Shown: positions 1 through 64,000 of the stretch, piece by piece
How the letters are laid out: the number at the start of each line of letters is the position of its first letter
How positions within the stretch are numbered: the stretch's first letter is position 1
DNA from: Candidatus Binataceae bacterium
GTDB lineage: Bacteria; Desulfobacterota; Binatia; Binatales; Binataceae
NCBI GenBank assembly: GCA_035294265.1
Contig: DATGLK010000010.1
Coordinates: 126,858-190,857, forward strand
Reading direction: 5' to 3'
DNA length: 64,000 nucleotides
Program-made: the position numbers and the translations under genes
Notes under the pieces: model-generated
Database searches by the model: none
Told to the model about the DNA's origin: nothing
What the model saw: only the letters and a program-made list of their open reading frames with translations

Positions 1-32
1 TCAATCTTATCGGCAAATCCGCGGGAGGAATT

Positions 33-560
33 ATGGGTGATTTCCTGGCCGATGTCGAAGCTATCCGCCAGCATGCCCGCCAGAATATGGAGTCAGGCGC
101 CGTCACCGGCGGGTACGCGGCCGACCGCGAACGCGTGATCAAAGTGCTTAACGACGTGCTGGCGACCGAGCTCGTCTGCACCCTGCGCTACATGCGTCAT
201 TACTACATGGCGAGCGGAATCAACTCGGAATCCGTCAAGGCAGAATTTCTCCAGCACGCCAAAGAGGAAGAGGAGCATACCAATTGGGTGGCCGAGCGGA
301 TCGTGCAGTTGCGCGGTGCCCCCAACTACAATCCCGAAGGGCTGGCCACGCGCAGCCATGCCCAGTACGCCGAAGGCAACAGCCTGGTTGACATGATCCG
401 GGAGGATTTGGTCGCCGAACGCATCGCGATCGAAACCTATTCGGAGATAGTCCGCTGGCTGAGCACGGACGATCCCAGCACGCGCCGACTGATCGAGCGA
501 ATTTTGGAAGTGGAAAACAAGCATGCCGAGGACATGGTCACGCTCCTGGAGAAAGTCTGA
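33..560 (+). CDS. bfr: Bacterioferritin-family ferritin-like protein
   Basis: 175-aa ORF with GGGAGG Shine-Dalgarno upstream. Four-helix ferritin-like pattern aligns with E. coli Bfr in three blocks (VIKVLNDVLATELV / EEEEHTNWVAERI / LVAERIAIETY...ENKHAEDM). Family call is from memory, no search run. Confidence 0.7.
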   Translation: MGDFLADVEAIRQHARQNMESGAVTGGYAADRERVIKVLNDVLATELVCTLRYMRHYYMASGINSESVKAEFLQHAKEEEEHTNWVAERIVQLRGAPNYNPEGLATRSHAQYAEGNSLVDMIREDLVAERIAIETYSEIVRWLSTDDPSTRRLIERILEVENKHAEDMVTLLEKV

Positions 561-643
561 GCGGCGCCCGGCCAGGTTGGGGGCGCATCGCGTAGGTCTT
601 CGACACGGGCGAACCGCTAGAGTGTTATCCTCGAGGCGCGACA

Positions 644-1105
644 TCAGCGATAGTGCAAAGTAATTTTGCTCGAGGCCTCACCGCCGCGAAAGGTGATCGC
701 GGCGGTGGAAAACGCCGGCGGAGCGAAGCTGGAAGGGGCGTTATCCGAGAAGCCGTACCCCTCCAGCGGCATCCCCAAGAAGTTGTAGCTCATCCGCCGT
801 TCGTTGTGTTCGGCCTGAAAAGCGGCGATCGCATAGGTACCCGGCGGCAGTTTTTTGAACACGCAGGTCGCCTTTTTATCCGCGATCGAGGCGGTGGTGG
901 CGCGAAAGTAGTCGCCCTTGGGAAATTGGTCGGGATCGGAGTACAAAGCGCAGCGAACCACGCCCTTGTCGTTATGCAAGTTGGTAATCTCCACCGAAAG
1001 CGTGCCGGTGTCGTCCTTGCCTTGGGCGCAAGCGAATTTCGGCGCGATAATAACTATCGATACCAACAACAGCCCTAGCCAAGAAGCCTTTTTTCCCGCT
1101 GTCAT
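644..1105 (-). CDS. Secreted DUF2141-family protein
   Basis: 153-aa ORF with an N-terminal signal peptide (LGLLLVSIVIIAPKFACAQG) followed by a beta-rich domain resembling the DUF2141 family. Convergent with bfr. Confidence 0.5.
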   Translation of the reverse strand: MTAGKKASWLGLLLVSIVIIAPKFACAQGKDDTGTLSVEITNLHNDKGVVRCALYSDPDQFPKGDYFRATTASIADKKATCVFKKLPPGTYAIAAFQAEHNERRMSYNFLGMPLEGYGFSDNAPSSFAPPAFSTAAITFRGGEASSKITLHYR

Positions 1106-1248
1106 CGGCCTAAAATGCGTCCTGGTGGCCCGGGATGCAAGACGCTGGGCGGGTCCTTAGAAAGCAGATCGACATGAGATCCATCGCCCATTTACGCGCG
1201 GCGGGGCTTGCCGCCCGTACCGCCGAAAGCGATAATAAGCGCCTGCGT

Positions 1249-1326
1249 GGACGCATAGCTCAGCTCGGTTAGAGCGCTTGCCTCACATGCAAGAGGTCCC
1301 AGGTTCAAGTCCTGGTGCGTCCACCA
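1249..1326 (+). tRNA. tRNA-Val (anticodon CAC), CCA encoded
   Basis: Manual cloverleaf fold. Acceptor stem GGACGCA pairs with TGCGTCC. D-arm is GCTC-AGCTCGGTTA-GAGC. Anticodon stem CTTGC/GCAAG with loop CTCACAT gives anticodon CAC. T-arm is CCAGG-TTCAAGT-CCTGG (GTTCAAG motif). Discriminator A followed by CCA. Confidence 0.85.
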
Positions 1327-1385
1327 AGGAGTCCTCCCGGCCGCAGTTGCTTACCGCGCAGTGGGAGAATGCGGCAGGTTCGAGA

Positions 1386-2147
1386 GTGCTTCGCCAAACG
1401 CCAGAGCGCGCGATAATCCCTCCGCTGGACTGCCCCGATCAGAGTGCCCTCGCCGAATATTACCTCGCTTCGGTTGCCGATGCGCGTGTCAATATCGACA
1501 AGCACGTGGCCGGCTGCAGACGATGCCGCGCCCAGTTGGCGCTACTAAAAGCCGCGCACGCCCCAGCGCTGCCATCACTGCAGCGCAAGCGCGAGGGCCA
1601 CCTAGCCCGATGGTGGTTCAATCCGTGGACAGGGATGGCGGTGGCGAGTGCACTTGCCATCATCACGACGCTGGGGATGGGCCGCGAGCTGTTCGAGGCC
1701 AAGGGCCGGAGCGCGCTTCCCACTTCCACCTCCGCCACTGAGCGCCTCCAGCTCAAGCCTGACAGCGCGATCGCAACGCTCTCCGCCGAGCCGTGGGTAC
1801 GCGCCATCGCGACGACCCCCGACGGCAGGGTTCGATGGGAAGCGGGAATCGGCGGCCGGGTGGAGCGCCTCGCAGGTCCTGCGCGCGTCCAATGGATACC
1901 CAGCGGGATCGCCAGCGATCTGCTCGCGATCTCGGCTGCATCAGGTGCCGTATGCTGGATCGCTGGCCGCGACGGCGTGGTTATCCGCACCACCGACGGC
2001 GGCGCGCATTGGAAACAACTTGGGCCTCCCACCACCGCCGATCTGACCGCGATCGTTGCGCGAAATGACCGCGACGCCGCAGTCGTCACCGCGGAGGGCC
2101 GCCGTTACGCGACTGCGGACGGCGGCCTGAGTTGGCAGGTGCGCTAG
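1386..2147 (+). CDS. Membrane anti-sigma factor (zf-HC2 type) with periplasmic BNR/Ycf48-like repeat domain; start uncertain
   Basis: C-x(27)-H-x3-C-x2-C motif (CPDQ...HVAGCRRC), one transmembrane helix (MAVASALAIITTLGMG) and C-terminal BNR/Asp-box repeats (TTDGGAHW, ATADGGLSW). The longest ORF starts inside the tRNA. Candidate real starts are GTG at 1386 or TTG at 1347; neither has a good ribosome-binding site. Confidence 0.45.
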   Translation: MLRQTPERAIIPPLDCPDQSALAEYYLASVADARVNIDKHVAGCRRCRAQLALLKAAHAPALPSLQRKREGHLARWWFNPWTGMAVASALAIITTLGMGRELFEAKGRSALPTSTSATERLQLKPDSAIATLSAEPWVRAIATTPDGRVRWEAGIGGRVERLAGPARVQWIPSGIASDLLAISAASGAVCWIAGRDGVVIRTTDGGAHWKQLGPPTTADLTAIVARNDRDAAVVTAEGRRYATADGGLSWQVR

Positions 2148-2628
2148 CTGGCGTCGCGTTTCCTAAAAGGAGCGTGTCGCGCAAAAAACCGCTCCCGCTT
2201 GGTGCTTGCCTCCCATTTTTGCCGTGGATGTTACGTAAAGAGATCTCCGACAAGCATAACGGGTTAGCGCACTATCGGAAGCTCGAGCCAGGTCAAGGTC
2301 CGCTGATCTGCCAACATGGTCACCGAGGTGTAACGGCTAGGCGGAGGATCGGACGCGGCCGTGACTATACGCGCGGCGCAAAAGGAGTCTCCGAGACTTT
2401 GTAAGAAATTGCGGACACATCTAAGAATGTTTGTTGTTCCACCGCAGAATTGGTTGGGCGACAGCTTCGAGGCTGCCGCAGGTGCGTTTGCGGGTCATCA
2501 GGGCCAGGCCCCGCTTGGAAACCTTAAAGACGCGGCATTAACCCTCCATCAAAGGGCCGCGGCCGCAACCCGAATGTTCAACGACGATACTTGTGTTTGA
2601 ACCGGAGCGTTGAGATAACCGTTCTCCT

Positions 2629-3306
2629 ATGACTGCCGCAACCCCATCGGAGGCCGTTCAAGAACGCGCTCGGCTCAGTCGCGGTGCCAGCGAGGAGGCG
2701 ATCTATCGAATGGTCGCCGCCGTCCTCGCGCACCGAGCCGTTAGCGGCGGAGTGCTGATCGATGTTGGGTGTGGCGCAGGCTCCCTATGGAGCCATGTTG
2801 AGCAATCCTTCGATCGCTATATCGGTGTGGACGCCGTGCGCTACGACTCTTTCCCGCCCGCCGCCACCTTTTACCCGGCGAACCTTAACGCCGGCATGCC
2901 CGCGGTTCCGAACAACCTCGGCGACGTGGTCGTTGCGGTCGAGACTATCGAGCATTTGGAGAATCCACGGGCTCTGATGCGAGAATTGGTGCGCGTAGCG
3001 AAGCCCGGTGGATGGGTGATCGTCACGACGCCCAACCAGCTTAGCCTGAACAGCATCGGCTGCCTTTTGCTCAAACATCGCTTTGCCTATTTTCAGGACG
3101 TCCACTACCCGGCCCATCTGACTGCCCTGCTGGAAATCGATCTGATACGGATAGCGCGCGAGAGCGGCCTCGCTGATCCTCGAATCGACTATAGCGGCAG
3201 CGGTCGTATCCCCTTCACCCCGTGGCATTACCCGCCGTTTCTGAGCGCCGTCTTTGCTCGTTCCTTCTCCGATAATCTCGCCCTGGTCGGCCGCAAGCCG
3301 CTCTGA
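2629..3306 (+). CDS. Class I SAM-dependent methyltransferase
   Basis: Motif I LIDVGCGAGS. Motif post-II/III region AKPGGWVIVTTPN. Confidence 0.7.
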   Translation: MTAATPSEAVQERARLSRGASEEAIYRMVAAVLAHRAVSGGVLIDVGCGAGSLWSHVEQSFDRYIGVDAVRYDSFPPAATFYPANLNAGMPAVPNNLGDVVVAVETIEHLENPRALMRELVRVAKPGGWVIVTTPNQLSLNSIGCLLLKHRFAYFQDVHYPAHLTALLEIDLIRIARESGLADPRIDYSGSGRIPFTPWHYPPFLSAVFARSFSDNLALVGRKPL

Positions 3307-3763
3307 CGTTCGCGCAACCGATCTTAGGCGTGTTTAAGCGCTGACAGCGGTTGTTCGAACCTCATGCTCTACCCCGGGCATGCAAAACAGCGGCAGCCAC
3401 CAAAGCGATCGCGCTGGTGCAGAACTTCCACACCGCGGCATCGAGGACCTGGCCCTGGCCCACAACGTCTTAGGGCTTGTGGCGCCCCACGAATCAGCTG
3501 CGATCCGGCCTACGCGCCGCGGTGGAGAGGGAGCAGCATAACGTCAGACTTATGCACGAACGCTGAGAGCGCCGACCCGATCCCGAAGCTCTCCCGAGAA
3601 GCAACAATTCCGGCGAGCTACTGAGGGACAATTCGGCCACCTTCGAGCAGGCACTGGTACGTTCCCGCTTGGCGCAGGTGTGGTGGCAATATCGGTACGC
3701 GCGGGACCGCGGCTCGAGCATTTCCAGTAAAAGCACAGTGCGAATATGGTCGCGAGAAAGTGC

Positions 3764-6700
3764 TCAGGCGTGGGTTTCGAGCACTTCGCGTGGCGCGTGA
3801 TGGCGAAATACGCGCTTGCGCTGGCTGAGTCCCCATAGCCGCGCCTTATCCAGATACAGATAAATGACCGGAGTAGTGTAAAGCGTGAGGGCTTGGCTGA
3901 ACAATAGCCCGCCAACGATCGAGATCCCAAGCGGCCGGCGCAGTTCGGATCCGGTGCCATGTCCCAGCGCCAGCGGCAGGCCGCCGAACAACGCCGCCAG
4001 CGTGGTCATCATGATGGGCCGAAAACGAAGCAGACAAGCTTGGTAAATCGCCGCCTTGGCATCCTTGCCCTCGCTACGTTCGGCCTCCAGGGCGAAGTCG
4101 ATCATGATGATCGCGTTCTTCTTGACGATTCCGATCAGCAGGATGATTCCGATCAACGCGACCACGTTGAGATCATTATGAAACAGCAACAGGGCCAGCA
4201 GCGCGCCCACGCCGGCCGAGGGTAGCGTGGAAAGAATCGTAATGGGGTGTACGTAGCTTTCGTACAGGATGCCCAGGGCGATGTATACGCTGATCAGCGC
4301 GGCCAAGATCAGCATCGGCTCGTTACTGAGCGAGGATTGAAAGGCCTGGGCGGTGCCTTGAAAACTGGCAATGACATCTCCGGGCAGATTCAGCCCTTGA
4401 GCAGCCTTATTGATCGCATCGACGGCTTGGCCCAGGGATACCCCTGGGCGCAGGTTGAACGAGATTGTGACCGCGGGAAACTGTCCCTGGTGATTGACCG
4501 CGAGCAAGGTGGAGGTGGGTACATAATGGGTGAAGGCGCTTAACGGAACCTCACCCGCGGTCGCGCTGCGCACGTAAATCTGATTGAGCGAGTCGGGGCG
4601 TTGCCAGAAGCGCGGCGCGACCTCCATGATCACGTAGTACTGGTTGAGCGCGGTATACATGGTCGAAACCGGGCGCTGACCGAAAGCATCGTAAAGCGCG
4701 TCGTCGATCTGCTGCTGGGTGATTCCCAGCCGGCCGGCGGTGCGCTTGTCCACCACCAACGTGGCGTCCAGGCCGCGGGACTGCTGGTCGCTGTTGACGT
4801 CCATCAGTTGGGGCAGGCGACGCAAGCGCGCCAGCAGCTTGGGCGCGAAAGCGTTGAGTTCGTCCAAGTCGTCACCCTGTATCGTGTATTGATACAAGGC
4901 GTTGCTGAGCCGGCCGCCTACGGTGAGATCCTGGGCCGGCCGCATATAGAAGGCACCGCCGGCGAAATGCGTCAGCTTGCGGCGAATGCGGCCCATGATC
5001 TGCTCCAAGGTAGCATGATCGCGTCTGCGCTCGATGGGCTTGAGGGTAATAAACATGCGTGCCACGTTGGTAGATCCGGCCGAGGCACCAGCCCAACCGT
5101 TGACATGCTCGACCGCGGGATCGGTTTTAATTACGTTGATCACCTTGGTCATGGTTTTGCTCAAGGCCTGGAAGGAGGTGTCCTGATCGGCCTGCAGGAC
5201 GCCGATGATGCGGCCTGTATCCTGAAGTGGGAAAAAGCCCTTGGGGATGATGTAAAACAGGTAAATGTTGAAGGCCAGGGTAGCGATGGCTACCACCAGA
5301 ATTTGACGCGGGTGGCCCAATACCCAACTCAGGCTGCGGTCGTAACCGCGCAGCACGGCCTTGAAGCCGCGCTCGCTGAGTTGATAAAGCCGGCCGTGAC
5401 GCTGCTGGCCAGGGGCGCGCAGGAGATGCGCGCACATCATGGGCGTGGCCGTCAGCGAGATAACCATCGAAAGCAAGATCGCAACTGACAGGGTAACCGC
5501 GAACTCCCGAAAGAGCCGGCCGACAATCCCGCCCATCAGGAGGATGGGGATGAAGACCGCGCACAGCGAGATGCTGATCGAGAAAACGGTAAAGCCGATA
5601 TTGCGCGCTCCCAGTAACGCCGCCTGCATAGGCCGGTACCCGTCTTCGAGGTAACGATTGATGTTCTCGACCACCACGATCGCATCATCGACCACAAAGC
5701 CGGTGGCGATGGTCAGTGCCATCAGTGACAGGTTGTCCAAGCTGTAACCCAGCAGGTACATCACGGCAAAGGTGGCGGTTAGCGAAACGGGGACCACGAT
5801 CCCAGGAATCACGGTGGCGCGCAGGCTGCGCAGAAACAGGAATACCACCAACACCACCAACATCACCGCGATGATCAGAGTGCGCTCGGTATCGCGTACC
5901 GACGCCCGGATGGTAGTGGTGCGATCGAGCACGATGGTAGTCTTGATCGCGGGTGGGATGACGGCGTCCAGCTGCGGCAGAGCGGCGCGGATCCGATCGA
6001 CGGTTTCGATGATGTTGGCTTGAGGCTGGCGGAAAATGATGATCAAGATGCCGGGTTTGCCGTCGACGATCCCCGCGTTGCGAACGTCCTGAACCGAATC
6101 GACCACCTGGGCTACGTCTGACACTCGCACCGCCGCACCGTTGTGATAAGCGATAATCAACGGTTTGTAGAGGCTGGCACGCATGAGCTGGTCATTGGCC
6201 CCCAACTCGATCGATTCCTGGTTATTGGCTAACTCGCCCTTGGGAATGTTGGCGTTGGCCGCCGCCAAAGCCGCACGGACCTGATCTAGCCCGATGCCAT
6301 AATTAGTTAGCTGGGTCGGATTGAGCTCCACCCGCACCGCCGGCAAGGCACCACCGCCCACGATGACCTGACCCACGCCCTGAATCTGCGACAGCTTCTG
6401 GGCCATGATCGAAGAGGCCAGATCGTAGATCTGGCCGCGCGTAATAGTATCGGAGGTCAACCCCAGCATCATGATCGGCGAATCCGAGGGGTTGACCTTC
6501 CGATAGGTCGGGTTTTGCGGCAGCGTGGTGGGTAACTGGCTACGCGCGGCGTTGATCGCCGCCTCGACCTCGCGCGCGGCCGCGTCGATGTCGCGGCTGA
6601 GATCAAACTGCAACACGATGGTGGTGAAGCCCAGAGTGCTGCTGGAAGTAAGCTCGGTGAGGCCGGCGATGCGGCCGAATTGGCGCTCGAGCGGAGTTGC

Positions 6701-6889
6701 CACCGAGGAGGCCATGGTCTGCGGGCTGGCACCCGGAAGTTGGGCTTGGACCTGGATGGTGGGAAAATCGACTTGGGGAATGGGCGAGACCGGCAGATGG
6801 CGAAAAGCCAACATCCCCACCAGCATCAGGGCAATCACCAGCAGGGTGGTCGCCACCGGCTTGCGAATAAAGGGATCAGAAATTCCCAT
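3764..6889 (-). CDS. mdtC: RND multidrug efflux permease, MdtC-like
   Basis: 1041-aa protein with 12 TM helices and two large periplasmic loops. N-terminus ([64 protein letters not shown]) closely matches the MdtC/AcrB family. Overlaps the mdtB stop by 14 nt. Confidence 0.85.
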
Positions 6890-9800
6890 GCGCCCGCACC
6901 GGGACCAATTCCGGGCGCGCCACCGCGGTACGCGAGCCCGTCAGGCGGCTGGCCAGGCGATCGAAGAACAGGAAAATGACCGGAGTGGTGTACAGCGTAA
7001 GCAACTGGCTGAACATCAGGCCGCCGACGATCACGATGCCCAGGGGGCGGCGCAACTCGGCACCGGTCCCCGAGCCCAGCGCTAGCGGCAACCCGCCCAG
7101 CATCGCCGCCATCGTGGTCATCAGGATCGGCCGAAAGCGCAAAAGGCAGGCCTGAAAAATTGCCTCTCGCGCCTCCTTGCCCTCGCTACGCTGAGCGTCG
7201 AGAGCAAAGTCTATCATCATGATGGCGTTCTTCTCGACTATACCGATGAGCAGGATGACGCCGATAAGCGCGATGATGCTGAAGTGCAGGCCGCATATGA
7301 GCAAGGCCAAGATCGCGCCCACTCCCGCCGACGGCAGCGTGGAGAGGATCGTGATCGGATGGATGTAGCTCTCGTAGAGCACACCCAGAACGATGTAAGT
7401 GGTGATCAAAGCGGCCAGGATCAGCAGTACCTCGTTGGCCAGTGCGGCTTGAAAGGCTTGCGCTGTGCCCTGGAACTGGGCCTCGATACTGGCGGGCATG
7501 CCCAGTTCTTGCTCAGCCTGCTTGATCGCGGTCACCGCGTCACCCAGAGCGTAGCCCGGCGCGGTGTCGAAGGAAATGGTGACCGCAGGAAATTGACCTT
7601 GATGATTGATCACCAAGGGAGCGTTGCTCCGTTCGATGTGGGAGATGGCGCTAAGTGGAACCTCGGTGCCACTGCTGGAGGTCAGATAGATATCACTGAG
7701 GTCCTTGGGAGTGACCTGAAAGCGCGGATCAACCTCCAGCACCGTGTGATACTGGTTGAGCTGAGTAAAAATCGTGGTAACTTCACGCTGGCCGAAGGCA
7801 TCGTACAGAGTATTGTCGATTTCCTGCGGCGTGATTCCCATCCGCGCGGCGGTAGCGCGATCGATGATCAACTCGGCTTTCAACCCGTGATCTTCCTGGT
7901 CACTGGCAACATCACGCAATTGCGGTAGGGTGCGTAGTTTGGCCACCAGCCGCGGCGCCCAACTCTCCAGTTCCTTGGCCTTAGGATCCTCCAGGCTGTA
8001 GTTGTATTCGGTGCGACTGGTCCGATCCTCCACCGTCAGATCCTGGACCGGCTGCATGTACAGAGTGATGCCCTCGATCGCGGCTAGGCGAGGCTGGAGT
8101 CGATCGATCACTTGGCGCACTCCCACCTTGCGCACGTCCAGCGGCTTGAGATTAATCAGGAAGCGGCCGCTGTTGACGGTGGTATTGGTGCCATCGATCC
8201 CGACGAACGAGGTCAGGCTCTCGACCGCCGGATCCTGTAGTATCACCCGCGCTAACTCCTGCTGGCGCTCCACCATGGCGGGAAACGAGATGGTCTCGGG
8301 CGCCTCGGAAATCCCCTGAATTACGCCGGTGTCCTGAACCGGGAAAAAGCCCTTGGGCACGATCATGAATAGCGCGATGGTCAGGGCCAGGGTGGCCAGC
8401 GCCACCAGCAGGGTCGCGGTCTGATGTCCCAGCACCCATTCCAGGCTGCGCCCGTAGGCGGCGATGGTGGCCTTGAACCAGCGCTCGGAAGCGCGGAAGA
8501 GCCGGCCCTGCCGCTCGGGCGGAGTGTGGTGAAGCAATTTGGCGCACATGGTCGGAGTTAGGGTCAGCGAAACCACGGCTGAGACCAGGATGGTGACGCT
8601 CAGGGTAATGGCAAACTCGCGGAACAGGCGACCCACGATATCGCCCATGAACAACAGCGGAATCAGCACCGCGATCAGCGAGACGGTCAAGGACAGAATA
8701 GTAAAGCCGATCTGCTCCGAGCCCTTGAGCGCAGCCTCCAGCGGTCGCATCCCATCCTCGATATAGCGCGCGATGTTTTCGATCATCACAATCGCGTCGT
8801 CGACCACGAATCCGGTGGAAATGGTCAGCGCCATCAAGGTCAAGTTGTTGAGCGAAAAGCCGAACAAATACATCGCGCCGAAGGTACCCACCAGTGACAG
8901 TGGCACCGCTACGCTGGGTATCACGGTGGCCGACAGGGTGCGCAAAAACAGGAAGATAACCATCACGACCAGGGCCACGCACATCATCAATTCGAATTCA
9001 ACATCGCGTACCGAGGCCCGGATCGTGGTGGTGCGGTCGGTCAGCACTGCTACCTTGACCGAAGAGGGCAGCGAAGCTTGCAATTGTGGCAGTAGTTTCT
9101 TGATGCGGTCGGCGACCGCGATGATATTGGCGCCGGGCTGGCGCTTGATGTTTAGAATGATCGCCGGGGTAGTGTTCACCCAGGCCGCCTGCTTGATGTT
9201 TTCGGCGCTATCGACCACCCGCGCCACGTCGGAGAGTTGCACCGGGTTGCCGTTGCGGTAAGCCACGATCAGATGGGCGTAGTCGCGGCTGGTCAGGAGC
9301 TGATCGTTGGCGTCGATAGTATAGCCCTGAGCCGGGCCGTCAAAGGCACCCTTGGCCTCGTTGACGTTGCCCGCCACAATCGCGTTGCGCAAATCCTCCA
9401 GACTCAGGCCGTAGGCCGCCAACTGGGTCGGATTGGCCTGGATCCGCACCGCCGGCTTCTGCCCGCCGCTGACGCTGACCATCCCCACCCCGGGAAGCTG
9501 GGCTATTTTCTGGGCGAAGCGCGTGTCGGCCAAATCCTCCACCTTGGCCAGCGGCAGGTGTTGCGAGGTCAGGGCCAGGGCGAGGATTGGCGCGTCGGCG
9601 GGGTTGACTTTGCTGTAAACTGGCGGGGTCGGCAGATCGGGCGGCAAGTAGGTCGCGGCCGCGTTGATGGCGGCCTGGACCTCCTGCTCGGCCACGTCAA
9701 TGTTGAGATCGAGCGCGAATTGCAGGGTGATGACGGAGCTGCCAAAGGAGCTGTTGGAGGTCATCTGGTTGAGGCCCGGGACCTGCCCGAACTGCCGCTC

Positions 9801-10001
9801 CAGCGGCGCCGTGACGTAAGAGGCCATCACGTCAGGGCTAGCTCCGGGGTAGAAGGTCATCACCTGGATGGTGGGATAATCCACCTCAGGTAGGGCCGAG
9901 ACCGGCAGCTCGCGGTAAGCAAATAGGCCCGCAATCAGCAGACCCACCATCAGCAGTGAAGTCGCTACCGGGCGCAGAATAAAGGGGCGCGACGGACTCA
10001 T
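6876..10001 (-). CDS. mdtB: RND multidrug efflux permease, MdtB-like
   Basis: 1041-aa protein. N-terminus ([67 protein letters not shown]) is near-canonical MdtB. The stop abuts the mdtA start. Confidence 0.85.
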
Positions 10002-10007
10002 CGTGCC

Positions 10008-11399
10008 TCATGCACCGTGATGATGGCCACCCCCACGACGGTGCGAACCACCCTGCCAATTGCCTGCCGCGGGCGCGTTCCCACCGAGGGCGCCCCCCGG
10101 CGTTTGCGCGGCGAAGTTGGGGCTGCTCGCTGGGCTCGTGACTTTCGCCATCTGCACGTTGACTTTGGCCCCGGGATAGAGCCGGTCGAGATTTCCGGTA
10201 ACCACTAGCGAAGCGGCGGGCGGACCACTGCTGGCAGCGGTAAAGTCGCCCTGAGTTCCCAACACCTTGATGGTGACAACCTGGGCGGTTTTTTGCGGCG
10301 TCACTACATAAACGAAAGCGCCCTGAGAACCATGCTGCACCGCCGCCGAGGGTATCAGCAGGACATCCTGATGAGTGGCGACCAGGAGACGGACGTTAAC
10401 GAACTGATCGGGAAACAATTCATTGTGAGTATTGGCGAAGCGCGCCTTGAGCCGAATCGTGCCGGTCGTCTGATCGATCTGGTTATCCAAGGTGAGCAAT
10501 TCGCCGTCGGCCAACTTGGTCGTGAAGTCGCGATCCCAGGCCTCCACCGGCAGCGTCTCGCCCTGGCGCAGATCGCTCAGGACTTTGGGCAGGTCATCTT
10601 CGGGAATATTGAAGAGCACCGCAATCGGCTGCAATTGAGTAATGACCGCCAGGCCCTGAGTATCAGTGGCATGAATGATGTTGCCAGGGTCGATCAGGCG
10701 CAAGCCGATGCGCCCGGTCAGCGGCGCGGTAATTCGGCTGTACAGCAGATTGACCTGCGCGTTGTCCAGCATCGCCTGGTCGGCCAGCACCGTGCCCTGA
10801 TCGGCATCGGCGGTAGCCTGCTGCACATCGAGTTGCTGTTTGGGGATAACGTGACCGGCGTATAGAGCCCGGTCACGCTGCAAATCCAGTTTGGCTTCCG
10901 CCGCCGTGGCCCGGTCGCGCAGCAACTGCCCCTTGGCTTGGTCCACGGCTGCCTGGTACGGACGGGGATCGATTATCGCCAAGAGTTGCCCCGCCTTGAC
11001 CATCTGTCCTTCACGGAACGCCACTCTCATCAATTGGCCGTCCACCCGGCTCTTGACAACCACGGTTTTGAACGGCGTCACAGTACCGATTGCGCTGAGA
11101 TACTGACTGAAGGCTCCCTGCTCAATCGGGCTGGCCTCGACCGCCACCGGCGGTCGACGGCGAGTGGCGCTAGCCGCTGCCGCCGCATGTTCGGCCTGCG
11201 AACTGGGATAGAGTCGGTAGCCCACCAGCGCCGCCACCAACAGTATCGCCAGCAGCCAGAACCAACGCCAACCACTCTTGGGGGGTTGGGGTGCCGGCTG
11301 CGGCCCGGCGTATCGATTGTGATGGGGCTCCCTGGCCTCGACATTCACGTCCATTACTTGTTTACGCTCCGCTGCGCGAAACCGTTCCCAAATTGGCAA
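10008..11399 (-). CDS. mdtA: RND membrane-fusion (periplasmic adaptor) protein, MdtA-like, with Gly/His-rich C-terminal tail
   Basis: Alignable with E. coli MdtA (SRVDGQL..VKAGQLLA.IDPRPYQ..., ITAPLTGRIGL, AWDR...KLADGELLTLDNQIDQTTGTIRLKARF). One N-terminal TM segment. The start may be the internal Met (MDVNV). Confidence 0.8.
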   Translation of the reverse strand: MPIWERFRAAERKQVMDVNVEAREPHHNRYAGPQPAPQPPKSGWRWFWLLAILLVAALVGYRLYPSSQAEHAAAAASATRRRPPVAVEASPIEQGAFSQYLSAIGTVTPFKTVVVKSRVDGQLMRVAFREGQMVKAGQLLAIIDPRPYQAAVDQAKGQLLRDRATAAEAKLDLQRDRALYAGHVIPKQQLDVQQATADADQGTVLADQAMLDNAQVNLLYSRITAPLTGRIGLRLIDPGNIIHATDTQGLAVITQLQPIAVLFNIPEDDLPKVLSDLRQGETLPVEAWDRDFTTKLADGELLTLDNQIDQTTGTIRLKARFANTHNELFPDQFVNVRLLVATHQDVLLIPSAAVQHGSQGAFVYVVTPQKTAQVVTIKVLGTQGDFTAASSGPPAASLVVTGNLDRLYPGAKVNVQMAKVTSPASSPNFAAQTPGGALGGNAPAAGNWQGGSHRRGGGHHHGA

Positions 11400-11697
11400 T
11401 CAACCCCGAGCCGCGCGACAGTTCAACGCGGATCCCGTGGTCTTGCCCAGCTGTCCGGTTCAGGACCACGCTCGCTGGGTCGCACTATTGCGCGGCCTGA
11501 GCGGAATCACAAGCGAGCACCAGCCCGTTTGGCAAACCTCACACTCGCACGACGCCATCGCCGGGCACCGTTTTCTATGCCTGCTCTGGGTCGCCATGAA
11601 TCAGGACGGATCGGTCAACAGTTTGGTTGACACTGGCCAAGGCGAGATTGGATCACCTCAAAGCTAAGAGCTATGCGCTCCAAAAATGCCGGCAAAA

Positions 11698-13065
11698 TTA
11701 AGGGGCGGGATAGCTGACCCTCCAAACCGAGTTGGATGCGTCGTCAGATACCAGCAGCGCACCGTCGTGGGCCACGGTTACCCCCACCGGCCGGCCCCAC
11801 ACTCGCCCCTTGCCATTGTTACCGGGAGCCACGAAGCCAGTGACAAAGTCCATATAGTCTCCCACCGCTGCACCGTCTACCACCGGCACGAAAATAACTT
11901 TGTAGCCGGTAAAGCGGGAGCGATTAGAGGAGCCATGCTCGGCCGCAAATAGGCTGTGGCGATACTCGCGCGGAAACTGTTTACCCTCATAGAAGGTAAG
12001 TCCAAGGGAGGCGGAATGAGGCGCGATTAGCACGTCGGGCAGCAGGGTCTTGCTCTTCATCTCCATCCGCGGACTAGGCGAACGAGGATCCTGGAAGCCG
12101 CCGGTAAAAAACCAGGGCCAACCATAAAAGCCACCTAACTTGACCTTGGTGACGTAATCCGGCGGCAGGTTGTCGCCCAAGCCGTCGCGTTCGTTGGTCG
12201 AGCACCATAGGCTACCGGTGCGCGGATCGACCGCCAGACCCACCGCGTTGCGAATCCCGCTGGCATAGACCCGAACGTCGGTCCCGTCCGGCTTCATGAT
12301 CAGGATGTCCGCACGTCGAGTTTCGTTATCGGTCTTGGGATCTCCCCCGTAATTGGTCCCCGAACCCACCGAGACATATAGCTTGCGGCCATCGCGGCTG
12401 AAAACCACGTCACGACTCCAGTGAGCACCCAAGGGAGGAAGATCAAGCAGTTTTTGCGGTGCGCCGGAGGCCTTCAAGTCGCCATTGTGGTAGGGCAAAC
12501 GTAGCAAGGCATCGGTGTCACCGACGTAAAGCCAGCGCGGATTGGGCCCGGGCGGGTAAAATGCCAGACCGAAGGGTTCCTTCAAGCCGGTGGCGAAGAT
12601 TTCACTACGGGCGGCATGGGTGGCACCATCGCTGGCTCGTAGCACGCGGATACGGCCCCATTGGCTGTCGGCAATAAAAATGTCGCCGTTGGGAGCGGTC
12701 TTCATTTGACGCGGGTTGCCCAATTTTTCCGCGAACAAATCAACTTTGAAGCCGGCGGGTGCCTGCGGCCAAGCCCCGGCCGGACGCGGATAGATACGCG
12801 CTACGTTATCGCTCGGATCGCTGGAAAAGGGCGCAGGAACATCAGCACGAACGATCCGCCGGCGCACCAGCGGGGCGTTATCATGCCAATCGGTGAGGGC
12901 TGCTTGACCAGTCAACACAGGTTTGGAAGTGGTTTGCTGGGCCAACTGGCCGCGTGCCCCAATCGCCGACCAAACCAGTAGCGCCAACATGACGCATGCG
13001 CCGGTTAAGAGACGCCCGGTGCGTTTCCTAAGAAAGGAAAAACCGCTCTCATCGCAGGCTTCCAA
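11698..13065 (-). CDS. PQQ-dependent sugar (glucose/sorbosone) dehydrogenase, soluble beta-propeller type, secreted
   Basis: Signal peptide present. Motifs typical of sGDH/YliI family (GLAFYPPG, YVSVGSGTNYGGD, NERDGLGDNLPPD, GGFYGWPW). Confidence 0.75.
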   Translation of the reverse strand: MEACDESGFSFLRKRTGRLLTGACVMLALLVWSAIGARGQLAQQTTSKPVLTGQAALTDWHDNAPLVRRRIVRADVPAPFSSDPSDNVARIYPRPAGAWPQAPAGFKVDLFAEKLGNPRQMKTAPNGDIFIADSQWGRIRVLRASDGATHAARSEIFATGLKEPFGLAFYPPGPNPRWLYVGDTDALLRLPYHNGDLKASGAPQKLLDLPPLGAHWSRDVVFSRDGRKLYVSVGSGTNYGGDPKTDNETRRADILIMKPDGTDVRVYASGIRNAVGLAVDPRTGSLWCSTNERDGLGDNLPPDYVTKVKLGGFYGWPWFFTGGFQDPRSPSPRMEMKSKTLLPDVLIAPHSASLGLTFYEGKQFPREYRHSLFAAEHGSSNRSRFTGYKVIFVPVVDGAAVGDYMDFVTGFVAPGNNGKGRVWGRPVGVTVAHDGALLVSDDASNSVWRVSYPAP

Positions 13066-13329
13066 CTTGCTGCTTCCTCCCGTTAATCACAGGCTTCTTT
13101 CGCATCGTCAATCAAAAGATTAATATGCCGCAGCCGGTATCGATACCAGATCGCCCCGCCCGGCTCCTTGATGAGTTTTAGCTGTTTTGCCGCTAACCGC
13201 CGGTTCTATAGTCAAGACGGCGCAACGCCGCTTTCGGTTTACAATCCCCACGCGCCGTGCAATCCGTAAACCGGGGTGGTGAGCACCAAAGTTTGCCAGC
13301 GCAAGCCACCTTACTGCTCATTAGGCCGA

Positions 13330-14058
13330 TTAGCTGGCCTTTTGAGGGGTGGATCCTGCCAGCGCCTGCTGGCGGATGCGGCACGCCGCCTCGCCGTCGC
13401 CGCGTTCAAGGGCGCGGAAAATCTGGAGGTAGGTTGGTACTGCCTCGCGCGGCTGGGACGCCAGGCGCTGGGCAAAAGCCAAGGTTGCTGGTTCTAATTC
13501 CGCCACTTCCAGGAGCTGATCGATGAAGCCCCACGCCAGCAGCCGCTCGGCATCGATCGGCTCGCCCTCCAGCACCAGCCGCTTGGCATTGTTGAGTCCC
13601 ACCAGTGCGCTCAGCCGTTCCAGTCCCGCGACGGGGTAGTAGCGGCGCATCTTAAGCGCCGGTATGGCAACCTTCAGCGCTCGGTCAGCGAAGCGAAAAT
13701 CCGCCATCAGCGCCAGATTGACACCGCCGCCGTAACAAATTCCGTGCAACATCGCGACAGAGGGAAAAGGCAGCTTCGCCATGGTGCGACGCAGCGGCTC
13801 GATATGTTGTTCTAGGGCTGCAAAAGCCGCCGCGCGATCGCCATATTCGGCGATAAATTTGAGGTCATTGCCGGCGCAGAAGGCCCGCGTGCCGGCGCCG
13901 CGTATAATCAGCGCACCTACCTCGGGACGCTCGGCGATGGTGGCGATAGTCTCGGCCAACCCGCGCGCCAGGGTTTCATCGATCGCGTTGAGCCGGCGCT
14001 GGTTGTCAAAGCTGACCACCGCGATCGACTCGCGCATTTCCCAGTTCACCTCGGCCAT
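13330..14058 (-). CDS. Enoyl-CoA hydratase/isomerase (crotonase) family protein
   Basis: Crotonase-fold oxyanion region (AFCAGNDLK, ICYGGGVNLALMADFRFA). Confidence 0.75.
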   Translation of the reverse strand: MAEVNWEMRESIAVVSFDNQRRLNAIDETLARGLAETIATIAERPEVGALIIRGAGTRAFCAGNDLKFIAEYGDRAAAFAALEQHIEPLRRTMAKLPFPSVAMLHGICYGGGVNLALMADFRFADRALKVAIPALKMRRYYPVAGLERLSALVGLNNAKRLVLEGEPIDAERLLAWGFIDQLLEVAELEPATLAFAQRLASQPREAVPTYLQIFRALERGDGEAACRIRQQALAGSTPQKAS

Positions 14059-14092
14059 GGCTCAAGTATCCACTGGATGCGGCGCACCAGCC

Positions 14093-14962
14093 TCAAGCCT
14101 CGAGCTTGAGTACCCGCCGCGCGTTTTCCAACATGATCTTGGGGCGAACCTCGTCGCGGAAGGCCGCGGCTTCGAAATCCTTCAGCCAGCGCTCGGGACT
14201 GATGACCGGAAAGTCCGAACCGAACATCACTTTGTTCTGCAGCAGGGTGTTGGCGTACTGGATGAGCGCGGGCGAAAAATATTTGGGCGACCATCCCGAC
14301 AGATCGATGAAGACGTTGGATTTATGCAAGCAGATGGAGAGCATCTCGTCCTGCCAGGGCCATGAGGGATGGGCTCCGATAATGGTAAGGGTGGGAAAAT
14401 CAGCCGCCACGTCATCCAGATGAATGGGCTGGGCGTACTTCAGCTTGAGCCCAGTCCCACCCGGACCGCCTGAACCCACGCCGGTGTGGCCGGTATGAAA
14501 GACCACCGGCACACCCAATTCCGCCGCCTTGGCCCACAGCGGGTAAAAGGCCTGATCGTCGGGGAAAAAGGCTTGAGTGATGGGGTGGAGCTTAAGCCCG
14601 CGCAGCCCTAGCTCCTTGACCGAACGCTCCAGCTCCTGCACCGCCAACTTGCCCTTGTGCGGATCGACACTGGCCCAGCCGATGAACACATCGGGATAGC
14701 GACGCTGGATGTCGGCCACATAATCGTTGCCGTCAAATGGCACGCCCGAGACGGTTTCCGCGTCCACGCTAAAGGTAACCGCCAACAAATCCATGCGCCG
14801 ATATAAATCGGCCATTTCTTCGATGGTGCTGCTCTGGATGGTGCTTTGAAAGTAACGCGCCATCTGCTGGCCGCTAGCGGAAACCGCCAGGCCCGGGCGG
14901 CGCGGCACGTGAGTATGAACGTCGATCCCGCAAATGTTTCGGCCCTGATAGCTGAAGCTCAT
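14093..14962 (-). CDS. Amidohydrolase-2 family (TIM-barrel metal-dependent hydrolase/decarboxylase)
   Basis: Metal-ligand pattern (GIDVHTH ... HTGHTG ... GSDFP). Start set at the ATG preceded by GGAGGA (mRNA ggaggagcatgctATG) rather than the upstream GTG of the longest ORF. Confidence 0.7.
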   Translation of the reverse strand: MSFSYQGRNICGIDVHTHVPRRPGLAVSASGQQMARYFQSTIQSSTIEEMADLYRRMDLLAVTFSVDAETVSGVPFDGNDYVADIQRRYPDVFIGWASVDPHKGKLAVQELERSVKELGLRGLKLHPITQAFFPDDQAFYPLWAKAAELGVPVVFHTGHTGVGSGGPGGTGLKLKYAQPIHLDDVAADFPTLTIIGAHPSWPWQDEMLSICLHKSNVFIDLSGWSPKYFSPALIQYANTLLQNKVMFGSDFPVISPERWLKDFEAAAFRDEVRPKIMLENARRVLKLEA

Positions 14963-15180
14963 AGCATGCTCCTCCAAATCCCGCACCGGCCAATCTTGAC
15001 GGCTCGCCGCATCTCAACGCCGCATCGACCGCCTTTAAATCAGGTTTTTCGCTACCCCGCTAGGATCACCATGCCAAACGTGCGGCCGTCAACCCCCTTG
15101 TAGGAGCGCGTACTTCGCCGCAGGCCTTTCACGTTCGTTAGCGGTATTATGAAACTAAGCTGCGAGAGTCGCTGGCGCAT

Positions 15181-16170
15181 ATGCGAAGCGATTTTACAAA
15201 TCTGACACGCCGGCGATTCCTAATCGCGACCGCCGGCATCCTGAGTTGGGGCTTTCCGGTGCCGGTCAGTGCCGGCTACGGCGGAATCACGCCCAATGCT
15301 CAATTCTACGTGACCACTTACGCGGTCACCCCGCGCGTGGACCCACAAAGCTGGCGCCTGCGTATCGGCGGTCTGGTGAAGCAGCCGCTGGCGCTGGATT
15401 TTTTCAGCCTGCAACAGCTTCCCCACGTGCGCCAAGAGATGACCCTGGAATGTATAGGCAATCCGCCTAACGGCAGTTTGATCGGGAATGCCTGGTGGGA
15501 AGGAACCAATCTAGCCGCGCTGTTGGAACGTGTCGGCATCAAGCGCCAGGCGGTCTATGCCGTCCTGCGCGCGGCCGATGGGTACTCTACCGGAATTGCG
15601 CTGGATGAGCTTCTACGCAAACAAAACTTCATCGCCTATCGAATGAACGGCGTTCCGCTGCCGGCCGCGCACGGTTACCCGGCACGCATATTCATCCCCG
15701 GCAAATTCGGCATGAAACAGCCCAAGTGGCTGACCGAGATCGAGCTGGTCGATCGACCGTACCTCGGCTATTGGGAGAAGCGCGGCTGGAGCAACAGCGC
15801 TTGGCGCAAACTCAACAGCGGTTTTTTCTACCCACCCACCGCCGCCGATGCATCCTTAATCACGCGACTGACCCAGCCCCATCGAGTCCGCACTCCGGTC
15901 GAATTGTCCGGGTGGGCGATCAACGGACCCGCAGGCGTGCGCCGTGTCGAGGTTCGAGCCGCAGGCGCAAGCTGGCATCAGGCAACTCTGGTCCGCAACC
16001 ACTCGCCCTACATCTGGACGGTATGGAAATATCGCTTCACGGCAAAGCCGGGGCGCTATGAGATTAGCGTCCGCGCTACCGGAGGCGACGGGGCAGTGCA
16101 ACCCGCAGCTCATCCCGCCGATAACAGCGGCACCGAGGCCCAGGCCCGCATCGTTTTAGACGTGCTCTAA
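15181..16170 (+). CDS. Sulfite-oxidase-family molybdopterin oxidoreductase (YedY/MsrP-like), Tat-exported
   Basis: Twin-arginine signal (TRRRFLIATAG). Moco-binding region (ECIGNPPNGSLIGNAWWEGTNLAALL...YPARIFIPGKFGMKQPKWL). Confidence 0.7.
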   Translation: MRSDFTNLTRRRFLIATAGILSWGFPVPVSAGYGGITPNAQFYVTTYAVTPRVDPQSWRLRIGGLVKQPLALDFFSLQQLPHVRQEMTLECIGNPPNGSLIGNAWWEGTNLAALLERVGIKRQAVYAVLRAADGYSTGIALDELLRKQNFIAYRMNGVPLPAAHGYPARIFIPGKFGMKQPKWLTEIELVDRPYLGYWEKRGWSNSAWRKLNSGFFYPPTAADASLITRLTQPHRVRTPVELSGWAINGPAGVRRVEVRAAGASWHQATLVRNHSPYIWTVWKYRFTAKPGRYEISVRATGGDGAVQPAAHPADNSGTEAQARIVLDVL

Positions 16171-16207
16171 GGTTGGCGCGCCCGGGTCAGGCCTTTTCGC
16201 GGTCAGC

Positions 16208-17461
16208 TTAGACGATCATCGAGGCCGGCGGCGCCAGTGGGTCACATTGGCGCCAGTCGTAACCCTTGGGGTTGCGCAAGGTGACCGCGCGGATTTTGCT
16301 GTAATCGATCTCCTGCTCCTGTCCCAGTGCCGGCTGTCCCGCCATGTGAGCGCGAACTGCCGCCAGCATCATGCGCCGATAGCGAATCAGAGTACTGTCG
16401 GAGGAGCCCAGGTACTCGCGGCTGCGATCGGCGATCGCGCCCGGCGCTTCGGCTACCGCGAAGTCCTCGATATTGAGGCTACGCAGCCCGCTCCAATGGC
16501 CTTCTTTCATGGCCTTGCGATCCTGACCCCAGCGGTTGTCGATTCCGCCCAAGCCACTCGCGACATTGTCGGGATCGTGCGAGTAGCCGCGAATCTGAAA
16601 CAACTCTTCGGGCGTGAGCGGCTTATGCAAATCGAAGCGCCAGTACCAGATCGAGGTCCATTCGTCGTCAATCGGCACGGGAGCCAAGGTCAGGTTGGAC
16701 ACGCTGGAGTCCATCGGCACAAAGGAATAAAACGGGGCAACAACTTCGCGGATCCGAGTGTACACGGTGCCATCGAATAGATCGCGCAAAGCGGCCTCGC
16801 GAAAACCCCAAGGCTGACCGAGGACTTCGTAGGTTGGGCCGTTATTGGCCGCCGCCAGCGGGGTACCCGCCGCCTCCCGTCCAGTGCGTAACCAGTACGA
16901 ATGCAACACGCCGAGATGCGAGGAGTCGATAGTGGTTTCCATCACCTGAAACCAGTTCGAATGAAGGATCCCGCGATAAACATCGATGTGGGAGGGGGGA
17001 AGCAGATTGAACTCGAACCTGGGAAAATTAGGTGGCTGTTCACGACGGCCAAGATAAACCCAAATCGCGCCGCCGGCCTCGCGCACCGGATAATGGCGCA
17101 CCCGCACCTTGGCGGCGAATTCGGCGCGCCGCTCGGGCGGCTCGGAAGGCACTTCCACCACTTTGCCCGAGACGTCGATTTTCCAGCCGTGAAAGATGCA
17201 AGTAAGCGCGTTGTCTTCGTTGCGCGCCAGCGCCAGCGAGGTGCAGCGATGGGGGCAACCTTCGTCGAAGAAACCAACCCGGCCATCGGTCGCACGAAAA
17301 GCGATAAAGTTTTCGCCCAGCAGGCGCACTCGTGCCGGTGCGCCATCGGCCTCAAGCTTGCTGGCGAGCACGGCGGGCATCCAGTACTCGCGCAACATCT
17401 CGCCCATGGGCCGGCCTGCGCCAACCTGGGTGACAAGTTGATTGTCTGCCTGTGTCAACAT
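16208..17461 (-). CDS. Rieske non-heme iron oxygenase alpha subunit, phthalate-dioxygenase (class IA) family, paralog A
   Basis: Rieske motif CPHRCTSL-x-CIFHGW (CXH-X16-CXXH). Mononuclear Fe motif DSSHLGVLH. Start matches the phthalate dioxygenase N-terminus (LREYWMP). GAGGAAG ribosome-binding site. Confidence 0.8.
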   Translation of the reverse strand: MLTQADNQLVTQVGAGRPMGEMLREYWMPAVLASKLEADGAPARVRLLGENFIAFRATDGRVGFFDEGCPHRCTSLALARNEDNALTCIFHGWKIDVSGKVVEVPSEPPERRAEFAAKVRVRHYPVREAGGAIWVYLGRREQPPNFPRFEFNLLPPSHIDVYRGILHSNWFQVMETTIDSSHLGVLHSYWLRTGREAAGTPLAAANNGPTYEVLGQPWGFREAALRDLFDGTVYTRIREVVAPFYSFVPMDSSVSNLTLAPVPIDDEWTSIWYWRFDLHKPLTPEELFQIRGYSHDPDNVASGLGGIDNRWGQDRKAMKEGHWSGLRSLNIEDFAVAEAPGAIADRSREYLGSSDSTLIRYRRMMLAAVRAHMAGQPALGQEQEIDYSKIRAVTLRNPKGYDWRQCDPLAPPASMIV

Positions 17462-17506
17462 CCGATGCTTCCTCGAGGTGGAAACTGTCCCGGGCTAAAG
17501 CGCCGG

Positions 17507-18805
17507 CTAGTCGTTATCCAGCGACTGGGGCGGTTTAAAAGCGTCGATCTCGCGCCAGTCCTCGCCCTGCCGATTGCGCAACGCTATGGCGCGAATCGCG
17601 CCATAGTCGATAGTGCGGTCCAGGCCGCGCGCGGCCTGTCCGCTGGCGTGAGCGCGCACGGCCTCCAACATCATGCGTCGGTAGCGAATCACGGTGCTGT
17701 CAGAAGAGCCCAGATACTCACGGGTGCGATCGGCGATTGGTCCGGTGGACTCGGCCACCGCAAAGTCCTCGTGGCCCAGGGTACTTAGGCCGCTGAAGTG
17801 CCCCTCCTTCATGGCGGCCCGGTCCTGATGCCAAACCTGGTCGCGACCGCCAAGCTCGGCTGCCACGTTGTCCAGCGCCGCCGCCAGTTGCTCGTCATCC
17901 AGCGCCGCCAGCCGCTCAGTGCTCCACGGCCGGTAATTGTTGAGCAGCTCCAGCCGGGTCTGGCGAGTCAGCGGCTTGTTGAGGTCGTACCAGACGTACC
18001 ATTGGGCATGCCATTCGTCGTCGATCGGAATTAACATCACCGTCAGATTGGGTGAAGTATTTTCCATCGCCACAAAAGAATAAAAGGGCATCACCACTTC
18101 GCGGATCCGCGTATAGACCGTGCCGTCGAACAGGTCGCGCAGAGCGGCTTCGCGGAAACCATAAGGCTTCATCACATAATCGAAAGTGGGGCCGGTGTTA
18201 AAGGTTGCCAGCGCATTGCGCCCGCTGCGGCGAAGCCAATACGCGTGCAGCACACCCAAGTGGGAGGAATCGATGGTGGTTTCCATCCCCTGCAGCCAAC
18301 TGGCATGGACCACCGCTCGATGGGCCTGAGAATGGCTGGGCGGCAACTGATTGAACTCGAACTGGGGAAAGCGCGGTGGCTGCTCGTCCTGGCCCAGGTA
18401 AACCCACACCATGCCACCGGCCTCATGGACCGGATAATGGCGCACCCGCACCTTGGCGGCGAATTCGGCGCGCCGCTCAGGCGGCTCGGAAGGCACTTCC
18501 ACCACTTTGCCCGAGACGTCGATTTTCCAGCCGTGAAAGATGCAAGTAAGCGCGTTGTCTTCGTTGCGTGCCAGCGCCAGCGAGGTGCAGCGATGGGGGC
18601 AACCCTCGTCGAACATGCCGACGCGACCGTCGGTGGCGCGGAAGGCGACAAAATTCTCACCCATCAAGCGAACCCGCCGCGGCGCGCCATCAGCCACAAG
18701 CAGCCGCGAATGGACCGCGGGCATCCAAAACTCGCGCATGTAAGCGCCCATCGCGGTATCGCGACCGATGCGCGATAAGAGTTCGTTTTCTTCTCGGGTC
18801 AGCAT
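17507..18805 (-). CDS. Rieske non-heme iron oxygenase alpha subunit, phthalate-dioxygenase family, paralog B
   Basis: Same Rieske and Fe motifs as paralog A. N-terminus MLTREENELLSRIG mirrors the PDO ENELLTRVGPGT signature. Start placed at the ATG after GGGAGGG. Confidence 0.8.
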   Translation of the reverse strand: MLTREENELLSRIGRDTAMGAYMREFWMPAVHSRLLVADGAPRRVRLMGENFVAFRATDGRVGMFDEGCPHRCTSLALARNEDNALTCIFHGWKIDVSGKVVEVPSEPPERRAEFAAKVRVRHYPVHEAGGMVWVYLGQDEQPPRFPQFEFNQLPPSHSQAHRAVVHASWLQGMETTIDSSHLGVLHAYWLRRSGRNALATFNTGPTFDYVMKPYGFREAALRDLFDGTVYTRIREVVMPFYSFVAMENTSPNLTVMLIPIDDEWHAQWYVWYDLNKPLTRQTRLELLNNYRPWSTERLAALDDEQLAAALDNVAAELGGRDQVWHQDRAAMKEGHFSGLSTLGHEDFAVAESTGPIADRTREYLGSSDSTVIRYRRMMLEAVRAHASGQAARGLDRTIDYGAIRAIALRNRQGEDWREIDAFKPPQSLDND

Positions 18806-18897
18806 CTGGCTCCCTCCCACAGATTGTTCACCGAGCCCGCCAAACCCTGTCGGCCCGAGGGCTTAGATGCTCCGGCGCTTGGCAGCGGCAGTTCTGT

Positions 18898-20160
18898 TCA
18901 CTCCGCCCGATGGCGTAAAGCTAGCGTTTCGGGAGGATTGAGCGGATCGATTTCACGCCAGTCAACCCCCTTCTTAGTCCGCACCGTGACCGCGCGAATA
19001 CTGGAGAAATCAACCGTTCCGTCCAGCCCCATCGGTGGCTTGCCAGCCTGATGGTCACGCACGGCTTGCAGCATCATGCGCCGATAGCGAATCAGAGTAC
19101 TGTCGGAGGAACCCAGGTACTCACGGCTGCGATCGATCAGGATGCCCGGGGCCTCGGCGACCGCGAAGTCCTCGAAATTGAGGGTCGCCAGGCCGCTCCA
19201 ATGCCCTTCTTTCATCGCCTTGCGATCCTGGCCCCAGACCTGCTCGCGGCCGGGCATATCTGCCGCGATGTTGCTGGGGTCGGGATACTGGCGATGGTAG
19301 CGCATGAAGTCTTCGGCGATCGGCGCCTCGCTCTGATAGCGAATGTACCACTGCGCGTGCCAGTCGTCATCGATCGGGATTAGGCAGATGGCTAGGCGCG
19401 GCACGAAGGAGTCCATCGGCACGAAGGAATAGAAGGGCGCCACCACCTCGCGAATGCGCATATAAACGCTACCGTCGAACAGATCGCGCGCAGCCACTTC
19501 GCGGAAGCCGTAGGACTTCATCCATTGATCGTACACCGGTCCATTATTGGCGGTGGCCAGCGCGCCGCCGGAGTTGCTGCGGTTCTTAAGCCAATAGGAA
19601 TGCAGCACTCCCAAGTGGGAGGAATCGATAGTAGTCTCCAAGCCCTGCACCCAGTTGCTGTGCACTACCGCGCGATGAATCGCGCAATGGGTGGGAGGCA
19701 GGTTGGTAAATTCAAATTCGGGGAAGGCCGGGGCGGGATCGCGTTTGCCCAGGTATACCCAGACCATGCCGCCACTTTCGTGCACCGGGTAATGGCGCAC
19801 CCGCACCTTGGCGGCAAACTCGGCGCGCCGCTCGGGTGGCTCGGAAGGCACCTCGACCACTTTGCCCGAGACGTCGATCTTCCAGCCGTGAAAGATGCAG
19901 GTAAGCGCGTTGTCTTCGTTACGCGCCAGCGCCAGCGAGGTACAGCGATGGGGACAGCCTTCGTCGAAGAAACCCACGCGGCCGTCAGTGGCGCGAAAAC
20001 AAACGAAGTTCTCGCCCATCAAGCGCACCCGCAGCGGCGCGCCGTCGGCTTCCAGCTGCGAGGTGAGCGCGGCCGGCATCCAATACTCGCGCAACAATTC
20101 GCCCATCGGCGTTCCCACGCCGACTCGACACAGCAATTCGTTGTCTTCACGCGTCAGCAT
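18898..20160 (-). CDS. Rieske non-heme iron oxygenase alpha subunit, phthalate-dioxygenase family, paralog C
   Basis: Same motifs. The longest ORF extends to 20301, but the ATG at 20160 (MLTREDNELL, RBS GTGGAGGA) matches the other paralog starts. Confidence 0.8.
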   Translation of the reverse strand: MLTREDNELLCRVGVGTPMGELLREYWMPAALTSQLEADGAPLRVRLMGENFVCFRATDGRVGFFDEGCPHRCTSLALARNEDNALTCIFHGWKIDVSGKVVEVPSEPPERRAEFAAKVRVRHYPVHESGGMVWVYLGKRDPAPAFPEFEFTNLPPTHCAIHRAVVHSNWVQGLETTIDSSHLGVLHSYWLKNRSNSGGALATANNGPVYDQWMKSYGFREVAARDLFDGSVYMRIREVVAPFYSFVPMDSFVPRLAICLIPIDDDWHAQWYIRYQSEAPIAEDFMRYHRQYPDPSNIAADMPGREQVWGQDRKAMKEGHWSGLATLNFEDFAVAEAPGILIDRSREYLGSSDSTLIRYRRMMLQAVRDHQAGKPPMGLDGTVDFSSIRAVTVRTKKGVDWREIDPLNPPETLALRHRAE

Positions 20161-20246
20161 CGCCAAGTCCTCCACTCGCTGCAGCCCGGAGTATCCGCCG
20201 GGCGCAAAATTCGACGTTTCGCTACATTGGCCGCCTGGCCCTCGCG

Positions 20247-21506
20247 TCAGCCTAAGAAGGGCAATGAGGGGGGCGGATTGAACGGATCGACGTCCTTCCA
20301 ATCCATATCTTTGGGGGCGCGCAGCGTGATCGCGCGAATCTTGCCAAAATCCACGGCTTGCTCGCGATGATACACCGGCTTGCCCTGCTGATGGGCACGG
20401 ACCGCGGCCAGCAGGAGGCGGCGCAAGCGAATCAACGTGCTGTCACTGCTGCCCAAGTACTCACGGGTACGATCCATGATCACGCCCGGGGCCTCACCCA
20501 CCGCGAAGTCTTCATAGTTGAGGGTTTGGAACCCGCTCCAATGCCCTTCCTTCATCGCCGCGCGATCCTGGCCCCAATTGTCTTCGCGATGGCGAAAGTT
20601 GGCGGCGACGTTATCGCGTGTGCCCGTCCCGCCCATCATGCGCAGACGCTGCTCTTCGCTCAGCGGCTTGTCGGGATAAAACCAGATGTACCATTGCCAA
20701 TGCCACTCGTCGTCCACCGGCACCACGATGATGGTCAGATGCGGCATGAAGTGGTCCATCGGCACGAACGAGAAAAAGGGCAGCATCACTTCACGGATGC
20801 GCTGATAAACGGTGCCGTCGAACAGGTCACGCAGAGCCGCCTCGCGGAAGCCGTAGGGTTTGGACAGATATTCGTAGGTTGGGCCGTTATTCATACTGGC
20901 CATCGCGCTGCCCGAGGTGGTGGTCATCTTTTTCAGCCAGTAGGCATGCAACACGCCCAGATGGGAGGAATCGATGGTGGTTTCCAGCCCTTGCAGCCAA
21001 TTGCTGTGCACCAAGGCGGGAAAGGGCTCGACGTTCTCGCGCGCGATGGTGTTGAGCTCGAAATCCAAAAACCGCGGCGGCTGCTCCTCCTTACCCAGAT
21101 AGACCCACACCATGCCGCCCGCCTCGCGCACGGGATAATGGCGCACCCGCACCTTGGCCGCGAATTCGACCCGTCGCTCGGGCGGCTCGGAGGGCACCTC
21201 GACCACTTTGCCCGAGACGTCCATCTTCCAGCCGTGGAAAATACACGTCAGGGCATTGTCTTCATTGCGCGCCAGCGCCAGCGAAGTGCAGCGATGGGGG
21301 CAACCTTCATCGAAGAATCCCACCCGTCCATCGGTGGAACGAAAGGCGACGAAGTTTTCGCCCATCAAGCGTACCCGCCGCGGCGCACCGTCGGCCTCCA
21401 AACTTTCGCTGCGCAACGCCGGCATCCAGAATTCGCGCATGTAGTCGCCCATCGGGCTACCCGGACCGACCCGAACCAGCAACTCATTTTCTTCGTGTGT
21501 GAGCAC
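20247..21506 (-). CDS. Rieske non-heme iron oxygenase alpha subunit, phthalate-dioxygenase family, paralog D (GTG start)
   Basis: Same motifs (MLTHEENELLVRVGPGSPMG). GTG start preceded by GAGGAGGG. First gene of the co-directional array. Confidence 0.8.
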   Translation of the reverse strand: MLTHEENELLVRVGPGSPMGDYMREFWMPALRSESLEADGAPRRVRLMGENFVAFRSTDGRVGFFDEGCPHRCTSLALARNEDNALTCIFHGWKMDVSGKVVEVPSEPPERRVEFAAKVRVRHYPVREAGGMVWVYLGKEEQPPRFLDFELNTIARENVEPFPALVHSNWLQGLETTIDSSHLGVLHAYWLKKMTTTSGSAMASMNNGPTYEYLSKPYGFREAALRDLFDGTVYQRIREVMLPFFSFVPMDHFMPHLTIIVVPVDDEWHWQWYIWFYPDKPLSEEQRLRMMGGTGTRDNVAANFRHREDNWGQDRAAMKEGHWSGFQTLNYEDFAVGEAPGVIMDRTREYLGSSDSTLIRLRRLLLAAVRAHQQGKPVYHREQAVDFGKIRAITLRAPKDMDWKDVDPFNPPPSLPFLG

Positions 21507-21683
21507 GGACTTCCCTCCTCGAAAGGGAGACGGGCCAGCCGCTTTGTACGAGCTGCCTCCCAGGTTGGACCGTCCCTATCAAGCGCCGGCCTAGCGTGGG
21601 AATATCGCCGCCAAACCCATCTAATTGTTTAGCTTCCTGGTCAAACAAATAACTCCGGACGGGGCGAATTACAAGCTCTCGCT

Positions 21684-21713
21684 AAAGCCGTTTTCTACAA
21701 AGCCGTTCTCTAC
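21684..21713. promoter_or_regulatory. Tandem 15-bp direct repeat AAAGCCGTT(T/C)TCTAC x2 in the divergent intergenic region
   Basis: Directly visible: aaagccgttttctac followed by aaagccgttctctac. A third AAGCCGTT core occurs at 21797-21804. Sits in the AT-richer 400-bp region between Rieske paralog D and the beta-propeller gene. Confidence 0.45.
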
Positions 21714-21825
21714 GTCGCCCAGGGCCCGAAAACCACCGCCGAGCGCAGGATCGTTCGGATTGACCCAACCCCGCCGCAGTGGTAGCCGAGCTTTCGAAGC
21801 CGTTCACCGCTATAAGCGTCTAACT

Positions 21826-21846
21826 GGTAAATCGCGTAAATTTACC
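21826..21846. promoter_or_regulatory. Dyad element GGTAAAT-N7-ATTTACC (core palindrome GTAAATTTAC) about 60 bp upstream of the beta-propeller start, flanked by an outer inverted repeat
   Basis: Seen in sequence. The outer inverted repeat is TAGCCGA (21783-21789) and TCGGCTA (21852-21858). A TATAAG -10-like hexamer lies just upstream. Could be a DNA operator or a 5'-UTR RNA structure. Confidence 0.35.
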
Positions 21847-21906
21847 GCAATTCGGCTAGCGCTCGAAGTGCGCATAAACGCTCCGAGCGAGAATCGAGGG
21901 TTTGGA

Positions 21907-23211
21907 ATGAAGATAGTTACTATCATAGCAGTCTCGGCCGCGACGCTGGCCCTGCTGGTGACGAGTCCGTCGGTGGGACGATGGGGGCGCGGACTGGAGG
22001 CGGCTTATGCCCAAAGCGGCAGCGATGCCGACCATCCGGCACCCAGCGCCGGCGGACAACGCCGGCCGGTGCGCCACACCTTGGCCGAACTGGGCTCGCC
22101 GCGCACGGTGTACACGATGCCCGCGCAGTTCACCAAAATTCTTGCCACCATTCCCGGCGGTCCGATAGCGCCCTGCTCCGAGCTGTCCGACCCCTATCCC
22201 GAGTTCAACGGTATCGCGCTGGATCCCAAGGCCGGGATCGTGGTCATGAGCGACACCAATCTGAAAAGCGCGCTGATTTATTCAACCGACGTCAAGGCCA
22301 ACCCCTCGGATCCCGACGTCACGCCGTACAAGGCCTGGGTCAAAGGGCCTGACACCTTTCTTTCCTTCGCCGCGGGTGTGGCAGTCGATCCGGTGCGGCA
22401 CGAATTCTACACTACTGAAAACGACGTCGGTGACGACGTTGCGGCCTTCCCATACAGCGCCAGCGGCGATTACGCCTCGCGGGTGCTAGCCGTGCCTCAC
22501 GGCTCCTACGGAATCGCGATCAGCCAACATTACAAGCAGATTGCGGTGGCGATTCAGCACAACGCCGAGATCATCTTTTATCGCGTCCAAGCCAAGGGCG
22601 CCGACCGGCCCCTGCGCTCAATTCGGGGCCCGCGCACCGGCCTGGCCGATCCGCATGGAGTGGTCTGGGACGAGCCCAATCGCGAAATCTTCGTCTCCAA
22701 CTATGGTAACTGGAACCAGGGCTACTGGGATCCCGATTACATGGGAGGCGGGCACTATTATCCTCCCTCCATTCGAGTCTTTCGTGACGACGATGAGGGC
22801 GACGCCACGCCGGTGCGAGTCATCAGCGGCCCCAAGACTCAATTCAACTGGCCCACTGGAATCGCGGTTGATGACAGCCACGGCGAGCTGTTCGTGGCCA
22901 ACGAGGCGGGCAATCAAGTGCTGGTTTTCCCGCGCAACGCTAACGGCGACGTGGCGCCGATTCGGGTGCTAGGCGGACCGCACACCGCTATTCGCCAGCC
23001 CATGGGGGTAGCTTACGACCCGGTCCACGATCAGATCTGGGTGGCTAACTTCGGCCATAACGCCGAGGTCTTCGATCGCACTCAAGAGGGTGACGTCGAG
23101 CCCCGCAAGATCGTGCGCAACGCGCCCGAGGGCAGCCCGGCAGCGGGCTTCGGCAATCCGATGGCGCTAGGCTACGACTCCAAGCGCGACCAACTGCTGG
23201 TACCCAATTGA
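21907..23211 (+). CDS. Secreted beta-propeller repeat protein (NHL/YVTN-like ~45-aa repeats), N-terminal portion ending at an in-frame TGA
   Basis: ATG after GAGGG. Signal peptide MKIVTIIAVSAATLALLVTSPSVG. Repeated units of the form ..GDVAPIRVLGGPHT...P.GIAVD...ELFVAN.. Confidence 0.6.
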   Translation: MKIVTIIAVSAATLALLVTSPSVGRWGRGLEAAYAQSGSDADHPAPSAGGQRRPVRHTLAELGSPRTVYTMPAQFTKILATIPGGPIAPCSELSDPYPEFNGIALDPKAGIVVMSDTNLKSALIYSTDVKANPSDPDVTPYKAWVKGPDTFLSFAAGVAVDPVRHEFYTTENDVGDDVAAFPYSASGDYASRVLAVPHGSYGIAISQHYKQIAVAIQHNAEIIFYRVQAKGADRPLRSIRGPRTGLADPHGVVWDEPNREIFVSNYGNWNQGYWDPDYMGGGHYYPPSIRVFRDDDEGDATPVRVISGPKTQFNWPTGIAVDDSHGELFVANEAGNQVLVFPRNANGDVAPIRVLGGPHTAIRQPMGVAYDPVHDQIWVANFGHNAEVFDRTQEGDVEPRKIVRNAPEGSPAAGFGNPMALGYDSKRDQLLVPN

Positions 23212-24087
23212 GTGAGTGATCCCCGCATTGCGACGTTTGCCCGGGTGGCAAGCGGCAACATTCCAGCCAAGCGGATCATTGAGGGACAAAACACCAAACT
23301 AACCCGCGTCGCTCACGGGATTACCTATGACCCGGTCCACGATCTGATTATTGCCACGGAACCGCTGGCTGCGTCAATTGTGTTTTTTAGGGGCGGCGCG
23401 CATGGCGATGTGCCGCCGGTGCGGGTAATTCAGGGCAACAAAACGCTGATTCACTCGCCCTACGAACCCTCGGTGGACAATCAACACAACGAGCTGTGGA
23501 TCGCCGATATCACTAGCGGGGCCCTGCGGGTCTATCCGCTGGAGGACAACGGCAACATCGCGCCGCTGCGCAACATCCAGGGACCCAAGACCCAGCTCTT
23601 CAGCATCACTGGAGTGGCAGTCGACCCGGTCCACGATCTGGTAGTGGCAGCCGGGCTAAACCGGCAGTATCGGCCCTGCATTTTCATTTTCCGTCGCACC
23701 GACAACGGTGATGTGGCGCCGCTGCGGGTAATTAGCGGCCCGACCACGGGGCTGGAATACATCTGGCATGTGCAGGTGGCAGGCCAGCGCATTTTCGCTA
23801 CCGCTTCCAACTTCTACTACATCCCACCCTACGATCCGGGTGGCCACGAGCCGCGCAAGGATTGCACCGGACCGCCGCTGCCCTTCCCCGGGCCGCTGGG
23901 CTTTATCGGGGTATGGAACGAGAGCGATAACGGCGACGTGGCGCCGCGGGCGATCATTCGCGGGGCGCAGACCGATTTGCTCCATCCGGTGGGATTAGTG
24001 CTTGATCCCGCTCATGGCCAGGTCTTCGCCAGCGACAGCGTGCGCAACGGCGTGTTCGGCTTTCTGGTCCCCAACTTTTTTAAATAG
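23212..24087 (+). CDS. Beta-propeller repeat protein, C-terminal portion (same frame, continues the repeat register after the TGA at 23209-23211)
   Basis: Immediately downstream of the TGA and in the same frame. Carries the same repeat family (GDVPPVRVIQGNKT..., GNIAPLRNIQGPKTQLFSITGVAVDPVHDLVVA, GDVAPLRVISGPTTG). No own signal peptide and no convincing ribosome-binding site. Likely one gene split by a nonsense codon or sequencing error. Confidence 0.5.
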   Translation: MSDPRIATFARVASGNIPAKRIIEGQNTKLTRVAHGITYDPVHDLIIATEPLAASIVFFRGGAHGDVPPVRVIQGNKTLIHSPYEPSVDNQHNELWIADITSGALRVYPLEDNGNIAPLRNIQGPKTQLFSITGVAVDPVHDLVVAAGLNRQYRPCIFIFRRTDNGDVAPLRVISGPTTGLEYIWHVQVAGQRIFATASNFYYIPPYDPGGHEPRKDCTGPPLPFPGPLGFIGVWNESDNGDVAPRAIIRGAQTDLLHPVGLVLDPAHGQVFASDSVRNGVFGFLVPNFFK

Positions 24088-24093
24088 CCACTT

Positions 24094-24130
24094 GGCGGGT
24101 ACAGGGCACCTGAAGCGCCTTGTGCCCGCC
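24094..24130 (+). terminator. Possible hairpin terminator downstream of the beta-propeller gene
   Basis: GGCGGG-taca-GGGCAC-loop-GTGCCC-GCC imperfect GC-rich hairpin. No downstream U-run, so not a canonical intrinsic terminator. Confidence 0.25.
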
Positions 24131-24463
24131 AAGCCAATAACCGTTCCACAGTCAACTGTTCAAGCGCGTATCGATAGAAACCCGCTCCTCTTTGTGTTTC
24201 TGAAATATCGCGAACGTAGTACTGTCATAGTGTCTATCCCGGCGCGACCAGGACCGTCCTCAAGTCCTAGTCAGGGCCGCAGGTCGCGATCACTTCCTTC
24301 GCGAGCGAGCCGTCGCCGGTGCTATACGCACGTCGACCAGACGAAGGCTAAACTGGAAGGGTCGGTCAGTACGAGCCCGGAAATCCAAAGTCTTGATATT
24401 GAGAAGAAGGAAATAGGCTTTGGCTGCTAGCTTCGGGCACTGCCTGCGCTAAGGAGGCAGCGG

Positions 24464-25684
24464 ATGGCGGCACAATCAGCTTGGCCCGCGGTAATCGCCC
24501 ATGCCGACATGGATGCGTTCTACGCCTCGGTGGAACAGTTGGACCATCCCGAGTTGCGCGGCCTGCCGGTAATTGTCGGTGGACGCAGCGCGCGCGGCGT
24601 GGTCGCCTCGGCCTCCTATGAAGCACGCCGCTTCGGGGTGCGCGCCGCGATGCCTGGAGCACAGGCGATGAAGCTCTGTCCGCAGGCCGTCTTCGTGGCC
24701 GGGCGGATGACACGCTATAGTGAAATCTCACGCCAGATCCGCGAGATCTTTTACAGCTTCACACCGCTGGTCGAACCCCTGTCGCTGGACGAGGCGTTCC
24801 TTGACCTCACAGGCACCGAGCGGCTGCTGGGCTCGCCCCAGGAGATCGGCCGGGCGCTTCGTCGCCGCGTGCGCGAACAAACCGGGCTGGTGGTGTCGGT
24901 GGGAATCGCGCCGATTAAGATGGTCGCCAAAATCCTCAGCGACATGTCCAAGCCCGACGGCTTGTTGATGCTCGGACCGGAGTACTTAGACCGGTTTCTG
25001 CAGCCATTGCCGGTGGAGCGACTATGGGGCGTGGGGCGCGTCACGCTGGAGCGCTTGCAGGCCGCAAACATACGAACGATCGGCGATTTGGCCCGCGCGG
25101 CACCGGGGCTACTGGCCAACCGGCTGGGCTCTTTGGGCGCGCACCTGGCGGAATTGGCGCGGGGTAGCGACCCACGGCCGGTCAATCCTGATTGGCAACG
25201 TAAATCTTACGGGGAAGAGAGCACCTTTGAGCGCGACCTGGCGCTGAATGAACTGGAGCTCAAGCGCACTTTAATTGCGCATGGCGAAGCTTTAGCCCGC
25301 CGCCTGCGCGCCGATTCGGTCCAGGCACTTACCGTCACCCTCAAGCTCAAACTGGCTCGTCCGCTGGGCGGGGGCCGTTATCCAATACTGACCCGCAGCC
25401 ACACCCTGACCAGTCCCACAGCAGACGGCGACCGGATTACGCGCACCGCCCTCGCCCTGTTAGGCGCGCTCAAGCTGGCTGAGCGAGTGCGGCTGGCGGG
25501 AGTCCAGGTCCATAACTTGCGCCGCGCTAGCGCCAGTCAGTTGGATTTGTTCGCCGAAGGCACCAACAAGCGCGCGCGGCTCAACGATGCGCTAGATGAG
25601 CTGGCGCACCGCTTTGGCGAAGACGCCGTGGTGCGGGGTTTGGCCCGCGCCACGCGCGCCTCGCCGACCACCCGCATCAAGTAG
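24464..25684 (+). CDS. dinB: DNA polymerase IV (Y-family translesion polymerase)
   Basis: N-terminal IAHADMDAFYASVEQLDHPELRGLPVIVGG and SLDEAFLDLTG catalytic motifs typical of DinB. Confidence 0.85.
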   Translation: MAAQSAWPAVIAHADMDAFYASVEQLDHPELRGLPVIVGGRSARGVVASASYEARRFGVRAAMPGAQAMKLCPQAVFVAGRMTRYSEISRQIREIFYSFTPLVEPLSLDEAFLDLTGTERLLGSPQEIGRALRRRVREQTGLVVSVGIAPIKMVAKILSDMSKPDGLLMLGPEYLDRFLQPLPVERLWGVGRVTLERLQAANIRTIGDLARAAPGLLANRLGSLGAHLAELARGSDPRPVNPDWQRKSYGEESTFERDLALNELELKRTLIAHGEALARRLRADSVQALTVTLKLKLARPLGGGRYPILTRSHTLTSPTADGDRITRTALALLGALKLAERVRLAGVQVHNLRRASASQLDLFAEGTNKRARLNDALDELAHRFGEDAVVRGLARATRASPTTRIK

Positions 25685-25847
25685 CATTGCCCTGAGGGTA
25701 CTAGCGCGGCCGTTGAGCAAGCGCGTGCACAGGCGCGCTCGCGCCAATGGCGGCTTAAACTGGCGGTCAGGCATGTTAGGGGCGAGTTCGGCCATCTTTA
25801 TTCGGGAGCGCTAAAAGCGCTATTACTGCTGAGGAAGGAATTCTCGC

Positions 25848-27248
25848 ATGGCCCAGACATTATTCGAGAAAATTTGGCAAAACCACGTGGTTTATCAGGA
25901 GCCGGGCCGGCCGGCCCTGCTGTATATCGACCTGCATTTGATTCACGAGGTGACCTCGCCCCAAGCCTTCGAGAGTTTGCGCAACAGCGGGCGCAAGGTG
26001 CGCGAGCCGGGTCGGACCTTCAGCACCCTTGACCATAACATTCCCACCACTGACCATCGTTTGCCTATCGCCGAGCCCAACTCGCGGCTGCAAGTCGAAA
26101 CGATGCGTCAGAATTGCAAGGACTTTGGCCTGAGCCTTTTCGACCTGGGTTCGGAAAATCAAGGTATCGTGCATGTCATCGGCCCTGAGCTGGGGCTGAC
26201 CCAGCCCGGGATGACGGTTATCTGTGGCGACAGCCACACCTCCACCCACGGTGCGATGGGCGCACTGGCGATCGGCGTGGGCAGCAGCGAGGTCGAGCAT
26301 GTGCTGGCCACCCAATGTTTGTGGCAGGAAAAATGCCCGACCCTGGAAATTCGCGTGGATGGGCAGCGTGGCCGTGGGGTGAGCGCCAAAGATATTATCC
26401 TGGCGATTATCGGCAAGATCGGCACCGGCGGGGGAATCGGCTACGCGGTGGAATTCACCGGCAGCGCGATCCGGACACTGTCGATGGATCAGCGGATGAC
26501 GGTGTGCAACATGACGATCGAGGCCGGGGCACGCGCCGGCATGATCTCACCCGACCAGACCACGATCGAATATCTGCGCGGTCGCCCTTACGCGCCGCAA
26601 GGGGCAGAGTTCGAGCGCGCCGCCGTGCGCTGGCTAGCGTTGGCCACCGAGCCGGGCGCCCGCTTCGATCGCACCGTTACCCTGGATGCCAGCGCGATCG
26701 CGCCACAGGTGACTTGGGGCACCAATCCCGGGATGGTCACCGAAGTCACCGGCCGAGTGCCCGATCCCAAACAAATCGGGGATTCGGCCCAGCGCGCCGC
26801 CACCGAGCGGGCACTAGCCTACATGGGGCTGGAAGCGGGCACGCCGATCACGGAGATCAAGCTGGACCGCGTGTTTATCGGCTCCTGCACCAATTCGCGC
26901 CTGGACGATCTGCAGGCTGCGGCCCGCATTGTAAAAGGACACAAAGTCGCGCCCAACATTCAGGCGCTGGTAGTGCCGGGCTCGCAGCGAGTCAAAGCCG
27001 CGGCCGAGAAACTGGGGCTGGACCAGATCTTCCGCGAGGCTGGCTTTCAGTGGCGAGAATCGGGATGCAGCATGTGCCTGGGGATGAACCCCGATTTTCT
27101 GCTCCCCAAGGAGCGCTGCGCCAGCACCTCCAATCGCAATTTCGAGGGACGCCAGGGTAAGGACGGCCGTACCCACCTGGTCGGGCCCGAGATGGCGGCG
27201 GCGGCGGCGATCGCCGGCCATTTCGTCGACGTGCGGAGCTGGCGCTGA
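25848..27248 (+). CDS. leuC: 3-isopropylmalate dehydratase large subunit
   Basis: Near-collinear with E. coli LeuC ([10 protein letters not shown]..., [46 protein letters not shown]). Confidence 0.9.
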
Positions 27249-27266
27249 ACTTTCGAGGATAGATCA

Positions 27267-27872
27267 ATGCAGGCATTCAAGACTTTTACCGGCTTGGTGG
27301 CGCCGCTGGATCGGCCCAATGTCGATACCGATGCGATCATTCCCAAACAGTTCCTCAAGGCAATCGTGCGCAAGGGGATGGGAGAAGGCTTATTCTTTGA
27401 TTGGCGGCGTAATCCCGACGGCTCACCCAATCCGGACTTCATCCTCAACCAACCGCGCTACCGCGAGGCCACCATACTGTTGGCGCGGGCCAATTTCGGG
27501 ATTGGCAGCTCGCGCGAGCATGCGGTATGGGCACTGGCGGACCAAGGCTTTCGTGCCGTGATTGCACCTTCCTTCGGCGACATCTTTCATAACAACTCGC
27601 TCAAGAACGGTTTTTTGCCGATCAAACTGAGCGAGGATCAAATCGATGGGCTGTTTGCCCGCACCGCCCGGCAGGATCTCCGGCTGACTATCAACCTGGA
27701 AACTCAGACCGTCAGCGATGACGCCGGCTGGAGCGCATCTTTTGAGATCGATACGCAAAGCCGCACCTGCCTGCTCGAAGGGCTGGACGATATCGCCTTG
27801 ACCCTGCGCCATGAAGCCGCGATCACGGCCTACGAAAAGGCCCATCCAGTCCCCTACCGGGCACATGCCTGA
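27267..27872 (+). CDS. leuD: 3-isopropylmalate dehydratase small subunit
   Basis: LeuD signature ([27 protein letters not shown]) immediately downstream of leuC. Confidence 0.9.
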
Positions 27873-27952
27873 AGCCCAAGGGTTGTAGGAACCCTTGGGC
27901 TAAGCATACGCGAAGGCCAGCCTGTCGCGCCTGTTGTCGCGGGTGGCGCCGG

Positions 27953-29071
27953 TCAGCCGGCTTGGAAACGCGTGAAGAGCTGATGGGCGTTGCGATACTC
28001 GATGTCGGCAACCTGGTCGTCGGTGAGGTTGAGGCCCACCAATTGCCGCTCGGTGGGTCCGATCAGCCCCCAAGGATAGTCGCTGCCGAACAGCACCTGG
28101 CTGGCCGGCACCATCTTGAGCAAAGCCGTCATCGCAGGCGGATTGGTGATGCTGGCGGTGTCGTAATGCAAGCGACGCAGCTCGGGCGGAAAGCCCTGAT
28201 CGCTAGGCTTGAGCCGATGCTGTCCTTCCAGGCCGCCGAAGATGCGATGAGCCAACATCGGCATCGAGCCGCCGCCATGGGAGAAAATGAACTGAATGTT
28301 GGGATAGCGGGTAAGCGTGCCGCTATAGATGAGATCGGTAATCGTGCGCGTGGTGTCGGTGGGAAATTCGATCAGCGCGATCGTGGTGCCCGGCACCGGC
28401 GTCATGCAGCCGGCCAGCGAGGTGGGATGGACATAGACCACCGCCTTACGCCGATTCAGCTCCTCGTACACCGGCCAGAATTTGCGATCGCCCAAATGCT
28501 TGCCGTCGTAGTTGGTGAGTAATCCCACCCCGTCGGCGTGCAGGCTGTCCATCGCATACTCGATCTCGCGCAGGCTGCCTTGGGTATCGGGTAAAGGGGT
28601 CGCGGCGAACAGGCCGAAGCGGCCCGGATGGTCCTGCCCTAGCTTGGCGCCGTACTCGTTGCATTCGCGCGCCAAGCGACGGGCCTGCCCGACGTTGTCG
28701 AACCACACGCCGGGGGTGGAAACGGAGATTACAGCGGTGGCGACGCCGTTGCGATCCATCTCCTCCAGCGAATGGGCCGGAGTCCAATTCATCACTCGCG
28801 GAATCGGCGGAGTCTCGTGGCTAAGGGCTTGATGGACGGCCTTGACGTATTTGGGCGGCAACATGTGATGATGGACATCGATGATGCGCCCGTGCTGCGC
28901 CGCGCCTGTGCCGGCGGCCGCCGACTGCGCGCGAGCGCGGCCCACGGCGCCGAGCGCGGTCGCACCCAGCGCGGCCATCCCGGCCAACATCTGCCGGCGC
29001 GAGATGCGTCCCCGCTCCGTGGGCGCCGGCGCGAGCGTGGGCTGTTGGCTTGAAATCTGGCTGCACTTCAT
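27953..29071 (-). CDS. Amidohydrolase-2 family enzyme with twin-arginine (Tat) signal peptide
   Basis: ATG after GGGAGGAG. SRRQMLAGMAALGATALGAVGRARA Tat motif. Amidohydrolase-2 metal-ligand motifs (IIDVHHHM ... HGGG ... GSDYPW). Confidence 0.7.
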   Translation of the reverse strand: MKCSQISSQQPTLAPAPTERGRISRRQMLAGMAALGATALGAVGRARAQSAAAGTGAAQHGRIIDVHHHMLPPKYVKAVHQALSHETPPIPRVMNWTPAHSLEEMDRNGVATAVISVSTPGVWFDNVGQARRLARECNEYGAKLGQDHPGRFGLFAATPLPDTQGSLREIEYAMDSLHADGVGLLTNYDGKHLGDRKFWPVYEELNRRKAVVYVHPTSLAGCMTPVPGTTIALIEFPTDTTRTITDLIYSGTLTRYPNIQFIFSHGGGSMPMLAHRIFGGLEGQHRLKPSDQGFPPELRRLHYDTASITNPPAMTALLKMVPASQVLFGSDYPWGLIGPTERQLVGLNLTDDQVADIEYRNAHQLFTRFQAG

Positions 29072-29244
29072 TACGTCTCCTCCCGTGGGTCTTCGGCGAC
29101 CGCATCCCCGCTGGTGGGTTTGGCGAGGAACTAGCACGAACGGCAGGCTTATCGCCAGCGCCGCGCACCGAAGCGCACGCCGATGGCGCCGCCGGTCGCG
29201 GAGTGCTAAGCAACATCGGACAGTTGGCTTCGGAGGCGGTCATC

Positions 29245-30240
29245 ATGAGCCAGACCATGAAGGCGCTCTACAACGTGCCCGGACCCGAGGGCGCGATACC
29301 ACAGTGGCGCGAGGTGCCGATTCCCACCCCTGGGGTGGGCGAGGTGTTGGTGCGAATTCACGCCAGCGCGATCAACCGCGGTGAATTGATTCGACGTCCT
29401 GAGCTGCGGCTGGACAATCCCAACGCCAAGCCGGGCCGCGGCGGGACGGAATTCGGCGGCGAGATCGCGGCGGTGGGCGCGGGCGTCAGTCAGTGGAAGG
29501 TGGGAGATCGAGTAATGGCACGAGCCCACGGCTGCTATGCCCCCTTCACGGTAGTGGATCAGCGCGCCCTGATGGCGATTCCCGCCGGCTTAAGTTGGGT
29601 GGCAGCGGCGGCCATTCCCAACGTCTTTATCACCGCCCATGATGCTCTTGTCAGTAACGCCCGCCTGGCCGCGGGTGAAGCGGTGATGATAACCGCGGGC
29701 TCCTCGGGCGTGGGCACCGCCGCGATTCAGATCGCACGCTGCCTGGAAGCCCATCCCGTGCTCGCCACCACCCGTTCAGCAGCCAAGAGCGAGGCCTTGC
29801 GATCGCTTGGTGCCGATCAGGTGATTAATACCACCGAGCCAGGCTGGACCGAGGCAGTACTTAAAGCCACCGGCGGACGCGGTGTGGATGTAATCATCGA
29901 TCATGTGGGCGGCTCGATGTTACCCGACAACATCAAGGCGCTGGCGATCAAGGGGCGCCTGGTCAGCGTAGGACGCAACGACAGCAAGGTTGGACCGTGC
30001 GATTTGGACGAGGTCGCGCGCAAACGCATCTCGATTATCGGAGTAACCTTCCGCACCCGCAGCGCCGAGGAAGCTCTGCAATGCAGCCAACGCTTCGCCG
30101 AACAAATGCTGGGCGAATTCGAACGCGGCCGGATGCATCCCGTGGTCGATCGCACCTTTGCCTTCGAGCAGATCAATGATGCCCATGCCTACATGCTGGG
30201 CAATGCTCAAGTTGGTAAAATCGTCCTTACCATGGACTGA
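29245..30240 (+). CDS. Zn-dependent alcohol dehydrogenase / NADPH:quinone oxidoreductase family (MDR superfamily)
   Basis: ATG after GGAGG. GroES-like N-domain followed by a Rossmann region (AGSSGVGTAAIQIA). Confidence 0.75.
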   Translation: MSQTMKALYNVPGPEGAIPQWREVPIPTPGVGEVLVRIHASAINRGELIRRPELRLDNPNAKPGRGGTEFGGEIAAVGAGVSQWKVGDRVMARAHGCYAPFTVVDQRALMAIPAGLSWVAAAAIPNVFITAHDALVSNARLAAGEAVMITAGSSGVGTAAIQIARCLEAHPVLATTRSAAKSEALRSLGADQVINTTEPGWTEAVLKATGGRGVDVIIDHVGGSMLPDNIKALAIKGRLVSVGRNDSKVGPCDLDEVARKRISIIGVTFRTRSAEEALQCSQRFAEQMLGEFERGRMHPVVDRTFAFEQINDAHAYMLGNAQVGKIVLTMD

Positions 30241-30251
30241 AAGTAGGACCG

Positions 30252-30614
30252 ATGGCAACTCTGATTGGCAGCCCCACGGTAGTGGCGGCAGCGGGCAACA
30301 AGCCCAAGCGGATCGAAGAATATGTGGGATTGGTCAATACGCCGGGCGCGCCTGTGAGTATCGCTCGGATGACCAGTCCGGCGGGCTGGGTAGAACCCGG
30401 TCAGCGGCCCGCCTTCGACGAGTACAGCCTAATTCTGAGCGGAGCATTGAGGGTCGAAAGCGAGGCCGGCACTTTCGAGGCGCGGGCCGGGCAGGCGGTG
30501 TTGGCACCGCGCGGCGAATGGGTGCGCTACAGCACGCCCGAGGGGGCGGAATACATAGCGGTCTGCCTGCCCGCTTTTTCTCCCGCCACGGTCCATCGCG
30601 ATCCCCAACCCTAG
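30252..30614 (+). CDS. Small cupin-domain protein
   Basis: 120-aa ORF with a cupin-like two-motif layout (G..V...GEW..Y). Weak call. Confidence 0.45.
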   Translation: MATLIGSPTVVAAAGNKPKRIEEYVGLVNTPGAPVSIARMTSPAGWVEPGQRPAFDEYSLILSGALRVESEAGTFEARAGQAVLAPRGEWVRYSTPEGAEYIAVCLPAFSPATVHRDPQP

Positions 30615-30913
30615 GAAGCCGCGGAAAAGGCCCAAGGGCGCTCGAACGTCGCAGGTTCCAATAGGGGGGGCATGGCGGCTCCCTATTAAAACGCTATCAG
30701 TCGTGCGCAATCGCGAAGCGCTACGCTTACTTAGGGAAGAGGCATCGGATTTCGCTCCGCCGCACGGACGCCGCAATTGCTGCGGCAGAGCGATAGGGAT
30801 GGGAAGCGCAGCCTGGCACGTGCTAAAAATCAAAGGAAGTTGCGAACGCCGCGGGAGGAAAATCACGAGGCCCGGGCCTTTTTGACCTTCGGACCGCTCG
30901 ATTACTTGAAATC

Positions 30914-31528
30914 ATGATCGCCATTATTGATTACGGCGCCGGCAACCTGGCCAGTGTCGCCCGTGCCCTGGAACATTTGGGCCACCAATGTGTGGTCACT
31001 GCGGAGACGGGCGTGATTTCCGGTGCGGAGCGGGTAATTTTACCGGGGGTGGGAGCGGCCGGCGCGACGATGGAGAATTTGCGCCGGCTAGGGCTGGAAG
31101 AGGTGCTGCGCGAGCAGGTAATCGCGGCCGGGAAGCCGTTTTTGGGAATCTGTATCGGAATTCAGATCCTGCTGGAGCGCAGCGAAGAGGATGACACGCG
31201 CTGCCTGGGCCTAATCGCCGGCACGGTGCGCCGATTTCATTCCGAGCAAGCCAATCCGCTGAAAGTGCCCCAGATCGGCTGGAACCAGGTCCATCAAGTA
31301 CGGCCCCATCCGATTTTCGATGGTGTCCCCGACCAGACCCATTTTTATTTCGTAAATTCCTATTATCCCGTGCCCACCGACCCGGACGTGACCATCGCCA
31401 TCGCAGATTATGGCGTCAGCTTCACTGCGGCACTGGCGCGCGGTCGGCTAGTCGCTACTCAGTTTCACCTGGAGAAGAGCGGCGCGGCAGGATTGCGGCT
31501 GCTGGATAATTTCTGCCGCCTGGTATAG
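30914..31528 (+). CDS. hisH: Imidazole glycerol phosphate synthase, glutamine amidotransferase subunit
   Basis: MIAIIDYGAGNLASV, GICIGIQIL (catalytic Cys), and the His/Glu triad region. Confidence 0.85.
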   Translation: MIAIIDYGAGNLASVARALEHLGHQCVVTAETGVISGAERVILPGVGAAGATMENLRRLGLEEVLREQVIAAGKPFLGICIGIQILLERSEEDDTRCLGLIAGTVRRFHSEQANPLKVPQIGWNQVHQVRPHPIFDGVPDQTHFYFVNSYYPVPTDPDVTIAIADYGVSFTAALARGRLVATQFHLEKSGAAGLRLLDNFCRLV

Positions 31529-31534
31529 AGGCCG

Positions 31535-32332
31535 ATGCTGTCTAAACGCATTATTCCCTGCCTGGATGTCAGGGCGGGTAAGGTCACCAAGGGAATTGCC
31601 TTCGAAGGCAATGTCGATGTGGGCGACCCGGTGGCGATGGCGCGCCATTACTACCACGAGGGCGCCGACGAAATGGTCTTTTACGATATCACCGCCTCCA
31701 ACGAGCAGCGCGGGATCATGCTGGAGGTGGTGCGCGCGGTAGCGCGTGAAATCTTCATCCCCTTTACAGTAGGCGGCGGCTTGCGCACCCTCGAGGATAT
31801 GCGAGCGGTGCTGTTGGCAGGCGCGGAGAAGGTTTCCGTCGACTCCGGCGCCGTGCGTACCCCCGAGATCATCAGCCAGGGGGCACGCGCTTTTGGCCGC
31901 CAATGCATCGTACTGTCAATGCAGGTCAAGCGCACCGGCGCACGGCCTTCACTGCCTTCGGGCTACGAGGTCGTGATCGACGGCGGACGCCTGCCCACCG
32001 GCCTAGATGCGATTGCCTGGGCACGCCGTGGCGAGGACTTGGGTGCGGGTGAACTATGTATCAACTCGATCGATCGCGACGGTACCAACCAGGGCTTTGA
32101 ATTGGAATTGACCGGCCAGATCAGTGCCGCCGTCACTATTCCGGTGATCGCCTCTGGCGGGGCAGGTGCGCCCGAGCATCTGCGCCAAGCCTTCGTCCAA
32201 GCCGGCGCCGACGCCGCCATTGTAGCTTCGATCGTCCATTACGGCGAACATTCGATCGGCGAGATCAAGCGCTACCTGCGCGCCCATGGCGTCGCGGTGC
32301 GCGAGGTGGGAATGGAGGCAGGGTGCAAGTGA
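31535..32332 (+). CDS. hisF: Imidazole glycerol phosphate synthase, cyclase subunit
   Basis: [14 protein letters not shown](M/L)[14 protein letters not shown] and SGGAG motifs. Confidence 0.9.
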
Positions 32333-32757
32333 AGTTAGGATTACTGGTGGCCGATTTCAACGGCGAAGTGACCGGGCCGATGGCGGCGCGGGCGCGCGCG
32401 CAGGCCAGCGCATTGGGCGCAGAAATCGGCGCCGAATGCCACGTCGCGGGCATCTTCGACATGCCGGCAATAATCAAAAAACTGCTGGAGCGTAACGACA
32501 TCGACGCGGTGGTATTGATCGGCGCGGTAATCCAGGGCGAGACCCGACACGACGAGGTGATTACTCACGCCGTAGCCCAGGTTGCGGCCCGCCTGGCCGC
32601 CACTAGCGGCAAGCCGGTGGCGCTGGGGGTTACCGGACCGGGGATGACCGATGCCCAGGCCGCCGCGCGGCTGGATTACGCCGCCAACGCAGTCGGGGCG
32701 GCCGTGCGCAGCCTGACGGTGCTGGCCGAGCTGGAACGCACGACGCCTTCCAGGTGA
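32323..32757 (+). CDS. 6,7-dimethyl-8-ribityllumazine synthase family protein (GTG start overlapping the hisF stop)
   Basis: RibH-like pattern ([61 protein letters not shown]). Confidence 0.55.
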
Positions 32758-32831
32758 ACACCGGTGACGGCCCACAGAGCATGGATGTGAGCAATTGCGT
32801 CGGTCCTGTGCAAAACCGCACGGGCCTGTGA

Positions 32832-33692
32832 TTGATGGGATATTCTCGGCGACCCTATACTGAACCTGCGATGGAGCGGCGGGGTGGGATGGCGGCACAG
32901 AGTTTCTCGACCCGGATGGCGGCGCGAATTCTGGCGATATCGCCGGCGCGCATTCGCTATTGGGTCAAGCGCAAGCTGGTTACCCCCACCGCCACCCACG
33001 GCCGCAACTATCAATTCAGCTTCGAAGACCTGCTGCGCATGCGGCTTACCAAAGAGTTGCTACCAAGCGGCGGTCGCATCCTGGCCCTCAAGCAATGCTT
33101 CGATCGCCTCGGCCGAGTTATCGACCAAAGTCGCCCGCTGACGTCGCTTAAACTCTACCAACGCAACGGCCATATTCTGGCCCGCGACGGCACCGCCCAA
33201 TTCGAGGCCGACAGCGGCCAACTTCTGCTCGCGTTGGCTCCGGACACCGGCCAGCCGCTGGGCAAACTGGAGGAACCAGCACGCATGCGGCGCTTGCTGC
33301 AAAACGCGGCCGAGCTGGAGGAAACCGACCCGCTGCGCGCGCTGAAGCTCTATCACGAGTATGTGGAACACGAGCCCGAGGACAGCGCGATCCATCGTCG
33401 GCTCAGTCGTCTATTCGAGACTTGCGGTGATCTCGCCGGTGCTATTCGCCATCTGGAAACGGTGGCGCGGCTGGAACCGGGCGACGCCGAGGTGCATTTC
33501 GATCTTGGAGTAATGTATCGCAAGCAATCGGACTTGGCCCGCGCGGAGGAGAATTTCCTACGTGCGCTGGAGTGCGATGCCGACCTTATCGAAGCCCATC
33601 TGCATCTGGCCGAGCTTTACGAACGCCAAAACCGGCCGCGCGATTCTTTCCGCCATCTCAGTGCCGCTCATCGTCTGATGAACAATCCCTGA
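32832..33692 (+). CDS. MerR-type HTH domain protein with C-terminal TPR repeats
   Basis: N-terminal HTH (FSTRMAARILAISPARIRYWVKRKLV). C-terminal TPR-like repeats (AIRHLETVARLEPGDAEVHFDLGVMYRKQSDLARAEENFLRALECDADLIEAHLHLAELY). Start uncertain. Confidence 0.55.
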   Translation: MMGYSRRPYTEPAMERRGGMAAQSFSTRMAARILAISPARIRYWVKRKLVTPTATHGRNYQFSFEDLLRMRLTKELLPSGGRILALKQCFDRLGRVIDQSRPLTSLKLYQRNGHILARDGTAQFEADSGQLLLALAPDTGQPLGKLEEPARMRRLLQNAAELEETDPLRALKLYHEYVEHEPEDSAIHRRLSRLFETCGDLAGAIRHLETVARLEPGDAEVHFDLGVMYRKQSDLARAEENFLRALECDADLIEAHLHLAELYERQNRPRDSFRHLSAAHRLMNNP

Positions 33693-33916
33693 AAAGCCGC
33701 CTCAACACCCCGCTTTGACAACTGCGGGCTCGGCCGCCCACATTCGAGCACAGAGCTGACGTGGGCCCGTTATTAACCAAGCAAACTAACAAAGCGGGGT
33801 AGGAAGCGTTGCCGCAACGGCCTTCCGGTCGGCTCCACAGAACAGAGAACTTGTCAAGCTTCGCAGGCGCCGGCGACCCGCTCAAGCTGGCCGCCGTGCC
33901 CTTGCCGATGGCAACA

Positions 33917-34636
33917 TTATTTGGTGGTCGGAGCCGAGGGTTTCATGTTCCTCAGATCACGGTACTTCTGAACTAACACACTGTTGTCATAAGGACGGGC
34001 ATATACCACGAAGTAGCGGTCGTCATAGATGCCAAAATGCTGGGCGGGATAGAAGCCAATCGCCGCCATCCAGCTATCCACGTCGGACTGCTTAAGCCAC
34101 ATCCAGCTGTTAAGCGAATCCTGCGGATTCTTATCGATCACCACGATCCGGCCACCGGGCTTGAGGTATTTGGCGGCATTGTCCAGGTAGGCTTGGCGGT
34201 GTTCGATCATGTGGAGAACGCGATGGAAAAACACCACGTCAACGTCCTTGACCGGCAGCTTGGGATCGTCGTATTGCCCGACTACCGTCTTGAGGTTCGT
34301 AACCCCAGCTTCCTTGGCGCGATTGCGAACGTACGCCAGCATCTTGGGATCGATGTCCACTGAGTACACCGTCCCGTTGGGCGCGACGGCCTTGGCGAAG
34401 GGAATAGAGAAGGAGCCACTGCCCGAGCCGATGTCAGCCACGATATCGCCCGACTTCAGCCCCAGCTTCTGGATGACCTGGTTTACTTTGAGGTCGCGCC
34501 CGGCCTGATTCATTCGCGCGATGTACTTGTCGGCCGGGAGCTGCTGGAGCTGCGCAGACGCGGTGGTCACCCCAGACTCGAGCAACAAGACGAGCAGTAG
34601 CAAGAAGCCCAGCAGTTTGAAGTAAACAATTCTCAT
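33917..34636 (-). CDS. Secreted class I SAM-dependent methyltransferase
   Basis: ATG after GGAGG. Signal peptide MRIVYFKLLGFLLLLVLLLESGVTTASA. Motif I VADIGSGSG. Motif II/III region LKPGGRIVVID. Confidence 0.65.
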   Translation of the reverse strand: MRIVYFKLLGFLLLLVLLLESGVTTASAQLQQLPADKYIARMNQAGRDLKVNQVIQKLGLKSGDIVADIGSGSGSFSIPFAKAVAPNGTVYSVDIDPKMLAYVRNRAKEAGVTNLKTVVGQYDDPKLPVKDVDVVFFHRVLHMIEHRQAYLDNAAKYLKPGGRIVVIDKNPQDSLNSWMWLKQSDVDSWMAAIGFYPAQHFGIYDDRYFVVYARPYDNSVLVQKYRDLRNMKPSAPTTK

Positions 34637-34833
34637 AGCTTTCAGCCTCCGGTTAGCCGTTGCGATTAAGCTGCTCGGCCCGCCTCTTTGATCCATCAGA
34701 TCTGCTGGCAGCGCGCAAGTGCGGCGGGAAGCCTGCGCGCCCTTCGCCAGCAAACTCAGGAAAAATTAGGCACTTGACGGCGTGCCGCAAAGTAATCAAG
34801 AATTCAATGAAATTATTGAAAAGGAGACGGCCA

Positions 34834-35061
34834 ATGTCTTTGGAACGATGGGTTCGATTGTTGGCGGGAAGTCTCGTAATCCTGAGCTTGGGGTTGGCGC
34901 AATTTTATAGTCGCGGCTGGCTGTTATTGACGCTCTTCGTGGGGCTCAATCTTTTCCAATCCGCCTTGACCGGCTTCTGCCCGGCCGAGGCCATCCTGAA
35001 ACGCTTTGGGCTTGGGGCGACCGCCTGTTCGCTTACCAGCCAAACGCCGTCCAAGGCCTGA
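34834..35061 (+). CDS. DUF2892 (YgaP-like) small inner-membrane protein
   Basis: ATG after AAGGAGA. Two TM helices and the conserved GFCP motif (LTGFCPAEAILKRFG). Confidence 0.6.
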   Translation: MSLERWVRLLAGSLVILSLGLAQFYSRGWLLLTLFVGLNLFQSALTGFCPAEAILKRFGLGATACSLTSQTPSKA

Positions 35062-35145
35062 AGCATGCTCCAGTCGCGAGTTGACGCAGTTCGCGCTTCC
35101 CGGCCAAGCGGCGGCGCGACTTGGGCGACGTTCAGGGAGGGACGA

Positions 35146-36519
35146 ATGAGCGCTCAGGGTTGGAGCAGGTTGGTGCTCAGCGTGCTGCTCGCCGGCCTGA
35201 TGGTAGGCGGGGCAAGCGCCGCGGAAGCGCCACCCAAGCGGATTTCGTTGGCCCAAGCCATCGCGATCGCTTTGAGGTCCAATCGCACGTTGCTAGCGGC
35301 CTCGTACGCGCAAGACGCGGCGCAAGCCACGGTAGGGGTGGCGCGCGGCGCGATGTTGCCGCGGTTGGATGCGATCGAAAATTATTCGGCCACGGATAAT
35401 CCGGTACTAGTATTTTCCGACCTCTTGCTCCAACAGGACTTCAGTCAGAGCGATTTTGCGCTTTCCAGCCTCAACCACCCTGGAACCTTGTCTAATTTTC
35501 AGAGCCAGATTCAATTGTCGTTCCCGGTCTATGCCGGGGGCAGACTTTTGGCCAGCTTCAAAGCGGCCAAGTTTGGCGCCGAAGCCGCGACCTGGCGTCA
35601 GGCGCGCACGCGCGAACAGATCGCGTTTGCCACGATCAAGGCCTATTTCACCGCGGTGCTCGCCGAAGAGCGCGTGGGCGTGATCGAGCGTGCCAGGGCC
35701 GCCGCCGACGCGCACCTAACCCAGAGCCGCAATCTGTTCGCCGAAGGGATGGCGGCCAACGCGGACATCTTGCGGACTGAGGTTTTGACCGGGGGCCTGG
35801 AGGAAGAAGACACCGACGCTCGAAGCCAGATGCAAATTGCCTGGGCGGCGCTGGCGCATGTCTTGGGTGATGAGAATGAGCGCCTCGCGCCGCTACCCAT
35901 GGCGCAGAGTGCCCTTGGCGTCGGCCCGACCGGGTCTCTCGACTTGGCCGAACTGAACCGCCAGGCCATCGCCTCACGCCCGGAGATGGGCATCGCGGCG
36001 GCCAACGTTGGGCAAGCCGAGCAAGCGGTGACAATCGCGCGCGCAGATTATTTACCTAGCGTCGGCGTGGCCACCACCTATGAAAACGATTCCGAGGAGT
36101 TGGTCCGGGCGGGGAATAATTATGCGGTTTTCGTTTACGCGCGTCTTAACCTGTTCAACGGCCTGGCGACCAAGAACAAGGTCGATGAAGCTCTGGCGCA
36201 ACTAAATCGCGCCAAGACTCTGGCCGAGGACCTTAAGCACGCCATCGGGCTGGAGGTGGAACGGGCTTACCGAACCCTGGCCGCCGCGCAACAGAATGTG
36301 AGCGTGGCGCAGCGCAACTATTCGTATGCAAGCGCCGCCTTGAAAATCCTGGAAGATCGTTATGGCGCGGGATTAGCAACTAACGTCGCGGTCCTCGACG
36401 CCCAAACTACCCGGCAGCGAGCCGACATGGAGCGGATTCGAGCGCATATAGCCCTCGCGGTTGATCGCGCCGCGCTGGAGCTGGTGGTGGGCCGGATGCC
36501 GATGGCGAACGGCCAATGA
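35146..36519 (+). CDS. Outer-membrane efflux protein (TolC/OprM family)
   Basis: ATG after GGGAGGG. Signal peptide. Duplicated OEP repeat architecture. Stop overlaps the MFP start (ATGA). Confidence 0.75.
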   Translation: MSAQGWSRLVLSVLLAGLMVGGASAAEAPPKRISLAQAIAIALRSNRTLLAASYAQDAAQATVGVARGAMLPRLDAIENYSATDNPVLVFSDLLLQQDFSQSDFALSSLNHPGTLSNFQSQIQLSFPVYAGGRLLASFKAAKFGAEAATWRQARTREQIAFATIKAYFTAVLAEERVGVIERARAAADAHLTQSRNLFAEGMAANADILRTEVLTGGLEEEDTDARSQMQIAWAALAHVLGDENERLAPLPMAQSALGVGPTGSLDLAELNRQAIASRPEMGIAAANVGQAEQAVTIARADYLPSVGVATTYENDSEELVRAGNNYAVFVYARLNLFNGLATKNKVDEALAQLNRAKTLAEDLKHAIGLEVERAYRTLAAAQQNVSVAQRNYSYASAALKILEDRYGAGLATNVAVLDAQTTRQRADMERIRAHIALAVDRAALELVVGRMPMANGQ

Positions 36520-37613
36520 CCCCAAAAGCGAACACTGCAAGTCTGCGAATACCACGCTGGATACTGTTGATCGGCGGCGTGGCTGTGATTGGCCTGCTGA
36601 TCTGGTGGAACGGCGCCGGCAAAATCGCACCTGGCTTGGTTAACCAGCGCCCCTCCTATCTTCCAAACCAAGCTGTTGTCGTGGTGTCCGAACAAACGGT
36701 GCCACAGATCTACAATCTGGTGGGGACCGTCGAGTCGGTGACGCCCGTGGAAGCCGCCAGCCGAGTGTCAGCCCGCGTAATCGCGGTTCCAGTCCATGCG
36801 GGACAGCTGGTACATCAGGGCGCGGTGTTGGTGCGACTGGACCCAAGCGGGCTGAAAGCGCAGGTGGCACAAGCGACCGGTGAGCTTGGGATGGCGCAAG
36901 CCGAACTGACAAGGAGCCAAGCAGACTATCGACGCTTTGCGGCATTGGTTAAGCGCGGCTCGGTGACCCCGCACGAATTTGACGCAGCCACCGCGGCCTA
37001 TCACGCGGCCCTGGGTAATGTGAGCCGCGCGACGGCCGCCCTGGCGGTCGCGCGCTCGGCTTTAACGTACGCCACGGTGCGCGCGCCGGTGGACGCGATA
37101 GTGGTGGAGCGGCTGGTGCGCACCGGCGACATGGCCCTACCGGGCCAACCATTGGTAAGGCTCTATGACGACAAGGCGCTTCGGGTTGAAGTGGCAGCAC
37201 CAGAAGAGCTGGCGCGGCAAATCAGGGTTGGCTCGCCGCTTAAGGTCGTGGCCGGCGACGGCGCGCTGGAGCTATCGACCCGGGTCAACGAAATTGTGCC
37301 AGCGGCTGATCCGAGCACGCGCAGCTTCAGCTTGCGAGCTCCCCTGCCTGTTGACCCTGATCTCAAGCCCGGCATGTTCGTCCGGGCGCAGTTCGTTTAC
37401 GGCACCCAAAATATGATTACCCTGCCGCGCTCAGCCATACGGCTTATCGGCCAGCTTGCAACGGTGAACGTCCTGACGCCAGGCGCAGTGCAACTGCGGC
37501 CAGTGGTTCTGGGGCGCGAGTTCAACGACCGCGTAGAAGTCCTAGCAGGTCTTAAGTCCGGCGATCGGGTAATCGCCGGCACTGCGCCGATGGTGGGCAA
37601 TGGCAACCGCTAA
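36516..37613 (+). CDS. RND efflux membrane-fusion protein (HlyD family)
   Basis: N-terminal TM anchor. Coiled-coil hairpin (QAELTRSQADYRRFAALVKRG). Lipoyl and beta-barrel MFP domains. Overlaps neighbouring genes on both sides. Confidence 0.8.
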   Translation: MTPKANTASLRIPRWILLIGGVAVIGLLIWWNGAGKIAPGLVNQRPSYLPNQAVVVVSEQTVPQIYNLVGTVESVTPVEAASRVSARVIAVPVHAGQLVHQGAVLVRLDPSGLKAQVAQATGELGMAQAELTRSQADYRRFAALVKRGSVTPHEFDAATAAYHAALGNVSRATAALAVARSALTYATVRAPVDAIVVERLVRTGDMALPGQPLVRLYDDKALRVEVAAPEELARQIRVGSPLKVVAGDGALELSTRVNEIVPAADPSTRSFSLRAPLPVDPDLKPGMFVRAQFVYGTQNMITLPRSAIRLIGQLATVNVLTPGAVQLRPVVLGREFNDRVEVLAGLKSGDRVIAGTAPMVGNGNR

Positions 37614-40600
37614 CGACGGGCCCGGATTTACCGCCAGGATTGTCGATCTCTTCCTGGGCTCCAATTTGTCGCTCCTATTATTGGTGGCCTCGCTGGCCGC
37701 CGGCGTGGTTGCGCTTGCCGTCACGCCACGCGAGGAAGATCCGCAGATTTCTGTACCGATGGCGGACGTCATCGTGCAGATGCCCGGAGCAAGCGCAGCC
37801 GAGGTCGAAAATCTGGTCACCACCAACCTCGAAAAGCGCCTGTGGGAAATGGACGGCGTCAGTCACATTTACTCGGCCTCGCAGCCCGGGGTGGCGATGG
37901 TGACCGTGCGGTTCAGCGTTGGCTACGACCGCACCAAAGCACTGGTAGAAATTTACAACAAGCTGGAGTCCAACCGCGATGCGGTACCCACCGGCGTAAC
38001 CGGTTGGATTGTCAAACCAGTAAGCATCGACGACGTCCCCATTCTCAGCGTTACCCTATACAGCGCCGAGGTCGATGACGCCATGCTGCGCCGGATTGCC
38101 GACGAAATTATGGAGCGGATGCAGGAGGTGCCCGACACCGGTCGCTCCTTTGTGGTCGGGGGGCGGCCGCGGCAGGTGCGGGTGCTGCTTGACGCCCAGC
38201 GGCTTGCCGCCCATAACCTCAGCGTCCAGGCGCTGCAACAAGCCCTCCAGGGGGCTAACACGAACCTGCGAGTCGGAAGTTTCGCGCGCGACGATCGCCA
38301 GTTCGTGATGGACAGCGGGCCTTTCCTGCGCAATGCCGAGGAAGTGGCCAGCCTGGTAGTGGGGGTGTCCGCTGGCAGGCCGGTCTACCTGCGCGATGTG
38401 GCCCAGGTGATCGACGGCCCTGCCGAGGCCACGACCTACACCAACATCGGCTTCGGCCCAGCGCGCAAATTGCTCTTTGAGGAACCCGGACAATTAAAGC
38501 TTGCGCGACTCGGAGAGCGTAGCGCGATTTATCCCGCGGTAACCATCGCTTTTGCCAAACGCCAGGGCACCAATGCAGTCGCGGTGGCCCAGGGCTTGCT
38601 CGCCAAAATCCAGGCGCTACGCCCGCTGATGCTTCCCTCCAACGTCGGGCTCTTGGTTACGCGCAACTACGGTCAGACCGCCGACGAAAAGGTCAACGAG
38701 CTGGTGCGCGAACTTCTGATCGCCGTGGCAATCATCGCCGTGCTATTGGCCTTTTCGCTCGGTGCGCGCGAGGCCTTGATCGTTGCCATCGCGGTACCGG
38801 TAACCCTGGCAGTGGCGCTATTGGGCAATCTGTTGGCCGGCTACACCATCAATCGCGTCACCCTGTTTGCCTTGATCCTTTCGCTCGGCCTGCTGGTGGA
38901 CGATCCTATTGTGGACGTCGAGAACATTCATCGTCATTTCAAGCTCCGCGAGGTACCGGCGCGCGAGGCCACCCTGATCGCGGTGGACGAGGTCCGCCCG
39001 CCCACCATTCTGGCCACTTTCACGGTGATTGTGGCCTTCATTCCGATGCTGTTCGTGGGCGGCATGATGGGACCGTACATGCGGCCGATGCCCTTCAACG
39101 TACCGCTGGCGATGCTGATGTCACTGATTGTCGCGTTCACGATCACGCCGTGGGCGGCCTTTCACCTGCTCAAGCACGAGTATGACACGCCCCCGGGAGA
39201 CGCGGCCGGCGAGGAGGGTGCGAGCATACGGCGCTGGTACAGGCGGCTGTTGCAGCCGTTGCTGGAGAGTCGGCGCCGCGCGTGGCTGTTTATCTTGGGG
39301 ATAGGTGGCGCATTCGTGCTCTCGATATTGCTGGTTATTGTGGGGCTGGTGCCGGTCAAGATGCTGCCGTTCGATAACAAAAACGAACTCGATCTGGTGA
39401 TCGACATGCCGCAGGACACGCCCCTGGAGGCGACTAACGCAGTCACCCTCGACTTCGAACGGCTACTGGCACGCGTCAACGAGATCACCGACTACGAAGC
39501 TTACGTCGGGACCAATTCGCCTTTCGACTTTAATGGCATGGTTCGGCACTACTATCTGCGTCAGGCGCCATGGCAAGCTGATATCCGAATCCAGCTCGCG
39601 CCTAAAAGCAACCGCCAGCAGTCCTCGCATGAAATCGCGCTGCGGCTGGAACCGTTGGTGCGCGCGATCGCCCGGCGCGATCATGTCCGCCTGGCTAAAA
39701 TAATCGAAGTCCCGCCCGGCCCGCCGGTGCTGGCCTCGGTGGTTGCCGAAATCTACGGCCCGCCGTATGCGGAATACACTCAGCTAATCGAGTATGGACG
39801 CCAACTCAAAGGCGTGTTCGCCAACACCGCGGGCCTGGTGTCGCCCGATGATTTTTCCATAACCCGTGCTCCACGGCTGAAGTTTGTCGTCGATCGGCAG
39901 AAAGCGGCGCTCAACGGCATCACCACCGCCGCCGTCGCCCAAGCGCTGGCGATCGCGCTCGGCGGTCAGTCCGCCGGTACCATCCACGCCGAATCCGAAC
40001 GCGCCCCATTGCTGATCGAAATTAGAATGGCGCGCGCCGCGCGCTCTTCGCTGCAGGGGCTGTTGGCGCTCAAGCTGCGTGGATCCGCCGGTCAGCTAGT
40101 GCCGCTCTCGGAACTGGGTGAAATTGAGCAGACCACCGATGAGCAGCCGATTTATCATAAGGATCTGCGGCGGGTCGCGATGGTAATGGCGGGCACGGCT
40201 GGAATCAGCCCGGTCAACGAAGTGTTATGGCTCGAGGGCCGCACCGCTCGCATGCTCCCCCGCGGCTACTCGATTGTGTGGACCGGGGAAGGCGAATGGC
40301 ACATTACGGTCCAGGTCTTCCGCGACCTGGGCGTGGCCTTCGCCGCCGCACTCTTCTTCATCTACATCCTGCTGGTGGGGCAAACCGGATCGATGGCCAT
40401 GCCGTTGATCATAATGGCGGCAATACCCTTGACACTGGTGGGTATCATGCCGGGGTTCTTTGTCCTGAACCTGCTGACCAATCATCCTGTCGCCGGCTAC
40501 TCCGACCCAACCTTCTTTACCGCCACCGCGATGATCGGAATGATCGCGCTGGCCGGGATCGTGGTTCGCAATTCCATCATCCTGATCGACTTCATCCATC

Positions 40601-40848
40601 TCGGTCTCGCCCGCGGACTCAGCCTGGAGGAAGCCGTGCTGGAGGCTGGTGCCGTGCGCTTTCGCCCCATTGTGCTGACCGCTAGCGCGGCGGTGCTGGG
40701 CTCGATCGTAATTACGCTGGATCCGATCTTCTCGGGGCTGGCCTGGGCCTTTATCTTTGGGATTTTCGCTTCCACCGGCTTTACCCTGCTGGTGGTGCCA
40801 CTGATTTACTACCTCGTTTACGGCGAACCTCGTACAGATGTCCGGTAG
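37600..40848 (+). CDS. RND efflux permease (AcrB/CusA superfamily; subfamily not resolved)
   Basis: 1082-aa protein with 12 TM helices and two large periplasmic loops. Last gene of the OMF-MFP-RND operon. Confidence 0.8.
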   Translation: MATANDGPGFTARIVDLFLGSNLSLLLLVASLAAGVVALAVTPREEDPQISVPMADVIVQMPGASAAEVENLVTTNLEKRLWEMDGVSHIYSASQPGVAMVTVRFSVGYDRTKALVEIYNKLESNRDAVPTGVTGWIVKPVSIDDVPILSVTLYSAEVDDAMLRRIADEIMERMQEVPDTGRSFVVGGRPRQVRVLLDAQRLAAHNLSVQALQQALQGANTNLRVGSFARDDRQFVMDSGPFLRNAEEVASLVVGVSAGRPVYLRDVAQVIDGPAEATTYTNIGFGPARKLLFEEPGQLKLARLGERSAIYPAVTIAFAKRQGTNAVAVAQGLLAKIQALRPLMLPSNVGLLVTRNYGQTADEKVNELVRELLIAVAIIAVLLAFSLGAREALIVAIAVPVTLAVALLGNLLAGYTINRVTLFALILSLGLLVDDPIVDVENIHRHFKLREVPAREATLIAVDEVRPPTILATFTVIVAFIPMLFVGGMMGPYMRPMPFNVPLAMLMSLIVAFTITPWAAFHLLKHEYDTPPGDAAGEEGASIRRWYRRLLQPLLESRRRAWLFILGIGGAFVLSILLVIVGLVPVKMLPFDNKNELDLVIDMPQDTPLEATNAVTLDFERLLARVNEITDYEAYVGTNSPFDFNGMVRHYYLRQAPWQADIRIQLAPKSNRQQSSHEIALRLEPLVRAIARRDHVRLAKIIEVPPGPPVLASVVAEIYGPPYAEYTQLIEYGRQLKGVFANTAGLVSPDDFSITRAPRLKFVVDRQKAALNGITTAAVAQALAIALGGQSAGTIHAESERAPLLIEIRMARAARSSLQGLLALKLRGSAGQLVPLSELGEIEQTTDEQPIYHKDLRRVAMVMAGTAGISPVNEVLWLEGRTARMLPRGYSIVWTGEGEWHITVQVFRDLGVAFAAALFFIYILLVGQTGSMAMPLIIMAAIPLTLVGIMPGFFVLNLLTNHPVAGYSDPTFFTATAMIGMIALAGIVVRNSIILIDFIHLGLARGLSLEEAVLEAGAVRFRPIVLTASAAVLGSIVITLDPIFSGLAWAFIFGIFASTGFTLLVVPLIYYLVYGEPRTDVR

Positions 40849-41635
40849 GCGCGCATTAATCAGACCAGCTCCAGCCAAGCGCGAATCGCACGGCTTGGAA
40901 ATCGCCGATGCGGCGCGGCTCATCGTTGCGGGGGATGAAGCCTCGGCCGCAATTCAGGACCGGCTGTTCGAGCAGCTCGCAATCGTGGGTAAGGCGGTCG
41001 CCAGCAAGCAGCGGCTCAAACTGCTGGAGCTGCTGGCCCAAACCAATCGCACAGTTGAGGCGCTGGCCCGCGAAGCTAATCTGTCCGTGGCCAACGTGTC
41101 GCAGCATCTTCAAGTGCTGCGCGCCGCCGGCATCGTCGAAGCAAACCGAGCGGGCCTTTTCGTCTCGTACCGGTTGGCGGGTCCCGACGTGCTCGCATTA
41201 CTTACAGCTATTCGCTCAGTCGCCGAGAAGCGCCTGGGAGAGATCGATCGCTTGATGCGCTCTTACTTGGCCAATGCCGACGATCTTGAGCCGCTGACCA
41301 ATGCCCAATTGCTGCGAAGACTGCGTACCGGCGACATCATCGTCATCGACGTCAGGCCGGCGGAGGAATACGCCGCAGGCCACTTACCCGGAGCAATCTG
41401 CATGCCGCTCCCTGAGTTGAAGGAGCGCCTTAAGGAACTTCCAACCAACAAAGAGGTGATCGCCTATTGCCGCGGCCCCTACTGTCTGCTCGCACATCGC
41501 GCAGTTGCCCTGTTGCGCCACCGGGGCAGGCGAGCACGCCGTTTGCGCGAAGGATTTCCGCAGTGGCAGGCCGATGGCATGCCAGTCAACAGTGGGCTCG
41601 AACCCGCCGACGACCATAAACGGCCAACTCTCTGA
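40838..41635 (+). CDS. ArsR/SmtB-family HTH regulator fused to a rhodanese domain
   Basis: ArsR HTH (LKLLELLAQTNRTVEALAREANLSVANVSQHLQVLRAAGIV). Rhodanese active-site loop (AYCRGPYC). ATG overlaps the RND stop by 11 nt. Confidence 0.7.
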   Translation: MSGRRALIRPAPAKRESHGLEIADAARLIVAGDEASAAIQDRLFEQLAIVGKAVASKQRLKLLELLAQTNRTVEALAREANLSVANVSQHLQVLRAAGIVEANRAGLFVSYRLAGPDVLALLTAIRSVAEKRLGEIDRLMRSYLANADDLEPLTNAQLLRRLRTGDIIVIDVRPAEEYAAGHLPGAICMPLPELKERLKELPTNKEVIAYCRGPYCLLAHRAVALLRHRGRRARRLREGFPQWQADGMPVNSGLEPADDHKRPTL

Positions 41636-41639
41636 CGCT

Positions 41640-43094
41640 TCAGGGCTCGGCGGGCGGGGCGGAATTGCGCGCGGGAGGCTCGCCTGGAGGCGTCATGGTT
41701 TGCAGAAAATCCACGATCGCATCGACTTCCGACGGACTCAAGTTGCTGCCATAGGCGGGCATGTTACCACCGCCCTGCAGAATTTGACGAATCAGTTCGT
41801 TGCGCGTAAGCCGAGTGGCCACGTTGTCGAGCATCGGACCGCGTTTGCCGCCTTGACCGCCCAGCGCATGGCAGTTGCGACACTGTTTATCCTGGATGAG
41901 CAGCGCCCCCTGCAGTTGCAGCGGTGTGCGCCCCTTGACGTAATCCACAGGAGTTGGCACCGCGCTCCAGGCATCCATCACCGGCGACCAGGGCGAACTG
42001 AGGCCCAGCCAGGTCATCGTGGCAAAGAGCAGAAAGGCCAGAATCACGAAGACCACCGCGAAGGGGCGGCGGCGAAAGCTTTTTTCCCCAGTGCCGGAAT
42101 AAAATGGCAGGCCAATCAGAATGGCAATCAGCACCACCGGCCCGACCAGGATCAAAAAAGTCTCGGTCCAGGGCGGAAGTAGGGCGAAGAGGGCGAACAA
42201 CCACAGAAAAAAAATGTCAGGGCGGGGCACGGTTTCGATGATCGACGGATCGGGCCGCCCGTTGGGGCCAATCGGGCCGGCCAGCGCCGCCACAATCAGC
42301 AAAGCCAACACGATCAGCCCGGCAAAAATCAGATCTTTTTGCGCCGCCCAAGGAAAAAAGCTCTCGCCGTCGCGCTCCACCAGCTCGTGATATTCCCGGA
42401 GATAGGTCTCGCGCTTAACCACCCGACCCGGTACCGGCCACTCATTGATCCCTAGGCGCAAAACCAAAAACAAGTGCAGGCCGACAAAGCCCAGCAAGAT
42501 GCCGGGAATCACGAAAACGTGCAGGGCGAAGAAGCGCGACAACGTCTCGCCCGCGATAATCGGACCGCCCAGCAGCAGATGGACAAGACGCGGTCCAAGC
42601 AGCGGCACTCGTCCCATGATCGCGGCCGCGATGCCCAGTCCCCAGTAGGCGTCTTGGTCAAAGCGCAGCACCTGCCCGGTGAAGGCCATCCCCAGCGTGC
42701 ACAGCAGCAGAACCACGCCAGCCAGCCAGGTCAGCTCGCGCGGATACTTGTAAGCGCCGAATAGGAAGACCTGGATCAGATGGATGAACATCAGGGCCAC
42801 CATGAAATTAGAGCCCCAACCATGCAGCGCACGTAGGTACCAGCCCAGCGGCTCCTGGTAATTGAGATAAATCAAGCTGTTCCAGGCGCGGTCGGCGGCA
42901 GGTACGTAAACCGTGGCCAGGCAGATCCCGGTGACGATCTGCAGGATCAGTACGGTAAAGGTCGCGCTACCAAAGACATACCACCAACTGGCCGAGTTGC
43001 GCGGTACTCGATGGCGGGCGGCTTCCTCGATCGCCCCCGCCAGATGGGTACGTTCCTCGAGCCATCCGCCGATCGCTCTTAACCAGCGCTGCAT
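41640..43094 (-). CDS. qcrB: Cytochrome b of a bc-type complex with fused C-terminal mono-heme cytochrome c domain
   Basis: Cytochrome b fold with conserved heme-ligand His residues across 8+ TM helices. C-terminal CRNCH heme-c motif. Confidence 0.8.
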   Translation of the reverse strand: MQRWLRAIGGWLEERTHLAGAIEEAARHRVPRNSASWWYVFGSATFTVLILQIVTGICLATVYVPAADRAWNSLIYLNYQEPLGWYLRALHGWGSNFMVALMFIHLIQVFLFGAYKYPRELTWLAGVVLLLCTLGMAFTGQVLRFDQDAYWGLGIAAAIMGRVPLLGPRLVHLLLGGPIIAGETLSRFFALHVFVIPGILLGFVGLHLFLVLRLGINEWPVPGRVVKRETYLREYHELVERDGESFFPWAAQKDLIFAGLIVLALLIVAALAGPIGPNGRPDPSIIETVPRPDIFFLWLFALFALLPPWTETFLILVGPVVLIAILIGLPFYSGTGEKSFRRRPFAVVFVILAFLLFATMTWLGLSSPWSPVMDAWSAVPTPVDYVKGRTPLQLQGALLIQDKQCRNCHALGGQGGKRGPMLDNVATRLTRNELIRQILQGGGNMPAYGSNLSPSEVDAIVDFLQTMTPPGEPPARNSAPPAEP

Positions 43095-43109
43095 TCTCTC
43101 ATCCGTCCG

Positions 43110-43640
43110 CTAAACCTGAGTCTGACCCAAGGTGGGCAACTCGCCCGCACGCACCCAGAGCTGCCCATTGCTAATTTTGTAGGAATAGCGATAGAGCGGG
43201 CGCGGGGGCGGTCCCGAAGCCCGCCGGCCGTCGGCGTAATAGACTCCGCCATGACAGGGGCACATGAACAACTGGGATTCCTGGAACCAGCGCACCGGAC
43301 AGCCCAAATGGGTGCAATTGATGGCAAAGATTTGAAATTTATCCTGCGACAGGCGGCGCACCCAGCAGGGAATGTCAGCGGTGGAACCGTCCCAGGGTTT
43401 GACGAAGGGATTGCGATAGGTCGCCAGAAGGGTTTGGCCAAGGGGAAAATTCGTGACCGGCCCCAGCGCGATCCAGGTCAAGTAAGTGCGGCGCAAAGCC
43501 GGCGCCAGGAGATAACCCAGCACTGGAATGGCGAACAACAACGCAACGCCCGCGTTGAGCAGCGCCGCCAGCTTGAGCAACGCGCGTCGGGTGGGTTGTT
43601 CGTGCCGCTGGCCGTCGTGGGCCTGGGTCTCCTCACTCAT
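43110..43640 (-). CDS. qcrA: Rieske [2Fe-2S] iron-sulfur subunit of a bc-type complex
   Basis: CTHLGC ... CPCHGG boxes. N-terminal TM/Tat-like region (RRALLKLAALLNAG). ATG overlaps the upstream diheme cytochrome c stop (ATGA). Confidence 0.8.
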   Translation of the reverse strand: MSEETQAHDGQRHEQPTRRALLKLAALLNAGVALLFAIPVLGYLLAPALRRTYLTWIALGPVTNFPLGQTLLATYRNPFVKPWDGSTADIPCWVRRLSQDKFQIFAINCTHLGCPVRWFQESQLFMCPCHGGVYYADGRRASGPPPRPLYRYSYKISNGQLWVRAGELPTLGQTQV

Positions 43641-44368
43641 CTGCTGCTCCTGGAAAGTTGCGCGCCGACATCGCTGCTGCCTAGCGCTGGCGGCCGTTGG
43701 GCGGCCAGCCAAGTCACGATATCGGTGACTTGCGTCGCGTCGAGTGGATGGCCCGCTGAATAGCCGCGCCAATTAGGATGGCCCAAATCGGGACGCCCTG
43801 CCACGATAACGGCAGCCAAATGCCGGTCGCTGACCAGGGTCAGATAGTCGGGATTGACAATCGCGCCGGGAGTGGCGCCACCGCGCCCATCTGGTCCGTG
43901 GCAGGAGGCGCAAAAGGCGAGATAATCCTGGCGCCCTTGCCGCGGATTGCCTTCGGCGCCGGCGAAAACCGGCGCACCGACCGCCGAGCTACCTTGCCCC
44001 CACCGCTGGCTAATCCCCTCGACCAGAATAGCGATTTGGCGGTCAGTGAGCGTACCGCCGGCGGCAAGCGAAAACCCGGGCATCGCCGTTCCGGGCCGGC
44101 CGCGCGCGATTAAATCGCGCAGCACCGAGGTTCCGAGCCAATTCACCAGCACCGGATTGTCCAGCGCCATCGCCGCGCCGAAGCGGCCATCCACACCGTG
44201 ACATCCAGCGCAATTTTCGCCATAGAGCTGAGCGAAGTCGGAAACTGCGCTGGGCTGAACCGGCCGCTGGCTGGGACGCGGGCGGCCAGGCATCCCGTTG
44301 CACGCGCCCAACGCCAGCGCCCACAGCAGTGCCGCGATTCGCGAAACAACAGAGTAAGGATGGTTCAT
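43637..44368 (-). CDS. qcrC: Diheme cytochrome c (QcrC/cytochrome cc-like)
   Basis: Two CxxCH motifs (CAGCHG, CASCHG). Signal/lipobox-like N-terminus (LALGAC). Start taken at MNHPY. Confidence 0.65.
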   Translation of the reverse strand: MNHPYSVVSRIAALLWALALGACNGMPGRPRPSQRPVQPSAVSDFAQLYGENCAGCHGVDGRFGAAMALDNPVLVNWLGTSVLRDLIARGRPGTAMPGFSLAAGGTLTDRQIAILVEGISQRWGQGSSAVGAPVFAGAEGNPRQGRQDYLAFCASCHGPDGRGGATPGAIVNPDYLTLVSDRHLAAVIVAGRPDLGHPNWRGYSAGHPLDATQVTDIVTWLAAQRPPALGSSDVGAQLSRSSR

Positions 44369-45198
44369 CACTGCTGGGGCCCGCGCAAGCCCGGGGCCTC
44401 CAATCCGCTGCGAACCGCGAACGGCATGAATTGAAGCGTATGAATCCGTTCGGCGCGGGCCGTGACCAATCCCGCGGTTAGGCCAAAGCCGAATTGGCAG
44501 AGCACGAACCACCCCCAGTCGATGCGCTGATCGAGCACTGGGTTAATCACGCTCAGGCTGGCCCACAGAAAGCCGCTCCACATCAGCGGCGCGATAACCC
44601 CACCGAAGAGCACTGGTCGGCGCGGCAGCATCGGGAGCAGTACGCCGTAGAGCAGGCCAACCAGCAGCGAGACCAGGGCGTGAATCAGCGTGGCGATGAG
44701 CAGAATTTCCAGATTGAAACGCGCCAGCTCCGAGAACCTGGCGTTGGCCAGTCCGGGCATCACGCTGGCGGCCAGAATGTTGATCGGATACCAGAGGCTG
44801 CCGTAACGCGCCCAGCCGTACAGCCCTGCCATCACCGCCATGACCACTCCGCCAGCCAACCCGCCTTTGATTCCCGCCGAATATGGATAGATCTCTAGCG
44901 GGAGGACCGCGCGATTGCCCGCCTCGCCGATTTCCAGCCGCGCCGCCGCCGGATGCGGCTGCCAGGCAATCGCCGGCTGGCGTGGGAGTTCGATCGCCTC
45001 GCAATGCTCTTGCGGTATCACCTCGCGCGCCCAACCCACCGCCCCGGCAATCGCCAAGACCGCGCCCACCAGGCTCACACTCAAGTTGAGGACCAAACCA
45101 GCGAAAAGGAACGCCAGCCCCAGCGCCATGAGCATCGGCCAAGCGGTAGGCGCCGGCACCTCGATTGTTGGCTGGGTCTGTGCTTCTCGTTCGGCCAT
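44368..45198 (-). CDS. Polytopic membrane protein of unknown function inside the oxidase-bc cluster (possible caa3 assembly/accessory subunit)
   Basis: 277 aa with at least 6 predicted TM helices. No recognisable cofactor motifs. Position between ctaE and qcrC. Confidence 0.45.
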   Translation of the reverse strand: MAEREAQTQPTIEVPAPTAWPMLMALGLAFLFAGLVLNLSVSLVGAVLAIAGAVGWAREVIPQEHCEAIELPRQPAIAWQPHPAAARLEIGEAGNRAVLPLEIYPYSAGIKGGLAGGVVMAVMAGLYGWARYGSLWYPINILAASVMPGLANARFSELARFNLEILLIATLIHALVSLLVGLLYGVLLPMLPRRPVLFGGVIAPLMWSGFLWASLSVINPVLDQRIDWGWFVLCQFGFGLTAGLVTARAERIHTLQFMPFAVRSGLEAPGLRGPQQ

Positions 45199-45211
45199 CG
45201 CCTTGTCCCCT

Positions 45212-45814
45212 TCAGCGGCCCACCACGTAGACCGTAAGGAAGACCACCACCCATACGCAATCGACAAAATGCCAGTACCACGAGAGCATCTCGATCCGCT
45301 CAGCGTGGCGGCGCTCCACACTGCCGCGCAAGGTAAGCAGCAAGACGATGGCCAGACCAATCAGTCCCACGCTGACATGGAAAGCGTGCAAGCCGACCAG
45401 CGAATAATAGGTGGTGCCAAAGAGGTTGGTGTGGATGGTCAAGCCGTCGCGGTATATCAGCTCGTACCATTCACGCGCAGTGCCCAGGAGGAATTCCAAT
45501 CCCAACAACCAGGTTATCAACCACCACATTGCGAAGCGGTCGCGCGCACCGGCCCGCAAATTGCGCATCGCCAGCACGATCGTCAGGCTGCTCGAGAGCA
45601 GACAGATAGTGTTGACGATCGGTGGGCTGAGCACATCACGCGGATAGGGACCGGTCAGGCTTTTGCCGATATAAAACACATAGGCCGCAACGAAGATCGA
45701 GAAGAAGGCGCTCTCGGTCAGGATGAGGCAAAGCATCCCAACCCGCCCGCGCGCCGGACGCTCTGACTCGGTGAACGCGTACACCGCCATCGCTGGTGCC
45801 GCTGACACGCTCAT
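45212..45814 (-). CDS. ctaE: Cytochrome c oxidase subunit III
   Basis: COX III helix pattern (WWLITWLLGLEFLLGTAREW, GLHAFHVSVG, WYWHFVDCVW). ATGA overlap with the ctaD stop. Confidence 0.8.
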   Translation of the reverse strand: MSVSAAPAMAVYAFTESERPARGRVGMLCLILTESAFFSIFVAAYVFYIGKSLTGPYPRDVLSPPIVNTICLLSSSLTIVLAMRNLRAGARDRFAMWWLITWLLGLEFLLGTAREWYELIYRDGLTIHTNLFGTTYYSLVGLHAFHVSVGLIGLAIVLLLTLRGSVERRHAERIEMLSWYWHFVDCVWVVVFLTVYVVGR

Positions 45815-47490
45815 TCGTATCTCCAATCGGGGTCGTCGGGATGTTTCAAATCCCACAGTGGGCGGCGACTTTGAACCACCGGCAGCTGCGCGAAATTGTA
45901 TTCAGGCGGGGGCGAGCTGGTGGTCCATTCTAGGGTCCAGGCATCCCAGGGATCGTCGCCAGCCAGAGTCCCGTCGTACAACGAGTGGACAACATTAATC
46001 AGAAACAACAACACTGCCACGGCTTGAAAAGCCACGCCGATACTGGCGATCAAATTGAACAGCTCCAAGCCGCGGCCGGCCTGATAAATATAGATTCGCC
46101 GCGGCATCCCATACATCCCGGCCAGATGGAGCGGATCGAAGGTCAGATGGAAGCCGATCAGGAGCAGCCAGAAGTGCCATCGCCCCAGCCGCTCGCTTAG
46201 CATTCGCCCGGTCGCCTTGGGAAACCAATAGTAGATGGCGGCGAAGATCATGAAGAGGATTGCGCCGACCAGGACGTAATGGAAATGGGCGACGACAAAG
46301 TAGGTATCGGTAAGCTGCCAGTCGAAGGGCGCCACCGCCAGAATGATGCCGGTCAAGCCGGCGATCAGAAACTGAAAGAGAAAGCCCAGACAGAATAGCA
46401 TGGGCACCCGGAATCGCAGCTTACCGCCCCAGATCGTGGCCAGCCAATTGAAGATCTTAATCCCGGTTGGCACGGCGATGAGCATCGTCGAGGTGACGAA
46501 AAAAGCGTTGCCCGCCGGGCTCATCCCGACCGCGAACATATGGTGAGCCCACACCCCCAGGCTGATGAAGCCGATCGCGACCGAGGCCGCGACCATCGCC
46601 TGGTAACCGAAGATCACCTTGCGCGAGAAAACTGGGATTATCTCAGAGGCAAAGCCGAACGCGGGTAAGACCAGGATGTAAACCTCGGGGTGGCCGAAGA
46701 TCCAGAAGAAATGCTGCCAAAGCAGGGCCGAGCCACCGGCCTGAGTGTCGAAGAAATGCGCGCCCAAGTAGCGATCCAGCAGCAGCATCACTTGGGCCGC
46801 GGACAGCGGCGGCAACGCGACCAACATCAGGAAAGCGGTCACCAGGCTCAGCCAGACCAGCACGGGCATCTTGTTCAGACTCATTCCCTCGCAGCGCAGG
46901 CTCAAGGTGGTCGCGACGATGTTAATCGCGGCGGCCGTCGAGCCCACGCTGGTCAGGAAGATGCTCAGAATCCAGTAATCGGTACTGTTGCCGCGCGAAA
47001 ACGCACGCTCGGTCAGCGGCGCGTACGCAAACCAGCCTACGTTGGGCGCACTGCCCGCGCCGTACAGCCCTTCGGCACCCAGGTAGCTGAAATACAGCAG
47101 CAGCGCGCCGAACAACCACAACCAGAAGCCGAAGGCGTTAAGCCGGGGAAAGGCCATGTCCCGCGCGCCGATCATCAAGGGTAGCAGGTAGTTGATGAAG
47201 CCGATAAGAATCGGCATCCCCACCAGAAATACCATCGAGGTGCCGTGCATCGTCAACAGGCGATTGAAGACCGCGGGCGGGACCAGATGATTGTCGGGTA
47301 GCGCCAACTGCATACGCATCGTCGCCGCCTGCAATCCGGCGATCACGAAGAACAGCAGCCCCCCGCCGATATACATCAAGCCTAGCCGCTTATGATCGAC
47401 CGTCACCACCCATTGGTGGATACGCTCCAAGCGGGGCAAACGGACCGCCTCCGCCTCCAACGTCAGCGCGGGTTCGAAACTACCGGCCAT
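45811..47490 (-). CDS. ctaD: Cytochrome c oxidase subunit I (heme-copper oxidase catalytic subunit)
   Basis: 559 aa with 12 TM helices. Canonical His ligands (WFFGHPEVY, HHMF, VAHFHYVL). Confidence 0.9.
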   Translation of the reverse strand: MAGSFEPALTLEAEAVRLPRLERIHQWVVTVDHKRLGLMYIGGGLLFFVIAGLQAATMRMQLALPDNHLVPPAVFNRLLTMHGTSMVFLVGMPILIGFINYLLPLMIGARDMAFPRLNAFGFWLWLFGALLLYFSYLGAEGLYGAGSAPNVGWFAYAPLTERAFSRGNSTDYWILSIFLTSVGSTAAAINIVATTLSLRCEGMSLNKMPVLVWLSLVTAFLMLVALPPLSAAQVMLLLDRYLGAHFFDTQAGGSALLWQHFFWIFGHPEVYILVLPAFGFASEIIPVFSRKVIFGYQAMVAASVAIGFISLGVWAHHMFAVGMSPAGNAFFVTSTMLIAVPTGIKIFNWLATIWGGKLRFRVPMLFCLGFLFQFLIAGLTGIILAVAPFDWQLTDTYFVVAHFHYVLVGAILFMIFAAIYYWFPKATGRMLSERLGRWHFWLLLIGFHLTFDPLHLAGMYGMPRRIYIYQAGRGLELFNLIASIGVAFQAVAVLLFLINVVHSLYDGTLAGDDPWDAWTLEWTTSSPPPEYNFAQLPVVQSRRPLWDLKHPDDPDWRYE

Positions 47491-47505
47491 CGAGTTCTCT
47501 CCCCG

Positions 47506-48645
47506 CTAGCGCAGGCTCGCCAAGTAGGCGACCACCTGATTCAGATCGGCGGGCGACAGGTTCATCGCCGGCATTAGCACGTCGGGCTTGATGGTAGCTG
47601 GGTTGTCAACCCACACATGCAGATGGGCCGGGCTATTGAGCGCAGCGCCCGCGCCAATGGTGGCACGACTCATAAGGTGAGTCAGATCGGGACCAAAACG
47701 GCCATTGGCAACGGTGCCACGGATAGTATGGCAATTGACGCAGGCGGTGTGAAGGAACAGTTGGCGACCCGCCGCGGTACTGGCATCACGCAACGCCGGA
47801 CGCTGCTGCGCCGCCACCCACTGAGCGAACTGGGCGGGCGGCTGCGCGACCACCCGGATCAGCATCAACGCGTGCTCGCTGCCGCAAAACTCCCCGCATT
47901 GCCCCAGGTAGGTCCCCGCCCGATGGGGATCGATCCACATCTCATTGCGCCGATTGGGGATAACGTCGGTCTTGCCCGCCAACCGCGGCACCCAAAAGCT
48001 GTGCGCGACGTCAGCCGACTCCAAGGTCAGCAAGGTCGGCCGAGGATGGGCCGGATCGCTCACTGGAACGTGCAACTCGTTGGCCGTGACAATCCCCAGG
48101 CTGGGATAGCGAAATTCCCACCACCATTGATGGCCGATCACACGCACCCGCAACGCATCGGTCGGTTGCGGCGCCGCGTGCACGATGTAGATGGTGCGCC
48201 CGGTGATCAAAGTCAGCACAAACGCAATCAGCACCGGCAGCGTGGTCCAGGCAAGCTCGATCGGATTACTGCCGTAAACCTGGGGCGGCTCGCGACCGTC
48301 ATCGCCGGCGCGCTGGCGGTAGCGAATAATCGCGTAGCTCAGCAGGCCAGCCACCACCAGAAAGATTGCGCCGGTAATACTGAGTACGAAATAGGCCAGA
48401 TGCGCGATCGCCGCGGCCGGGGTCGCAACTGGCGCAAAGATGTTGTTGGGCATCAGCTTGGCGTTGGCGGCGCCGGTGCCCCAATCCTGGCCCCAGGCCA
48501 TCGCCACCCGCGCCAGGATGGTCATGCTCGCAAGCGCGGCGGCGGCCCGCCTTCCAAACCCACGCGCCGTCAAATCACGCTCCGCTGGCGCCCCGGATCC
48601 GCGCCCGGCTGTCGGGCCATTGCTCGCCGCGGTTGGAGGTCGCAC
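47506..48645 (-). CDS. ctaC: Cytochrome c oxidase subunit II with C-terminal cytochrome c domain (caa3-type); start uncertain
   Basis: CuA site (H...CGEFCGSEHALM). C-terminal CVNCH heme-c motif. The longest ORF starts at a GTG; an internal ATG (48525) is an alternative. Confidence 0.8.
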   Translation of the reverse strand: MRPPTAASNGPTAGRGSGAPAERDLTARGFGRRAAAALASMTILARVAMAWGQDWGTGAANAKLMPNNIFAPVATPAAAIAHLAYFVLSITGAIFLVVAGLLSYAIIRYRQRAGDDGREPPQVYGSNPIELAWTTLPVLIAFVLTLITGRTIYIVHAAPQPTDALRVRVIGHQWWWEFRYPSLGIVTANELHVPVSDPAHPRPTLLTLESADVAHSFWVPRLAGKTDVIPNRRNEMWIDPHRAGTYLGQCGEFCGSEHALMLIRVVAQPPAQFAQWVAAQQRPALRDASTAAGRQLFLHTACVNCHTIRGTVANGRFGPDLTHLMSRATIGAGAALNSPAHLHVWVDNPATIKPDVLMPAMNLSPADLNQVVAYLASLR

Positions 48646-48776
48646 GGCACCGCAACGAAATTACCGCATAGCAGCCGCATTGCCTCTGAATCTAATAGGA
48701 CCAGCGTTGTAACGCCAGCCGCAGTCAAAGGAATTGTCACAACCAAAGCACGGCGCGGCTCGGCTGGGCTCGATTG

Positions 48777-49736
48777 TCAGGCCGCGAACATCTCTTCGGG
48801 CTCGTACAAGCGGCTCACCAGTCCCTGCTCGTAGGCATAATGCAGTCCCATCGCGATCGCCTTGCGATTATCGGGCACCTGCAGGCCGTATTCGTCGGGA
48901 AACAGGTCCAATTCGCGCAGCAAGCGGGCCGCTGTTCCCATGTGCTCGTGCTCCTCGCCGCGCTCGAACTGGGCGTGATAATGACGGCGTGCCTGTTGGC
49001 AAACGGCCAGGAGATCGCGGGCCAAGTCGGGATATTCGCGCAGCGCCGATTGCTTGAGTGTGATTAAGGTGTTGAGGGGAAAGACCCCGGTGGCTCGCAC
49101 ATAGGCGCGAATCTCGGCGTCGGGGTCGGCGAACAGGCGCGCGGTCTGTGCGGTGGGAGGTGGACCACCGCCAGCGGCGGCGATCGCATCGACCTCGCCG
49201 CGCTCCAGCGCCCTATGAGCGTTGGGCAGACCGCGCACCGGCCGCTCCACGATCGCGCTCTTTTCGATCCAATAACGGCGCGGCCGCGGGTACTCCAGCC
49301 CGCTCATGTCCTCGTGATCCTCCACCCAGTGAATGCGCTCGCACGCGATGTCGTACTGATGGGTCAGGATGCCGCGCAACCACATCGCGTAGTTGACCCC
49401 GAAGCTGACCATCCCAATTCGCTTGCCCACCAGGTCGGCGGGCGTGTGGATATTGGCGCTCTTGTGCACCATCAGGCCGTAATGAGGAAAGAAGCGGCTG
49501 GGGAAGGCCGCGATCGCGGTCAGCGGCTGGCCGCGGTCACGCGCAATGACGTAGTTGCTAAAGCTCTGCTCGGCGATATCGTGCGAGAGCTTGGTGATCA
49601 TATCGACGAACAACGGCCAGGGGGCGGGACCAATCTCGGAGAGCTCGAGCACGTCGGGCACCTTGACCGTGCCGTCGAGCAGGAAGCGAGTGTCGTAACG
49701 ACGGGCAAGGGGAAAACTAAGTTTCGTCATCGGCAT
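48777..49736 (-). CDS. 4,5-dihydroxyphthalate decarboxylase family protein (NMT1/THI5-like fold)
   Basis: Resembles Pht5/PhtD-type decarboxylases (TKLSFPLARRYDTRFLLDG, AAFPSRFFPH, NYAMWLRGIL, EEMFA). Assignment from memory, not searched. Confidence 0.55.
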   Translation of the reverse strand: MPMTKLSFPLARRYDTRFLLDGTVKVPDVLELSEIGPAPWPLFVDMITKLSHDIAEQSFSNYVIARDRGQPLTAIAAFPSRFFPHYGLMVHKSANIHTPADLVGKRIGMVSFGVNYAMWLRGILTHQYDIACERIHWVEDHEDMSGLEYPRPRRYWIEKSAIVERPVRGLPNAHRALERGEVDAIAAAGGGPPPTAQTARLFADPDAEIRAYVRATGVFPLNTLITLKQSALREYPDLARDLLAVCQQARRHYHAQFERGEEHEHMGTAARLLRELDLFPDEYGLQVPDNRKAIAMGLHYAYEQGLVSRLYEPEEMFAA

Positions 49737-49855
49737 ACTCCAAGTCGGGGCTAAGCGCCGTACCAGACAGTCATTTCTACTTACGCAGGAACCGGCGGCT
49801 TGGCAAATCCGTGGACCGTTGACACCTTGTCAGGCTTTGCACACAGTTGCACATC

Positions 49856-51382
49856 ATGCGCTACGGCTTCGTGATCGACCAGGAACGCTGCATCGGATGC
49901 CATGCCTGCACGGTGGCCTGCAAGGAAGAGCACAACGTCCCGGTGGGCGTGTTTCGGACCTGGGTCAAGTACATCGAGAAGGGAACTTTCCCCGCGGTAC
50001 AACGCCATTTCGGCGTGATGCGGTGCAATCACTGCGACAACGCGCCCTGTATAGAGATCTGTCCGACCAAGGCGCTCTTTCGCCGCGACAACGGTGTGGT
50101 CGATTTCGACTCGCAGCGCTGCATCGGCTGCAAAAGCTGCATGCAAGCCTGTCCCTACGACGCCCTCTATATTGATCCAGCAAGTCACACCGCCGCCAAG
50201 TGCAATTTCTGCGCTCATCGCCTGGAGCTCGATTTGGCGCCCGCCTGCGTCATCGTCTGTCCCACCCATGCGATTATCGCCGGTGATTTGGACGCGCCCG
50301 AAAGCGAGATCGGCCGCACCGTCGCCAGCCGCCAGGTGGTCAGCCGCAAGCCCGAAAAGGCCACCCAGCCCAAGCTTTTTTACATAGGGATCGACGGCGA
50401 CCTGCTCAACCCCGGCGCGCCCGCGGCGCAGCCTACTTACCTGTGGGCCGACAAACAAAAAGATGGAAATATCTACACTTTGTCGACTGACGAGGCGACG
50501 CTGCCGCCCGCCGGCTCGCGTGAAGTCTATAACGTCTCCCATCCAGCCCCCTGGGGCGCCAAAATCGCCGCCTACCTGTGGACCAAGTCGATCGCGGCGG
50601 GTGTCACGCTGGTGGCGGCCCTGCTGATGGGGCTTAAGGTCGCAGACCAGGCGCGGCTGTTTGGAATCGCCACCCCCGCGCTGGCCTTGGGATGGAGCGC
50701 GCTCACCGGATTGCTGCTTACCATCGACCTCAAGCGGCCCGAACGCTTTTATTTCCTGCTGACGAAATCGAATTTCAGATCCTGGCTGGTCCTGGGAGCT
50801 TATTTTTTGGGCGGTTACGGCCTGTGCGCCATGGCATGGCTGATTGTAGGGCTATTCGCTCTCGAACCTCCCGCTTGGCTGATCGGACTGACGGCGTTGA
50901 TGGCGATCGGCACTGCGGCTTATTCGGGCTTCCTGTTCGCTCAGGCCAAGGGGCGCGATTTGTGGCAATCGCCGCTTTTCCCCTGGCATCTGGTGATCCA
51001 GGCGCTGGTCGCGGGCGCCGCGATGCTCATCATGTTCGCGGTCGCCGTCGGTTCGGACCGCTTGCTGGGAGCATTGCAAGCCGTCCTGGCCACGGCGCTG
51101 GTGCTGGACCTGCTGATGGTTCTAACCGAAGTCTACGCCGTGCCGCATAACCAGGACGCGCGCCTCGCGGTAGATTTGTTGAAGAGCGGCACGCTGGCCA
51201 AGCGGTTTTGGGGCGGCGCAGCCGGTTTGGGCGTGGTTGTGCCGCTGTTTGCGATGGCGATGGGCGCGAGCTTCGGCGGCGCGGTAGTGGCCGCGCCGCT
51301 CGCCGCCGCTGCCGCGTTGGCCGGCCTGTGGCAATACGAATTACTGTGGCTGGCGGCCGGGCAGGCCGCACCCTTGAGCTAG
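49856..51382 (+). CDS. 4Fe-4S ferredoxin-type electron-transfer subunit fused to an NrfD/PsrC-like integral membrane anchor (CISM family)
   Basis: Four Cys clusters (CIGCHACTVAC, CNHCDNAPCIEICP, CIGCKSCMQACP, CNFCAHR...CVIVCP) followed by about 8 TM helices. No signal peptide. ATG at 49856 preferred over the ORF-finder TTG at 49847. Confidence 0.75.
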   Translation: MRYGFVIDQERCIGCHACTVACKEEHNVPVGVFRTWVKYIEKGTFPAVQRHFGVMRCNHCDNAPCIEICPTKALFRRDNGVVDFDSQRCIGCKSCMQACPYDALYIDPASHTAAKCNFCAHRLELDLAPACVIVCPTHAIIAGDLDAPESEIGRTVASRQVVSRKPEKATQPKLFYIGIDGDLLNPGAPAAQPTYLWADKQKDGNIYTLSTDEATLPPAGSREVYNVSHPAPWGAKIAAYLWTKSIAAGVTLVAALLMGLKVADQARLFGIATPALALGWSALTGLLLTIDLKRPERFYFLLTKSNFRSWLVLGAYFLGGYGLCAMAWLIVGLFALEPPAWLIGLTALMAIGTAAYSGFLFAQAKGRDLWQSPLFPWHLVIQALVAGAAMLIMFAVAVGSDRLLGALQAVLATALVLDLLMVLTEVYAVPHNQDARLAVDLLKSGTLAKRFWGGAAGLGVVVPLFAMAMGASFGGAVVAAPLAAAAALAGLWQYELLWLAAGQAAPLS

Positions 51383-51388
51383 GTGCCA

Positions 51389-54229
51389 ATGAAGACCAGC
51401 GACTATCCCGCGCCTCTCAATCCCGCAGTAAGCGATCTGGCGCCAGCCAACGAGTTGGCAAATTTTCCGCCCTCCTCGCGTTGGGAGGATTGGAGCGAAT
51501 ACGACCCCGCGAGTTGGCCGCGCAAGGTCAAGCGCGCCTACACCCTGGTGCCGACCATCTGTTTTAATTGCGAAGCCGGATGCGGCCTGCTGGCGTATGT
51601 CGATCCGGCGGCGATGAAGATCCGCAAGTTCGAGGGCAACCCCGAGCATCCCGGCAGCCGCGGCCGCAACTGCGCCAAGGGGCCGGCGACCCTTAACCAG
51701 GTCACCGATCCCGAGCGCATCCTGTATCCGATGCGCCGGGCGGGCGCACGCGGCACCGGCCAATGGGAGCGGGTCAGTTGGAATGAGGTGCTCGACGATC
51801 TGGCGGCGCGCATTCGCAGCGCACTGATCGAGAAGCGCCACAACGAAATCGTCTATCACGTTGGGCGGCCCGGCCATGAGCTGATTTACAACCAGCGCAT
51901 CCTTCATTCATGGGGGATCGACGGCCACAACAGCCACACCAATGTCTGCTCGGCGGGCGCGCGAACCGGTTACGCCTTCTGGCACGGTATCGATCGCCCT
52001 TCGCCCGATCATGCCAACGCCCGCTTTATCCTGCTGCTGAGCTCTCATCTGGAGGCCGGCCATTATTTCAATCCCCATGCCCAGCGGATTATCGAGGGCA
52101 AGCAGCGCGGCGCAAAGGTGTGCGTGATCGACACCCGGCTGTCCAACACCGCGGCCAAGGCCGATTACTGGCTGGCAACCTGGCCCGGCAGCGAGGCGGC
52201 GGTGCTGTTGGCAATGTGCCAGGTGCTGCTCAGCGAAGGGCTCTACGATCGCGACTTCGTGCGCCGCTGGGTCAATTGGGAAGAATTCATGCGCGAGGAG
52301 CGGCCCCATGTGCCGCCCACCTTCGACAATTTCATCGCCGAGATAAAGCAGCTTTACGCCGAATTCACCCCGGAATTCGCCGAGCGCGAATCGGGCGCGG
52401 CGGCGGCGACAATCGTCGCGGTGGCGCGCGAGATCGGCCGCGCCGGCTCCGCCTTCGCCACCCATGTCTGGCGCAACGCGGCGGCGGGAAACCTAGGCGG
52501 ATGGCAGGTGGCGCGGGCGCTGGAATTTCTGGTCGTGTTGGTGGGCGCGGTGGCCACTCCGGGCGGTACCCATCCGGCCGCAGCCAACAAATTCATCCCG
52601 ACGCCGCCGCTGATGCCGCCGCCGCCCAAAATCTGGAATGAAACGATGTGGCCGCGGGAGTTTCCTCTGGCCTTCTTCGAGATGAGCTTCCTGCTGCCCC
52701 ATTTCCTCAAAGATGGGCGCAGCAAGCTGGCGATATACTTCTCGCGCGCCTACAACCCGGTGTGGACCAATCCCGACGGCCTGTCCTGGATCGAGGCGCT
52801 CAGCGACGAAAGCAAGGTCGCACGCCACGCCTGCCTGACGCCGATTTGGAGCGAAACTGCCTGGTTTGCCGATTATGTCTTGCCGATGGGCCATGCCTCG
52901 GAGCGCCACGATCTGCTCAGCCAGGAGACTCATGCCGCGCGCTGGATCGGCTTTCGCCAGCCCGTCCTGCGCGTGGCCTTGGAACGCCAGGGCAAGCGCT
53001 TTCCCACCACTTGGGAAGCCCATCAGGCGGCCGGCCTGGGCCAGGTGTGGGAAGAGGACGAATTCTGGATCGAGCTGTCCTGGCGGATCGACCCCGACGG
53101 CGCCCTGGGCATCCGCCGCTACTTCGAGTCGCCCTACCAACCCGGAGTCAAGCTCACGCTGGATGACTACTATAGCTGGATCTTCGAGAACAGCGTCCCC
53201 GGCCTACCCCAAGCCGCGGCCAAGCAGGGACTGACGCCGCTTGGCTACATGCGCAAGTACGGCGCCTTTCTGGTCGAGGACCAGGTTTATAGCACCCACG
53301 AAACCGCGCCGGCCGCGCATGGCGAAACCGAGGTCGATCGAACCACCCGCATAGTCACCCAAGCCGGCACACCGATCGGCGTTGAGATCGACGGCGCGCG
53401 CCATGTCGGTTTTCCCACTCCCTCGCGCAAGCTGGAGTTTTATTCCAAGACGCTGAAGGACTGGAAGTGGCCCGAGTACTCGGTCCCGACCTACATCCGC
53501 AGCCATGTCCATTGGTCGCAGATCGATGCCGCAAAGGGCGAGATGCTGCTGCTGCCCACTTTTCGCCTGCCCACCCTCGTCCACACCCGCTCGGCCAACG
53601 CCAAGTGGTTATACGAAATTTCCCATAAAAACCCGCTGTGGCTGCATCCGCGCGACGCTATCCGCCTGGGTGTGCGCACCGGCCATCTGCTCAAGGTGCA
53701 AACCGAGATCGGCTATTTCGTCGATCGAGTGTGGGTCACCGAGGGTATCCGCCCCGGCGTCATTGCCTGTTCCCATCACCTCGGCCGTTGGCGGCTGGCA
53801 GCCGATAAGGGAGGCGAGCGCTGGGCCAGCGCGCTGGTGGATCTGAAGCAGGCCGAGCCTGGGCGCTGGCTGATGCGCCAAATAACGGGCATCCAGCCCT
53901 TTGCCAGCGCCGATCCTGATTCGCAGCGGGTGTGGTGGCAGGACGCCGGGGTCCATCAAAATCTGACCTTTCCAGTGCAGCCCGACCCCGTCAGCGGCCA
54001 ACACTGCTGGCATCAGAAGGTCGTGGTAACGCGACCCGCACCCGAGGACCGCTACGGCGATGTCTTCGTCGATACCGATCGCGCCCATGAAGTGTATCGG
54101 CGTTGGCTCAAGCTGGCGCGCCCGGCGCCCGGCCCCGACAACCTGCGCCGCCCCTTATGGCTGGCGCGGGTCTATCGGCCCGACGCTTCCGCCTTCGTGA
54201 TTCCAACAACCGGCAGCGAGGCCCCGTAG
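51389..54229 (+). CDS. Molybdopterin (bis-PGD, DMSO-reductase family) oxidoreductase catalytic subunit, no Tat signal
   Basis: N-terminal FS0 cluster motif (CFNCEAGCG...NCAKG). MopB domain. About 60-aa N-terminal extension without an RR motif. ATG with AGGTG ribosome-binding site, immediately after the Fe-S/NrfD gene stop. Confidence 0.8.
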   Translation: MKTSDYPAPLNPAVSDLAPANELANFPPSSRWEDWSEYDPASWPRKVKRAYTLVPTICFNCEAGCGLLAYVDPAAMKIRKFEGNPEHPGSRGRNCAKGPATLNQVTDPERILYPMRRAGARGTGQWERVSWNEVLDDLAARIRSALIEKRHNEIVYHVGRPGHELIYNQRILHSWGIDGHNSHTNVCSAGARTGYAFWHGIDRPSPDHANARFILLLSSHLEAGHYFNPHAQRIIEGKQRGAKVCVIDTRLSNTAAKADYWLATWPGSEAAVLLAMCQVLLSEGLYDRDFVRRWVNWEEFMREERPHVPPTFDNFIAEIKQLYAEFTPEFAERESGAAAATIVAVAREIGRAGSAFATHVWRNAAAGNLGGWQVARALEFLVVLVGAVATPGGTHPAAANKFIPTPPLMPPPPKIWNETMWPREFPLAFFEMSFLLPHFLKDGRSKLAIYFSRAYNPVWTNPDGLSWIEALSDESKVARHACLTPIWSETAWFADYVLPMGHASERHDLLSQETHAARWIGFRQPVLRVALERQGKRFPTTWEAHQAAGLGQVWEEDEFWIELSWRIDPDGALGIRRYFESPYQPGVKLTLDDYYSWIFENSVPGLPQAAAKQGLTPLGYMRKYGAFLVEDQVYSTHETAPAAHGETEVDRTTRIVTQAGTPIGVEIDGARHVGFPTPSRKLEFYSKTLKDWKWPEYSVPTYIRSHVHWSQIDAAKGEMLLLPTFRLPTLVHTRSANAKWLYEISHKNPLWLHPRDAIRLGVRTGHLLKVQTEIGYFVDRVWVTEGIRPGVIACSHHLGRWRLAADKGGERWASALVDLKQAEPGRWLMRQITGIQPFASADPDSQRVWWQDAGVHQNLTFPVQPDPVSGQHCWHQKVVVTRPAPEDRYGDVFVDTDRAHEVYRRWLKLARPAPGPDNLRRPLWLARVYRPDASAFVIPTTGSEAP

Positions 54230-54480
54230 CCTCAACTCTGCCGTTCTTAACCGAGCCGTGGCGCAGCCGGCGTGGAACTTATATCGGCCAGCCGCAATTG
54301 CACGGATGGGAGGAGGTTGGGTGAGGCGGCCGAGCTATCGGCGGGCTCGCTGATACCGGTCAGTTCTTCGACCGCTTCTTCGCCCACGGCCAGAACTGCG
54401 ACCGTTCCGAAAATCAAGATTGCTACAAGTAAGAAGGCGGCGCCGGCAGACAACTCGCCGGACATCAGATTGCGCCAAAA

Positions 54481-56043
54481 TTGCTTCATAACGCTGGCTA
54501 TCCCTGCCCTCAAAACTATCTCTTGCGCGCGGGACAGAAAACCCACCCCTTGGTGCGCGCTTCCCAGCTTGTGCCCGGCGGCGAAACGGAGCATGTAACG
54601 GAGACAGGCGCGCGGATTGCGGCCGTAGCCAGCGCGTTGGAAAGGGTCAACCTTACGGTGGAAGCGGGATCGACGCCGCGCGCGCAGCCGGCACATGATT
54701 ACCAAATCGCGGCACGCCTGGAGCGGCTGCCGATTGCCAGGTGGCATACCCGGGTCCGCTTGGTGGTGGGTTTTGCCTGGTTTTTCGACTCCTTCGATGC
54801 GCTGGCGATCGCTTACGTCTTGCCAGTGTTGGTGCCGCTATGGAAGCTCAACCCGGTTCAGATCAGTAGCCTTATCGCAATTGGTTATGCCGGCCAGGCA
54901 CTGGGCTCGGTCTATTTCGGTTATACGGCGGAGCGGCGTGGCCGGATTCCGGCCTTGCTGTGGTCGGTTGCGCTCTTTTCGGTCACCAGTCTGCTGTGTG
55001 CCGCGGTCTGGAGTTACACGTTACTGTTGACCATTCGCTTCGTGCAGGGCCTGGGGCTGGGCGGCGAAATCCCCGTTGGCCATTCCTACATGAACGAAAT
55101 CGCCAAGGCCAGTCAGCGCGGCCGCTTCATTTTGCTCTATCAACTATCGGCGCCGCTGGGCATCAGCGCGTCAGCCCTGGCCGGGGTCTGGATCGTTCCC
55201 AATCTGGGTTGGCAATGGATGTTCGTGCTGGGCGCGGTCCCGGCCCTGATTATGCTGCCCTTGATCGCGGGCTTGCCCGAATCACCCCGTTGGTTGGCCA
55301 GCCGCAGTCAAGTGGTCGAAGCCGACCGCGTGCTGAGCAAGATAGAAGCCGCGATTTCCGACCACGGCCTCCGCCCTTTGCCGCCGATTCCCGAGCGGGC
55401 GCCCGCGGTCGTAGCCGCCTCCACTCGCTTCAGCGATCTGCTCCGAGGGATATATCTGCGCCGCACGCTGGTGGTGTGGTCGATCTATTTCTGTACCTAC
55501 CTGGTAACTTACGGACTGACCGGCTGGCTGCCCACGATTTACCGGACGGTCTATCACCTATCGGTTCGCCAAGCACTCAATTTCAGTTTCATCACGACGC
55601 TGGTCTCGTTGGCGGGATCGCTGGCGGTCGCGCTTCTGATCGATCATACCGGCCGCAAGCCATGGATTAGCGCTGCCCTCATCCTGGGTGCGCTCCCGTT
55701 GTTCGTCCTCACCGGCAGCGCTTCGATGAGCGCAAACCGGGTGCTGATCCTGGTGGCGTTGGGACTGACAGGAGTGAACACGGTGGCGCTTGCGATGGGC
55801 ATGTACACGGCGGAAAACTACCCCACCCACTTGCGCTCGCTGGGTGGCGGCGTGGCCGCGGCATGGTTGCGCGTGGCCGCGATGATCGGTCCCTACGTGG
55901 TGGGATTTGTGCTGCCGGCGGCCGGGATGGGCGCGGTGTTCTCTGTCTTCGGCGGCTCGGCGTTGCTAGGTGGGCTTATCTGCATGCGGTTTGCGATCGA
56001 GACTCGCAACCGCGTGATGGAAGAGCTGGCGCCGGTAGTTTAG
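54481..56043 (+). CDS. MFS transporter (aromatic-acid/H+ symporter-like); start uncertain
   Basis: 12-TM MFS layout with motif A-like GRRGRIP. The ORF-finder start is TTG. The true start is probably an internal GTG around 54598-54658. Confidence 0.65.
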   Translation: MLHNAGYPCPQNYLLRAGQKTHPLVRASQLVPGGETEHVTETGARIAAVASALERVNLTVEAGSTPRAQPAHDYQIAARLERLPIARWHTRVRLVVGFAWFFDSFDALAIAYVLPVLVPLWKLNPVQISSLIAIGYAGQALGSVYFGYTAERRGRIPALLWSVALFSVTSLLCAAVWSYTLLLTIRFVQGLGLGGEIPVGHSYMNEIAKASQRGRFILLYQLSAPLGISASALAGVWIVPNLGWQWMFVLGAVPALIMLPLIAGLPESPRWLASRSQVVEADRVLSKIEAAISDHGLRPLPPIPERAPAVVAASTRFSDLLRGIYLRRTLVVWSIYFCTYLVTYGLTGWLPTIYRTVYHLSVRQALNFSFITTLVSLAGSLAVALLIDHTGRKPWISAALILGALPLFVLTGSASMSANRVLILVALGLTGVNTVALAMGMYTAENYPTHLRSLGGGVAAAWLRVAAMIGPYVVGFVLPAAGMGAVFSVFGGSALLGGLICMRFAIETRNRVMEELAPVV

Positions 56044-56198
56044 TTCTGCTTGCCGGCGCGCGCGCTTTTTCTGCATCCAATCCAGTTGGCGCAGCGCTTG
56101 AGAGGGCGCTACTGTAGGCAGAGTTTTCGCTGTCCGCCGCGCGCGGTGGACACAAGCTATTTCTCAATCCACCGCTGACCAAGGAGAGCGAAGGACGC

Positions 56199-57236
56199 AT
56201 GAAAGTAGATGTTTATCCGCATATTTTTCCGCGGGCCTTCTTTGACAAGATGGTCGAAGTCGCACCCGACAAAAACGCAATCAAGCGCTGGCTGAATATC
56301 CCGGTGCTCTATGATCTGGACGCCCGCCTGCGGATGATGGACGAGTTCCAGGAGTACCAGCAAATCCTGACCCTGTCCCTGCCCGCCATTGAATTCATCG
56401 CGCCGCCTGACGGCTCGCCTGAGCTGGCGCGAATCGCCAACGACGGGATGGCCGACATCTGCCGCCGTTATCCCGACCGCTTCCCGGCCTTTGCCGCTTC
56501 GCTGCCGATGAACAACGTGCCTGCGGCACTGGCCGAGATGGAGCGCGCGATCGATCAGCTGGGTGCGCGCGGCATCCAGATTTTCACCAACGTCAACGGC
56601 CGGCCCCTCGACGACCCCGAATTCGCCCCCATCTTCGAGCGCATGCAGGCCTACGACCTGCCTATCTGGATGCATCCCACGCGCGGGCCGGGCATGACCG
56701 ATTATGCCAGCGAGCCCAAGTCCAAGTACGAGTTGTGGTGGCTATTCGGCTGGCCCTACGAAACCTCGATCGCAATGGGGCGGATGGTGTTCTCGGGCTT
56801 CTTCGATCGCTGGCCCAACATGAAGCTGATAACCCATCACCTGGGCGCGATGGTGCCGTTTTTGGAGCAGCGCATCGCCTTGGGAATGGATCAGCTTGGC
56901 ACCCGCACGGCGGAAGTGGATTATACCACCATCGTCAAGGAGATGAACGCCAAGGGCAGACGGCCGGTGGATTACTTCCGCATGTTCTACAACGATACCG
57001 CGGTCAATGGGTCTCGGTCGGCGATCCGTTGCGGGCTGGATTTCTTCGGCGACGACCATGTCCTGTTCGGCACCGATTGTCCCTTCGATCCCGAGGGTGG
57101 CCCCACTTTCATCCGCGAGACCATTCGCGCGATCGACGGGCTCAAGCTCAAGAAGGCGGAGCTGGCCAAACTTTACAGCGACAATGCCTACAAGTTGCTC
57201 AAAATGGCGCCGCCCAAGCGGCGAGGCAGGAAGTAG
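56199..57236 (+). CDS. Amidohydrolase-2 family enzyme (ACMSD/LigW-like decarboxylase/hydrolase)
   Basis: ATG after AAGGAG. Collinear with ACMSD-type proteins (MKVDVYPHIFP ... HHLGAMVPF ... FGTDCPFD). Confidence 0.75.
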   Translation: MKVDVYPHIFPRAFFDKMVEVAPDKNAIKRWLNIPVLYDLDARLRMMDEFQEYQQILTLSLPAIEFIAPPDGSPELARIANDGMADICRRYPDRFPAFAASLPMNNVPAALAEMERAIDQLGARGIQIFTNVNGRPLDDPEFAPIFERMQAYDLPIWMHPTRGPGMTDYASEPKSKYELWWLFGWPYETSIAMGRMVFSGFFDRWPNMKLITHHLGAMVPFLEQRIALGMDQLGTRTAEVDYTTIVKEMNAKGRRPVDYFRMFYNDTAVNGSRSAIRCGLDFFGDDHVLFGTDCPFDPEGGPTFIRETIRAIDGLKLKKAELAKLYSDNAYKLLKMAPPKRRGRK

Positions 57237-57338
57237 TCTGGCGCGGGCCGCGGATGCCGACATCCCCGGCCCACCCTTTTTTGCCTCGGCTGGCGACGCG
57301 CATTAGACTGAACGGACCAATATTCCGAGGTGGGCGCC

Positions 57339-58340
57339 ATGGCTCGAATTGTCGCTGGTATTGGCACCTCTCACAGCCCGGTCCTGGTTATCAAACCGCA
57401 ACTTTGGCCCGAGCGGGTCAAGCGTGAGATGAACAGCCAAGATCTCTACGACCGCACCGGCCGGCGCGTGAGCTATGTCGAACTGGAGCGCCAAGTAGAG
57501 CGCCGCTACGCGCCACTGGCGACGGTGGAAAATTTCGTCGGCTTGGACAGTAGCGCGCAGCGCGCGCTCGACCGTTTGGCTGACGACATGGCCGAGATCG
57601 ATCCAGATGTAGTGGTGATTATCGGCGACGACCAGGACGAGTTATTCGGGATGGACAATCTGCCGGCGTTGGCTATCTGTTATGGCTCGACCATTAGCAC
57701 CGAATGGTCGTCTTTTCCGCCCGGCGACGAGCAATGGGTGCTCGACGTCAAGCGAGGTTACGGCGTGGACGGCCATCATGAATTCGCCGGTGCGCCCGAG
57801 GCCGCGCGAAGTCTAATCGAACATCTGATCGAGCAGGGAATCGACGTTGCCGCCAGCAGCGGGGTGCCGCCAACCTCCAAACATGGCGGCTTCGGCCACG
57901 CCATCACCTTTCCGATCATCCGCCTGATGCGCAAGCGGCAGATTCCGGTGGTGCCGGTTCTGCTCAATACCTATTATCCACCCAACCAGCCCACTCCGGC
58001 GCGTTGCTTCGATATCGGGCGGGCGATGCGAACGGCGCTCGAAGCCTGGCCTGAGCCGGCACGCGTGGTGGTGATGGCTTCAGGCGGCCTGAGCCATTTT
58101 GTCACCGACGAATGGCTGGACCGAACGCTATTGGACGCGCTGCGCGACGGCGACGAGTACACTCTGCGTACCATCCCGGCCAAGCTGCTCAATTCGGGCA
58201 ATTCCGAAATTCGCAACTGGATCATGATGGCGGGCGCGATTGCTGGCCTGAACTTCACCATGCGCTGGCACGAGTACGTGCCGATCTATCGCAGCCCTGC
58301 GGGCACCGGAATCGGCCTGGGCTTCGGCCGCTGGAACTAA
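57339..58340 (+). CDS. Extradiol ring-cleavage dioxygenase, class III (LigB family)
   Basis: N-terminus MARIVAGIGTSHSP matches the LigB-type MARVTTGITSSHIP. Motifs VVIIGDDQDE and SGGLSHF. ATG after GAGGTG. Confidence 0.75.
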   Translation: MARIVAGIGTSHSPVLVIKPQLWPERVKREMNSQDLYDRTGRRVSYVELERQVERRYAPLATVENFVGLDSSAQRALDRLADDMAEIDPDVVVIIGDDQDELFGMDNLPALAICYGSTISTEWSSFPPGDEQWVLDVKRGYGVDGHHEFAGAPEAARSLIEHLIEQGIDVAASSGVPPTSKHGGFGHAITFPIIRLMRKRQIPVVPVLLNTYYPPNQPTPARCFDIGRAMRTALEAWPEPARVVVMASGGLSHFVTDEWLDRTLLDALRDGDEYTLRTIPAKLLNSGNSEIRNWIMMAGAIAGLNFTMRWHEYVPIYRSPAGTGIGLGFGRWN

Positions 58341-58353
58341 GGCCGGCCCGCGG

Positions 58354-59379
58354 CTACTTCAGCCCGTACAGGGTGCGGGCGTTGGTGGCAAACAGCTTGC
58401 GCTTGCTCTGCTCCGACAGGTCGGTGCGCTCGGCCAACTCATGGATGTTCTCCGGGTACTCGGAGTCCCAGTGTGGGATGTCGGAGGCAAAAACCAGGAT
58501 CTCGTCACCGAAGCGGCGCACCATCTCGGCGATCGATTGCTCGCCCGCCTCCAGGCCGAAGTAAATATTGCCCTGGCGCAGATAATCACTGGGCTTGCGC
58601 CGGCATTTGGGTGCCTCCAGCTTCCCTCGCAGCTCCCATTCCTCGTCCATCCGATCGATCCAGAAAGGCACCCAGGTACAGCCAGCTTCCATGAAGCCCA
58701 GCTTGAGTTTGGGAAACTGCTCGGGTACGCCGCGAAAAATCATCGAGGCGAACTGGGTCATCTGGGCAAAAGCGTGGGAGAGAGTGTGGACTTCGATGAA
58801 ATTGTCGAAGATATCGGCGCCGAAGTATTGAGGTCCGCGCACGGTGGCATGCGAGGCCAGCATGCAGTTAAGCCGCTCGGCCTCGGCATATACCGGCCAG
58901 TACATTTCGTGACCCAGGGGATGACGTAGACCCACCGAGGGCAGCATCGCGCCCACCATCCCAAGCTGCTCAACCGCACGGCGCAGTTCGCGCACGGCGG
59001 CGGAAACATCCTGCATCGGCAGCAGAGCGATCCCCTTCAGACGTGAATCGCGTCGCGTGTACTGTGCGTGGAAGAAATCGTTGTAGGCGCGGCACAAGGC
59101 AGCGGCAAAATCGGCCTCTCGAATCCAGCCGATGCTCAGCCCCTGGGTGGGAAAAAGCACCGCTATTTCCATCGGTCCGCGCTTCATCGCCTCCAGCCAA
59201 TCCTCGGGCGTGCGCACATTGTGGCCTAGGCTGCCCCGCACCGAACGATCCCAGGCGTCGGTGGGATAGTAGGAACGAAACCCCTGCGATGGGCCGTACT
59301 CGCGAAAGGCGGGCTCCATGTATTCGGCCAGTGCCGCGGTGCCCTCGTTGATATGGCCGTCAGCATCAATTATTTCCAT
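58354..59379 (-). CDS. Amidohydrolase-2 family enzyme
   Basis: ATG after GGAAGGA. MEIIDADGHINE ... HAT ... FASDIPHWD motif set. Confidence 0.75.
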   Translation of the reverse strand: MEIIDADGHINEGTAALAEYMEPAFREYGPSQGFRSYYPTDAWDRSVRGSLGHNVRTPEDWLEAMKRGPMEIAVLFPTQGLSIGWIREADFAAALCRAYNDFFHAQYTRRDSRLKGIALLPMQDVSAAVRELRRAVEQLGMVGAMLPSVGLRHPLGHEMYWPVYAEAERLNCMLASHATVRGPQYFGADIFDNFIEVHTLSHAFAQMTQFASMIFRGVPEQFPKLKLGFMEAGCTWVPFWIDRMDEEWELRGKLEAPKCRRKPSDYLRQGNIYFGLEAGEQSIAEMVRRFGDEILVFASDIPHWDSEYPENIHELAERTDLSEQSKRKLFATNARTLYGLK

Positions 59380-59548
59380 CGCTGTTTCCTTCCAATTGAG
59401 GTGGTTGCGGCGCCGAGCCGGCTTGGTTTGACGCTAATCCGCCCTCGCGCGCGCCGTCAAGAGAGTCGGCATGCTTGGGGCGGCGCTCGACGCGGCGGTC
59501 ATCGGCAACTAAGGTTCCCAATGAGCACAGCGCTGCGGAGGTTCGAAC

Positions 59549-60409
59549 ATGGCGCTATTTTTGGACTACGAGCAGGAAGCCCTCGATCGCCAACTCGAGC
59601 CGCGCACGGGGGTGGCCGATTTGGAGCGCGCGATGGCGCGTAATGGCGAGCTCGCGGCAGCGGCCTTGCGGCTTCGCACGGCGGTTGATGTAAGTTACGG
59701 CCCCCGCGAATTGGAGAAATTAGACCTCTACGCTGCCTCTCGGTCGGGCGCGCCGATCTTGATTTTTTGCCATGGTGGCGGTTGGCAGGCGCGCAGCAAA
59801 GAGGACGCTGCTCTGCTGGCGCCAGCCTTGATGGCGGCCGGGATAAGTCTGGTCACCCTCGACTTCGAGCCGGTCTCGGCGCACGGCCTGGAGCAGATGG
59901 TCGCCCAGATCCGCCGCGCGATCGCCTTCATCTATGCCAACGCCGCGGCCTGGGGCGCCGACCCGTCCAACTTGCATATCGCCGGCCATTCCTCGGGCGC
60001 CCACCTGGCCGCGATGCAATTGGCGGACGGTTGGCAGGCGGCATTGGGCTTGCCTACCGATACCATCAAAAGCGCTGTATTGCTCAGCGGCCTATACGAT
60101 CTCGAGCCGGTGCGACTGAGTTTTCGCAACCAGGCCTTGAAACTCGACGCGCAAAGCGCACGCAGCTTGAGTCCGCTGTACCAGCTCGGACATCCTCGCC
60201 CGCTCATCGTAGCCTGGGGAGATTTGGAAACCGAGGAATTTCAGCGTCAGTCACATGTGTTGGCCGCAGCCGCCACTAGCGTCGGCTTCACGGTGGACTC
60301 GGGCGCCCAGCCACACTGCCATCACTTCAATATCATGCAGGCCGTAATCCAACCCGACGGCTCTTTGTACCGGCGTCTGCTGACTCAGCTCAACATTTCT
60401 CGGTTATGA
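59549..60409 (+). CDS. Alpha/beta-hydrolase fold-3 esterase (HGGG / GxSxG serine hydrolase)
   Basis: FCHGGGWQ oxyanion motif. Nucleophile elbow GHSSG. ATG after GGAGG. Confidence 0.7.
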   Translation: MALFLDYEQEALDRQLEPRTGVADLERAMARNGELAAAALRLRTAVDVSYGPRELEKLDLYAASRSGAPILIFCHGGGWQARSKEDAALLAPALMAAGISLVTLDFEPVSAHGLEQMVAQIRRAIAFIYANAAAWGADPSNLHIAGHSSGAHLAAMQLADGWQAALGLPTDTIKSAVLLSGLYDLEPVRLSFRNQALKLDAQSARSLSPLYQLGHPRPLIVAWGDLETEEFQRQSHVLAAAATSVGFTVDSGAQPHCHHFNIMQAVIQPDGSLYRRLLTQLNISRL

Positions 60410-60566
60410 AGTCGGAATCAAAAAGCCCGGAGCAGCCCACAAGCATCGTTTGTGGTTGTCCTGCGTAAAAGCTGGCCGCCTTTCTCAGTCTTTCCCGCTG
60501 ACCGGGCGAGTTAAGAGCGAGCAGATTTTTTGCCAGCCCGCTAGACCTTGGACGAGCACGTTGCAT

Positions 60567-62942
60567 TCACGCCGCTGAGCGGGCCTTACGCGCCTGCCCG
60601 CGAGTCACGAAGCTCACCCCCAACCAGGTGATAAAGGCGGGAACCACCACTACCCCGGCGATCAGATTGAGCAGCATCAATAGCGCCAGCAGCAAGCTCA
60701 TGTTGGCATGGAACTGGGCGGGCGAAAACATCCATGGCACGAGCGCGCCGATCATAATGGCGAAGACCATCAGAACCGTACCACCAGTACTCTGTTTGGC
60801 CAAAATCGCAGCGTTGATCAGCCCCATGCCGCCTCGCACTTCGTCGCGCAGGCGCGAAACCGTATAGATTCCATAATCCACCCCCAGACCGATGCCGAGA
60901 GAAATGACGGGCACGGTATCGATGGTCAAGCCAATGTGGCGCAATTGCAAATAAACGAAAGCACCGAAATTGGCCAGGATGCAGGCGCCCACGAACAACA
61001 GCCCGGCACTGAAGGAGCGAAACGCCACGGTGCAGAATACAAAAACGCACGCCAAGACGAAAAAGATGTTGCGCATGTCCAGCCGAAACAACACGTCATT
61101 GGCGGCGGCGTAGAGCCCGGCGATCCCGCCCAAACACTCCAGCCTGAGCCCGCGCAGATCGGGATGATGCGCCAGGTAACCACGCTGGAAATCCCCTAAC
61201 GCGCGTAGCAGATTATCGAGGCTGGCGGCGGTGTGATCTTTAAGGATGACGCGAATGCAGGTGGTGTTGCGATAGGAAAACTGCTCGAGCGTGGCCCGCG
61301 CCTTTCCATGCATAAACATCATGACGCTGTACAAGACAATGCGATTGCCGCTGGGCAGCCCATGGAATTTGGGATGGCCGTCGTAAAGCAGCGGTTGCGA
61401 AGGGATAATTGCGTCATTAGCCAGCGTTTGCACATCCCGCACTACCGGGTCGTTCAGCAAGAAATCGCGCAGGGCGACCTGCATGCGCAGCACTTTGAGA
61501 TCGTTGATGCGCAATGCGGGCGGGTTCGAAGAATTGGGCACGGCCGCAACGGCCCAGCCCTCGTCGGTGGGGAAATTGCGCTCTACTTGAACCAGGTCCC
61601 GATTAACCTTGGCGGTAGCCTTGTACAACGGCGTGCCCGGCGCGAAATATCCCACCCGCGCCCGCAACCCGCTGACCACGCCCCAGACCAAAAAGACAAG
61701 CGCGCCGAGTATAAGCGCGGCCCGGCCGGGGCCCGGCTCGGTGCCCCAATGAGCCAGCCGGTAGCCGAGTTCACGCACACGGGGATAGGTTCGGGCCGGC
61801 GCAACGAATTCGCGTACCGGTAAATAGCTCATCAATACCGGCTGAAAGACGAACACCATCGTCAGGCTGGCAGCCAACCACACCGTGCCGGCCTGGGCGA
61901 TATGTTCCAGAGCAGGAATCCCGCAAAAAGAGATAAAGATGATTCCGGCGACATCGGCCATGATGGCGAGCAGGCCAGCGGGGAGCATGTAGTTGGTGGT
62001 CAGAATGCAGGCTTGGGTCGAATCGCCGAGCTGCCCGCGCAGGTAGTAATAACGCCGCTGCCACTGCACGCCATGACTGATGTCGCGCGCAGTCAAGAGC
62101 AAGGGCACCACCAGCATCAACGGATCGAAATCGTAACCCCGCAGTCCCACCCAACCCAGGCCCCACAAGGCCGAGAAAGTACCGGTAACGGCCGGCACCC
62201 ACCATGAGCCCGCCCGTCTTAGGCAGAGGTACAGTGCCAGCACCATCAAGCCGATGGAGAGGCAAAATATCCCTTTAATTACACCAAAATAATGGTAGCC
62301 ATAGCCGCGGACCACCGGTTCACCCGCGACATAGATTGCGTTGTTGGCGTTTTGGTAGCGCTTAACGATAGCCTGGATGGCGGCGAACAGCGCGGTATAG
62401 TCTTCGGCGTTGCTCTGTAGCAAGGTCCCCACGACCGCCACGCTCTTGTCGTCGGGGCTGATCAAGTTGCGCACCTCGTTGCGATGGACCCGCACCAACT
62501 CGCGTAGGTGTGCAATCTCCTTGGGAGTCTCGGGCACTTGCGGATCGATGTAATTGCGCCAGCGGATCCCACCCGGAACCGCAGAAGCGTAGCTGGTCAT
62601 GTAAGAAGCCAGCGAGAAGACCATGTCGTGGTCAATCCGGGGCAGCCGTTCGGTGTCGTCCTGGATATTCTCTAGGCGGGCCAAGGTGTCGGGGTTGAAG
62701 ATGTCGCCATGCCGGACGTGGAGCACGAACACCACCTTTTCGGCCGATCCGTAATGTAAGTAGCGTTCGTACAGCTTGACGTAGGGGTGATCGCTGGGAA
62801 ACAAGTCAATGAAATTGGTGGCGATTCTAACCTTGAGGGCCGCCATCGCCATCAGCGCGGTCGCTACCAACAAAATCGCGCCAATCCAGTGGCGCTGGTT
62901 GAGAATCAGGCGGCCGAGGCCCCCAGCTTCTGGGTCGTTCAT
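60567..62942 (-). CDS. MMPL/RND-superfamily transporter (HpnN-like, sterol-sensing-domain type)
   Basis: 791 aa with two TM bundles of about 6 helices separated by soluble loops. Typical MMPL topology. Confidence 0.7.
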   Translation of the reverse strand: MNDPEAGGLGRLILNQRHWIGAILLVATALMAMAALKVRIATNFIDLFPSDHPYVKLYERYLHYGSAEKVVFVLHVRHGDIFNPDTLARLENIQDDTERLPRIDHDMVFSLASYMTSYASAVPGGIRWRNYIDPQVPETPKEIAHLRELVRVHRNEVRNLISPDDKSVAVVGTLLQSNAEDYTALFAAIQAIVKRYQNANNAIYVAGEPVVRGYGYHYFGVIKGIFCLSIGLMVLALYLCLRRAGSWWVPAVTGTFSALWGLGWVGLRGYDFDPLMLVVPLLLTARDISHGVQWQRRYYYLRGQLGDSTQACILTTNYMLPAGLLAIMADVAGIIFISFCGIPALEHIAQAGTVWLAASLTMVFVFQPVLMSYLPVREFVAPARTYPRVRELGYRLAHWGTEPGPGRAALILGALVFLVWGVVSGLRARVGYFAPGTPLYKATAKVNRDLVQVERNFPTDEGWAVAAVPNSSNPPALRINDLKVLRMQVALRDFLLNDPVVRDVQTLANDAIIPSQPLLYDGHPKFHGLPSGNRIVLYSVMMFMHGKARATLEQFSYRNTTCIRVILKDHTAASLDNLLRALGDFQRGYLAHHPDLRGLRLECLGGIAGLYAAANDVLFRLDMRNIFFVLACVFVFCTVAFRSFSAGLLFVGACILANFGAFVYLQLRHIGLTIDTVPVISLGIGLGVDYGIYTVSRLRDEVRGGMGLINAAILAKQSTGGTVLMVFAIMIGALVPWMFSPAQFHANMSLLLALLMLLNLIAGVVVVPAFITWLGVSFVTRGQARKARSAA

Positions 62943-63052
62943 TCAGCGTACCCCATGTATGTTCATCAGGCGGGCGCAGGCGTCCCGGGCCACCCAAAGA
63001 GCGCAAGCGACCAGCGGCGCGCTCAGGCCAGCGCGGAAATGGGTAATAGTGC

Positions 63053-63787
63053 TCAAGTGGGAATCTCGGCGCGGGGTAGCTGGTCGCCAGCCGCACCGAT
63101 GCCGTTCAGGTAATGTTCCCAGACCACCAGGTTGATGCGACAGGCTTCTACTACCGCCTCCTCCATCTTCAAGTCGGCGGCATATTGCGCCACTGCATTC
63201 CAGCCCAGGTTGGAATGCTCGATGTCGGCGGCCTCGTGCAGGCCGAAAAAGTGCAATTCATGCTCTCGCAGGCCAAACAATTTGCCCCAGCGCCGCCGCT
63301 CCAGCCCAAACCAGCCTAACTCGCGCATCAGGCCGCGCCCGTAGCCGGGGACGTTGATTCGCTCCGCGCAGGTGTTGGCCACCAGTCCCTCCAGCCAGTG
63401 GCGGTTTTTCATCAACGCTTCCCACGCCAACCAGCACATGCGGGTGGAATCCAGCGCAGGATAGGTCAGGATGCGCTCCAGCGACAACCCTATCCGCACC
63501 CCCAATTCTTCCAGAATTCGCCAATGTGGCTTGCCCCCGCCATGGGCGTGATCGGCGATTATTTCCTCGGCGCTGGCACCGATGATTCGGAGGCGCAGGT
63601 CCCAATCCGGGGTGTTGGTGGCCACCGCCAGCTTAAGCACCGAATTACGCTGGCGCGTGTTGAGGCGATGTTGAAACACGAACATCGCCGCACGGCCGCG
63701 GCTGAGTGGTTCATTGAAGAACCGCGTGCGCACAACGAAATCGCTGACAACTTGGTCCATCCGCTTGACCACGGTTGAACTCTTCAT
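63053..63787 (-). CDS. TenA/PqqC-like (heme-oxygenase-like fold) protein
   Basis: All-alpha 244-aa protein with a TenA_THI4/PqqC-type helix pattern. Weak family call. Confidence 0.45.
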   Translation of the reverse strand: MKSSTVVKRMDQVVSDFVVRTRFFNEPLSRGRAAMFVFQHRLNTRQRNSVLKLAVATNTPDWDLRLRIIGASAEEIIADHAHGGGKPHWRILEELGVRIGLSLERILTYPALDSTRMCWLAWEALMKNRHWLEGLVANTCAERINVPGYGRGLMRELGWFGLERRRWGKLFGLREHELHFFGLHEAADIEHSNLGWNAVAQYAADLKMEEAVVEACRINLVVWEHYLNGIGAAGDQLPRAEIPT

Positions 63788-64000
63788 CGAATGATCACCG
63801 CTTTCAGGCTTGCCGTGGTTGCCCGAAATGTTTGTACACTTCCGTCGCTTGCATAGCGCCCAACGGCCGCCAGTTGCAAGCAGCGCGAAATTTTGGCTCA
63901 GAAAAGCGGACAGGCGGCGGGTAAAGCGCGGCTGTCAATTCCTTCGCAACCGTTGACAACCGTCAAATTGCCCCGATGGTCCAGACGCACGGTCCAGATG

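Follow-up and report, generated by a model that had tools for sequence, protein, structure and literature searches.

The window, a 64-kb stretch of DNA on a short-read metagenome (MAG) contig of an uncultured soil bacterium, Candidatus Binataceae, contains an array of four co-directional, minus-strand Rieske oxygenase ORFs, A, B, C and D (Table 1). The original prediction of four tandem alpha-subunit genes of 417-432 aa is borne out by these ORFs. The intergenic gaps are 45, 92 and 86 nt, a GGAGG-like ribosome-binding site precedes each gene, and an independent repeat finder recovers four copies of the array unit with a period of ~1345 nt. The sequence suggests that the four genes probably form one operon. 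The gene A product is 100% identical to the Candidatus Binataceae MAG protein P0001, and gene B carries a 13-aa insertion within its variable catalytic region. A longer ORF of 467 aa for gene C was set aside because it overlaps gene D. The D ortholog P0005 is also 419 aa long and likewise has V as its first residue.

Table 1. Genes and shared tracts of the oxygenase array in window coordinates; lengths and percentages of the Rieske blocks and the sub-tract are those of the best local nucleotide segments between the named pairs.
Feature	Position	Strand	Remarks
Gene A, 417 aa	16208..17461	-	ORF; last gene of the array; Rieske and LigXa_C oxygenase alpha subunit
C-terminal tract in A, codons 361-383, ...GSSDSTLIRYRRMML...	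16364..16430	-	apparent recipient; permutation global P=0.0002
Rieske block in A, codons 65-126	17085..17269	-	185 nt, 98.4% to B; apparent donor copy
Gene B, 432 aa	17507..18805	-	ORF, ATG at 18805; equals P0008
Rieske block in B	18429..18613	-	apparent recipient of A-to-B conversion after the species split
Gene C, 420 aa	18898..20160	-	ORF, ATG at 20160; sister-genome ortholog P0004 also 420 aa
C-terminal tract in C	19069..19135	-	apparent donor, from segment comparison and difference counts
Rieske block in C	19782..19974	-	193 nt, 93.8% to A; partly converted
C-D shared sub-tract, 62 nt	D 21175-21236, C 19829-19890	-	95.2% identity
Gene D, 419 aa	20247..21506	-	ORF, GTG start; first gene of the array
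Rieske block in D	21121..21317	-	A-D 89.8% over 197 nt; largely unconverted

All four genes match the Pfam families Rieske (PF00355; E of about 1e-14 to 1e-15 over the array genes, 7e-14 for A) and LigXa_C (PF19301; scores of 110-132 bits where the Pfam gathering threshold is 27, over positions 1-285 of the 304-position profile; E=2e-38 for A). The predicted motifs CPHRC-x-CIFHGW and DSSHLGVLH are present in all four as C69-P-H71-R-C...C88-I-F-H91-G-W, which conforms to the Rieske pattern C-x-H-x(15-17)-C-x-x-H, and as D179-S-S-H182-L-G-V-L-H187. The best solved structures over the full length, with E values of about 1e-69, are those of two alpha-only enzymes, the phthalate dioxygenase PDO_KF1 (7FJL/7V25, E=2e-68; also 7V28) and its non-phthalate homolog RO_CH34 (7FHR, E=3e-69) (PMC8649396). 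This alignment and the published residues of phthalate dioxygenase (PDO) identify the Rieske ligands C69/H71/C88/H91, numbered exactly as in RO_CH34, the bridging D179 and the iron ligands H182/H187/D333. D179, H182, H187 and D333 align to PDO D178, H181, H186 and D343 and thus provide the bridging Asp and the 2-His-1-carboxylate site. These Rieske and iron-site residues and D179 are invariant in a 19-sequence alignment. The bridging Asp and the 2-His-1-Asp iron site are common to A to D, PDO_KF1 and RO_CH34, as is an enlarged catalytic domain. Judged from sequence, A to D belong to the phthalate-dioxygenase/LigXa family and are paralogous Rieske non-heme-iron oxygenases of the alpha-only kind, with intact metal sites and diverged catalytic domains.

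The array proteins do not carry all the determinants of a strict phthalate 4,5-dioxygenase (PhtA/OphA2). PDO Arg231 and Arg244 have equivalents in R226 and R236, but all four proteins have Ala in place of Arg207, a residue essential for turning over phthalate, and Leu in place of Ser182, and Phe278 is Ile or Gln. RO_CH34 also lacks Arg207 and Ser182 and does not turn over phthalate (PMC8649396). Variation among A to D is greatest in the region that stacks trimers in PDO (residues 285-338), which also contains indels. No NCBIfam equivalog matches any array protein. As a warning for annotation, the name 'phthalate 4,5-dioxygenase' that JGI assigns is probably wrong for this large family. Each oxygenase may have an aromatic substrate of its own, carboxylated and possibly derived from lignin.

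Over their whole length, A to D are pairwise 67-69% identical in nucleotides and 65-69% in amino acids. This identity is patchy. A Rieske block of ~185 nt had been described as 90-97% identical in all four genes; the length and the identity hold for A-B, A-C and B-C (best segment 164 nt, 93.3%), but the range is generous for D, whose windows reach 83-92% against the other paralogs and which yields no segment above threshold with B in the local segment comparison. The block in A spans the 105-125 loop as well as all four [2Fe-2S] ligands (C69, H71, C88, H91). A second, C-terminal segment is near-identical mainly between A and C, as also predicted (67 nt, 97%). The identity extends to synonymous positions. 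Of the codons that specify the same amino acid in A and B, 57/61 are identical inside the block versus 89/190 elsewhere (Fisher P=5e-12), and for A-C the figures are 48/61 versus 94/195 (P=2e-5). A Sawyer-type permutation test, which is our own implementation of the GENECONV logic and not GENECONV itself, found shared fragments longer than expected under permuted polymorphic sites for A-B (global P=0.001) and for the C-terminal tract of A and C, and also for A1-C1 of a sister genome (P=0.0012).

The sister genome provides the decisive comparison. It carries a syntenic D1-C1-B1-A1 array with equal gene lengths and 86-89% nucleotide identity, and the same array was recovered from an independent second sample with 0-3 differences per gene. 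In the flanks of the block, every ortholog pair has full bootstrap support (100%), with 199-233 informative sites supporting orthology versus 5-9 that group the genes by genome. Inside the block, none of the four pairs is recovered, an (A,B) clade appears at 79% bootstrap, and the informative sites number 3 for orthology versus 5 by genome (quartet-site shift, P=3e-6). Synonymous divergence (dS), computed per block, is far from uniform. Within one genome, the block dS is 0.12 for A-B (0.117), 0.17 for A1-D1 and 0.25 for A1-C1, whereas orthologs differ by 0.56 (B-B1), 0.60 (C-C1) and 0.50 (D-D1). In the rest of the gene the order is reversed: orthologs differ by 0.56-0.72 and paralogs by 0.8-2.6 (2.1 for A-B). 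The block of B differs from that of A at 6/192 nt versus 20/192 from B1 (P=0.004) and is closer to A1 than to its own ortholog, and the block of D1 differs from A1 at 7/192 versus 19/192 from D. In the C-terminal tract, A-C differ at 2/67 positions, A-A1 at 9/67, A-C1 at 6/67 and A1-C1 at 12/67. In the Rieske block, paralogs of one genome are thus closer than orthologs of the two genomes, and the block and its flanks yield conflicting phylogenies.

Given that orthology is lost inside the block and kept outside it, these data show that intergenic gene conversion, which had been proposed from the patchy identity, is real and recent, having occurred after the split of the two species and in both lineages. 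In the present lineage, A appears to have donated to B and in part to C, and the 67-nt C-terminal tract appears to have passed from C to A; in the sister lineage, A1 appears to have donated to C1 and D1. Which copy gave and which received was judged from just 6-20 differences in each comparison. Conversion is episodic rather than constant, since a nine-gene array on another Binataceae contig shows only modest homogenization of the block (0.57-0.77). Beyond the Binataceae, two tandem genes of an alphaproteobacterial MAG display a similar Rieske-restricted synonymous identity (83/88 versus ~26/51 in the flanks).

What keeps the block protein constant? The original prediction assigned this role to conversion, but the between-genome data contradict it. 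In 56 protein clusters that share 47-64% identity with A outside the block, the 63-aa block itself is 94-100% identical; the clusters derive from four or more loci of other genomes or samples. The P0003 block protein is 100% identical to that of A, although its synonymous sites are saturated (48-63% synonymous identity). The nonsynonymous divergence (dN) is 0.00-0.02 in the block, whereas the remainder of the gene, with the catalytic domain, reaches 0.30-0.38. Because conversion cannot act between genomes and P0003 is saturated yet identical, purifying selection, and not conversion, holds the block protein constant. Nor do the data support conversion of all four genes. The synonymous identity of D to B (0.63) and to C (0.59) lies at the no-conversion baseline of ~0.58. 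D is thus barely converted, and its ~85-90% nucleotide identity results from the invariant protein sequence.

Selection could in principle act on the nucleotides of the block themselves, through mRNA structure, programmed slow codons near the ligands or an antisense gene. We regard this explanation as improbable. In its favor, synonymous identity in the block is elevated throughout the family: it is 0.65 among Binataceae genomes and 0.55 toward alphaproteobacteria, whereas other invariant residues give 0.51. Long antisense ORFs are present, and the A-A1 block dS is low (0.22, well under the 0.72 outside the block; P=9e-4), which pure neutral conversion does not predict. However, the predicted folding energy is no better than that of shuffled sequences (z = -0.46, -0.65), no Rfam family matches, and the antisense ORFs are expected from GC3-rich codons in that frame and span variable regions too. 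Synonymous sites of B-B1, C-C1 and D-D1 diverge equally fast inside and outside the block, the P0003 block is saturated, and nucleotide constraint could not group paralogs by genome. Since the T-ending codons CAT and TAT at H71, H123 and Y124 are favored in other phyla as well, some synonymous constraint may add to the block signal.

Purifying selection acting without any DNA exchange, on an invariant protein with biased codons, is quite improbable as a full account. The block protein is indeed invariant in many genomes, codon usage alone predicts a codon identity of 0.46-0.53, and identical protein with ~58% codon identity yields an expected ~85% nucleotide identity, about the level of D. This explanation stands for D here and for B1 in the sister genome only. 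It is refuted for A-B, A-C, A1-C1 and A1-D1, as A and B share 57/61 codons versus 42/60 for B-B1 and 48-63% for P0003, and paralogs are closer than orthologs, with all four ortholog pairs broken in the block tree.

An assembly artefact is very unlikely. A tandem repeat on a short-read MAG contig is exposed to the merging or cross-joining of near-identical copies, and bubble merging could exaggerate identity. Contig names of related ENA assemblies ('k141_') indicate MEGAHIT with k=141, and the longest exact paralog match, 89 nt, is shorter than this k-mer, which refers to those related contigs and not to the window's own assembly. Furthermore, A and B differ at three tract sites, the genes retain their order, their lengths and undisturbed reading frames, and the sister array, seen in two samples with minimal differences, has a similar mosaic with different partners. 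Finally, a recent duplication followed by positive or relaxed selection on a fast catalytic domain would account for the contrast in dN, but this vanishingly unlikely reading is refuted by rest-of-gene dS that is saturated between paralogs and lower between orthologs, and by synteny, as all four paralogs, in the same order, predate the species split.

The electron supply of the array appears to be encoded elsewhere. Pfam searches of ~50 ORFs and motif scans in six frames revealed neither an FNR-type reductase nor a [2Fe-2S] ferredoxin gene in the 64-kb window, which extends the predicted 20-kb absence and leaves no overlooked adjacent reductase; unlike in PDO systems, no phtB-type FMN/[2Fe-2S] reductase gene adjoins the oxygenases. 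No redox partner was found beside the Binataceae arrays L001 and L084 either. This absence is usual for the family and not remarkable, because a VanB-like ORF lies within 10 kb at only 1/58 homologous loci. The claim that these oxygenases are class IA enzymes in need of a PhtB/VanB-type reductase was an assumption, as the family comprises both two-component (PDO) and three-component (LigXa) systems. LigXa, for which PF19301 is named and to which A to D are linked by this Pfam family match, is the oxygenase of the 5,5'-dehydrodivanillate O-demethylase of Sphingobium sp. SYK-6 and uses a separate ferredoxin (LigXc) and ferredoxin reductase (LigXd) encoded at unlinked loci (SLG_07770 versus SLG_08500 and SLG_21200; PMC6874591, PMC12997858). 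A to D resemble LigXa in lacking a nearby partner but differ in being four tandem copies rather than one, and no ligZ/ligY-like genes adjoin the array. Elsewhere, the window carries Amidohydro_2 genes and a LigB-type ring-cleavage dioxygenase, which we take to belong to the families of LigW/LigY and LigZ, respectively. The loop that has been proposed to bind the reductase in phthalate dioxygenase (Tarasev 2009, as cited in PMC8649396) lies within the block, in agreement with the block's predicted role as a docking module. The electrons for A to D may come from a single unlinked redox partner or from a few, which would explain the constant entry module.

We consider it quite likely that, in paralogs of the LigXa/phthalate type, a block frozen by selection invites recurrent conversion at that site. 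The 63-residue segment, with the four [2Fe-2S] ligands and a putative donor-docking loop, is under extreme purifying selection throughout the Binataceae family. Because its protein sequence is frozen, it is the sole part of the gene in which paralogs retain exact matches of 20-90 nt; consistent with this, exact paralog runs of at least 17 nt occur almost only in codons 63-126. Such matches would be long enough for RecA-type homologous pairing, so that short, non-reciprocal exchanges could recur between tandem copies, erasing synonymous differences and scrambling orthology within the block. The flanks would be too divergent for exchange and would evolve on independently. Conversion would then be a by-product of conservation, not its cause. 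A stronger version, in which dozens of Binataceae oxygenases share one frozen 63-residue entry module and a single unlinked partner, and conversion aimed at the module actively keeps duplicates compatible while the pockets diversify, is doubtful.

Gene conversion and concerted evolution are established in bacterial multigene families such as tufA/tufB and the rRNA operons. The array shares with these systems short, non-reciprocal tracts, paralogs that are more similar than orthologs, and bounds set by divergence. It differs in that the tract is limited to one sub-domain of otherwise saturated genes and that several overlapping events with different donors are discerned in two sister lineages. 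Our literature search found no report of gene conversion in Rieske oxygenase arrays. As an instance of gene conversion the array is clear but ordinary, and it offers a clean natural example, with a sister-species control, of domain-specific selection directing recombination, in which the selection-frozen part alone still exchanges DNA. A further warning is for phylogenetics: conversion can distort trees of Rieske oxygenases that are inferred from the Rieske domain. The array also points to a repertoire of aromatic oxygenases in the uncultured Binataceae that is diversifying and unusually large, with at least 56 distinct protein clusters of the LigXa/phthalate type and some arrays of at least nine genes. 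This set probably relies on a shared electron donor, which would have to be identified first, before Binataceae oxygenases are expressed and assayed.

The four co-directional Rieske oxygenase genes of the original prediction, here A to D in an array that runs from D to A, are confirmed by their open reading frames and by Pfam, all four matching the Rieske (PF00355) and LigXa_C (PF19301) models well over threshold. A GGAGG-like ribosome-binding site lies upstream of each gene, the spacers measure 45, 92 and 86 nt, and the gaps contain no promoter-like or terminator-like site, with scan counts at or below the shuffled expectation. Such a layout is compatible with a single operon without proving one. 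The long antisense ORFs that face the four genes were rejected as genes because they are a product of GC3-rich composition. Given that protein A matches, at 100% identity, a protein from a metagenome-assembled genome of Candidatus Binataceae, the window (GC 0.59-0.65) is assigned to this uncultured lineage. A SorA/SoxC-like molybdopterin oxidoreductase gene converges on the 3' end of A, an arrangement also found in the sister genome, which likewise keeps an MdtABC-like set of pump genes.

Features of the window and of homologous loci (L-numbers; L001 is the sister-genome contig)
Feature	Sequence	Coordinates	Strand	Remark
Two adjacent RND (AcrB-family) pump genes, one membrane-fusion protein gene	window	3764-11399		pumps 1041 aa each
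Amidohydro_2	window	14093-14986		
SorA/SoxC-like oxidoreductase	window	15181-16170	opposite to array	twin-arginine signal (TRRRFL)
A	window	16208-17461	minus	417 aa
Block of A	window	17085-17269		
Codon Y124 of A	window	17096-17098		
Codon H123 of A	window	17099-17101		
Codon H71 of A	window	17255-17257		
B	window	17507-18805	minus	432 aa
C	window	18898-20160	minus	420 aa
D	window	20247-21506	minus	419 aa, GTG start
Flank from D to Y-family polymerase gene	window	21625-24087		two NHL-repeat protein genes
Amidohydro_2	window	27953-29137		
Respiratory cluster	window	41640-48645	minus	
Cytochrome b fused to c-type haem domain	window	41640-43094	minus	respiratory cluster
Rieske subunit	window	43110-43772	minus	respiratory cluster
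Dihaem cytochrome c	window	43640-44542	minus	respiratory cluster
COX1	window	45811-47490	minus	respiratory cluster
COX2 fused to cytochrome c	window	47506-48645	minus	respiratory cluster
Aromatic ring-cleavage cluster	window	54481-59379		~35 kb from array
MFS transporter	window	54481-56043		ring-cleavage cluster
Amidohydro_2	window	56199-57236		ring-cleavage cluster
LigB-family extradiol dioxygenase	window	57330-58340		ring-cleavage cluster
Amidohydro_2	window	58354-59379	minus	ring-cleavage cluster
D12-class DNA methyltransferase	L001	7566-8375		position of the NHL-repeat genes
Block of A1	L001	12897-13081		approximate
Tandem oxygenase pair	L050	10001-12129		alphaproteobacterial MAG
Rieske + LigXa_C array	L084	10001-21263		ENA ERZ27279669 k141_394400; also L085
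P0002 neighbourhood	L091	2609-13859		
Pyr_redox_2 gene	L093	10965-12200		directly downstream of P0003

Overall identity among the four paralogs is 67-69% at the DNA level and 65-69% at the protein level, and sliding windows and a segment search locate a single high-identity block common to them at codons 63-129. Within this block, the segment search yields identities of 98.4% for A-B (185 nt), 93.8% for A-C (193 nt), 93.3% for B-C (164 nt), 89.8% for A-D (197 nt) and 95.2% for C-D (62 nt), and an independent repeat search recovers four units with a ~1345-nt period. The block length and identities predicted originally hold, although D resembles the other copies least. A predicted near-identical C-terminal tract of A and C is also borne out (codons 361-383, 67 nt, 97% identity). 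When the synonymous comparison is restricted to codons for residues that the two genes share, A and B have identical codons at 57 of 61 block positions versus 89 of 190 elsewhere (P=5e-12), and A and C at 48/61 versus 94/195. The block counts that involve D (C-D 35/59, B-D 37/59, A-D 42/60) are little or no better than those in the rest of the gene. When polymorphic sites were permuted according to GENECONV logic, the global P value was 0.001 for A-B and, for the C-terminal tract of A and C, 0.0002.

The sister genome provides a control for these patterns. Its ~245-kb JGI/ENA contig carries the same array, D1-C1-B1-A1, with identical gene lengths, the same downstream neighbours and 86-89% DNA identity to A-D. 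Outside the block, all four genes group with their own orthologs at 100% bootstrap, informative sites per gene pair number 199-233 for orthology versus 5-9 for grouping by genome, and dS is 0.56-0.72 between orthologs and 0.8-2.6 (saturated) between paralogs. This ortholog pairing and flank divergence indicate that A-D are old genes that already existed before the species split. Within the block, the tree recovers no ortholog pair and unites A with B (bootstrap 79%), with three informative sites for orthology versus five for genome in A/B (P=3e-6). Block dS is 0.12 (A-B), 0.17 (A1-D1) and 0.25 (A1-C1) between paralogs of the same genome and 0.56 (B-B1), 0.60 (C-C1) and 0.50 (D-D1) between orthologs, and B differs from A at 6 of 192 positions but from B1 at 20 of 192 (P=0.004). 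Because paralogs are closer than orthologs in a tract whose flanks are congruent, we attribute the block to gene conversion after speciation, which acted independently in both lineages. The predicted conversion among array genes thereby gains stronger support than the original prediction could give it, and dS, computed per block as had been proposed, is not uniform.

The B block is nearer to A1 than to B1, and the C1 and D1 blocks resemble A more than they do C and D, which suggests that the A-type block was the donor. In the C-terminal tract, the direction seems to be reversed, from C to A (differences of 2/67 for A-C, 6/67 for A-C1, 9/67 for A-A1 and 12/67 for A1-C1); few sites lie behind either polarity. 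A tandem pair of this oxygenase family in an alphaproteobacterial MAG (L050) displays the pattern too, with identical synonymous codons at 83/88 positions in the Rieske part versus ~26/51 in the flanks; its second copy looks truncated (219 aa), possibly a pseudogene or a MAG frameshift. Upstream of D, the flank has been replaced between the two Binataceae genomes.

Purifying selection alone, which could make the block alike without any exchange, accounts for D but fails for A-B, A-C, A1-C1 and A1-D1. Relative to the codon identity of ~0.58 expected without conversion, D and the sister gene B1 are essentially unconverted, and the original prediction of conversion in all four genes is not supported. 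A genome-contig scan, used for the reductase census below and as a codon baseline, returned only homologs of at most 56% identity, mostly alphaproteobacterial, and none from Binataceae. Constraint at the nucleotide level is not supported as the explanation, given that the block has no excess RNA folding stability (z = -0.46 and -0.65) and no Rfam match, and such constraint cannot yield genome-specific grouping of paralogs. It may nevertheless contribute a little. The A-A1 block dS is unexpectedly low (0.22 versus 0.72 in the rest of the gene), with identical synonymous codons at 53/62 versus 197/302 positions (P=9e-4), for which neutral conversion is no explanation. T-ending His/Tyr codons also recur across phyla at three block sites, in A-D as in loci L004-L083: H71 is CAT in 17/17 Binataceae genes and 50 CAT versus 38 CAC in homologs (GC3 ~0.83), H123 is 27 CAT versus 9 CAC, and Y124 is 28 TAT versus 11 TAC. 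This preference, unexpected in GC-rich genomes, may reflect selection on synonymous codons at individual sites. The mosaic is unlikely to be an assembly artefact, as no exact repeat reaches the length of the assembly k-mer (read from the names of related ENA contigs) and independent samples yielded the sister mosaic. Recent duplication of A-D is excluded by synteny and the saturated flank dS.

If gene conversion homogenized these copies, what keeps the protein sequence of the block from changing? The 120 best database homologs include 56 protein clusters whose identity to A is only 47-64% outside the block but 94-100% inside, compared with a block identity of 57-84% in homologs from other phyla at equal overall distance. 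The fetched loci of this block-conserving group span several samples and contigs (L001, L084, L086, L091 and L093), and conversion cannot account for the likeness across loci because the sequences sit in different genomes. The gene of the homologous protein P0003 encodes a block 100% identical to that of A with a synonymous codon identity of 48-63% to every other copy, and thus purifying selection alone maintains the block protein sequence. Block dN is 0.00-0.02 versus 0.30-0.38 elsewhere. The original prediction cast conversion as the keeper of the module; the 56 clusters and P0003 point to selection instead. Exact paralog matches of at least 17 nt lie almost exclusively in codons 63-126 (A-B maximum, 89 nt), making the frozen block the only good substrate for homologous pairing. 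We propose that conversion would be a consequence of block conservation rather than its cause, with exact-match length enabling RecA-type pairing.

The absence of a reductase near the array, as predicted, extends to the whole 64 kb, in which Pfam searches of ~50 ORFs and six-frame motif scans detected no FNR-type reductase or [2Fe-2S] ferredoxin. The only other Rieske protein in the window belongs to a cytochrome bc-type complex, within a respiratory cluster. No partner lies within 10 kb of the sister array or of a nine-gene Binataceae array, and a VanB-like ORF is nearby in only 1 of 58 homologous loci. The ferredoxin and reductase of LigXa are encoded at distant loci in SYK-6 (PMC6874591, PMC12997858). 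A partner-less neighbourhood is typical of this oxygenase family. The system may have two components (Class IA) or three, and the earlier assumption of Class IA is not supported. A Pyr_redox_2 gene next to P0003 looked like a ferredoxin reductase but was rejected as a partner candidate; it is NDH-2-like, with type II NADH dehydrogenases as the closest solved structures (4NWZ, E=8e-29).

Full-length alignments match A-D to the structures of phthalate dioxygenase PDO_KF1 and the homolog RO_CH34 (E ~1e-69), and the fold is therefore taken as fixed. By this match, the block holds the cluster ligands C69, H71, C88 and H91 as well as residues 105-125, a loop that work cited as reference 22 in PMC8649396 proposed to bind the reductase in phthalate dioxygenase, which makes the earlier label of a docking module reasonable. 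The bridging D179 and the iron ligands H182, H187 and D333 are intact. Arg231 and Arg244 of PDO_KF1 are kept as R226 and R236, whereas Arg207 is replaced by Ala, Ser182 by Leu, and Phe278 by Ile in A and Gln in B, C and D; the residues beside the Asp ligand vary among the four genes (NI, GH, NF and NY). RO_CH34 lacks Arg207 and Ser182 as well and has no turnover of phthalate (PMC8649396). A-D belong to the phthalate/LigXa family, yet because of the different pocket and the inactivity of RO_CH34 on phthalate they would not be phthalate 4,5-dioxygenases proper, the name given by JGI. NCBIfam returned only weak Rieske-domain matches (best a sterol demethylase model, 65 bits versus a cutoff of 600) and no functional assignment. 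A carboxylated aromatic substrate may fairly be inferred. The four Amidohydro_2 genes and the LigB-type ring-cleavage dioxygenase gene of the window, members of the families to which LigW/LigY and LigZ belong, fit aromatic catabolism.

The family also occurs in other settings. Another Binataceae locus (L084) is a very large tandem expansion, with at least nine consecutive Rieske + LigXa_C genes and, 8 kb upstream, a pair of further Rieske oxygenase genes, one of LigXa_C type and the other of VanA_C type. The closest homolog of A other than itself, P0002 (70% identity), is encoded beside genes for a RelE toxin, HEPN/AbiU2 and type IV secretion and relaxase proteins (VirB8, CagX, TrbI, TraD and TraG), which suggests carriage of family members by a conjugative element. 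A literature search returned nothing directly relevant on Binatota and Rieske proteins or on gene conversion in Rieske paralogs. The array adds a new, well-documented case of a process already known, in a familiar family of enzymes from a poorly known phylum.

Follow-up and report, generated by a model that had tools for sequence, protein, structure and literature searches.

Gene layout and predicted architecture

The window, by which we mean the whole 64,000-nt stretch of Candidatus Binataceae bacterium DNA that was analysed, contains on its forward strand one reading frame running from ATG 21907 to TAG 24085-24087, with the TGA at 23209-23211 as the sole interruption (CCC AAT TGA GTG AGT). 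The preliminary description had reported two open reading frames lying in the same frame and split by one TGA, and this layout was confirmed as a single frame, 21907-24087. In the NCBI annotation of the identical sequence, the protein P0001 (434 aa, 100% identical) has the same gene start and ends at TGA 23209-23211. The features of the locus, several of which are discussed in the following sections, are:

21896..21900, + strand: Shine-Dalgarno-like GAGGG, 6 nt before the start codon (putative, from sequence)
21907..24087, + strand: proposed complete selenoprotein gene, 726 residues, selenocysteine (Sec) as residue 435, true stop TAG 24085-24087
21907..22011, + strand: signal-peptide-like N-terminus (MKIVTIIAVSAATLALLV...AYA/Q; putative, by eye from the translation)
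22141..23106 (approximate), + strand: predicted N-terminal six-bladed NHL beta-propeller (P0010 model, alignments A1 and A4)
23107..24084 (approximate), + strand: predicted C-terminal six-bladed NHL-like beta-propeller, whose first blade bears the Sec (P0010 model, alignments A1 and A4)
23209..23211, + strand: proposed Sec-encoding UGA, residue 435, motif LLVPN-U-VSDPR, Cys in homologs
23228..23258, + strand: candidate bacterial SECIS-type hairpin (from folding, covariation and codon bias; mostly lost in Cys forms)
23228-23231 paired with 23255-23258, + strand: predicted lower stem of the hairpin (folding)
23234-23241 paired with 23247-23254, + strand: predicted upper stem, 8 bp; with its loop it makes up the stem-loop 22-46 nt past the TGA
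23242-23246, + strand: predicted apical loop CGGGU, at a UGA-to-loop distance of 30 nt

The downstream piece had been described as having neither a signal peptide nor a ribosome-binding site, and indeed neither is visible: a Shine-Dalgarno-like sequence is absent before GTG 23212, and a hydrophobic N-terminus is absent from the piece itself.

The window product aligns full-length to Cys-containing homologs of 650-795 aa, which share its architecture and show 34-48% identity over about 88% of the length. NHL repeats (PF01436) score above the Pfam threshold, and the fold found is that of a six-bladed propeller. We used a structure model of one Cys homolog, P0010, in which the first ~86 residues comprise a helix at the N-terminus and then a linker modelled with low confidence. 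The repeat register had been said to run straight through the stop, and the model bears this out by placing the residue within one blade, in the turn that links two of its strands; Sec435 would sit in such a turn of the seventh blade. The window product is predicted to be an exported protein with two six-bladed NHL propellers and a single invariant Sec/Cys residue. When the model was compared with the PDB by Foldseek, the only matches were generic tandem WD/YWTD propellers; a PDB sequence search yielded only TRIM and Brat NHL domains, and NCBIfam only sub-threshold matches, to ScyF and 6-phosphogluconolactonase.

Cysteine at the TGA column and conservation of the TGA

Among the best 120 homologs, 71 are full-length and carry Cys at the column of the TGA, the other 49 end one residue earlier, and no third state was seen. 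Cys435 is the sole conserved Cys column of the mature protein and is invariant in alignment A1. R427, R467 and H470, which do not belong to the repeat pattern, are invariant too. It had been suggested that the stop takes a position normally held by Glu or Asp; this stands for the internal repeats of the protein, where Glu is found, but not for the family, in which all 71 full-length homologs have Cys. The Cys homologs come from Acidobacteriota, Binataceae and Nitrososphaerota, and are labelled "hypothetical protein" or "DNA-binding beta-propeller fold protein YncE", the latter an automatic annotation. Under the locus-tag prefix VKV28_ there are three further homologs, two of them breaking off at this same point and one in the Cys form; the DNA of one VKV28_ homolog contains the TGA and the hairpin, as a tandem pair. 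P0002 and P0040 bear the same locus-tag prefix as the window gene. A genome apparently often carries several paralogs, or tandem pairs, of the family.

Related loci were gathered by a genome scan with a narrow alignment. At the related sites, from 75 genomic loci in several phyla, the codon is TGA in 88 cases and TGC in one; TAA and TAG do not occur. Carriers of the loci are Binataceae, many Acidobacteriota, Methylomirabilota, Verrucomicrobiia, Planctomycetaceae and Thermoanaerobaculia, and in all but three of them the TGA is followed by a conserved in-frame continuation of 286-327 codons. That 75 independent loci show the same TGA at 88 sites, with a conserved frame running on behind it, puts the split frame far beyond chance. 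The segment after the TGA is 51-66% identical in amino acids to Binataceae-type relatives, with about twice as many changes at third codon positions as at positions 1 and 2. On these comparisons, the frame downstream of the TGA is judged to be translated and under purifying selection. The codon directly 3' of the stop encodes Val, which is conserved in the continuous Cys forms too, and is ATC in one locus (L010).

Genetic-code reassignment could be ruled out, because TGA serves as a normal stop in this DNA, terminating 16 of 32 long ORFs. The 64-kb window was also screened for other in-frame TGA junctions, with no further credible candidate. The junction between a 463-aa and a 1041-aa frame (TGA 10008-10010) apparently separates ordinary adjacent genes, since an ATG follows two codons past the stop.

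A conserved hairpin downstream of the TGA

The preliminary description had proposed searching 3' of the TGA for a SECIS-like stem-loop. Such a stem-loop was found at 23228-23258, and it is conserved. Bacterial SECIS (bSECIS) elements are expected to have a loop of 3-9 nt with a G within the first two positions, a stem of 4-16 bp, a spacing of 16-37 nt and a minimum free energy (MFE) of at most -7.5 kcal/mol (PMC13188914). The window hairpin falls within all these bounds, with the loop CGGGU, 8 bp, 30 nt and an MFE of -11.9 kcal/mol for the core, or -14.0 kcal/mol with the lower stem. In relatives the loop is A-GGN-U, with an A-U closing pair. No Rfam SECIS family matched, at the gathering or at a permissive threshold. 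When the 76-nt context around the stop was folded, its stability was not above that of shuffled sequence (z -0.45), and a signal is seen only in the 23-34 nt hairpin core (z -1.7 to -2.4).

Pairing in the homologous helix reaches 94.4% over 87 distinct sequences, as against 33-52% in slid controls. Pair 30:42 is UA in 58 of these sequences, CG in 26 and UG in 3, and is never unpaired, while pair 27:45 appears as GC (49), AU (16) and GU (4). The same coupling is seen in the codons, with TTT-GCA in 58 cases, TTC-GCG in 26, TTT-GCG in 3 and TTC-GCA in none. Codon usage is likewise skewed: the Arg codon of the loop is AGG in 73 of 86 genes, against 4.9% in the rest of these genes, and CGC, the preferred Arg codon, is never used there (0/86), while the Ala codon of the hairpin is GCC in 85 of 86 genes against a background of 35%. 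Compensatory changes at synonymous sites and this extreme codon bias indicate that selection acts on the RNA to keep the hairpin.

The Cys forms offer a comparison. Five of six Cys-form lineages have no hairpin, retaining just 5-6 of the 9 pairs, and in one of these the peptide is identical to that of the Sec form, yet there are four synonymous changes in the hairpin region. The sixth lineage, with TGT, keeps 9/9 pairs and reads as a recent Sec-to-Cys conversion.

Selenocysteine machinery

In one Terriglobia genome (locus L026), selA and selD lie immediately upstream of a homolog, with scores of 577 bits for selA (cut-off 268) and 511 bits for selD (cut-off 299). No selA, selB, selD or tRNA-Sec was found in the 64-kb window, and an ARAGORN scan of the window and of 60 loci gave no tRNA-Sec. 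A tblastn search for Sec-machinery genes, using SelD and SelB sequences (as leads only) and verified SelA and SelD sequences from L026, found them in L026 only. We infer that the window organism is able to decode Sec.

Interpretation of the interrupted frame

The TGA at 23209-23211 almost certainly encodes selenocysteine, as judged from sequence conservation and pairing. We place a probability of about 0.93 on the reading in which 21907-24087 forms a single gene encoding an exported double propeller of 726 residues, 23209-23211 is its Sec codon, and recoding is directed by the hairpin. The signal would be the stem-loop inside the coding sequence, starting 22 nt past the UGA and made of a stem of 8-9 bp under a small, G-rich apical loop, and by analogy with characterised bacterial SECIS elements it may recruit SelB with Sec-tRNA(Sec) to a ribosome paused at the UGA. 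Of the options raised at the outset, programmed stop-codon readthrough therefore survives as far as recoding is concerned, but not in its generic sense: its specific form here would be SECIS-directed Sec insertion.

A non-Sec version of programmed readthrough, in which a near-cognate tRNA (Trp or Cys) sometimes decodes the UGA and the hairpin merely slows termination, has some grounds, since the inserted amino acid cannot be read from the sequence alone and a search of the 64-kb window turned up no Sec machinery. It is nevertheless improbable. Cys occupies the column in every one of the 71 full-length homologs, which is the classic Sec/Cys signature; the hairpin has the geometry and the loop expected of a SelB-dependent bSECIS; selA and selD adjoin one of the homologs; and the stop codon is always TGA. 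Still less probable are two separate genes, with termination at the TGA, re-initiation at the adjoining GTG and assembly of the halves after translation. The GTG does directly follow the TGA and gene callers do annotate two ORFs; however, the Val encoded there is conserved in the continuous Cys forms as well, and in L010 the codon is no usual start codon, and only the first half looks exported, the second having neither signal peptide nor ribosome-binding site. On the structure model, the stop would also fall inside one propeller blade. Stopping and restarting would tolerate TAA or TAG, seen at none of 89 sites, and would leave the conserved hairpin unexplained.

The preliminary description had further listed a very recent nonsense mutation and a sequencing or assembly error. 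A pseudogene or a miscalled base is the least probable of the explanations considered, with nothing but the presence of the stop codon in its favour. The nonsense mutation is at odds with a TGA shared between phyla and with the purifying selection acting on the downstream frame, and the error with the recurrence of the same codon in dozens of independent assemblies; both were rejected. The same TGA at 88 sites in 75 independent loci of several phyla speaks against both, as do the intact downstream frame, which lacks the marks of a pseudogene, and the same feature in other proteins with the same NCBI locus-tag prefix.

Gene neighbourhood and possible function

A gene for a diheme cytochrome c lies downstream of the homolog, close by and on the same strand, in 14 loci. 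Among some 84 clustered loci, this cytochrome family is present in 23 and Rieske/LigXa-type oxygenase genes in 16; other neighbours of homologs are class II aldolase, UbiD and amidohydrolase genes. The window gene itself has no adjacent cytochrome gene. We also considered a role as a copper chaperone, given SCO1/SenC and PCuAC beside a Cys paralog (L080); this idea found no support elsewhere, since those genes were confined to that one locus.

A lone Sec/Cys residue suggests selenol- or thiol-based catalysis, or metal ligation, outside the cytoplasm. Reading from the neighbouring diheme cytochrome c genes elsewhere, the protein may be a redox enzyme that trades electrons with a c-type cytochrome, and the Rieske/LigXa, aldolase, UbiD and amidohydrolase neighbours tentatively hint at a tie to the turnover of aromatic compounds.

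Relation to known selenoproteins and NHL proteins

The proposed recoding resembles the bacterial Sec-UGA/bSECIS system of E. coli formate dehydrogenase H (fdhF) in its in-frame UGA, its stem-loop within the coding sequence just downstream, the small G-containing apical loop, the spacing of 16-37 nt (PMC13188914) and the Cys in non-selenoprotein homologs. The proteins are unrelated, with NHL propellers here and a molybdopterin oxidoreductase in fdhF, and the window hairpin, a putative SelB site, has a family-specific sequence without an Rfam model. Compared with the 119 catalogued prokaryotic selenoprotein families (Zhang et al., 2026, PMC13188914 Table 1; BSepDB), the window protein shares the Sec/Cys pair, the UGA and the bSECIS, as well as the truncation or splitting by gene callers that affects many of them. 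It differs in that a CxxU/UxxC-type motif is absent, one Cys/Sec alone being conserved, and in that its fold is not thioredoxin-like. The full-length Cys homologs, for their part, have TGC or TGT codons and are mostly without the hairpin, and no function is assigned to any of them.

No NHL, beta-propeller, YncE or lactonase-type domain appears among the 119 families of that May 2026 catalogue (PMC13188914 Table 1). The table includes the families of Haft and Tolstoy (2025) with an NCBIfam accession or Pfam ID, and none of these is an NHL or propeller protein (PMC13188914). None of the NCBIfam selenoprotein models passes its cut-off for the window protein, and a literature search on selenoproteins with an NHL or propeller domain, or on selenocysteine in Binatia/Binatota, found nothing relevant. 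The family is thus absent from the selenoprotein catalogues checked, and it is widespread in soil bacteria.

The known six-bladed NHL domains (TRIM2/TRIM71, NHLRC2, SOQ1 and peptidyl-alpha-hydroxyglycine alpha-amidating lyase) are just 14-20% identical to the window protein, which, unlike them, is bacterial and exported-looking, with two tandem propellers. The solved NHL relatives lack the LVPN-C/U-V motif and none is a selenoprotein; no function could be transferred from their structures.

Taken as one joint reading, we are inclined, by little more than an even chance, to see here an undescribed and widespread family of exported double-NHL-propeller selenoenzymes, the first beta-propeller by the domain annotations of the catalogue, in which coupling to a dedicated diheme cytochrome c would let a lone selenol serve extracytoplasmic redox chemistry, possibly on lignin-derived aromatics.

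Implications

Known prokaryotic selenoproteins are mostly enzymes with a thioredoxin fold or a metal cofactor. The folds and chemistries that make use of selenium would be broadened by a large, exported beta-propeller that has a single Sec and lacks a partner Cys. Gene callers split the family into two "hypothetical" ORFs, and one correct family model would mend many records. The Sec forms, the hairpin-less Cys forms and the TGT form with its "fossil" hairpin constitute a natural series for studying Sec/Cys exchange. Sec use is also indicated in Binatia and in many soil Acidobacteriota, where it is not discussed in the selenoprotein literature searched. If the links to cytochrome c and to aromatic catabolism hold, selenium supply could affect an extracytoplasmic step of soil carbon turnover.

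A very probable selenocysteine codon in a putatively exported NHL-propeller protein

The TGA at 23209-23211 (codons CTG CTG GTA CCC AAT TGA GTG AGT GAT CCC) is in frame with the ATG at 21907 and with a downstream open frame ending in the TAG at 24085-24087, and translation through it gives 726 residues. As the preliminary description had recognized, the two open frames are parted by this codon only. In the public record, the identical sequence is annotated as P0001, a "hypothetical protein" of 434 aa from a Candidatus Binataceae MAG, which terminates at this TGA. The fused protein begins with a signal-peptide-like stretch (MKIVTIIAVSAATLALLV...AYA/Q) and contains NHL repeats according to Pfam (45.7 bits, cut-off 20). 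No sequence resembling a ribosome-binding site was seen ahead of the GTG at 23212, in agreement with the earlier observation on the downstream piece; one motif precedes the upstream start:

6 nt 5' of the ATG at 21907, plus strand: GAGGG, read from the sequence

We consider it very probable (about 0.93) that the TGA encodes selenocysteine (Sec) via a hairpin 3' of it, by the same well-known mechanism as in the bacterial Sec-UGA/bSECIS system.

The fused protein was used as a query and the best 120 homologs were aligned. Full-length proteins of 576-795 aa (71 of the 120, about 88% query coverage) carry Cys in the TGA column in 71 of 71 cases, within the motif LVPN-C-V(S/A/T)QPRI. The other 49, of 402-475 aa and with query identities of up to 76%, all stop exactly one residue short of this column, and no state besides Cys or truncation was found there among the best 120. 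Cys homologs together with homologs truncated at one residue are what typically marks a selenoprotein family. Of the best 120 homologs, 49 are thus mis-annotated; databases name family members "hypothetical protein" or give them an automatic YncE label.

The Cys/Sec residue lies in a tight turn of blade 7, between the strands LLVPN and RIAxFA, and the repeat register therefore crosses the stop, as originally described. It is the sole conserved Cys column of the mature protein, and the alignment of the best 120 homologs contains no CxxU/UxxC motif or second conserved Cys. Invariant residues outside the repeat motif and close in sequence to it are R427, P439, R467 and H470. In the N-terminal region, column 160 holds a conserved Cys in 82% of the Cys-form homologs and a gap in the window protein; this Cys could be a lipoprotein lipobox.

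Conservation of the TGA and alternative explanations

Screening one genome per GTDB species yielded 75 loci. Binataceae and MAGs labelled Proteobacteria or Deltaproteobacteria are represented, as are many Acidobacteriota (Bryobacteraceae, Solibacteraceae, Terriglobia, Blastocatellia, Thermoanaerobaculia), together with Methylomirabilota, Verrucomicrobiia, Planctomycetaceae and others. The homologous codon is TGA 88 times, TGC once and never TAA or TAG, and an in-frame continuation of 286-327 codons is conserved after it in all loci but three; locus selection was biased to stop-containing forms, but imposed neither TGA identity nor frame continuation.

The preliminary description had offered a recent nonsense mutation, a sequencing or assembly error, and programmed readthrough. 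An error would not recur 88 times at the homologous codon across 75 loci, and is excluded. Pseudogenisation would account for the stop within a contiguous repeat protein, but the TGA is conserved in these loci and the frame beyond it is maintained: in comparisons of the window with eleven Binataceae-type relatives, the post-TGA segment shows 51-66% protein identity, with about twice as many nucleotide differences at third codon positions as at positions 1 and 2. The segment is therefore translated and under purifying selection, which excludes a pseudogene. A reassigned genetic code is ruled out, since TGA serves this organism as an ordinary stop: 16 of 32 long ORFs end in it. Programmed recoding is the option that stands, specifically as Sec insertion.

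Two further observations concern stops in the window. At 23209-23219, each of the three forward frames of TGAGTGAGTGA meets a TGA within 11 nt of the Sec codon; the +1-frame stop is kept by most relatives (TGAGTGA or TGAGTAA), not by all, and the arrangement may be a coincidence. On the minus strand, the TGA that closes a 463-aa ORF (10001-10010) is followed two codons on by the in-frame ATG of a 1041-aa ORF, with a further ORF of about 1058 aa beyond; this junction looks like ordinary adjacent operon genes, not recoding.

The SECIS-type hairpin

The SECIS-like stem-loop that had been proposed as a check is present 3' of the TGA:

23228-23231 pairing with 23255-23258, plus strand: lower stem
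23234-23241 pairing with 23247-23254, plus strand: upper stem
23242-23246, plus strand: apical loop CGGGU

Its minimum free energy is -11.9 kcal/mol (z -2.4) when the core is folded by itself and -14.0 when the lower stem is included. With a spacing of 30 nt from the UGA, it fits the published bSECIS model in every respect: a loop of 3-9 nt having a G among its first two positions, a stem of 4-16 bp, a distance of 16-37 nt to the UGA and MFE <= -7.5 (PMC13188914). A 76-nt context fold was no better than shuffled sequence and no Rfam family matches the hairpin; the case for it is carried by comparative evidence.

The hairpin is common to all Sec-type genes, where it spans +25 to +45, counted from the U of UGA, and has the consensus YRUUYGCC-A-GGN-U-GGCRAAYG. 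Across 87 distinct sequences, pairing in the 9-bp helix reaches 94.4%, falling to 33-52% when the 3' partner is slid by 1-3 columns. Compensatory changes, at synonymous positions, are found at pair 30:42 (U-A 58, C-G 26, U-G 3, unpaired 0) and pair 27:45 (G-C 49, A-U 16, G-U 4). The choice of Phe codon is coupled to that of the second Ala codon (TTT-GCA 58, TTC-GCG 26, TTT-GCG 3, TTC-GCA 0). For the Arg codon that supplies the loop Gs, 73 of 86 genes use AGG (the remainder CGG or CGT); in the rest of these genes AGG accounts for 4.9% of Arg codons. CGC, otherwise preferred (51%), never occurs at the loop position. The stem-closing Ala codon is GCC in 85 of 86 genes, against a background of 35%. 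Because protein coding cannot explain these biases, the RNA structure itself must be under selection.

Six Cys-form lineages with retrieved DNA served as natural controls. Five retain merely 5-6 of the 9 hairpin pairs, including a case (TGC; L053:8057 and L076) in which the post-Cys peptide is identical to that of several Sec forms and the hairpin region has four synonymous changes. The hairpin thus tracks the TGA, not the protein sequence. The sixth, L077 6107 (TGT; encoding P0027, from a cluster of 193 member sequences), has all 9 of the 9 pairs intact, with AGG as the loop codon; on the simplest reading its TGA was probably converted to TGT very recently, leaving a "fossil" SECIS.

On a single contig, locus L053 bears both a Sec-type and a Cys-type copy. 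At L082/L083 8001-10109 a Cys-form gene (encoding P0003) lies 5' of RlmN, PNP_UDP_1, PfkB and UDP-glucose dehydrogenase genes, and on the related contig L085 (7691-12238) tandem Sec-type genes hold its position, which suggests Sec/Cys exchange between positional orthologs. Many acidobacterial loci have two divergent copies about 2.1 kb apart, one of VSVPRILVF and one of VTQPRIAVF type. Tandem Sec-type pairs are found, for example, in L012 (4972 and 7078), L085 (9017 and 11345), L017, L024, L031, L050, L051, L054, L055, L058, L063, L065, L067, L070 and L072; their divergence suggests a heteromeric pair.

Selenocysteine machinery

The 64-kb window contains no tRNA-Sec, selA, selB or selD. Among proteins sharing the VKV28_ locus-tag prefix of P0001 are two more homologs that stop at this position and one of Cys form, and the contigs encoding one of these, P0006, have two tandem TGA-containing genes with a hairpin in each. 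The genomic sequences strongly imply that this Binataceae organism decodes Sec. In a Terriglobia MAG (L026, 3254-5798), selA (minus; TIGR00474, 577 bits, cut-off 268) and selD (plus, Cys-type GGGCGCK; NF002098, 511 bits, cut-off 299), both identified by curated models, lie directly 5' of a TGA-containing NHL homolog; Sec-biosynthesis genes hence adjoin a selenoprotein gene.

Gene neighbourhood and proposed role

Clustering of neighbouring ORFs across loci revealed a family of 150-220-aa proteins with two CxxCH motifs exactly 62 residues apart, that is, a diheme cytochrome c, to which no Pfam model matched. It is found in 23 loci, in 14 of them on the same strand, 3' of the NHL gene and within about 100 nt of its approximate end. 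Examples with the CxxCH pair are:

L012 8020-8694: diheme cytochrome c
L037 8068-8691: diheme cytochrome c
L039 8112-8714: diheme cytochrome c
L009 5207-5785: diheme cytochrome c

Rieske/LigXa_C oxygenase genes lie near homologs in 16 loci, and in the window they are head-to-head (divergent) with the selenoprotein gene:

16208-21506, minus strand: four tandem Rieske [2Fe-2S]/LigXa_C oxygenase paralogs (417, 437, 467 and 419 aa)

Other recurrent neighbours encode class II aldolase, UbiD-type decarboxylase, Amidohydro_2 and cupin-domain proteins, TonB-dependent receptors and transporters. At L080 11052-15120 (minus) the gene of a 731-aa Cys-form paralog appears to share an operon with those of an unknown protein of 162 aa, SCO1/SenC, a copper chaperone of PCuAC type (PF04314) and a monoheme cytochrome c; these copper-chaperone neighbours do not recur in other loci.

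Gene context points, with low confidence, to an extracytoplasmic redox enzyme as the best reading. The selenol would be a catalytic residue or metal ligand, electrons would be exchanged with the diheme cytochrome c, whose gene is absent from the window itself, and aromatic-compound turnover may be the setting.

A May 2026 review tabulates 119 prokaryotic selenoprotein families and subfamilies with domain identifiers (PMC13188914), with no NHL, beta-propeller, YncE or lactonase-type family among them, and BSepDB is built on previously reported families. No NCBIfam model (June 2026) claims the Binataceae NHL protein, and we found no prior account of an NHL/propeller selenoprotein family in openly accessible full-text literature, to which the family appears to be new. 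It is widespread, apparently uncatalogued and different in structure from the selenoprotein families in the catalogue, while its biology is canonical.

Follow-up and report, generated by a model that had tools for sequence, protein, structure and literature searches.

A five-gene RND efflux operon in an uncultured Binataceae bacterium with an ArsR-rhodanese fusion gene at its end and a predicted family operator at its head

The DNA analysed here, a stretch of 64 kb referred to below as the window, belongs to an uncultured Binataceae bacterium and hosts an efflux operon of five co-directional genes on the + strand (34834-41635). These code for a DUF2892 protein, an outer-membrane factor (OEP), a periplasmic adaptor (MFP), an RND permease and a fusion of an ArsR domain with a rhodanese domain (Table 1), and all five were confirmed where the initial annotation had placed them. 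The sequence AAGGAG is found 7 nt upstream of the DUF2892 ATG; for the OEP gene, GGAGGG precedes the start by 5 nt, and a Sec-type signal peptide is visible in the translation. A second possible ATG for the OEP gene lies further upstream (35065). The MFP start overlaps the OEP stop by 4 nt, and the RND gene overlaps the MFP gene by 14 nt.

Table 1. Features of the efflux operon and its upstream region (positions in the window)
Feature	Position	Strand	Evidence
Divergent class-I SAM methyltransferase, signal-peptide-like N-terminus	33917-34636	-	Methyltransf_31/25/11
Promoter-like site: -35 TTGACG (34774-34779), 18-nt spacer, -10 AAGAAT (34798-34803)	34774-34803	+	consensus scan
Promoter-like site, minus strand	34840-34812	-	consensus scan
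Predicted operator of the ArsR-rhodanese repressor, dyad TTCAA-TGAAATTA-TTGAA, 18 bp	34803-34820	.	dyad search
DUF2892 / YgaP-like_TM, 75 aa, stand-alone	34834-35061	+	PF11127, E 3.6e-12, 46.7 bits (cut-off 25.3)
Outer-membrane factor (OEP/TolC family)	35146-36519	+	PF02321, E 5e-48
Periplasmic adaptor (membrane-fusion protein, MFP)	36516-37613	+	TIGR01730 RND_mfp, 199.6 bits (cut-off 94.9)
RND inner-membrane permease, 1082 aa	37600-40848	+	PF00873 (ACR_tran), E 2e-151
ArsR-rhodanese fusion regulator, 265 aa from ATG	40838-41635	+	HTH_5, E 1.3e-11; Rhodanese, E 9.9e-19
wHTH domain of the regulator	~41006-41140	+	
Rhodanese domain of the regulator	~41300-41572	+	
Rhodanese active-site loop C211-R-G-P-Y-C216, proposed sensing Cys pair	41468-41485	+	alignment

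The start codon of the regulator is ambiguous. From the ATG its gene would overlap the RND stop by 11 nt; NCBI annotates the identical protein (P0001) as 246 aa long, starting from the TTG at 40895, 46 nt past this stop. In an alignment of homologues the first ~35 residues are unconserved, and the same junction in homologous modules ranges from a 4-nt overlap (loci L001, L005) to an 85-nt gap (L006). The translational coupling first claimed for this gene hinges on the choice of start; co-transcription of the RND and regulator genes is likely in either case.

The DUF2892 protein scores above the threshold of PF11127, a family named after YgaP, and possesses two hydrophobic helices and the motif TGFCPAE, the (F/W)CP cysteine of which is near-invariant across 34 aligned homologues. 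Identification as a YgaP-type membrane rhodanese was considered and rejected, as the protein consists of the DUF2892 domain without a rhodanese. The gene order DUF2892-(OsmC)-OEP-MFP-RND-ArsR/rhodanese was found again, with differing flanks, in L001-3, L005, L006-8, L009, L171, and L172, a spread over no fewer than seven further lineages whose flanking genes are unrelated. As the module recurs with different neighbours, its arrangement is not a matter of chance. In three versions (L006, L009, L172) a gene for an OsmC peroxidase sits between those for DUF2892 and the OEP, and in L172 genes for a superoxide dismutase and a MarR protein adjoin the module. A rearranged form is present in L107, where a divergent ArsR-rhodanese regulator adjoins OEP-MFP-RND.

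The regulator belongs to the ArsR/SmtB family by its score against PF01022 (HTH_5; 44.6 bits, cut-off 22) and also matches NF033788 (67.4 bits, cut-off 55), a model named 'metalloregulator'. Its rhodanese domain (PF00581; 68.1 bits, cut-off 22.2) has a cysteine at the catalytic position and may be active in sulfur transfer, with a persulfide intermediate on this residue. The AF2 model of the protein has a pLDDT of 86.5, with both domains mostly >90, and Foldseek gave a TM-score of 0.9 to 3GW2 and CzrA. Residues 209-216 read AYCRGPYC, in which C211 aligns with the catalytic cysteine of the 3TP9 rhodanese domain (CRTGGRS). Searches for fusions of this kind returned more than 7400 matches at E-values up to 1e-10, and ~498 representatives (clustered at 50% identity) reach E-values up to 1e-30. 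The best 120 of the >7400 all have both Pfam domains and CRGPYC (120/120), a loop that is likewise invariant in alignment A1 of the regulator homologues.

The ArsR domain contains no cysteine, nor do residues 1-140 as a whole, in which the only histidines are H18 and H90. The ArsR part also lacks cysteine in 86 of the best 120 of the >7400 homologues, with none conserved there in alignment A1. BigR/SqrR-type dithiol sensing, which the initial annotation had proposed together with a check for cysteines in this domain, is therefore excluded, and the BigR model NF040642 gives 35.7 bits, below its cut-off of 155. With the ArsR domain lacking cysteine, any sensing must go through C211 and C216 of the rhodanese loop. 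The accompanying statement that ArsR-rhodanese systems sense persulfide has to be regarded as an assumption and not as established knowledge: a literature search found neither a paper naming an ArsR-rhodanese fusion nor biochemical or transcript evidence of sulfur sensing by one.

A dyad of the ArsR type, which it had been suggested to look for upstream of 34834 or 35146, was found before the former as the single exact copy of TTCAA-N8-TTGAA in the window, and it was recovered independently as inverted repeat I8. It ends 13 nt before the DUF2892 start and overlaps the -10 of the promoter-like site; this promoter is predicted from its consensus match, and L001, L006, and L009 each have a TTGAC -35-like element at the corresponding place in the alignment. 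The dyad is an attribute of the ArsR-rhodanese family defined by computational prediction in this analysis. With at most one mismatch it stands just upstream of the fusion gene in 52 of 81 family loci from many phyla, with 2.04 hits per kb upstream of such genes against a background of 0.022 per kb, an enrichment of about 94-fold. The extended consensus is TATTCAA-nTAATnnn-TTGAATA, from which the window copy departs in its flanks (AA...AA for TA...TA). At the equivalent site upstream of DUF2892 the dyad is exact in L006, has one mismatch in L001 and two in L009 and L171. In 80 loci of the RND clade, where the fused regulator occurs only in L107, it is at background level (0.032 per kb), and so the dyad follows the regulator and not the pump. 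The recognition-helix residues S83, A85, S88, H90, and L91 are invariant in alignment A1.

As the sole exact dyad lies at the operon head and on the -10, the product of the last gene most likely binds there and shuts down the entire operon, repression rather than activation being what we infer for the ArsR-rhodanese protein. The autoregulatory layout originally proposed, with the sensor as last gene, is supported, and the view that the regulator and DUF2892 belong functionally with the pump is borne out by the conserved module and by the family operator upstream of DUF2892.

The fourth transmembrane segment (TM4) of the RND permease contains the motif LGLLVDDPIVDVEN with D434 and D435 (VDD), both of which are invariant in alignment A2 of RND homologues; the motif of HME-type pumps is DFG...DGA...VEN. 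All curated NCBIfam RND cut-offs are missed, these including the best match RND_permease_2 (449 bits, cut-off 1250), TIGR00915 (286 bits, cut-off 940) and the CusA/CzcA model TIGR00914 (258 bits, cut-off 701). The closest solved structures are those of TriC (6VEJ, E-value 1.7e-64), MexK, and MdtB, the TriC match being distant (221 bits across the entire length), and the 60 best PDB matches include no CusA or ZneA entry. A heavy-metal pump of the CzcA/CusA type, already doubted at the outset, is ruled out by the TIGR00914 score, the TM4 motif and the nearest structures, and the permease is, judging by these comparisons, of a divergent clade on the HAE-1 side. It shares the paired-Asp proton-relay motif of TM4 with TriABC, MexJK, and MdtABC. 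No conserved cysteine was found in the RND alignment. Substrates of RND pumps are not readable from sequence, and the one suggested below is put forward in that light.

The TriC, MexK, and MdtB relatives export drugs and biocides, and local repressors are common in RND operons, so the operon could be one for ordinary multidrug or solvent efflux, in which the rhodanese domain is a passenger with a catalytic or structural role and DUF2892 is an unrelated neighbour. This is very improbable given the invariant CRGPYC loop and a predicted operator placed before DUF2892 instead of before the pump genes. In addition, DUF2892 stays at the operon edge when the gene order changes, in many cases with an overlap with the stop codon of the RND gene, and abuts RND operons in about 29/78 loci of this pump clade, as against 0/8 loci with distant RND matches, where no DUF2892 lies closer than 5 kb to the ArsR-rhodanese gene. 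A role for DUF2892 in the pump system is suggested by this association.

The divergent methyltransferase gene shares a 197-nt intergenic region with the DUF2892 gene, in which the minus-strand promoter-like site overlaps the dyad. It is possibly co-regulated from there and is an uncertain member of the system. Methyltransferases are found near ArsR-rhodanese genes in 24/81 loci and are heterogeneous, with a homologue of the window protein adjoining the fusion gene in L107. The weak best match of the methyltransferase is to arsenite methyltransferase (68 bits, cut-off 263), and ArsM-like FHFHxG methyltransferases occur near about six family loci. It could be supposed from this that the regulator is a sensor of metalloids or chalcogens (As(III)/Sb(III), selenium, tellurium) that binds them through the loop cysteines, and that the pump and methyltransferase detoxify the element. 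Membership of ArsR/SmtB, the name of NF033788 and weak matches to rhodanese-related selenoprotein models are in keeping with such a sensor, as is the rhodanese fold itself, which is common to arsenate reductases of the Cdc25/Acr2 type. However, neither an alpha3/alpha3N cysteine (CVC) nor an alpha5 His/Asp/Glu metal-ligand set is present in the ArsR domain, the neighbour clusters that recur in the family include no ars transport or reductase genes, the pump is of another type than the heavy-metal exporters, and the loop has the six residues of a rhodanese and not the CX5R of arsenate reductases and phosphatases. A metalloid or chalcogen signal is accordingly rather improbable.

The best structure and sequence match of the ArsR domain is the N-terminal domain of Rv0324/Mb0332 of the Mycobacterium tuberculosis complex (PDB 3GW2/2KKO, 'fragment 1-100'), with 44% identity and a TM-score of 0.90 normalised to the target. 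Rv0324 is presumed by us to carry a rhodanese domain, as the tail of a frameshifted strain copy is a +1-frame reading of the DVRP...AGHIPGA motif of the family. It appears to be of the same family as the window regulator, which fits an Rv0324-like group of ArsR-rhodanese fusions, roughly 220-265 aa long, in which the AYCRGPYC loop is invariant. The proteins from Mycobacterium sp. (L054) and Kribbella (L078) are likewise built of these two domains, and an exact dyad lies 21 nt upstream of the regulator start in L054. As a transcription factor Rv0324 has been studied: its deletion leads to bedaquiline hypersensitivity, and its overexpression alters the expression of the neighbouring Rv0325-0327c (PMC9480834; PMC4916473). 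Unlike the window regulator, Rv0324 has no linkage to an RND pump. Literature searches found no report of its signal or operator and no mention of Rv0324 together with 'rhodanese'.

The same three modules are seen in YgaV-YgaP of Escherichia coli, namely an ArsR-type autorepressor, a rhodanese domain and a DUF2892 two-helix membrane domain, and the window regulator matches the YgaV structure 3CUO (E-value 6e-4). E. coli has the rhodanese joined to DUF2892 and a separate ArsR protein, whereas here ArsR and rhodanese are fused and DUF2892 is separate. An efflux pump is not known to be part of ygaVP.

SqrR of Rhodobacter capsulatus and BigR of Xylella and Acinetobacter are persulfide-sensing repressors of the ArsR family. 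They resemble the present system in the winged helix, in sensing by a cysteine pair (proposed here), in association with SQR, PDO, rhodanese, and TauE genes and in a palindromic, promoter-overlapping operator with an 8-nt spacer. The operator reported for SqrR is ATTC-N8-GAAT, different from the TTCAA/TTGAA half-sites found here. The sensing cysteines of SqrR (C41/C107) and BigR (C42/C108) are located in the ArsR domain (PMC9774590), while those proposed here are in the fused C-terminal rhodanese domain.

Sulfane sulfur control of an RND pump is already known, for MexAB-OprM and its MarR-family repressor MexR (PMC9495516). For MexR, as for TriABC, MexJK, and MdtABC, regulation is by another protein family and sensor domain than in the window operon, and a DUF2892 partner is not part of the system. 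In Azospira suillum PS, Dsui_3440-3443 (a gene of unknown function, RND, SQR, and MFP) and the separate DUF2892 gene Dsui_0042 are strongly induced in H2S oxidation; deletion left the sulfide oxidation rate unimpaired and the pumps were read by the authors as metal-sulfide exporters (PMC5358917). By gene content this set resembles the co-located DUF2892, SQR, and RND genes of the metagenome loci, the difference being that no ArsR-rhodanese regulator is described for Azospira.

No SQR, PDO, DsrE, or TauE genes are present in the 64-kb window. Among the 81 ArsR-rhodanese loci, 49 have sulfur-oxidation genes (PDO-like MBL, DsrE, SQR-like, extra rhodanese, TauE) within 5 kb, these being the commonest neighbours of the family. 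From the pump side, about 12 loci of the RND clade have SQR-like genes, in addition to those with DUF2892, and BigR-like ArsR regulators with Cys41/Cys107 also occur, holding the regulator slot beside related pumps in L163 and L164. The sulfur link originally drawn for the operon is backed by gene context from both sides. An oxidant or organic-peroxide signal would fit the OsmC insertions and the frequent peroxiredoxin neighbours (7/81 family loci and several RND-clade loci) equally well. With the same architecture and operator, Cys211 and Cys216 could act as a general thiol-oxidation switch responding to peroxides, hypochlorite, electrophiles, or disulfide stress, and the pump could expel oxidised lipids, organic hydroperoxides, or electrophiles in place of sulfur species. 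OsmC is of the organic hydroperoxide reductase family, the superoxide dismutase and MarR genes of L172 point the same way, and a disulfide formed by a CxxxxC pair needs no sulfur donor. Nevertheless, the loop that holds the pair is the catalytic one of a sulfurtransferase fold, and both the prevalence of sulfur-oxidation genes and the substitution of BigR/SqrR-type regulators for the fusion make a general oxidation switch the less favoured option and somewhat unlikely.

We favour, at a probability of about 0.5, a self-repressed stress-efflux operon in which sulfane sulfur is read via the rhodanese domain and the pump removes a sulfur-derived or thiol-reactive compound. An ArsR-rhodanese dimer would bind the dyad, covering the -10/start region upstream of DUF2892, and would keep the expression of DUF2892, the tripartite pump and its own gene low. 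The signal would be read by the fused rhodanese domain and not by the ArsR domain, which lacks cysteines and metal ligands. Cys211 would most likely accept sulfane sulfur from persulfides, polysulfides, or thiosulfate, and the invariant Cys216, five residues on, would close a di-, tri-, or polysulfide bridge, changing the regulator such that the DNA is released; both this chemistry and the nature of the signal are what the loop and the gene context suggest. Derepression would supply the pump and the small cysteine-bearing DUF2892 membrane protein, which may together remove a hydrophobic sulfur-derived or thiol-reactive compound from the membrane or periplasm, possibly polysulfide/S0 or organic polysulfanes. 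The layout first described is confirmed and the interpretation then given to it is partly supported. The fusion of a repressor with a rhodanese domain and the dyad at the head of the operon point to a pump that would be induced by reactive sulfur or thiol stress and not by drugs or metals.

The operon has the five genes described in the initial annotation, all confirmed on the forward strand between 34834 and 41635: DUF2892, an outer-membrane factor (OEP), a membrane-fusion protein (MFP), an RND permease and an ArsR-rhodanese fusion regulator. The source genome is a metagenome-assembled genome of Candidatus Binataceae, and the regulator is 100% identical to the NCBI protein numbered here as P0001. 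From the OEP gene onwards, each gene runs into the next, by 4, 14 and 11 nt in turn. The 11-nt overlap between the RND and regulator genes holds only with the ATG at 40838; the NCBI start for the identical protein is a TTG at 40895, and the first ~35 residues of the regulator are unconserved and of low confidence in its model.

Upstream, the operon has a 197-nt intergenic region in common with a SAM-dependent methyltransferase gene, which may possibly also have its operator in common with the operon. The top NCBIfam match of this enzyme is a weak one to arsenite methyltransferase, and its N-terminus resembles a Sec signal peptide (MRIVYFKLLGFLLLLVLLLESGVTTASAQ), which is odd for a SAM-dependent enzyme. 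Downstream lies a respiratory cluster (41640-47490) convergent on the operon, the stop codons being 4 nt apart, which also has a Rieske-like ORF and a dihaem-like cytochrome c ORF. A separate, unrelated RND system (3764-11399) is MdtABC-like in layout, with an MFP gene followed by tandem RND genes, and has neither DUF2892 nor ArsR-rhodanese nearby. No RNA families were found in an Rfam search of 33000-43000.

Features of the efflux operon and of its surroundings, in window coordinates
Feature	Position	Strand	Details
RND permease, separate system	3764-6889	-	tandem gene
RND permease, separate system	6876-10001	-	tandem gene
MFP, separate system	10008-11399	-	
MerR-type HTH fused to TPR repeats, 286 aa	32832-33692	+	just upstream of methyltransferase
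Class-I SAM methyltransferase	33917-34636	-	upstream of operon, opposite strand
Promoter-like site	34774-34803		TTGACG, 18 nt, AAGAAT
Predicted operator	34803-34820		TTCAA-N8-TTGAA, exact
DUF2892 / YgaP-like_TM, 75 aa	34834-35061	+	PF11127, E 3.6e-12; motif TGFCPAE; AAGGAG 7 nt before ATG
Outer-membrane factor	35146-36519	+	OEP, E 5e-48; Sec signal peptide
Membrane-fusion protein	36516-37613	+	TIGR01730, 199.6 bits
RND permease	37600-40848	+	ACR_tran, E 2e-151
ArsR (HTH_5) + rhodanese fusion, 265 aa	40838-41635	+	E 1.3e-11 and E 9.9e-19
Cytochrome b with C-terminal c-type cytochrome domain	41640-43094	-	downstream, convergent on operon
Cytochrome oxidase subunit I	45811-47490	-	member of respiratory cluster

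The predicted operator was derived from a conserved block beside the ribosome-binding site, found by aligning the DNA in front of DUF2892 from the window with that from L001, L006 and L009 (L numbers denote loci of relatives, chosen by regulator or by pump). The exact dyad is present as a single copy in the 64-kb window, where it reaches into the -10 of a promoter-like site, and it recurs at the equivalent place in L006 (exact), L001 (one mismatch) and L009 and L171 (two mismatches). Two one-mismatch matches inside the OEP and MFP genes of the window have GC-rich spacers and are at chance level (0.95 expected). Of 81 diverse ArsR-rhodanese loci, 52 have a copy of the dyad (zero or one mismatch) within a narrow zone immediately before the regulator gene, the density in this zone being 2.04 hits per kb versus 0.022 per kb elsewhere, and the extended consensus is TATTCAA-nTAATnnn-TTGAATA. 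A tie of the dyad to the pump was rejected, its frequency in 80 pump-chosen loci being that of the background (0.032 per kb). Since it is enriched at the regulator loci and at background at the pump loci, the dyad follows the regulator. In most genomes it would be a mark of autoregulation; in the clade linked to the pump it has been relocated to the operon head, ahead of DUF2892. The position of the predicted dyad fits a last-gene repressor that would bind there and control the whole transcript, itself included, and the autoregulatory layout proposed in the initial annotation gains support from this newly defined site.

The module is a conserved unit. The order DUF2892, (OsmC in some), OEP, MFP, RND and ArsR-rhodanese is kept in the contigs of the closest regulator homologs (58-72% identity), and its carriers (L001-3, L005, L006-8, L009, L171 and L172) have RND identities of 77-83% and different flanks each time. 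L107, whose RND is 74% identical, has the fusion regulator transcribed away from OEP-MFP-RND, with a homolog of the window methyltransferase nearby. In L058, from a Ca. Binatia genome, the regulator is 4.5 kb from an ECF-sigma, DUF2892, RND (50% identical) and MFP unit. The L058 sigma factor is fused to a zf-HC2 anti-sigma domain and lies directly upstream of DUF2892-RND-MFP; behind the ArsR-rhodanese gene of this locus (10735-19883) come the genes of a Cys/Met-metabolism PLP enzyme and of a class-V aminotransferase, both possible producers of H2S or persulfide. In one lineage (L172, 9186-9893) the module is adjoined by a membrane methyltransferase of the ICMT/PEMT family, together with a MarR regulator and an Fe/Mn superoxide dismutase; methanethiol/H2S methyltransferases such as MddA belong to the same Pfam families (ICMT/PEMT). 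Linkage to RND across the whole ArsR-rhodanese family was rejected, as an RND gene lies within 5 kb in just 5 of the 81 diverse loci, these being four distant RNDs and L058, a clade member at 50% identity with its own DUF2892. In none of the eight loci with distant RND matches does a DUF2892 lie 5 kb or less from the ArsR-rhodanese gene. The RND link is specific to the Binatia-like clade.

ArsR-rhodanese fusions are common: of the candidates scored, >7400 reach E 1e-10, and clustering at 50% identity leaves ~498 representatives that reach E 1e-30. Their hosts include Myxococcota, Acidobacteriota, Gemmatimonadota, many Proteobacteria (sulfur oxidisers among them), Actinomycetota and Chloroflexota, and nothing on such fusions, under several names, was found in the literature searched. 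In an alignment of 25 sequences the AYCRGPYC loop and the recognition-helix residues S83, A85, S88, H90 and L91 are invariant, and the ArsR part has no conserved cysteine. CRGPYC is present in all of the 120 best homologs of the >7400, 86 of which lack any Cys before the rhodanese domain. The three cysteines of the window regulator (188, 211 and 216) are each within the rhodanese domain, C211 aligning with the catalytic Cys of the 3TP9 rhodanese domain. Residues 1-140 have no Cys, with H18 and H90 as the only His, and classical alpha3/alpha5 metal sites are absent. The BigR/SqrR-type sensing dithiol that had been suggested for the ArsR domain is therefore excluded. AlphaFold models both domains with confidence (pLDDT 86.5) but not the way they are oriented to each other (pTM 0.54); no PDB chain spanning both domains was found.

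The gene neighborhood of the regulator family was surveyed within 5 kb of the 81 loci by all-against-all clustering and seed phmmer searches, which replaced greedy longest-ORF calling, too noisy in high-GC loci; several large neighbor clusters were shadow ORFs without a Pfam match. At least one sulfur-oxidation or sulfur-transfer gene is present in 49 loci. Recurrent neighbors are persulfide-dioxygenase-like MBL proteins (21 loci; best PDB matches CstB-like 3TP9/3R2U, PDO 4YSB, BpPRF and ETHE1), DsrE (21), extra rhodaneses (16), SQR-like flavoproteins (12), class-V aminotransferases (9), peroxiredoxins (7) and TauE (6), together with MFS transporters (25) and MMPL (5). No ars genes were among the recurrent clusters of these loci. 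Methyltransferases (24 loci) are a weak association: the enzymes are heterogeneous, so that generic class-I homology inflates the count. A membrane protein of the fatty-acid-hydroxylase family (PF04116) is found in 20 loci (L015, L018, L019, L022, L036, L037, L041, L043, L044, L046, L047, L049, L057, L058, L064, L069, L071, L086, L087 and L089). In most cases its gene lies directly upstream and points the other way (of the 20 clustered ORFs, 18 are on the opposite strand; median distance 85 nt), and so it would have the dyad region in common with the regulator. Fusions of an MFS transporter with a rhodanese (L068, 3776-5452) and of a rhodanese with an SQR-like flavoprotein (L129, 6043-7950; L164, 3534-5237) were also seen beside ArsR-rhodanese or pump-type systems. 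With OsmC and peroxiredoxin among the neighbors, a variant of the model in which the regulator is a general oxidant or thiol switch is a serious rival to sulfur sensing.

With regard to the pump, the nearest structures to the RND protein are TriC (6VEJ, E 1.7e-64), MexK and MdtB, followed by HAE-1 pumps, with neither CusA nor ZneA among the best 60 PDB matches. It scores 258 bits for CusA/CzcA versus 449 bits for RND_permease_2, both far below the cut-offs, and TM4 reads LGLLVDDPIVDVEN with both Asp invariant. On these scores, structures and TM4, identity as a heavy-metal pump was rejected. A pump-alignment scan of metagenomes gave 80 relatives (41-74% identity). DUF2892 is at the operon edge in ~29 of 78 pump-clade loci, in 11 of them at -12 to +21 nt from the RND stop, and these DUF2892 proteins have a near-invariant (F/W)CP cysteine in common. 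Further neighbors are SQR-like genes (~12), small ArsR regulators (~14), rhodanese, TauE and peroxiredoxin. For two of the small ArsR proteins the top NCBIfam match is BigR, and in one of them, that of L164, Cys residues stand at 41 and 107, where SqrR has its sensing pair (PMC9774590). Some pump relatives (L134, 4443-4820; L138, 582-1055) are paired instead with an ArsR that bears the classical CVC motif for metals or metalloids, TauE lying upstream, so the regulator slot of the clade is filled by different ArsR subtypes. The neighbors of the regulator family and those of the pump clade are two independent lines of gene context that support the sulfur hypothesis of the initial annotation.

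Related systems are known. E. coli ygaVP has the same three modules (ArsR, rhodanese and DUF2892) in another combination, and YgaV is a sequence match of the window regulator. In Azospira suillum, H2S induces an operon of an unknown-function gene, RND, SQR and MFP, which resembles the pump clade in gene content, and, separately, a DUF2892 gene (PMC5358917). Control of an RND pump by sulfane sulfur is already known for MexR (PMC9495516).

The best match to the window ArsR domain is the solved structure of 'fragment 1-100' of Mb0332 (44% identity), the M. bovis counterpart of M. tuberculosis Rv0324, which we take to be an ArsR and rhodanese two-domain protein. Searches for full-length Rv0324 with the PDB fragment gave truncated or frameshifted copies only. 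One frameshifted M. tuberculosis copy, P0271, starts MAGQS like the Rv0324 cloning primer (PMC4916473), and its tail is a +1-frame reading of the family motif DVRP...AGHIPGA, as shown with L054. This start and out-of-frame tail indicate that Rv0324 very probably has the two-domain build of the window family. Rv0324 is a regulator of bedaquiline tolerance (PMC9480834); nothing linking it to rhodanese was found in the literature searched.

We regard the system as one form of a kind already known, that of thiol-based ArsR-family repressors acting on an efflux operon. What the regulator senses, how Cys211 and Cys216 react, what DUF2892 does and what the pump carries are all inferred. To the boldest reading we give roughly a one in five chance: ArsR-rhodanese proteins would be widespread, unrecognized sulfane-sulfur sensors, and the DUF2892-RND clade under their control here would serve solely to export zero-valent sulfur, polysulfide or organic persulfides through the Gram-negative envelope, DUF2892 being its Cys-bearing accessory subunit. 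In the sensing step the rhodanese loop would catalytically self-persulfidate, after which a Cys211-Cys216 bridge would form. The known sulfur-sensing repressors SqrR, BigR and CstR have their sensing cysteines inside the DNA-binding domain, and delegation of sensing to a fused sulfurtransferase domain would differ from that design. The pump clade repeatedly keeps company with DUF2892, SQR-like genes and BigR-like regulators, which prompts one to ask whether products of sulfur oxidation are among the cargo of some RND pumps; that would bear on how S0 or polysulfide leaves the periplasm of Gram-negative bacteria. The fusion family is large, with several hundred clusters at 50% identity in many phyla, and now has a concrete, checkable predicted operator and a defined regulon in this genome. 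It also appears to include the bedaquiline-tolerance regulator Rv0324, for which the same logic, if true, would give a defined signal and operator.

Follow-up and report, generated by a model that had tools for sequence, protein, structure and literature searches.

A probable caa3 oxidase-cytochrome bc operon in Binatia with a conserved six-helix membrane protein encoded next to a dihaem cytochrome c

Gene content and organization of the locus

We analysed a window of 64,000 nucleotides from a Candidatus Binataceae genome (contig DATGLK010000010.1), in which seven open reading frames on the minus strand occupy positions 41640-48645. The original prediction had assigned these reading frames to a caa3-type oxidase, a cytochrome bc-type complex and a membrane protein between them, and all seven lie at the coordinates it gave. 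Pfam and NCBIfam support six of the seven:

47506..48645, minus strand: ctaC, oxidase subunit II (COX II) with a C-terminal class I cytochrome c domain (caa3 type); TIGR02866 CoxB, Pfam COX2, COX2_TM and Cytochrom_C, motifs
45811..47490, minus strand: ctaD, oxidase subunit I (COX I), A1 type; TIGR02891, Pfam COX1, motifs
45212..45814, minus strand: ctaE, oxidase subunit III (COX III), short form; Pfam COX3
44368..45198, minus strand: six-helix membrane protein of 276 amino acids in the 'ctaF-like' position; homologues and sub-threshold profile matches
43637..44368, minus strand: petC/qcrC-like dihaem cytochrome c, predicted lipoprotein; two Pfam c-type domains, CAGCH and CASCH
43110..43640, minus strand: petA/qcrA, Rieske [2Fe-2S] protein; Pfam Rieske, CTHLGC and CPCHGG
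41640..43094, minus strand: petB/qcrB, unsplit cytochrome b with a C-terminal class I cytochrome c domain; Pfam Cytochrome_B and Cytochrome_CBB3

The predicted gene identities are thus borne out by protein families and cofactor motifs, and the same is true of the tight packing that fits a single transcript. As read from the sequence, no intergenic gap exceeds 15 nt and three junctions overlap. The junctions between the COX I and COX III genes and between the dihaem cytochrome c and Rieske genes are ATGA overlaps, and the 276-amino-acid protein and the dihaem cytochrome c meet in TGATG (a one-base overlap), or in GTGA if the latter starts at GTG. Two strict ATGA junctions and a third overlap fit the 'several' ATGA junctions of the original prediction. 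The three remaining junctions have gaps of 13-15 nt. Inside the cluster, terminator-like and promoter-like sites did not outnumber those expected from shuffled sequence. The next gene 3' of cytochrome b encodes an ArsR-rhodanese protein on the opposite strand, and ctaG is absent from this side of the cluster in the window. Taken together, the seven genes very probably have the identities listed and form one operon for a quinol-to-oxygen branch. Stoichiometric co-translation, also put forward previously, may follow from this arrangement.

Subunit II scored above the NCBIfam cutoff with TIGR02866 CoxB (172.7 bits) and matched Pfam COX2, COX2_TM and, at amino acids 291-378, Cytochrom_C. It contains the CuA ligands (CGEFCGSEHALM) and the haem motif CVNCH. 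Its maximal open reading frame begins at a GTG at position 48645, and homologues align only from about residue 50; judged from this alignment, the true start probably lies some 40-50 codons further in. Subunit I was matched by TIGR02891 (706 bits, above cutoff) and by Pfam COX1 (E = 1e-156), and alignment to bovine COX1 located the A1-type glutamate in GHPEVY, the D-channel in GARDMAFPRLN and the K-channel in PTGIKIF. Subunit III matched Pfam COX3 (E = 1.4e-19) over profile positions 78-257 of 258; its maximal open reading frame runs from 45856, and its start is likely to be the ATG at 45814 that overlaps the ctaD stop codon. The maximal reading frames of COX II, COX III, the dihaem cytochrome c and the Rieske protein all likely begin upstream of the true starts.

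The signal peptide of the dihaem cytochrome c (ATG at 44368) ends in LALGA/C, which predicts a lipoprotein, and the NCBIfam model that fitted this protein best, actinobacterial QcrC (cutoff 200), gave 39 bits. The Rieske protein carries a twin-arginine signal (TRRALLK) and the motifs CTHLGC and CPCHGG, and matched the b6f and proteobacterial Rieske models of NCBIfam, all below cutoff. Cytochrome b (Pfam Cytochrome_B, E = 2e-44) consists of a b6-like N-terminal part and a subunit-IV-like part, followed by a c-type domain with the haem motif CRNCH (Cytochrome_CBB3 at amino acids 402-464, within a Cytochrome_CBB3/Cytochrom_C region at amino acids 396-467). The N-terminal part was best matched by the cytochrome b6 model PRK03735 (E = 4e-55) in NCBIfam and by b6 and Pseudomonas aeruginosa cytochrome b chains in the PDB. 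In our own reading of the sequence, the haem ci-binding cysteine of b6-type proteins is replaced by valine. In the PDB comparison, the c-domain had no counterpart among solved cytochrome b chains. All 73 homologues scored keep its haem motif, 63 of them as CRNCH.

Conservation of the gene order and relation to described respiratory chains

Loci for comparison were chosen solely by similarity to the 276-amino-acid protein. The conserved synteny on which the original prediction depended was found at all 80 genome loci, drawn from Binatia and from several classes within Acidobacteriota, where the genes for COX II with its c-domain, COX I, COX III, the 276-amino-acid protein, the dihaem cytochrome c, the Rieske protein and cytochrome b-c follow each other on one strand, up to the contig ends. 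A Planctomycetota chromosome (locus L085) has the identical order in an operon that ends with Caa3_CtaG, and three further, more distant metagenome contigs keep the COX III gene, the gene for the 276-amino-acid protein, the dihaem cytochrome c gene and, in part, the Rieske gene. At every locus examined, the gene for the 276-amino-acid protein immediately precedes the dihaem cytochrome c gene, and the pet genes come next where the contig continues.

The arrangement is not unusual: it is already described as the 'bc1-A1 caa3 superoperon' of Acidobacteria, with the order ctaC-ctaD-ctaE-'ctaF-like'-petC-petA-petB(-ctaG) (Trojan et al., 2021, mSystems, PMC8407424). There, the gene between ctaE and petC is tabulated as a 'ctaF-like' subunit IV; in cultured Acidobacteria the superoperon is transcribed down to nanomolar O2, and a supercomplex was proposed (PMC8407424). 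The Binatia locus shares with it the seven-gene order, the A1-type caa3 oxidase and the gene between ctaE and petC. MAGs of those acidobacterial orders encode a copy of the 276-amino-acid protein, 50-56% identical, at the same position; the 'ctaF-like' genes of the cultured strains (e.g., ACP_2439) are equated here with this family through their position and these MAG loci rather than by direct alignment. The differences are the host, a member of Binatia, and the lack of ctaG after cytochrome b in the window. Since ctaG follows petB in four of the five superoperons listed (PMC8407424), it is not strictly defining. Literature searches on respiration in Binatia and for other accounts of the superoperon returned only Trojan et al. 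(2021). The layout itself is therefore not new, and the Binatia locus extends a described operon to another phylum.

The original prediction also likened the locus to the actinobacterial ctaE-qcrCAB operon. This holds for the petC-petA-petB order, which is qcrCAB-like, but the proteins do not belong to the bcc-aa3 family: all scores against the actinobacterial NCBIfam models were far below the cutoffs (given in brackets), with 39 (200) for QcrC, 116 (500) for QcrB, 33 (275) for QcrA, 129 (250) for CtaC, 618 (880) for CtaD and 98 (190) for CtaE, and solved actinobacterial QcrB chains were among the weakest PDB matches to the cytochrome b of the window. With the bcc-aa3 supercomplex known from cryo-EM of Mycobacterium and Corynebacterium, the locus has in common a dihaem cytochrome c encoded before the Rieske protein and cytochrome b and directly downstream of ctaE, a CtaF-like hairpin, and the concept of a haem wire that links the Rieske cluster to CuA without a carrier. 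It differs in that cytochrome b and subunit II each bear an extra c-haem domain, that the dihaem protein is a predicted lipoprotein and that all genes lie in one operon, whereas in actinobacteria ctaD and ctaC-ctaF are found elsewhere in the genome.

A parallel for the c-type haems exists in Bacillus, where a b6c complex (QcrABC), a membrane-bound cytochrome c550 or c551 and a caa3 oxidase form a chain of a fused c-domain, a carrier cytochrome c and the c-domain of the oxidase. In both chains, cytochrome b has a b6-like N-terminal part and the subunit-IV-like helices are followed by a c-haem domain; the intermediate cytochrome c is attached to the membrane, and the caa3 oxidase has a c-domain of its own. 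In the Binatia locus, however, cytochrome b is unsplit and has valine in place of the haem ci cysteine, the operon itself encodes the intermediate carrier, which is dihaem, and the gene order is C-A-B instead of A-B-C. Given this generally known chain, the 'unusually long' c-haem wire claimed before was overstated, and a wire of four haems would be an extension and not a new principle.

The 276-amino-acid membrane protein

The gene between ctaE and the dihaem cytochrome c encodes a membrane protein, as predicted, of 276 amino acids plus a stop codon and not 277. Its layout comprises a two-helix hairpin (amino acids ~19-57), a cytoplasmic loop (58-105) and a four-helix C-terminal domain (~106-247), and its lysine and arginine counts agree with a six-helix topology with both termini inside. 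An identical copy is annotated as a hypothetical protein in a Candidatus Binataceae MAG. The family is large, with more than 7900 homologues found and 1647 clusters at 50% identity, and its conserved residues include R96, W136, N140, H173, S177, Y184, P189, P192, N219-P220, W228 and Q235. A copper or haem site made up of H173, C234 and M120 was considered and rejected, as distant members have Ser or Ala in place of C234. This leaves H173 conserved without an explanation.

The absence of recognisable motifs noted in the original prediction holds in so far as no family matched above threshold; it does not hold for the N-terminal hairpin, which repeatedly matches the Pfam families Cyt_c_ox_IV and DUF7541 below threshold. 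Cyt_c_ox_IV (PF12270, the family of actinobacterial CtaF; gathering threshold 26.9 bits) aligned to the window protein at 17.4 bits, covering only amino acids 19-59 and profile positions 85-125 of 132. Of 28 family members, 24 show this sub-threshold match (lowest E-value 4.5e-6), and one distant member reaches 26.8 bits. NCBIfam returned no match with the 276-amino-acid protein, a search of PDB sequences with the family profile gave one spurious match (E = 0.53) and left the CtaF chains of supercomplex structures unmatched even at E <= 10, and a Foldseek search of the PDB gave nothing at E <= 0.001. No well-known unrelated family was thus found in Pfam, NCBIfam or the PDB, by sequence or by fold.

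For the C-terminal domain, DUF1440 (PF07274; cutoff 34.7 bits) was matched at 11.9-24.8 bits in seven of eight Planctomycetota relatives (best E-value 2.5e-5), while the Binatia and Acidobacteriota member set gave no Pfam match to it. Comparison of the family profile with the YagU family by hhalign gave a score of 36.1 (E = 1.3e-4, probability 54%); none of the 22 controls, made by reversing or shuffling, exceeded 22.9. The signal is seen only between profiles, as alignment of the family to a single YagU sequence was uninformative (probability 1.9%). Both families have an H-x3-S-x6-Y...P spacing across two helices. The C-terminal domain is probably a distant relative of DUF1440/YagU, an inner-membrane family on which a literature search yielded mainly unrelated papers. 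All Pfam scores stayed below the gathering threshold, however, and YagU differs in lacking a CtaF-like hairpin and in its unrelated genomic context.

Two further features of the family bear on its function. In Planctomycetota the C-terminal domain is tandemly duplicated. Moreover, two independent metagenome contigs encode the protein and the dihaem cytochrome c as one in-frame fusion (P0196 at locus L081 and P0155 at locus L082, with ~50% mutual identity). In both fusions the lipobox segment is kept as a linker helix with its cysteine retained, so the C-terminus of the 276-amino-acid protein must be cytoplasmic. These two are the clean fusions among the 150 representatives listed; a third (P0206) looks frameshifted. 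At L082, the fused gene is accompanied by a Rieske gene, and cytochrome b does not come next.

Possible roles of the 276-amino-acid protein

We lean towards an explanation in which one operon encodes a quinol-to-oxygen branch and the 276-amino-acid protein is a stoichiometric accessory subunit of it. In this branch, electrons from quinol would pass at the Qo site to the Rieske [2Fe-2S] cluster, then to three c-haems, one in the domain fused to cytochrome b and two in the lipoprotein (no order among them being implied), and from there by way of the c-haem of subunit II, CuA and haem a to haem a3-CuB and O2. Whether the bc and caa3 complexes form a stable physical supercomplex is, on these sequences, evenly balanced.

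In the reading that we lean towards, the N-terminal hairpin of the protein would dock on the oxidase like the hairpin of subunit IV (CtaF), and its four-helix DUF1440-like domain would hold or position the dihaem lipoprotein at the periplasmic face. If the dihaem cytochrome c were held in this way, the two complexes could exchange electrons without a freely diffusing carrier. The hairpin matches, the two fusions, the cytoplasmic C-terminus that they require and the overlap with the cytochrome c start codon speak for this reading; the sub-threshold level of all CtaF and DUF1440 similarities, the small number of clean fusions and the lack of a following cytochrome b gene at L082 speak against it. 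A more far-reaching proposal, which we make tentatively and regard as rather doubtful, is that the protein is a bridging subunit: the hairpin would bind the oxidase and the four-helix module would clamp the lipoprotein, giving an obligate carrier-free supercomplex with a wire of four c-haems.

Alternatively, the protein may be a subunit IV of the caa3 oxidase in enlarged form. It would then bind subunits I and III only and serve neither the bc complex nor the dihaem cytochrome, and bc and caa3 would be separate enzymes sharing an operon. The position of the gene directly 3' of ctaE, the recurrent Cyt_c_ox_IV matches of the hairpin, the JGI name 'Cytochrome c oxidase subunit IV' for one member (P0017) and the 'ctaF-like' entry for the gene in the same position (PMC8407424) agree with this. 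We consider it unlikely, as it leaves unexplained the conserved C-terminal domain of ~150 amino acids and its duplication in Planctomycetota, the in-frame fusions to the dihaem cytochrome c, and the finding that the gene of this cytochrome, with the pet genes after it, is the direct neighbour at every locus examined.

A maturation or assembly factor that handles haem, copper or the lipoprotein cytochrome and is absent from the finished enzyme would fit the operon position equally well. Assembly genes are common inside cox operons (e.g., Caa3_CtaG at L085), the window has no ctaG adjoining the operon, and the conserved polar intramembrane residues H173, Q235, N140 and S177 are of the kind expected at a ligand or cofactor site. 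However, C234 is the only cysteine nearby and its replacement in distant members means that there is no conserved Cys/His/Met copper site; the protein has no similarity to known assembly families in Pfam and NCBIfam, is also present where Caa3_CtaG is present, and is fused to a redox subunit, which is more typical of a structural partner. This alternative is quite unlikely, and for the narrower choice between subunit and assembly factor the sequence evidence tips slightly to a subunit.

That the protein is a YagU/DUF1440-type stress or transport protein merely co-located with respiratory genes, as the sub-threshold DUF1440 matches, the JGI label 'YagU' on some Planctomycetota relatives and the hhalign score above all controls could suggest, is highly improbable given its invariant operon position in three phyla, the overlap with the neighbouring gene, the CtaF-like hairpin, the fusion to cytochrome c and the unrelated genes that adjoin yagU in Escherichia coli.

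If the 276-amino-acid protein is indeed a bridging subunit, the architecture would be common to Binatota, Acidobacteriota and Planctomycetota and unlike the actinobacterial and ACIII-type supercomplexes, and the DUF1440 fold would obtain its first assigned role. A supercomplex held by this protein would represent a third structural solution in bacteria for coupling a complex III-type enzyme to complex IV, and it would be amenable to cryo-EM in cultured Acidobacteria or Planctomycetes. Soils and sediments harbour Binatia, Acidobacteriota and Planctomycetota in abundance, and the operon is probably the main aerobic branch of these bacteria. The analysis also sharpens the description of a widespread membrane protein family (~1650 clusters at 50% identity).

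The Qo motif of the cytochrome b-c fusion

Fusions of cytochrome b to a class I cytochrome c have been described as a clade in Acidobacteria, Planctomycetes, Nitrospira, Verrucomicrobia and Firmicutes (Kao and Hunte, 2014, PMC4122944). The protein in the window resembles these in the class I cytochrome c fused C-terminally to an unsplit cytochrome b, and differs in its Qo motif. The motifs PEWY and PDWY were not matched: the Qo motif is PDIF in the window, and among the 73 relatives scored PDFF and PDYF predominate beside other variants without tryptophan. PDIF, PDFF and PDYF were not found in the text of Kao and Hunte (2014), where the tryptophan of the motif is reported to be 96% conserved (PMC4122944). 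This tryptophan is thus replaced both in the cytochrome b of the window and in its relatives.

A conserved seven-gene respiratory cluster

Seven consecutive open reading frames occupy positions 41640 to 48645 on the minus strand, six of which were assigned by Pfam and NCBIfam. Several of the maximal open reading frames listed here begin upstream of the likely true starts.

Genes of the respiratory cluster, in order of transcription
47506-48645, minus strand: COX II, with transmembrane and CuA domains and a C-terminal class I cytochrome c domain; TIGR02866 above cutoff
45811-47490, minus strand: COX I; TIGR02891, 706 bits
45212-45856, minus strand: COX III, short form (Pfam/NCBIfam)
44368-45198, minus strand: membrane protein of 276 amino acids
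43637-44512, minus strand: dihaem cytochrome c, with two c-type domains and two CxxCH motifs
43110-43772, minus strand: Rieske protein, with CTHLGC and CPCHGG
41640-43094, minus strand: cytochrome b, with a class I cytochrome c domain (CRNCH) after the core

The COX II protein carries the motifs CGEFCGSEHALM and CVNCH. From our own reading of the sequences, COX I shows the A1-type pattern of GHPEVY glutamate, D-channel and K-channel residues, a lipoprotein signal that ends in LALGA|C is present in the dihaem cytochrome, and the Rieske protein carries a twin-arginine signal (TRRALLK). As for the junctions, likewise read from the sequence, the COX I/COX III and dihaem cytochrome c/Rieske pairs overlap by ATGA, the gene of the 276-aa protein and that of the dihaem cytochrome overlap by TGATG, and the remaining three junctions are gaps of 13-15 nt. 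Terminator-like and promoter-like matches within the cluster were not commoner than in shuffled sequence. The gene assignments, motifs and junctions thus bear out the original prediction of a seven-gene minus-strand cluster, including a membrane protein between COX III and the dihaem cytochrome, although this protein is 276 and not 277 amino acids long. Over window positions 42001-48000 the AT skew of the plus strand rises to +0.19 to +0.26, compared to about 0-0.07 elsewhere, which is what T-rich coding of membrane proteins on the minus strand would be expected to produce and not a separate feature.

The family alignment of the 276-aa protein was scanned against one genome per species, which gave 121 confirmed relatives, and the best 80 of the 121 were kept. 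These loci were picked solely by similarity to the 276-aa protein. They belong to Binatia, to Acidobacteriota (Terriglobia, Bryobacterales, Vicinamibacteria and Thermoanaerobaculia) and to one MAG labelled Acidimicrobiia. A tblastn search with the seven window proteins recovered the identical gene set and order on a single strand in all 80 loci, to the limits of the contigs, and poor synteny, which would have spoken against the prediction, was not found. A 7.8-Mb chromosome of Planctomycetota has the order COX2c-COX1-COX3-276-aa homologue-dihaem c-(53 aa)-Rieske-cytochrome b-c-Caa3_CtaG, where COX2c and cytochrome b-c carry c-haem domains. In seven loci (L008, L012, L028, L045, L054, L077 and the Planctomycetota locus L085) cox or cytochrome b genes are broken up into separate tblastn segments or gene calls; in L085, for example, the gene call for COX1 covers just 124 aa. 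Such splits in MAG loci most likely stem from assembly frameshifts, and apparent fusions such as that in the homologue P0206 should therefore be treated with caution.

The window has the same layout as the gene table of an acidobacterial arrangement previously termed a "superoperon", which lists ctaC, ctaD, ctaE, "ctaF-like" (subunit IV), petC, petA, petB and mostly ctaG with consecutive locus tags in four strains (Trojan et al., PMC8407424). In that study, superoperon expression was measured down to nanomolar O2 and a respiratory supercomplex was suggested as possible. Cytochrome b clades with a class I cytochrome c on the C-terminus have been described from Acidobacteria, Planctomycetes, Nitrospira, Verrucomicrobia and Firmicutes (Kao and Hunte, 2014, PMC4122944). 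The novelty thus lies in the Binatia host and not in the operon or the b-c fusion. The cluster is a real, well-conserved operon of an already described kind, in a further phylum. The "ctaF-like" proteins of the cultured strains are consistent with membership of the 276-aa family, equated by position and by the acidobacterial MAG loci rather than by direct alignment. The JGI name of the homologue P0017, "Cytochrome c oxidase subunit IV", with its precomputed PF12270 match, fits this equation.

Family and predicted topology of the 276-aa protein

A hypothetical protein with an identical sequence is recorded for a Candidatus Binataceae MAG, and the 276-aa protein has more than 7900 homologues, nearly all unnamed, in a 90%-clustered database. 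In an exhaustive profile search of a 50%-clustered library, 1647 clusters reached E <= 1e-3 and 909 of them E <= 1e-10. Conservation within the family is strong: the columns of a 28-member alignment have a mean identity of 71%. The 276-aa family is genuine, widespread and uncharacterised.

The protein was originally described as having no recognisable motifs, which did not hold entirely: its Pfam matches, all sub-threshold, lie in amino acids 15-59 and are to DUF7541 and the actinobacterial CtaF family Cyt_c_ox_IV. Because the Cyt_c_ox_IV match recurs in 24 of the 28 family members (best E-value 4.5e-6), the N-terminal two-helix hairpin is plausibly CtaF-like, though below the family threshold. 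An NCBIfam search gave no match for the protein, and a PDB search with the family profile found no chain, solved actinobacterial supercomplexes included.

An AlphaFold2 model (pLDDT 72.7; helices mostly 80-93) consists of the hairpin, a disordered loop and four more long helices. Lysine and arginine, counted in 90 members of the family, are abundant in the 58-105 loop, the turn at 191-194 and the C-terminal tail and sparse in segments 133-162 and 219-227, and this pattern points to a six-helix topology with both termini inside. Residues conserved as far as the Planctomycetota branch include R96, W136, N140, H173, S177, Y184, P189, P192, N219-P220, W228 and Q235. A cysteine-based metal site was also considered; the replacement of C234 by Ser or Ala in distant members speaks against it.

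The C-terminal four-helix domain is probably, though not provably, a distant relative of DUF1440/YagU, as judged from profile comparisons. The Pfam DUF1440 model gave below-threshold matches in 7 of 8 Planctomycetota members (best E-value 2.5e-5), five of which were matched in two separate stretches. An hhalign comparison of a 90-sequence alignment of the family with a 101-sequence alignment seeded with E. coli YagU gave a probability of 54% (E = 1.3e-4, score 36.1), with the confident region covering the helices with H173, S177, Y184 and P192, while one reversed and 21 block-shuffled control alignments scored at most 22.9. As YagU has no known mechanism, the link names a fold and assigns no function. 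Several Planctomycetota homologues are labelled 'YagU involved in acid resistance' by JGI.

Duplications and fusions

In some of the longer matches (P0129, P0182) the C-terminal domain is tandemly duplicated. This duplication accounts for the length of the distant Planctomycetota members found in a second database search, which are about 420-440 aa long. Contigs of the longer matches retain the order COX3-276-aa homologue-dihaem c-Rieske. Two further long matches (P0196 and P0155) are fused cleanly and in frame to the dihaem cytochrome c and keep the lipobox segment as a linker helix.

Duplicated-domain homologues and natural fusions
L083, 204-1517, and L085, 9001-10308: duplicated-domain homologues (proteins P0129, P0182 and P0271-P0390)
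L081, 711-2300, and L082, 32-1909 (metagenome contigs): in-frame fusions of the membrane protein with the dihaem cytochrome c

The fusions require the very topology predicted from the lysine and arginine counts: with the C-terminus in the cytoplasm, one further helix puts the cytochrome domains in the periplasm. The L082 fusion has an extra N-terminal zinc-ribbon extension of about 125 aa, and its gene is followed by a Rieske gene without a cytochrome b after it.

Predicted electron path and role of the 276-aa protein

What the sequence shows is the set of parts, among them a quinol oxidase module of Rieske protein and cytochrome b and a proton-pumping oxidase of A1 type. Electrons would pass from the Rieske cluster to three intermediate c-haems, in an order not fixed by sequence, and from these to the COX II c-haem, CuA, haem a and the binuclear centre. 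The first acceptor is likelier to be the domain fused to cytochrome b, by analogy with Bacillus QcrC as generally known; comparison with actinobacterial QcrC would allow the dihaem protein in this place. Each gene set provides four c-type haems (one on cytochrome b, two on the lipoprotein and one on COX II). The proposed "unusually long haem wire" is an extension of known designs.

For the 276-aa protein, the favoured reading is an accessory subunit, present in stoichiometric amounts, that would link the oxidase to the dihaem lipoprotein. This reading is suggested by the CtaF-like hairpin, by a gene position that does not vary, by the overlap of its stop codon with the start codon of the cytochrome gene, and by the fusions. 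Less likely alternatives are an ordinary subunit IV of larger size, an assembly factor, or a YagU-like protein unrelated to respiration. For this family the present analysis adds a domain architecture, a predicted topology and a fusion-based partner prediction; interest is modest unless a supercomplex containing the 276-aa protein is demonstrated.

Relation to actinobacterial complexes and a Qo-site variant

The suggested likeness to the actinobacterial bcc-aa3 operon holds for gene layout, in that the dihaem cytochrome gene lies beside ctaE and precedes the Rieske and cytochrome b genes. However, every actinobacterial NCBIfam model scores far under its cutoff, additional c-domains are present on both cytochrome b and COX II, and solved actinobacterial QcrB chains rank among the poorest matches to the cytochrome b, which places the cluster outside the actinobacterial family. 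The N-terminal part of the cytochrome b is closest to b6-type proteins, and the fused c-domain is absent from every solved cytochrome b.

The Qo-site motif of cytochrome b is normally PEWY or PDWY. The window protein has PDIF (amino acids 292-295; window 42211-42222, minus strand), and 73 homologous cytochromes b from the 80 loci mostly have PDFF, otherwise PDYF, PDFV, PDPF, PDLF or PDSF. The tryptophan is therefore replaced throughout the Binatia/Acidobacteriota clade. This residue was reported to be 96% conserved, and the variant is absent from the six major patterns of the same study (Kao and Hunte, 2014, PMC4122944).

Neighbouring genes

On the plus strand, opposite to the respiratory operon and about 1.2 kb upstream of it (49847-54229), lie genes for a 511-aa protein, in which a PsrB-like 4Fe-4S dicluster domain is fused to an NrfD/PsrC-type membrane domain, and for a 948-aa molybdopterin oxidoreductase without an obvious twin-arginine signal; the stop of the former overlaps the start of the latter. 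The fused layout is unusual for a Psr/Nrf-type complex. At 40838-41635 (plus strand) a 265-aa protein combines an ArsR-family HTH with a rhodanese domain. The start of its gene overlaps the end of a gene for a 1082-aa AcrB-type RND transporter (37600-40848), and the gene is convergent with the 3' end of cytochrome b, with 4 nt between the stop codons.
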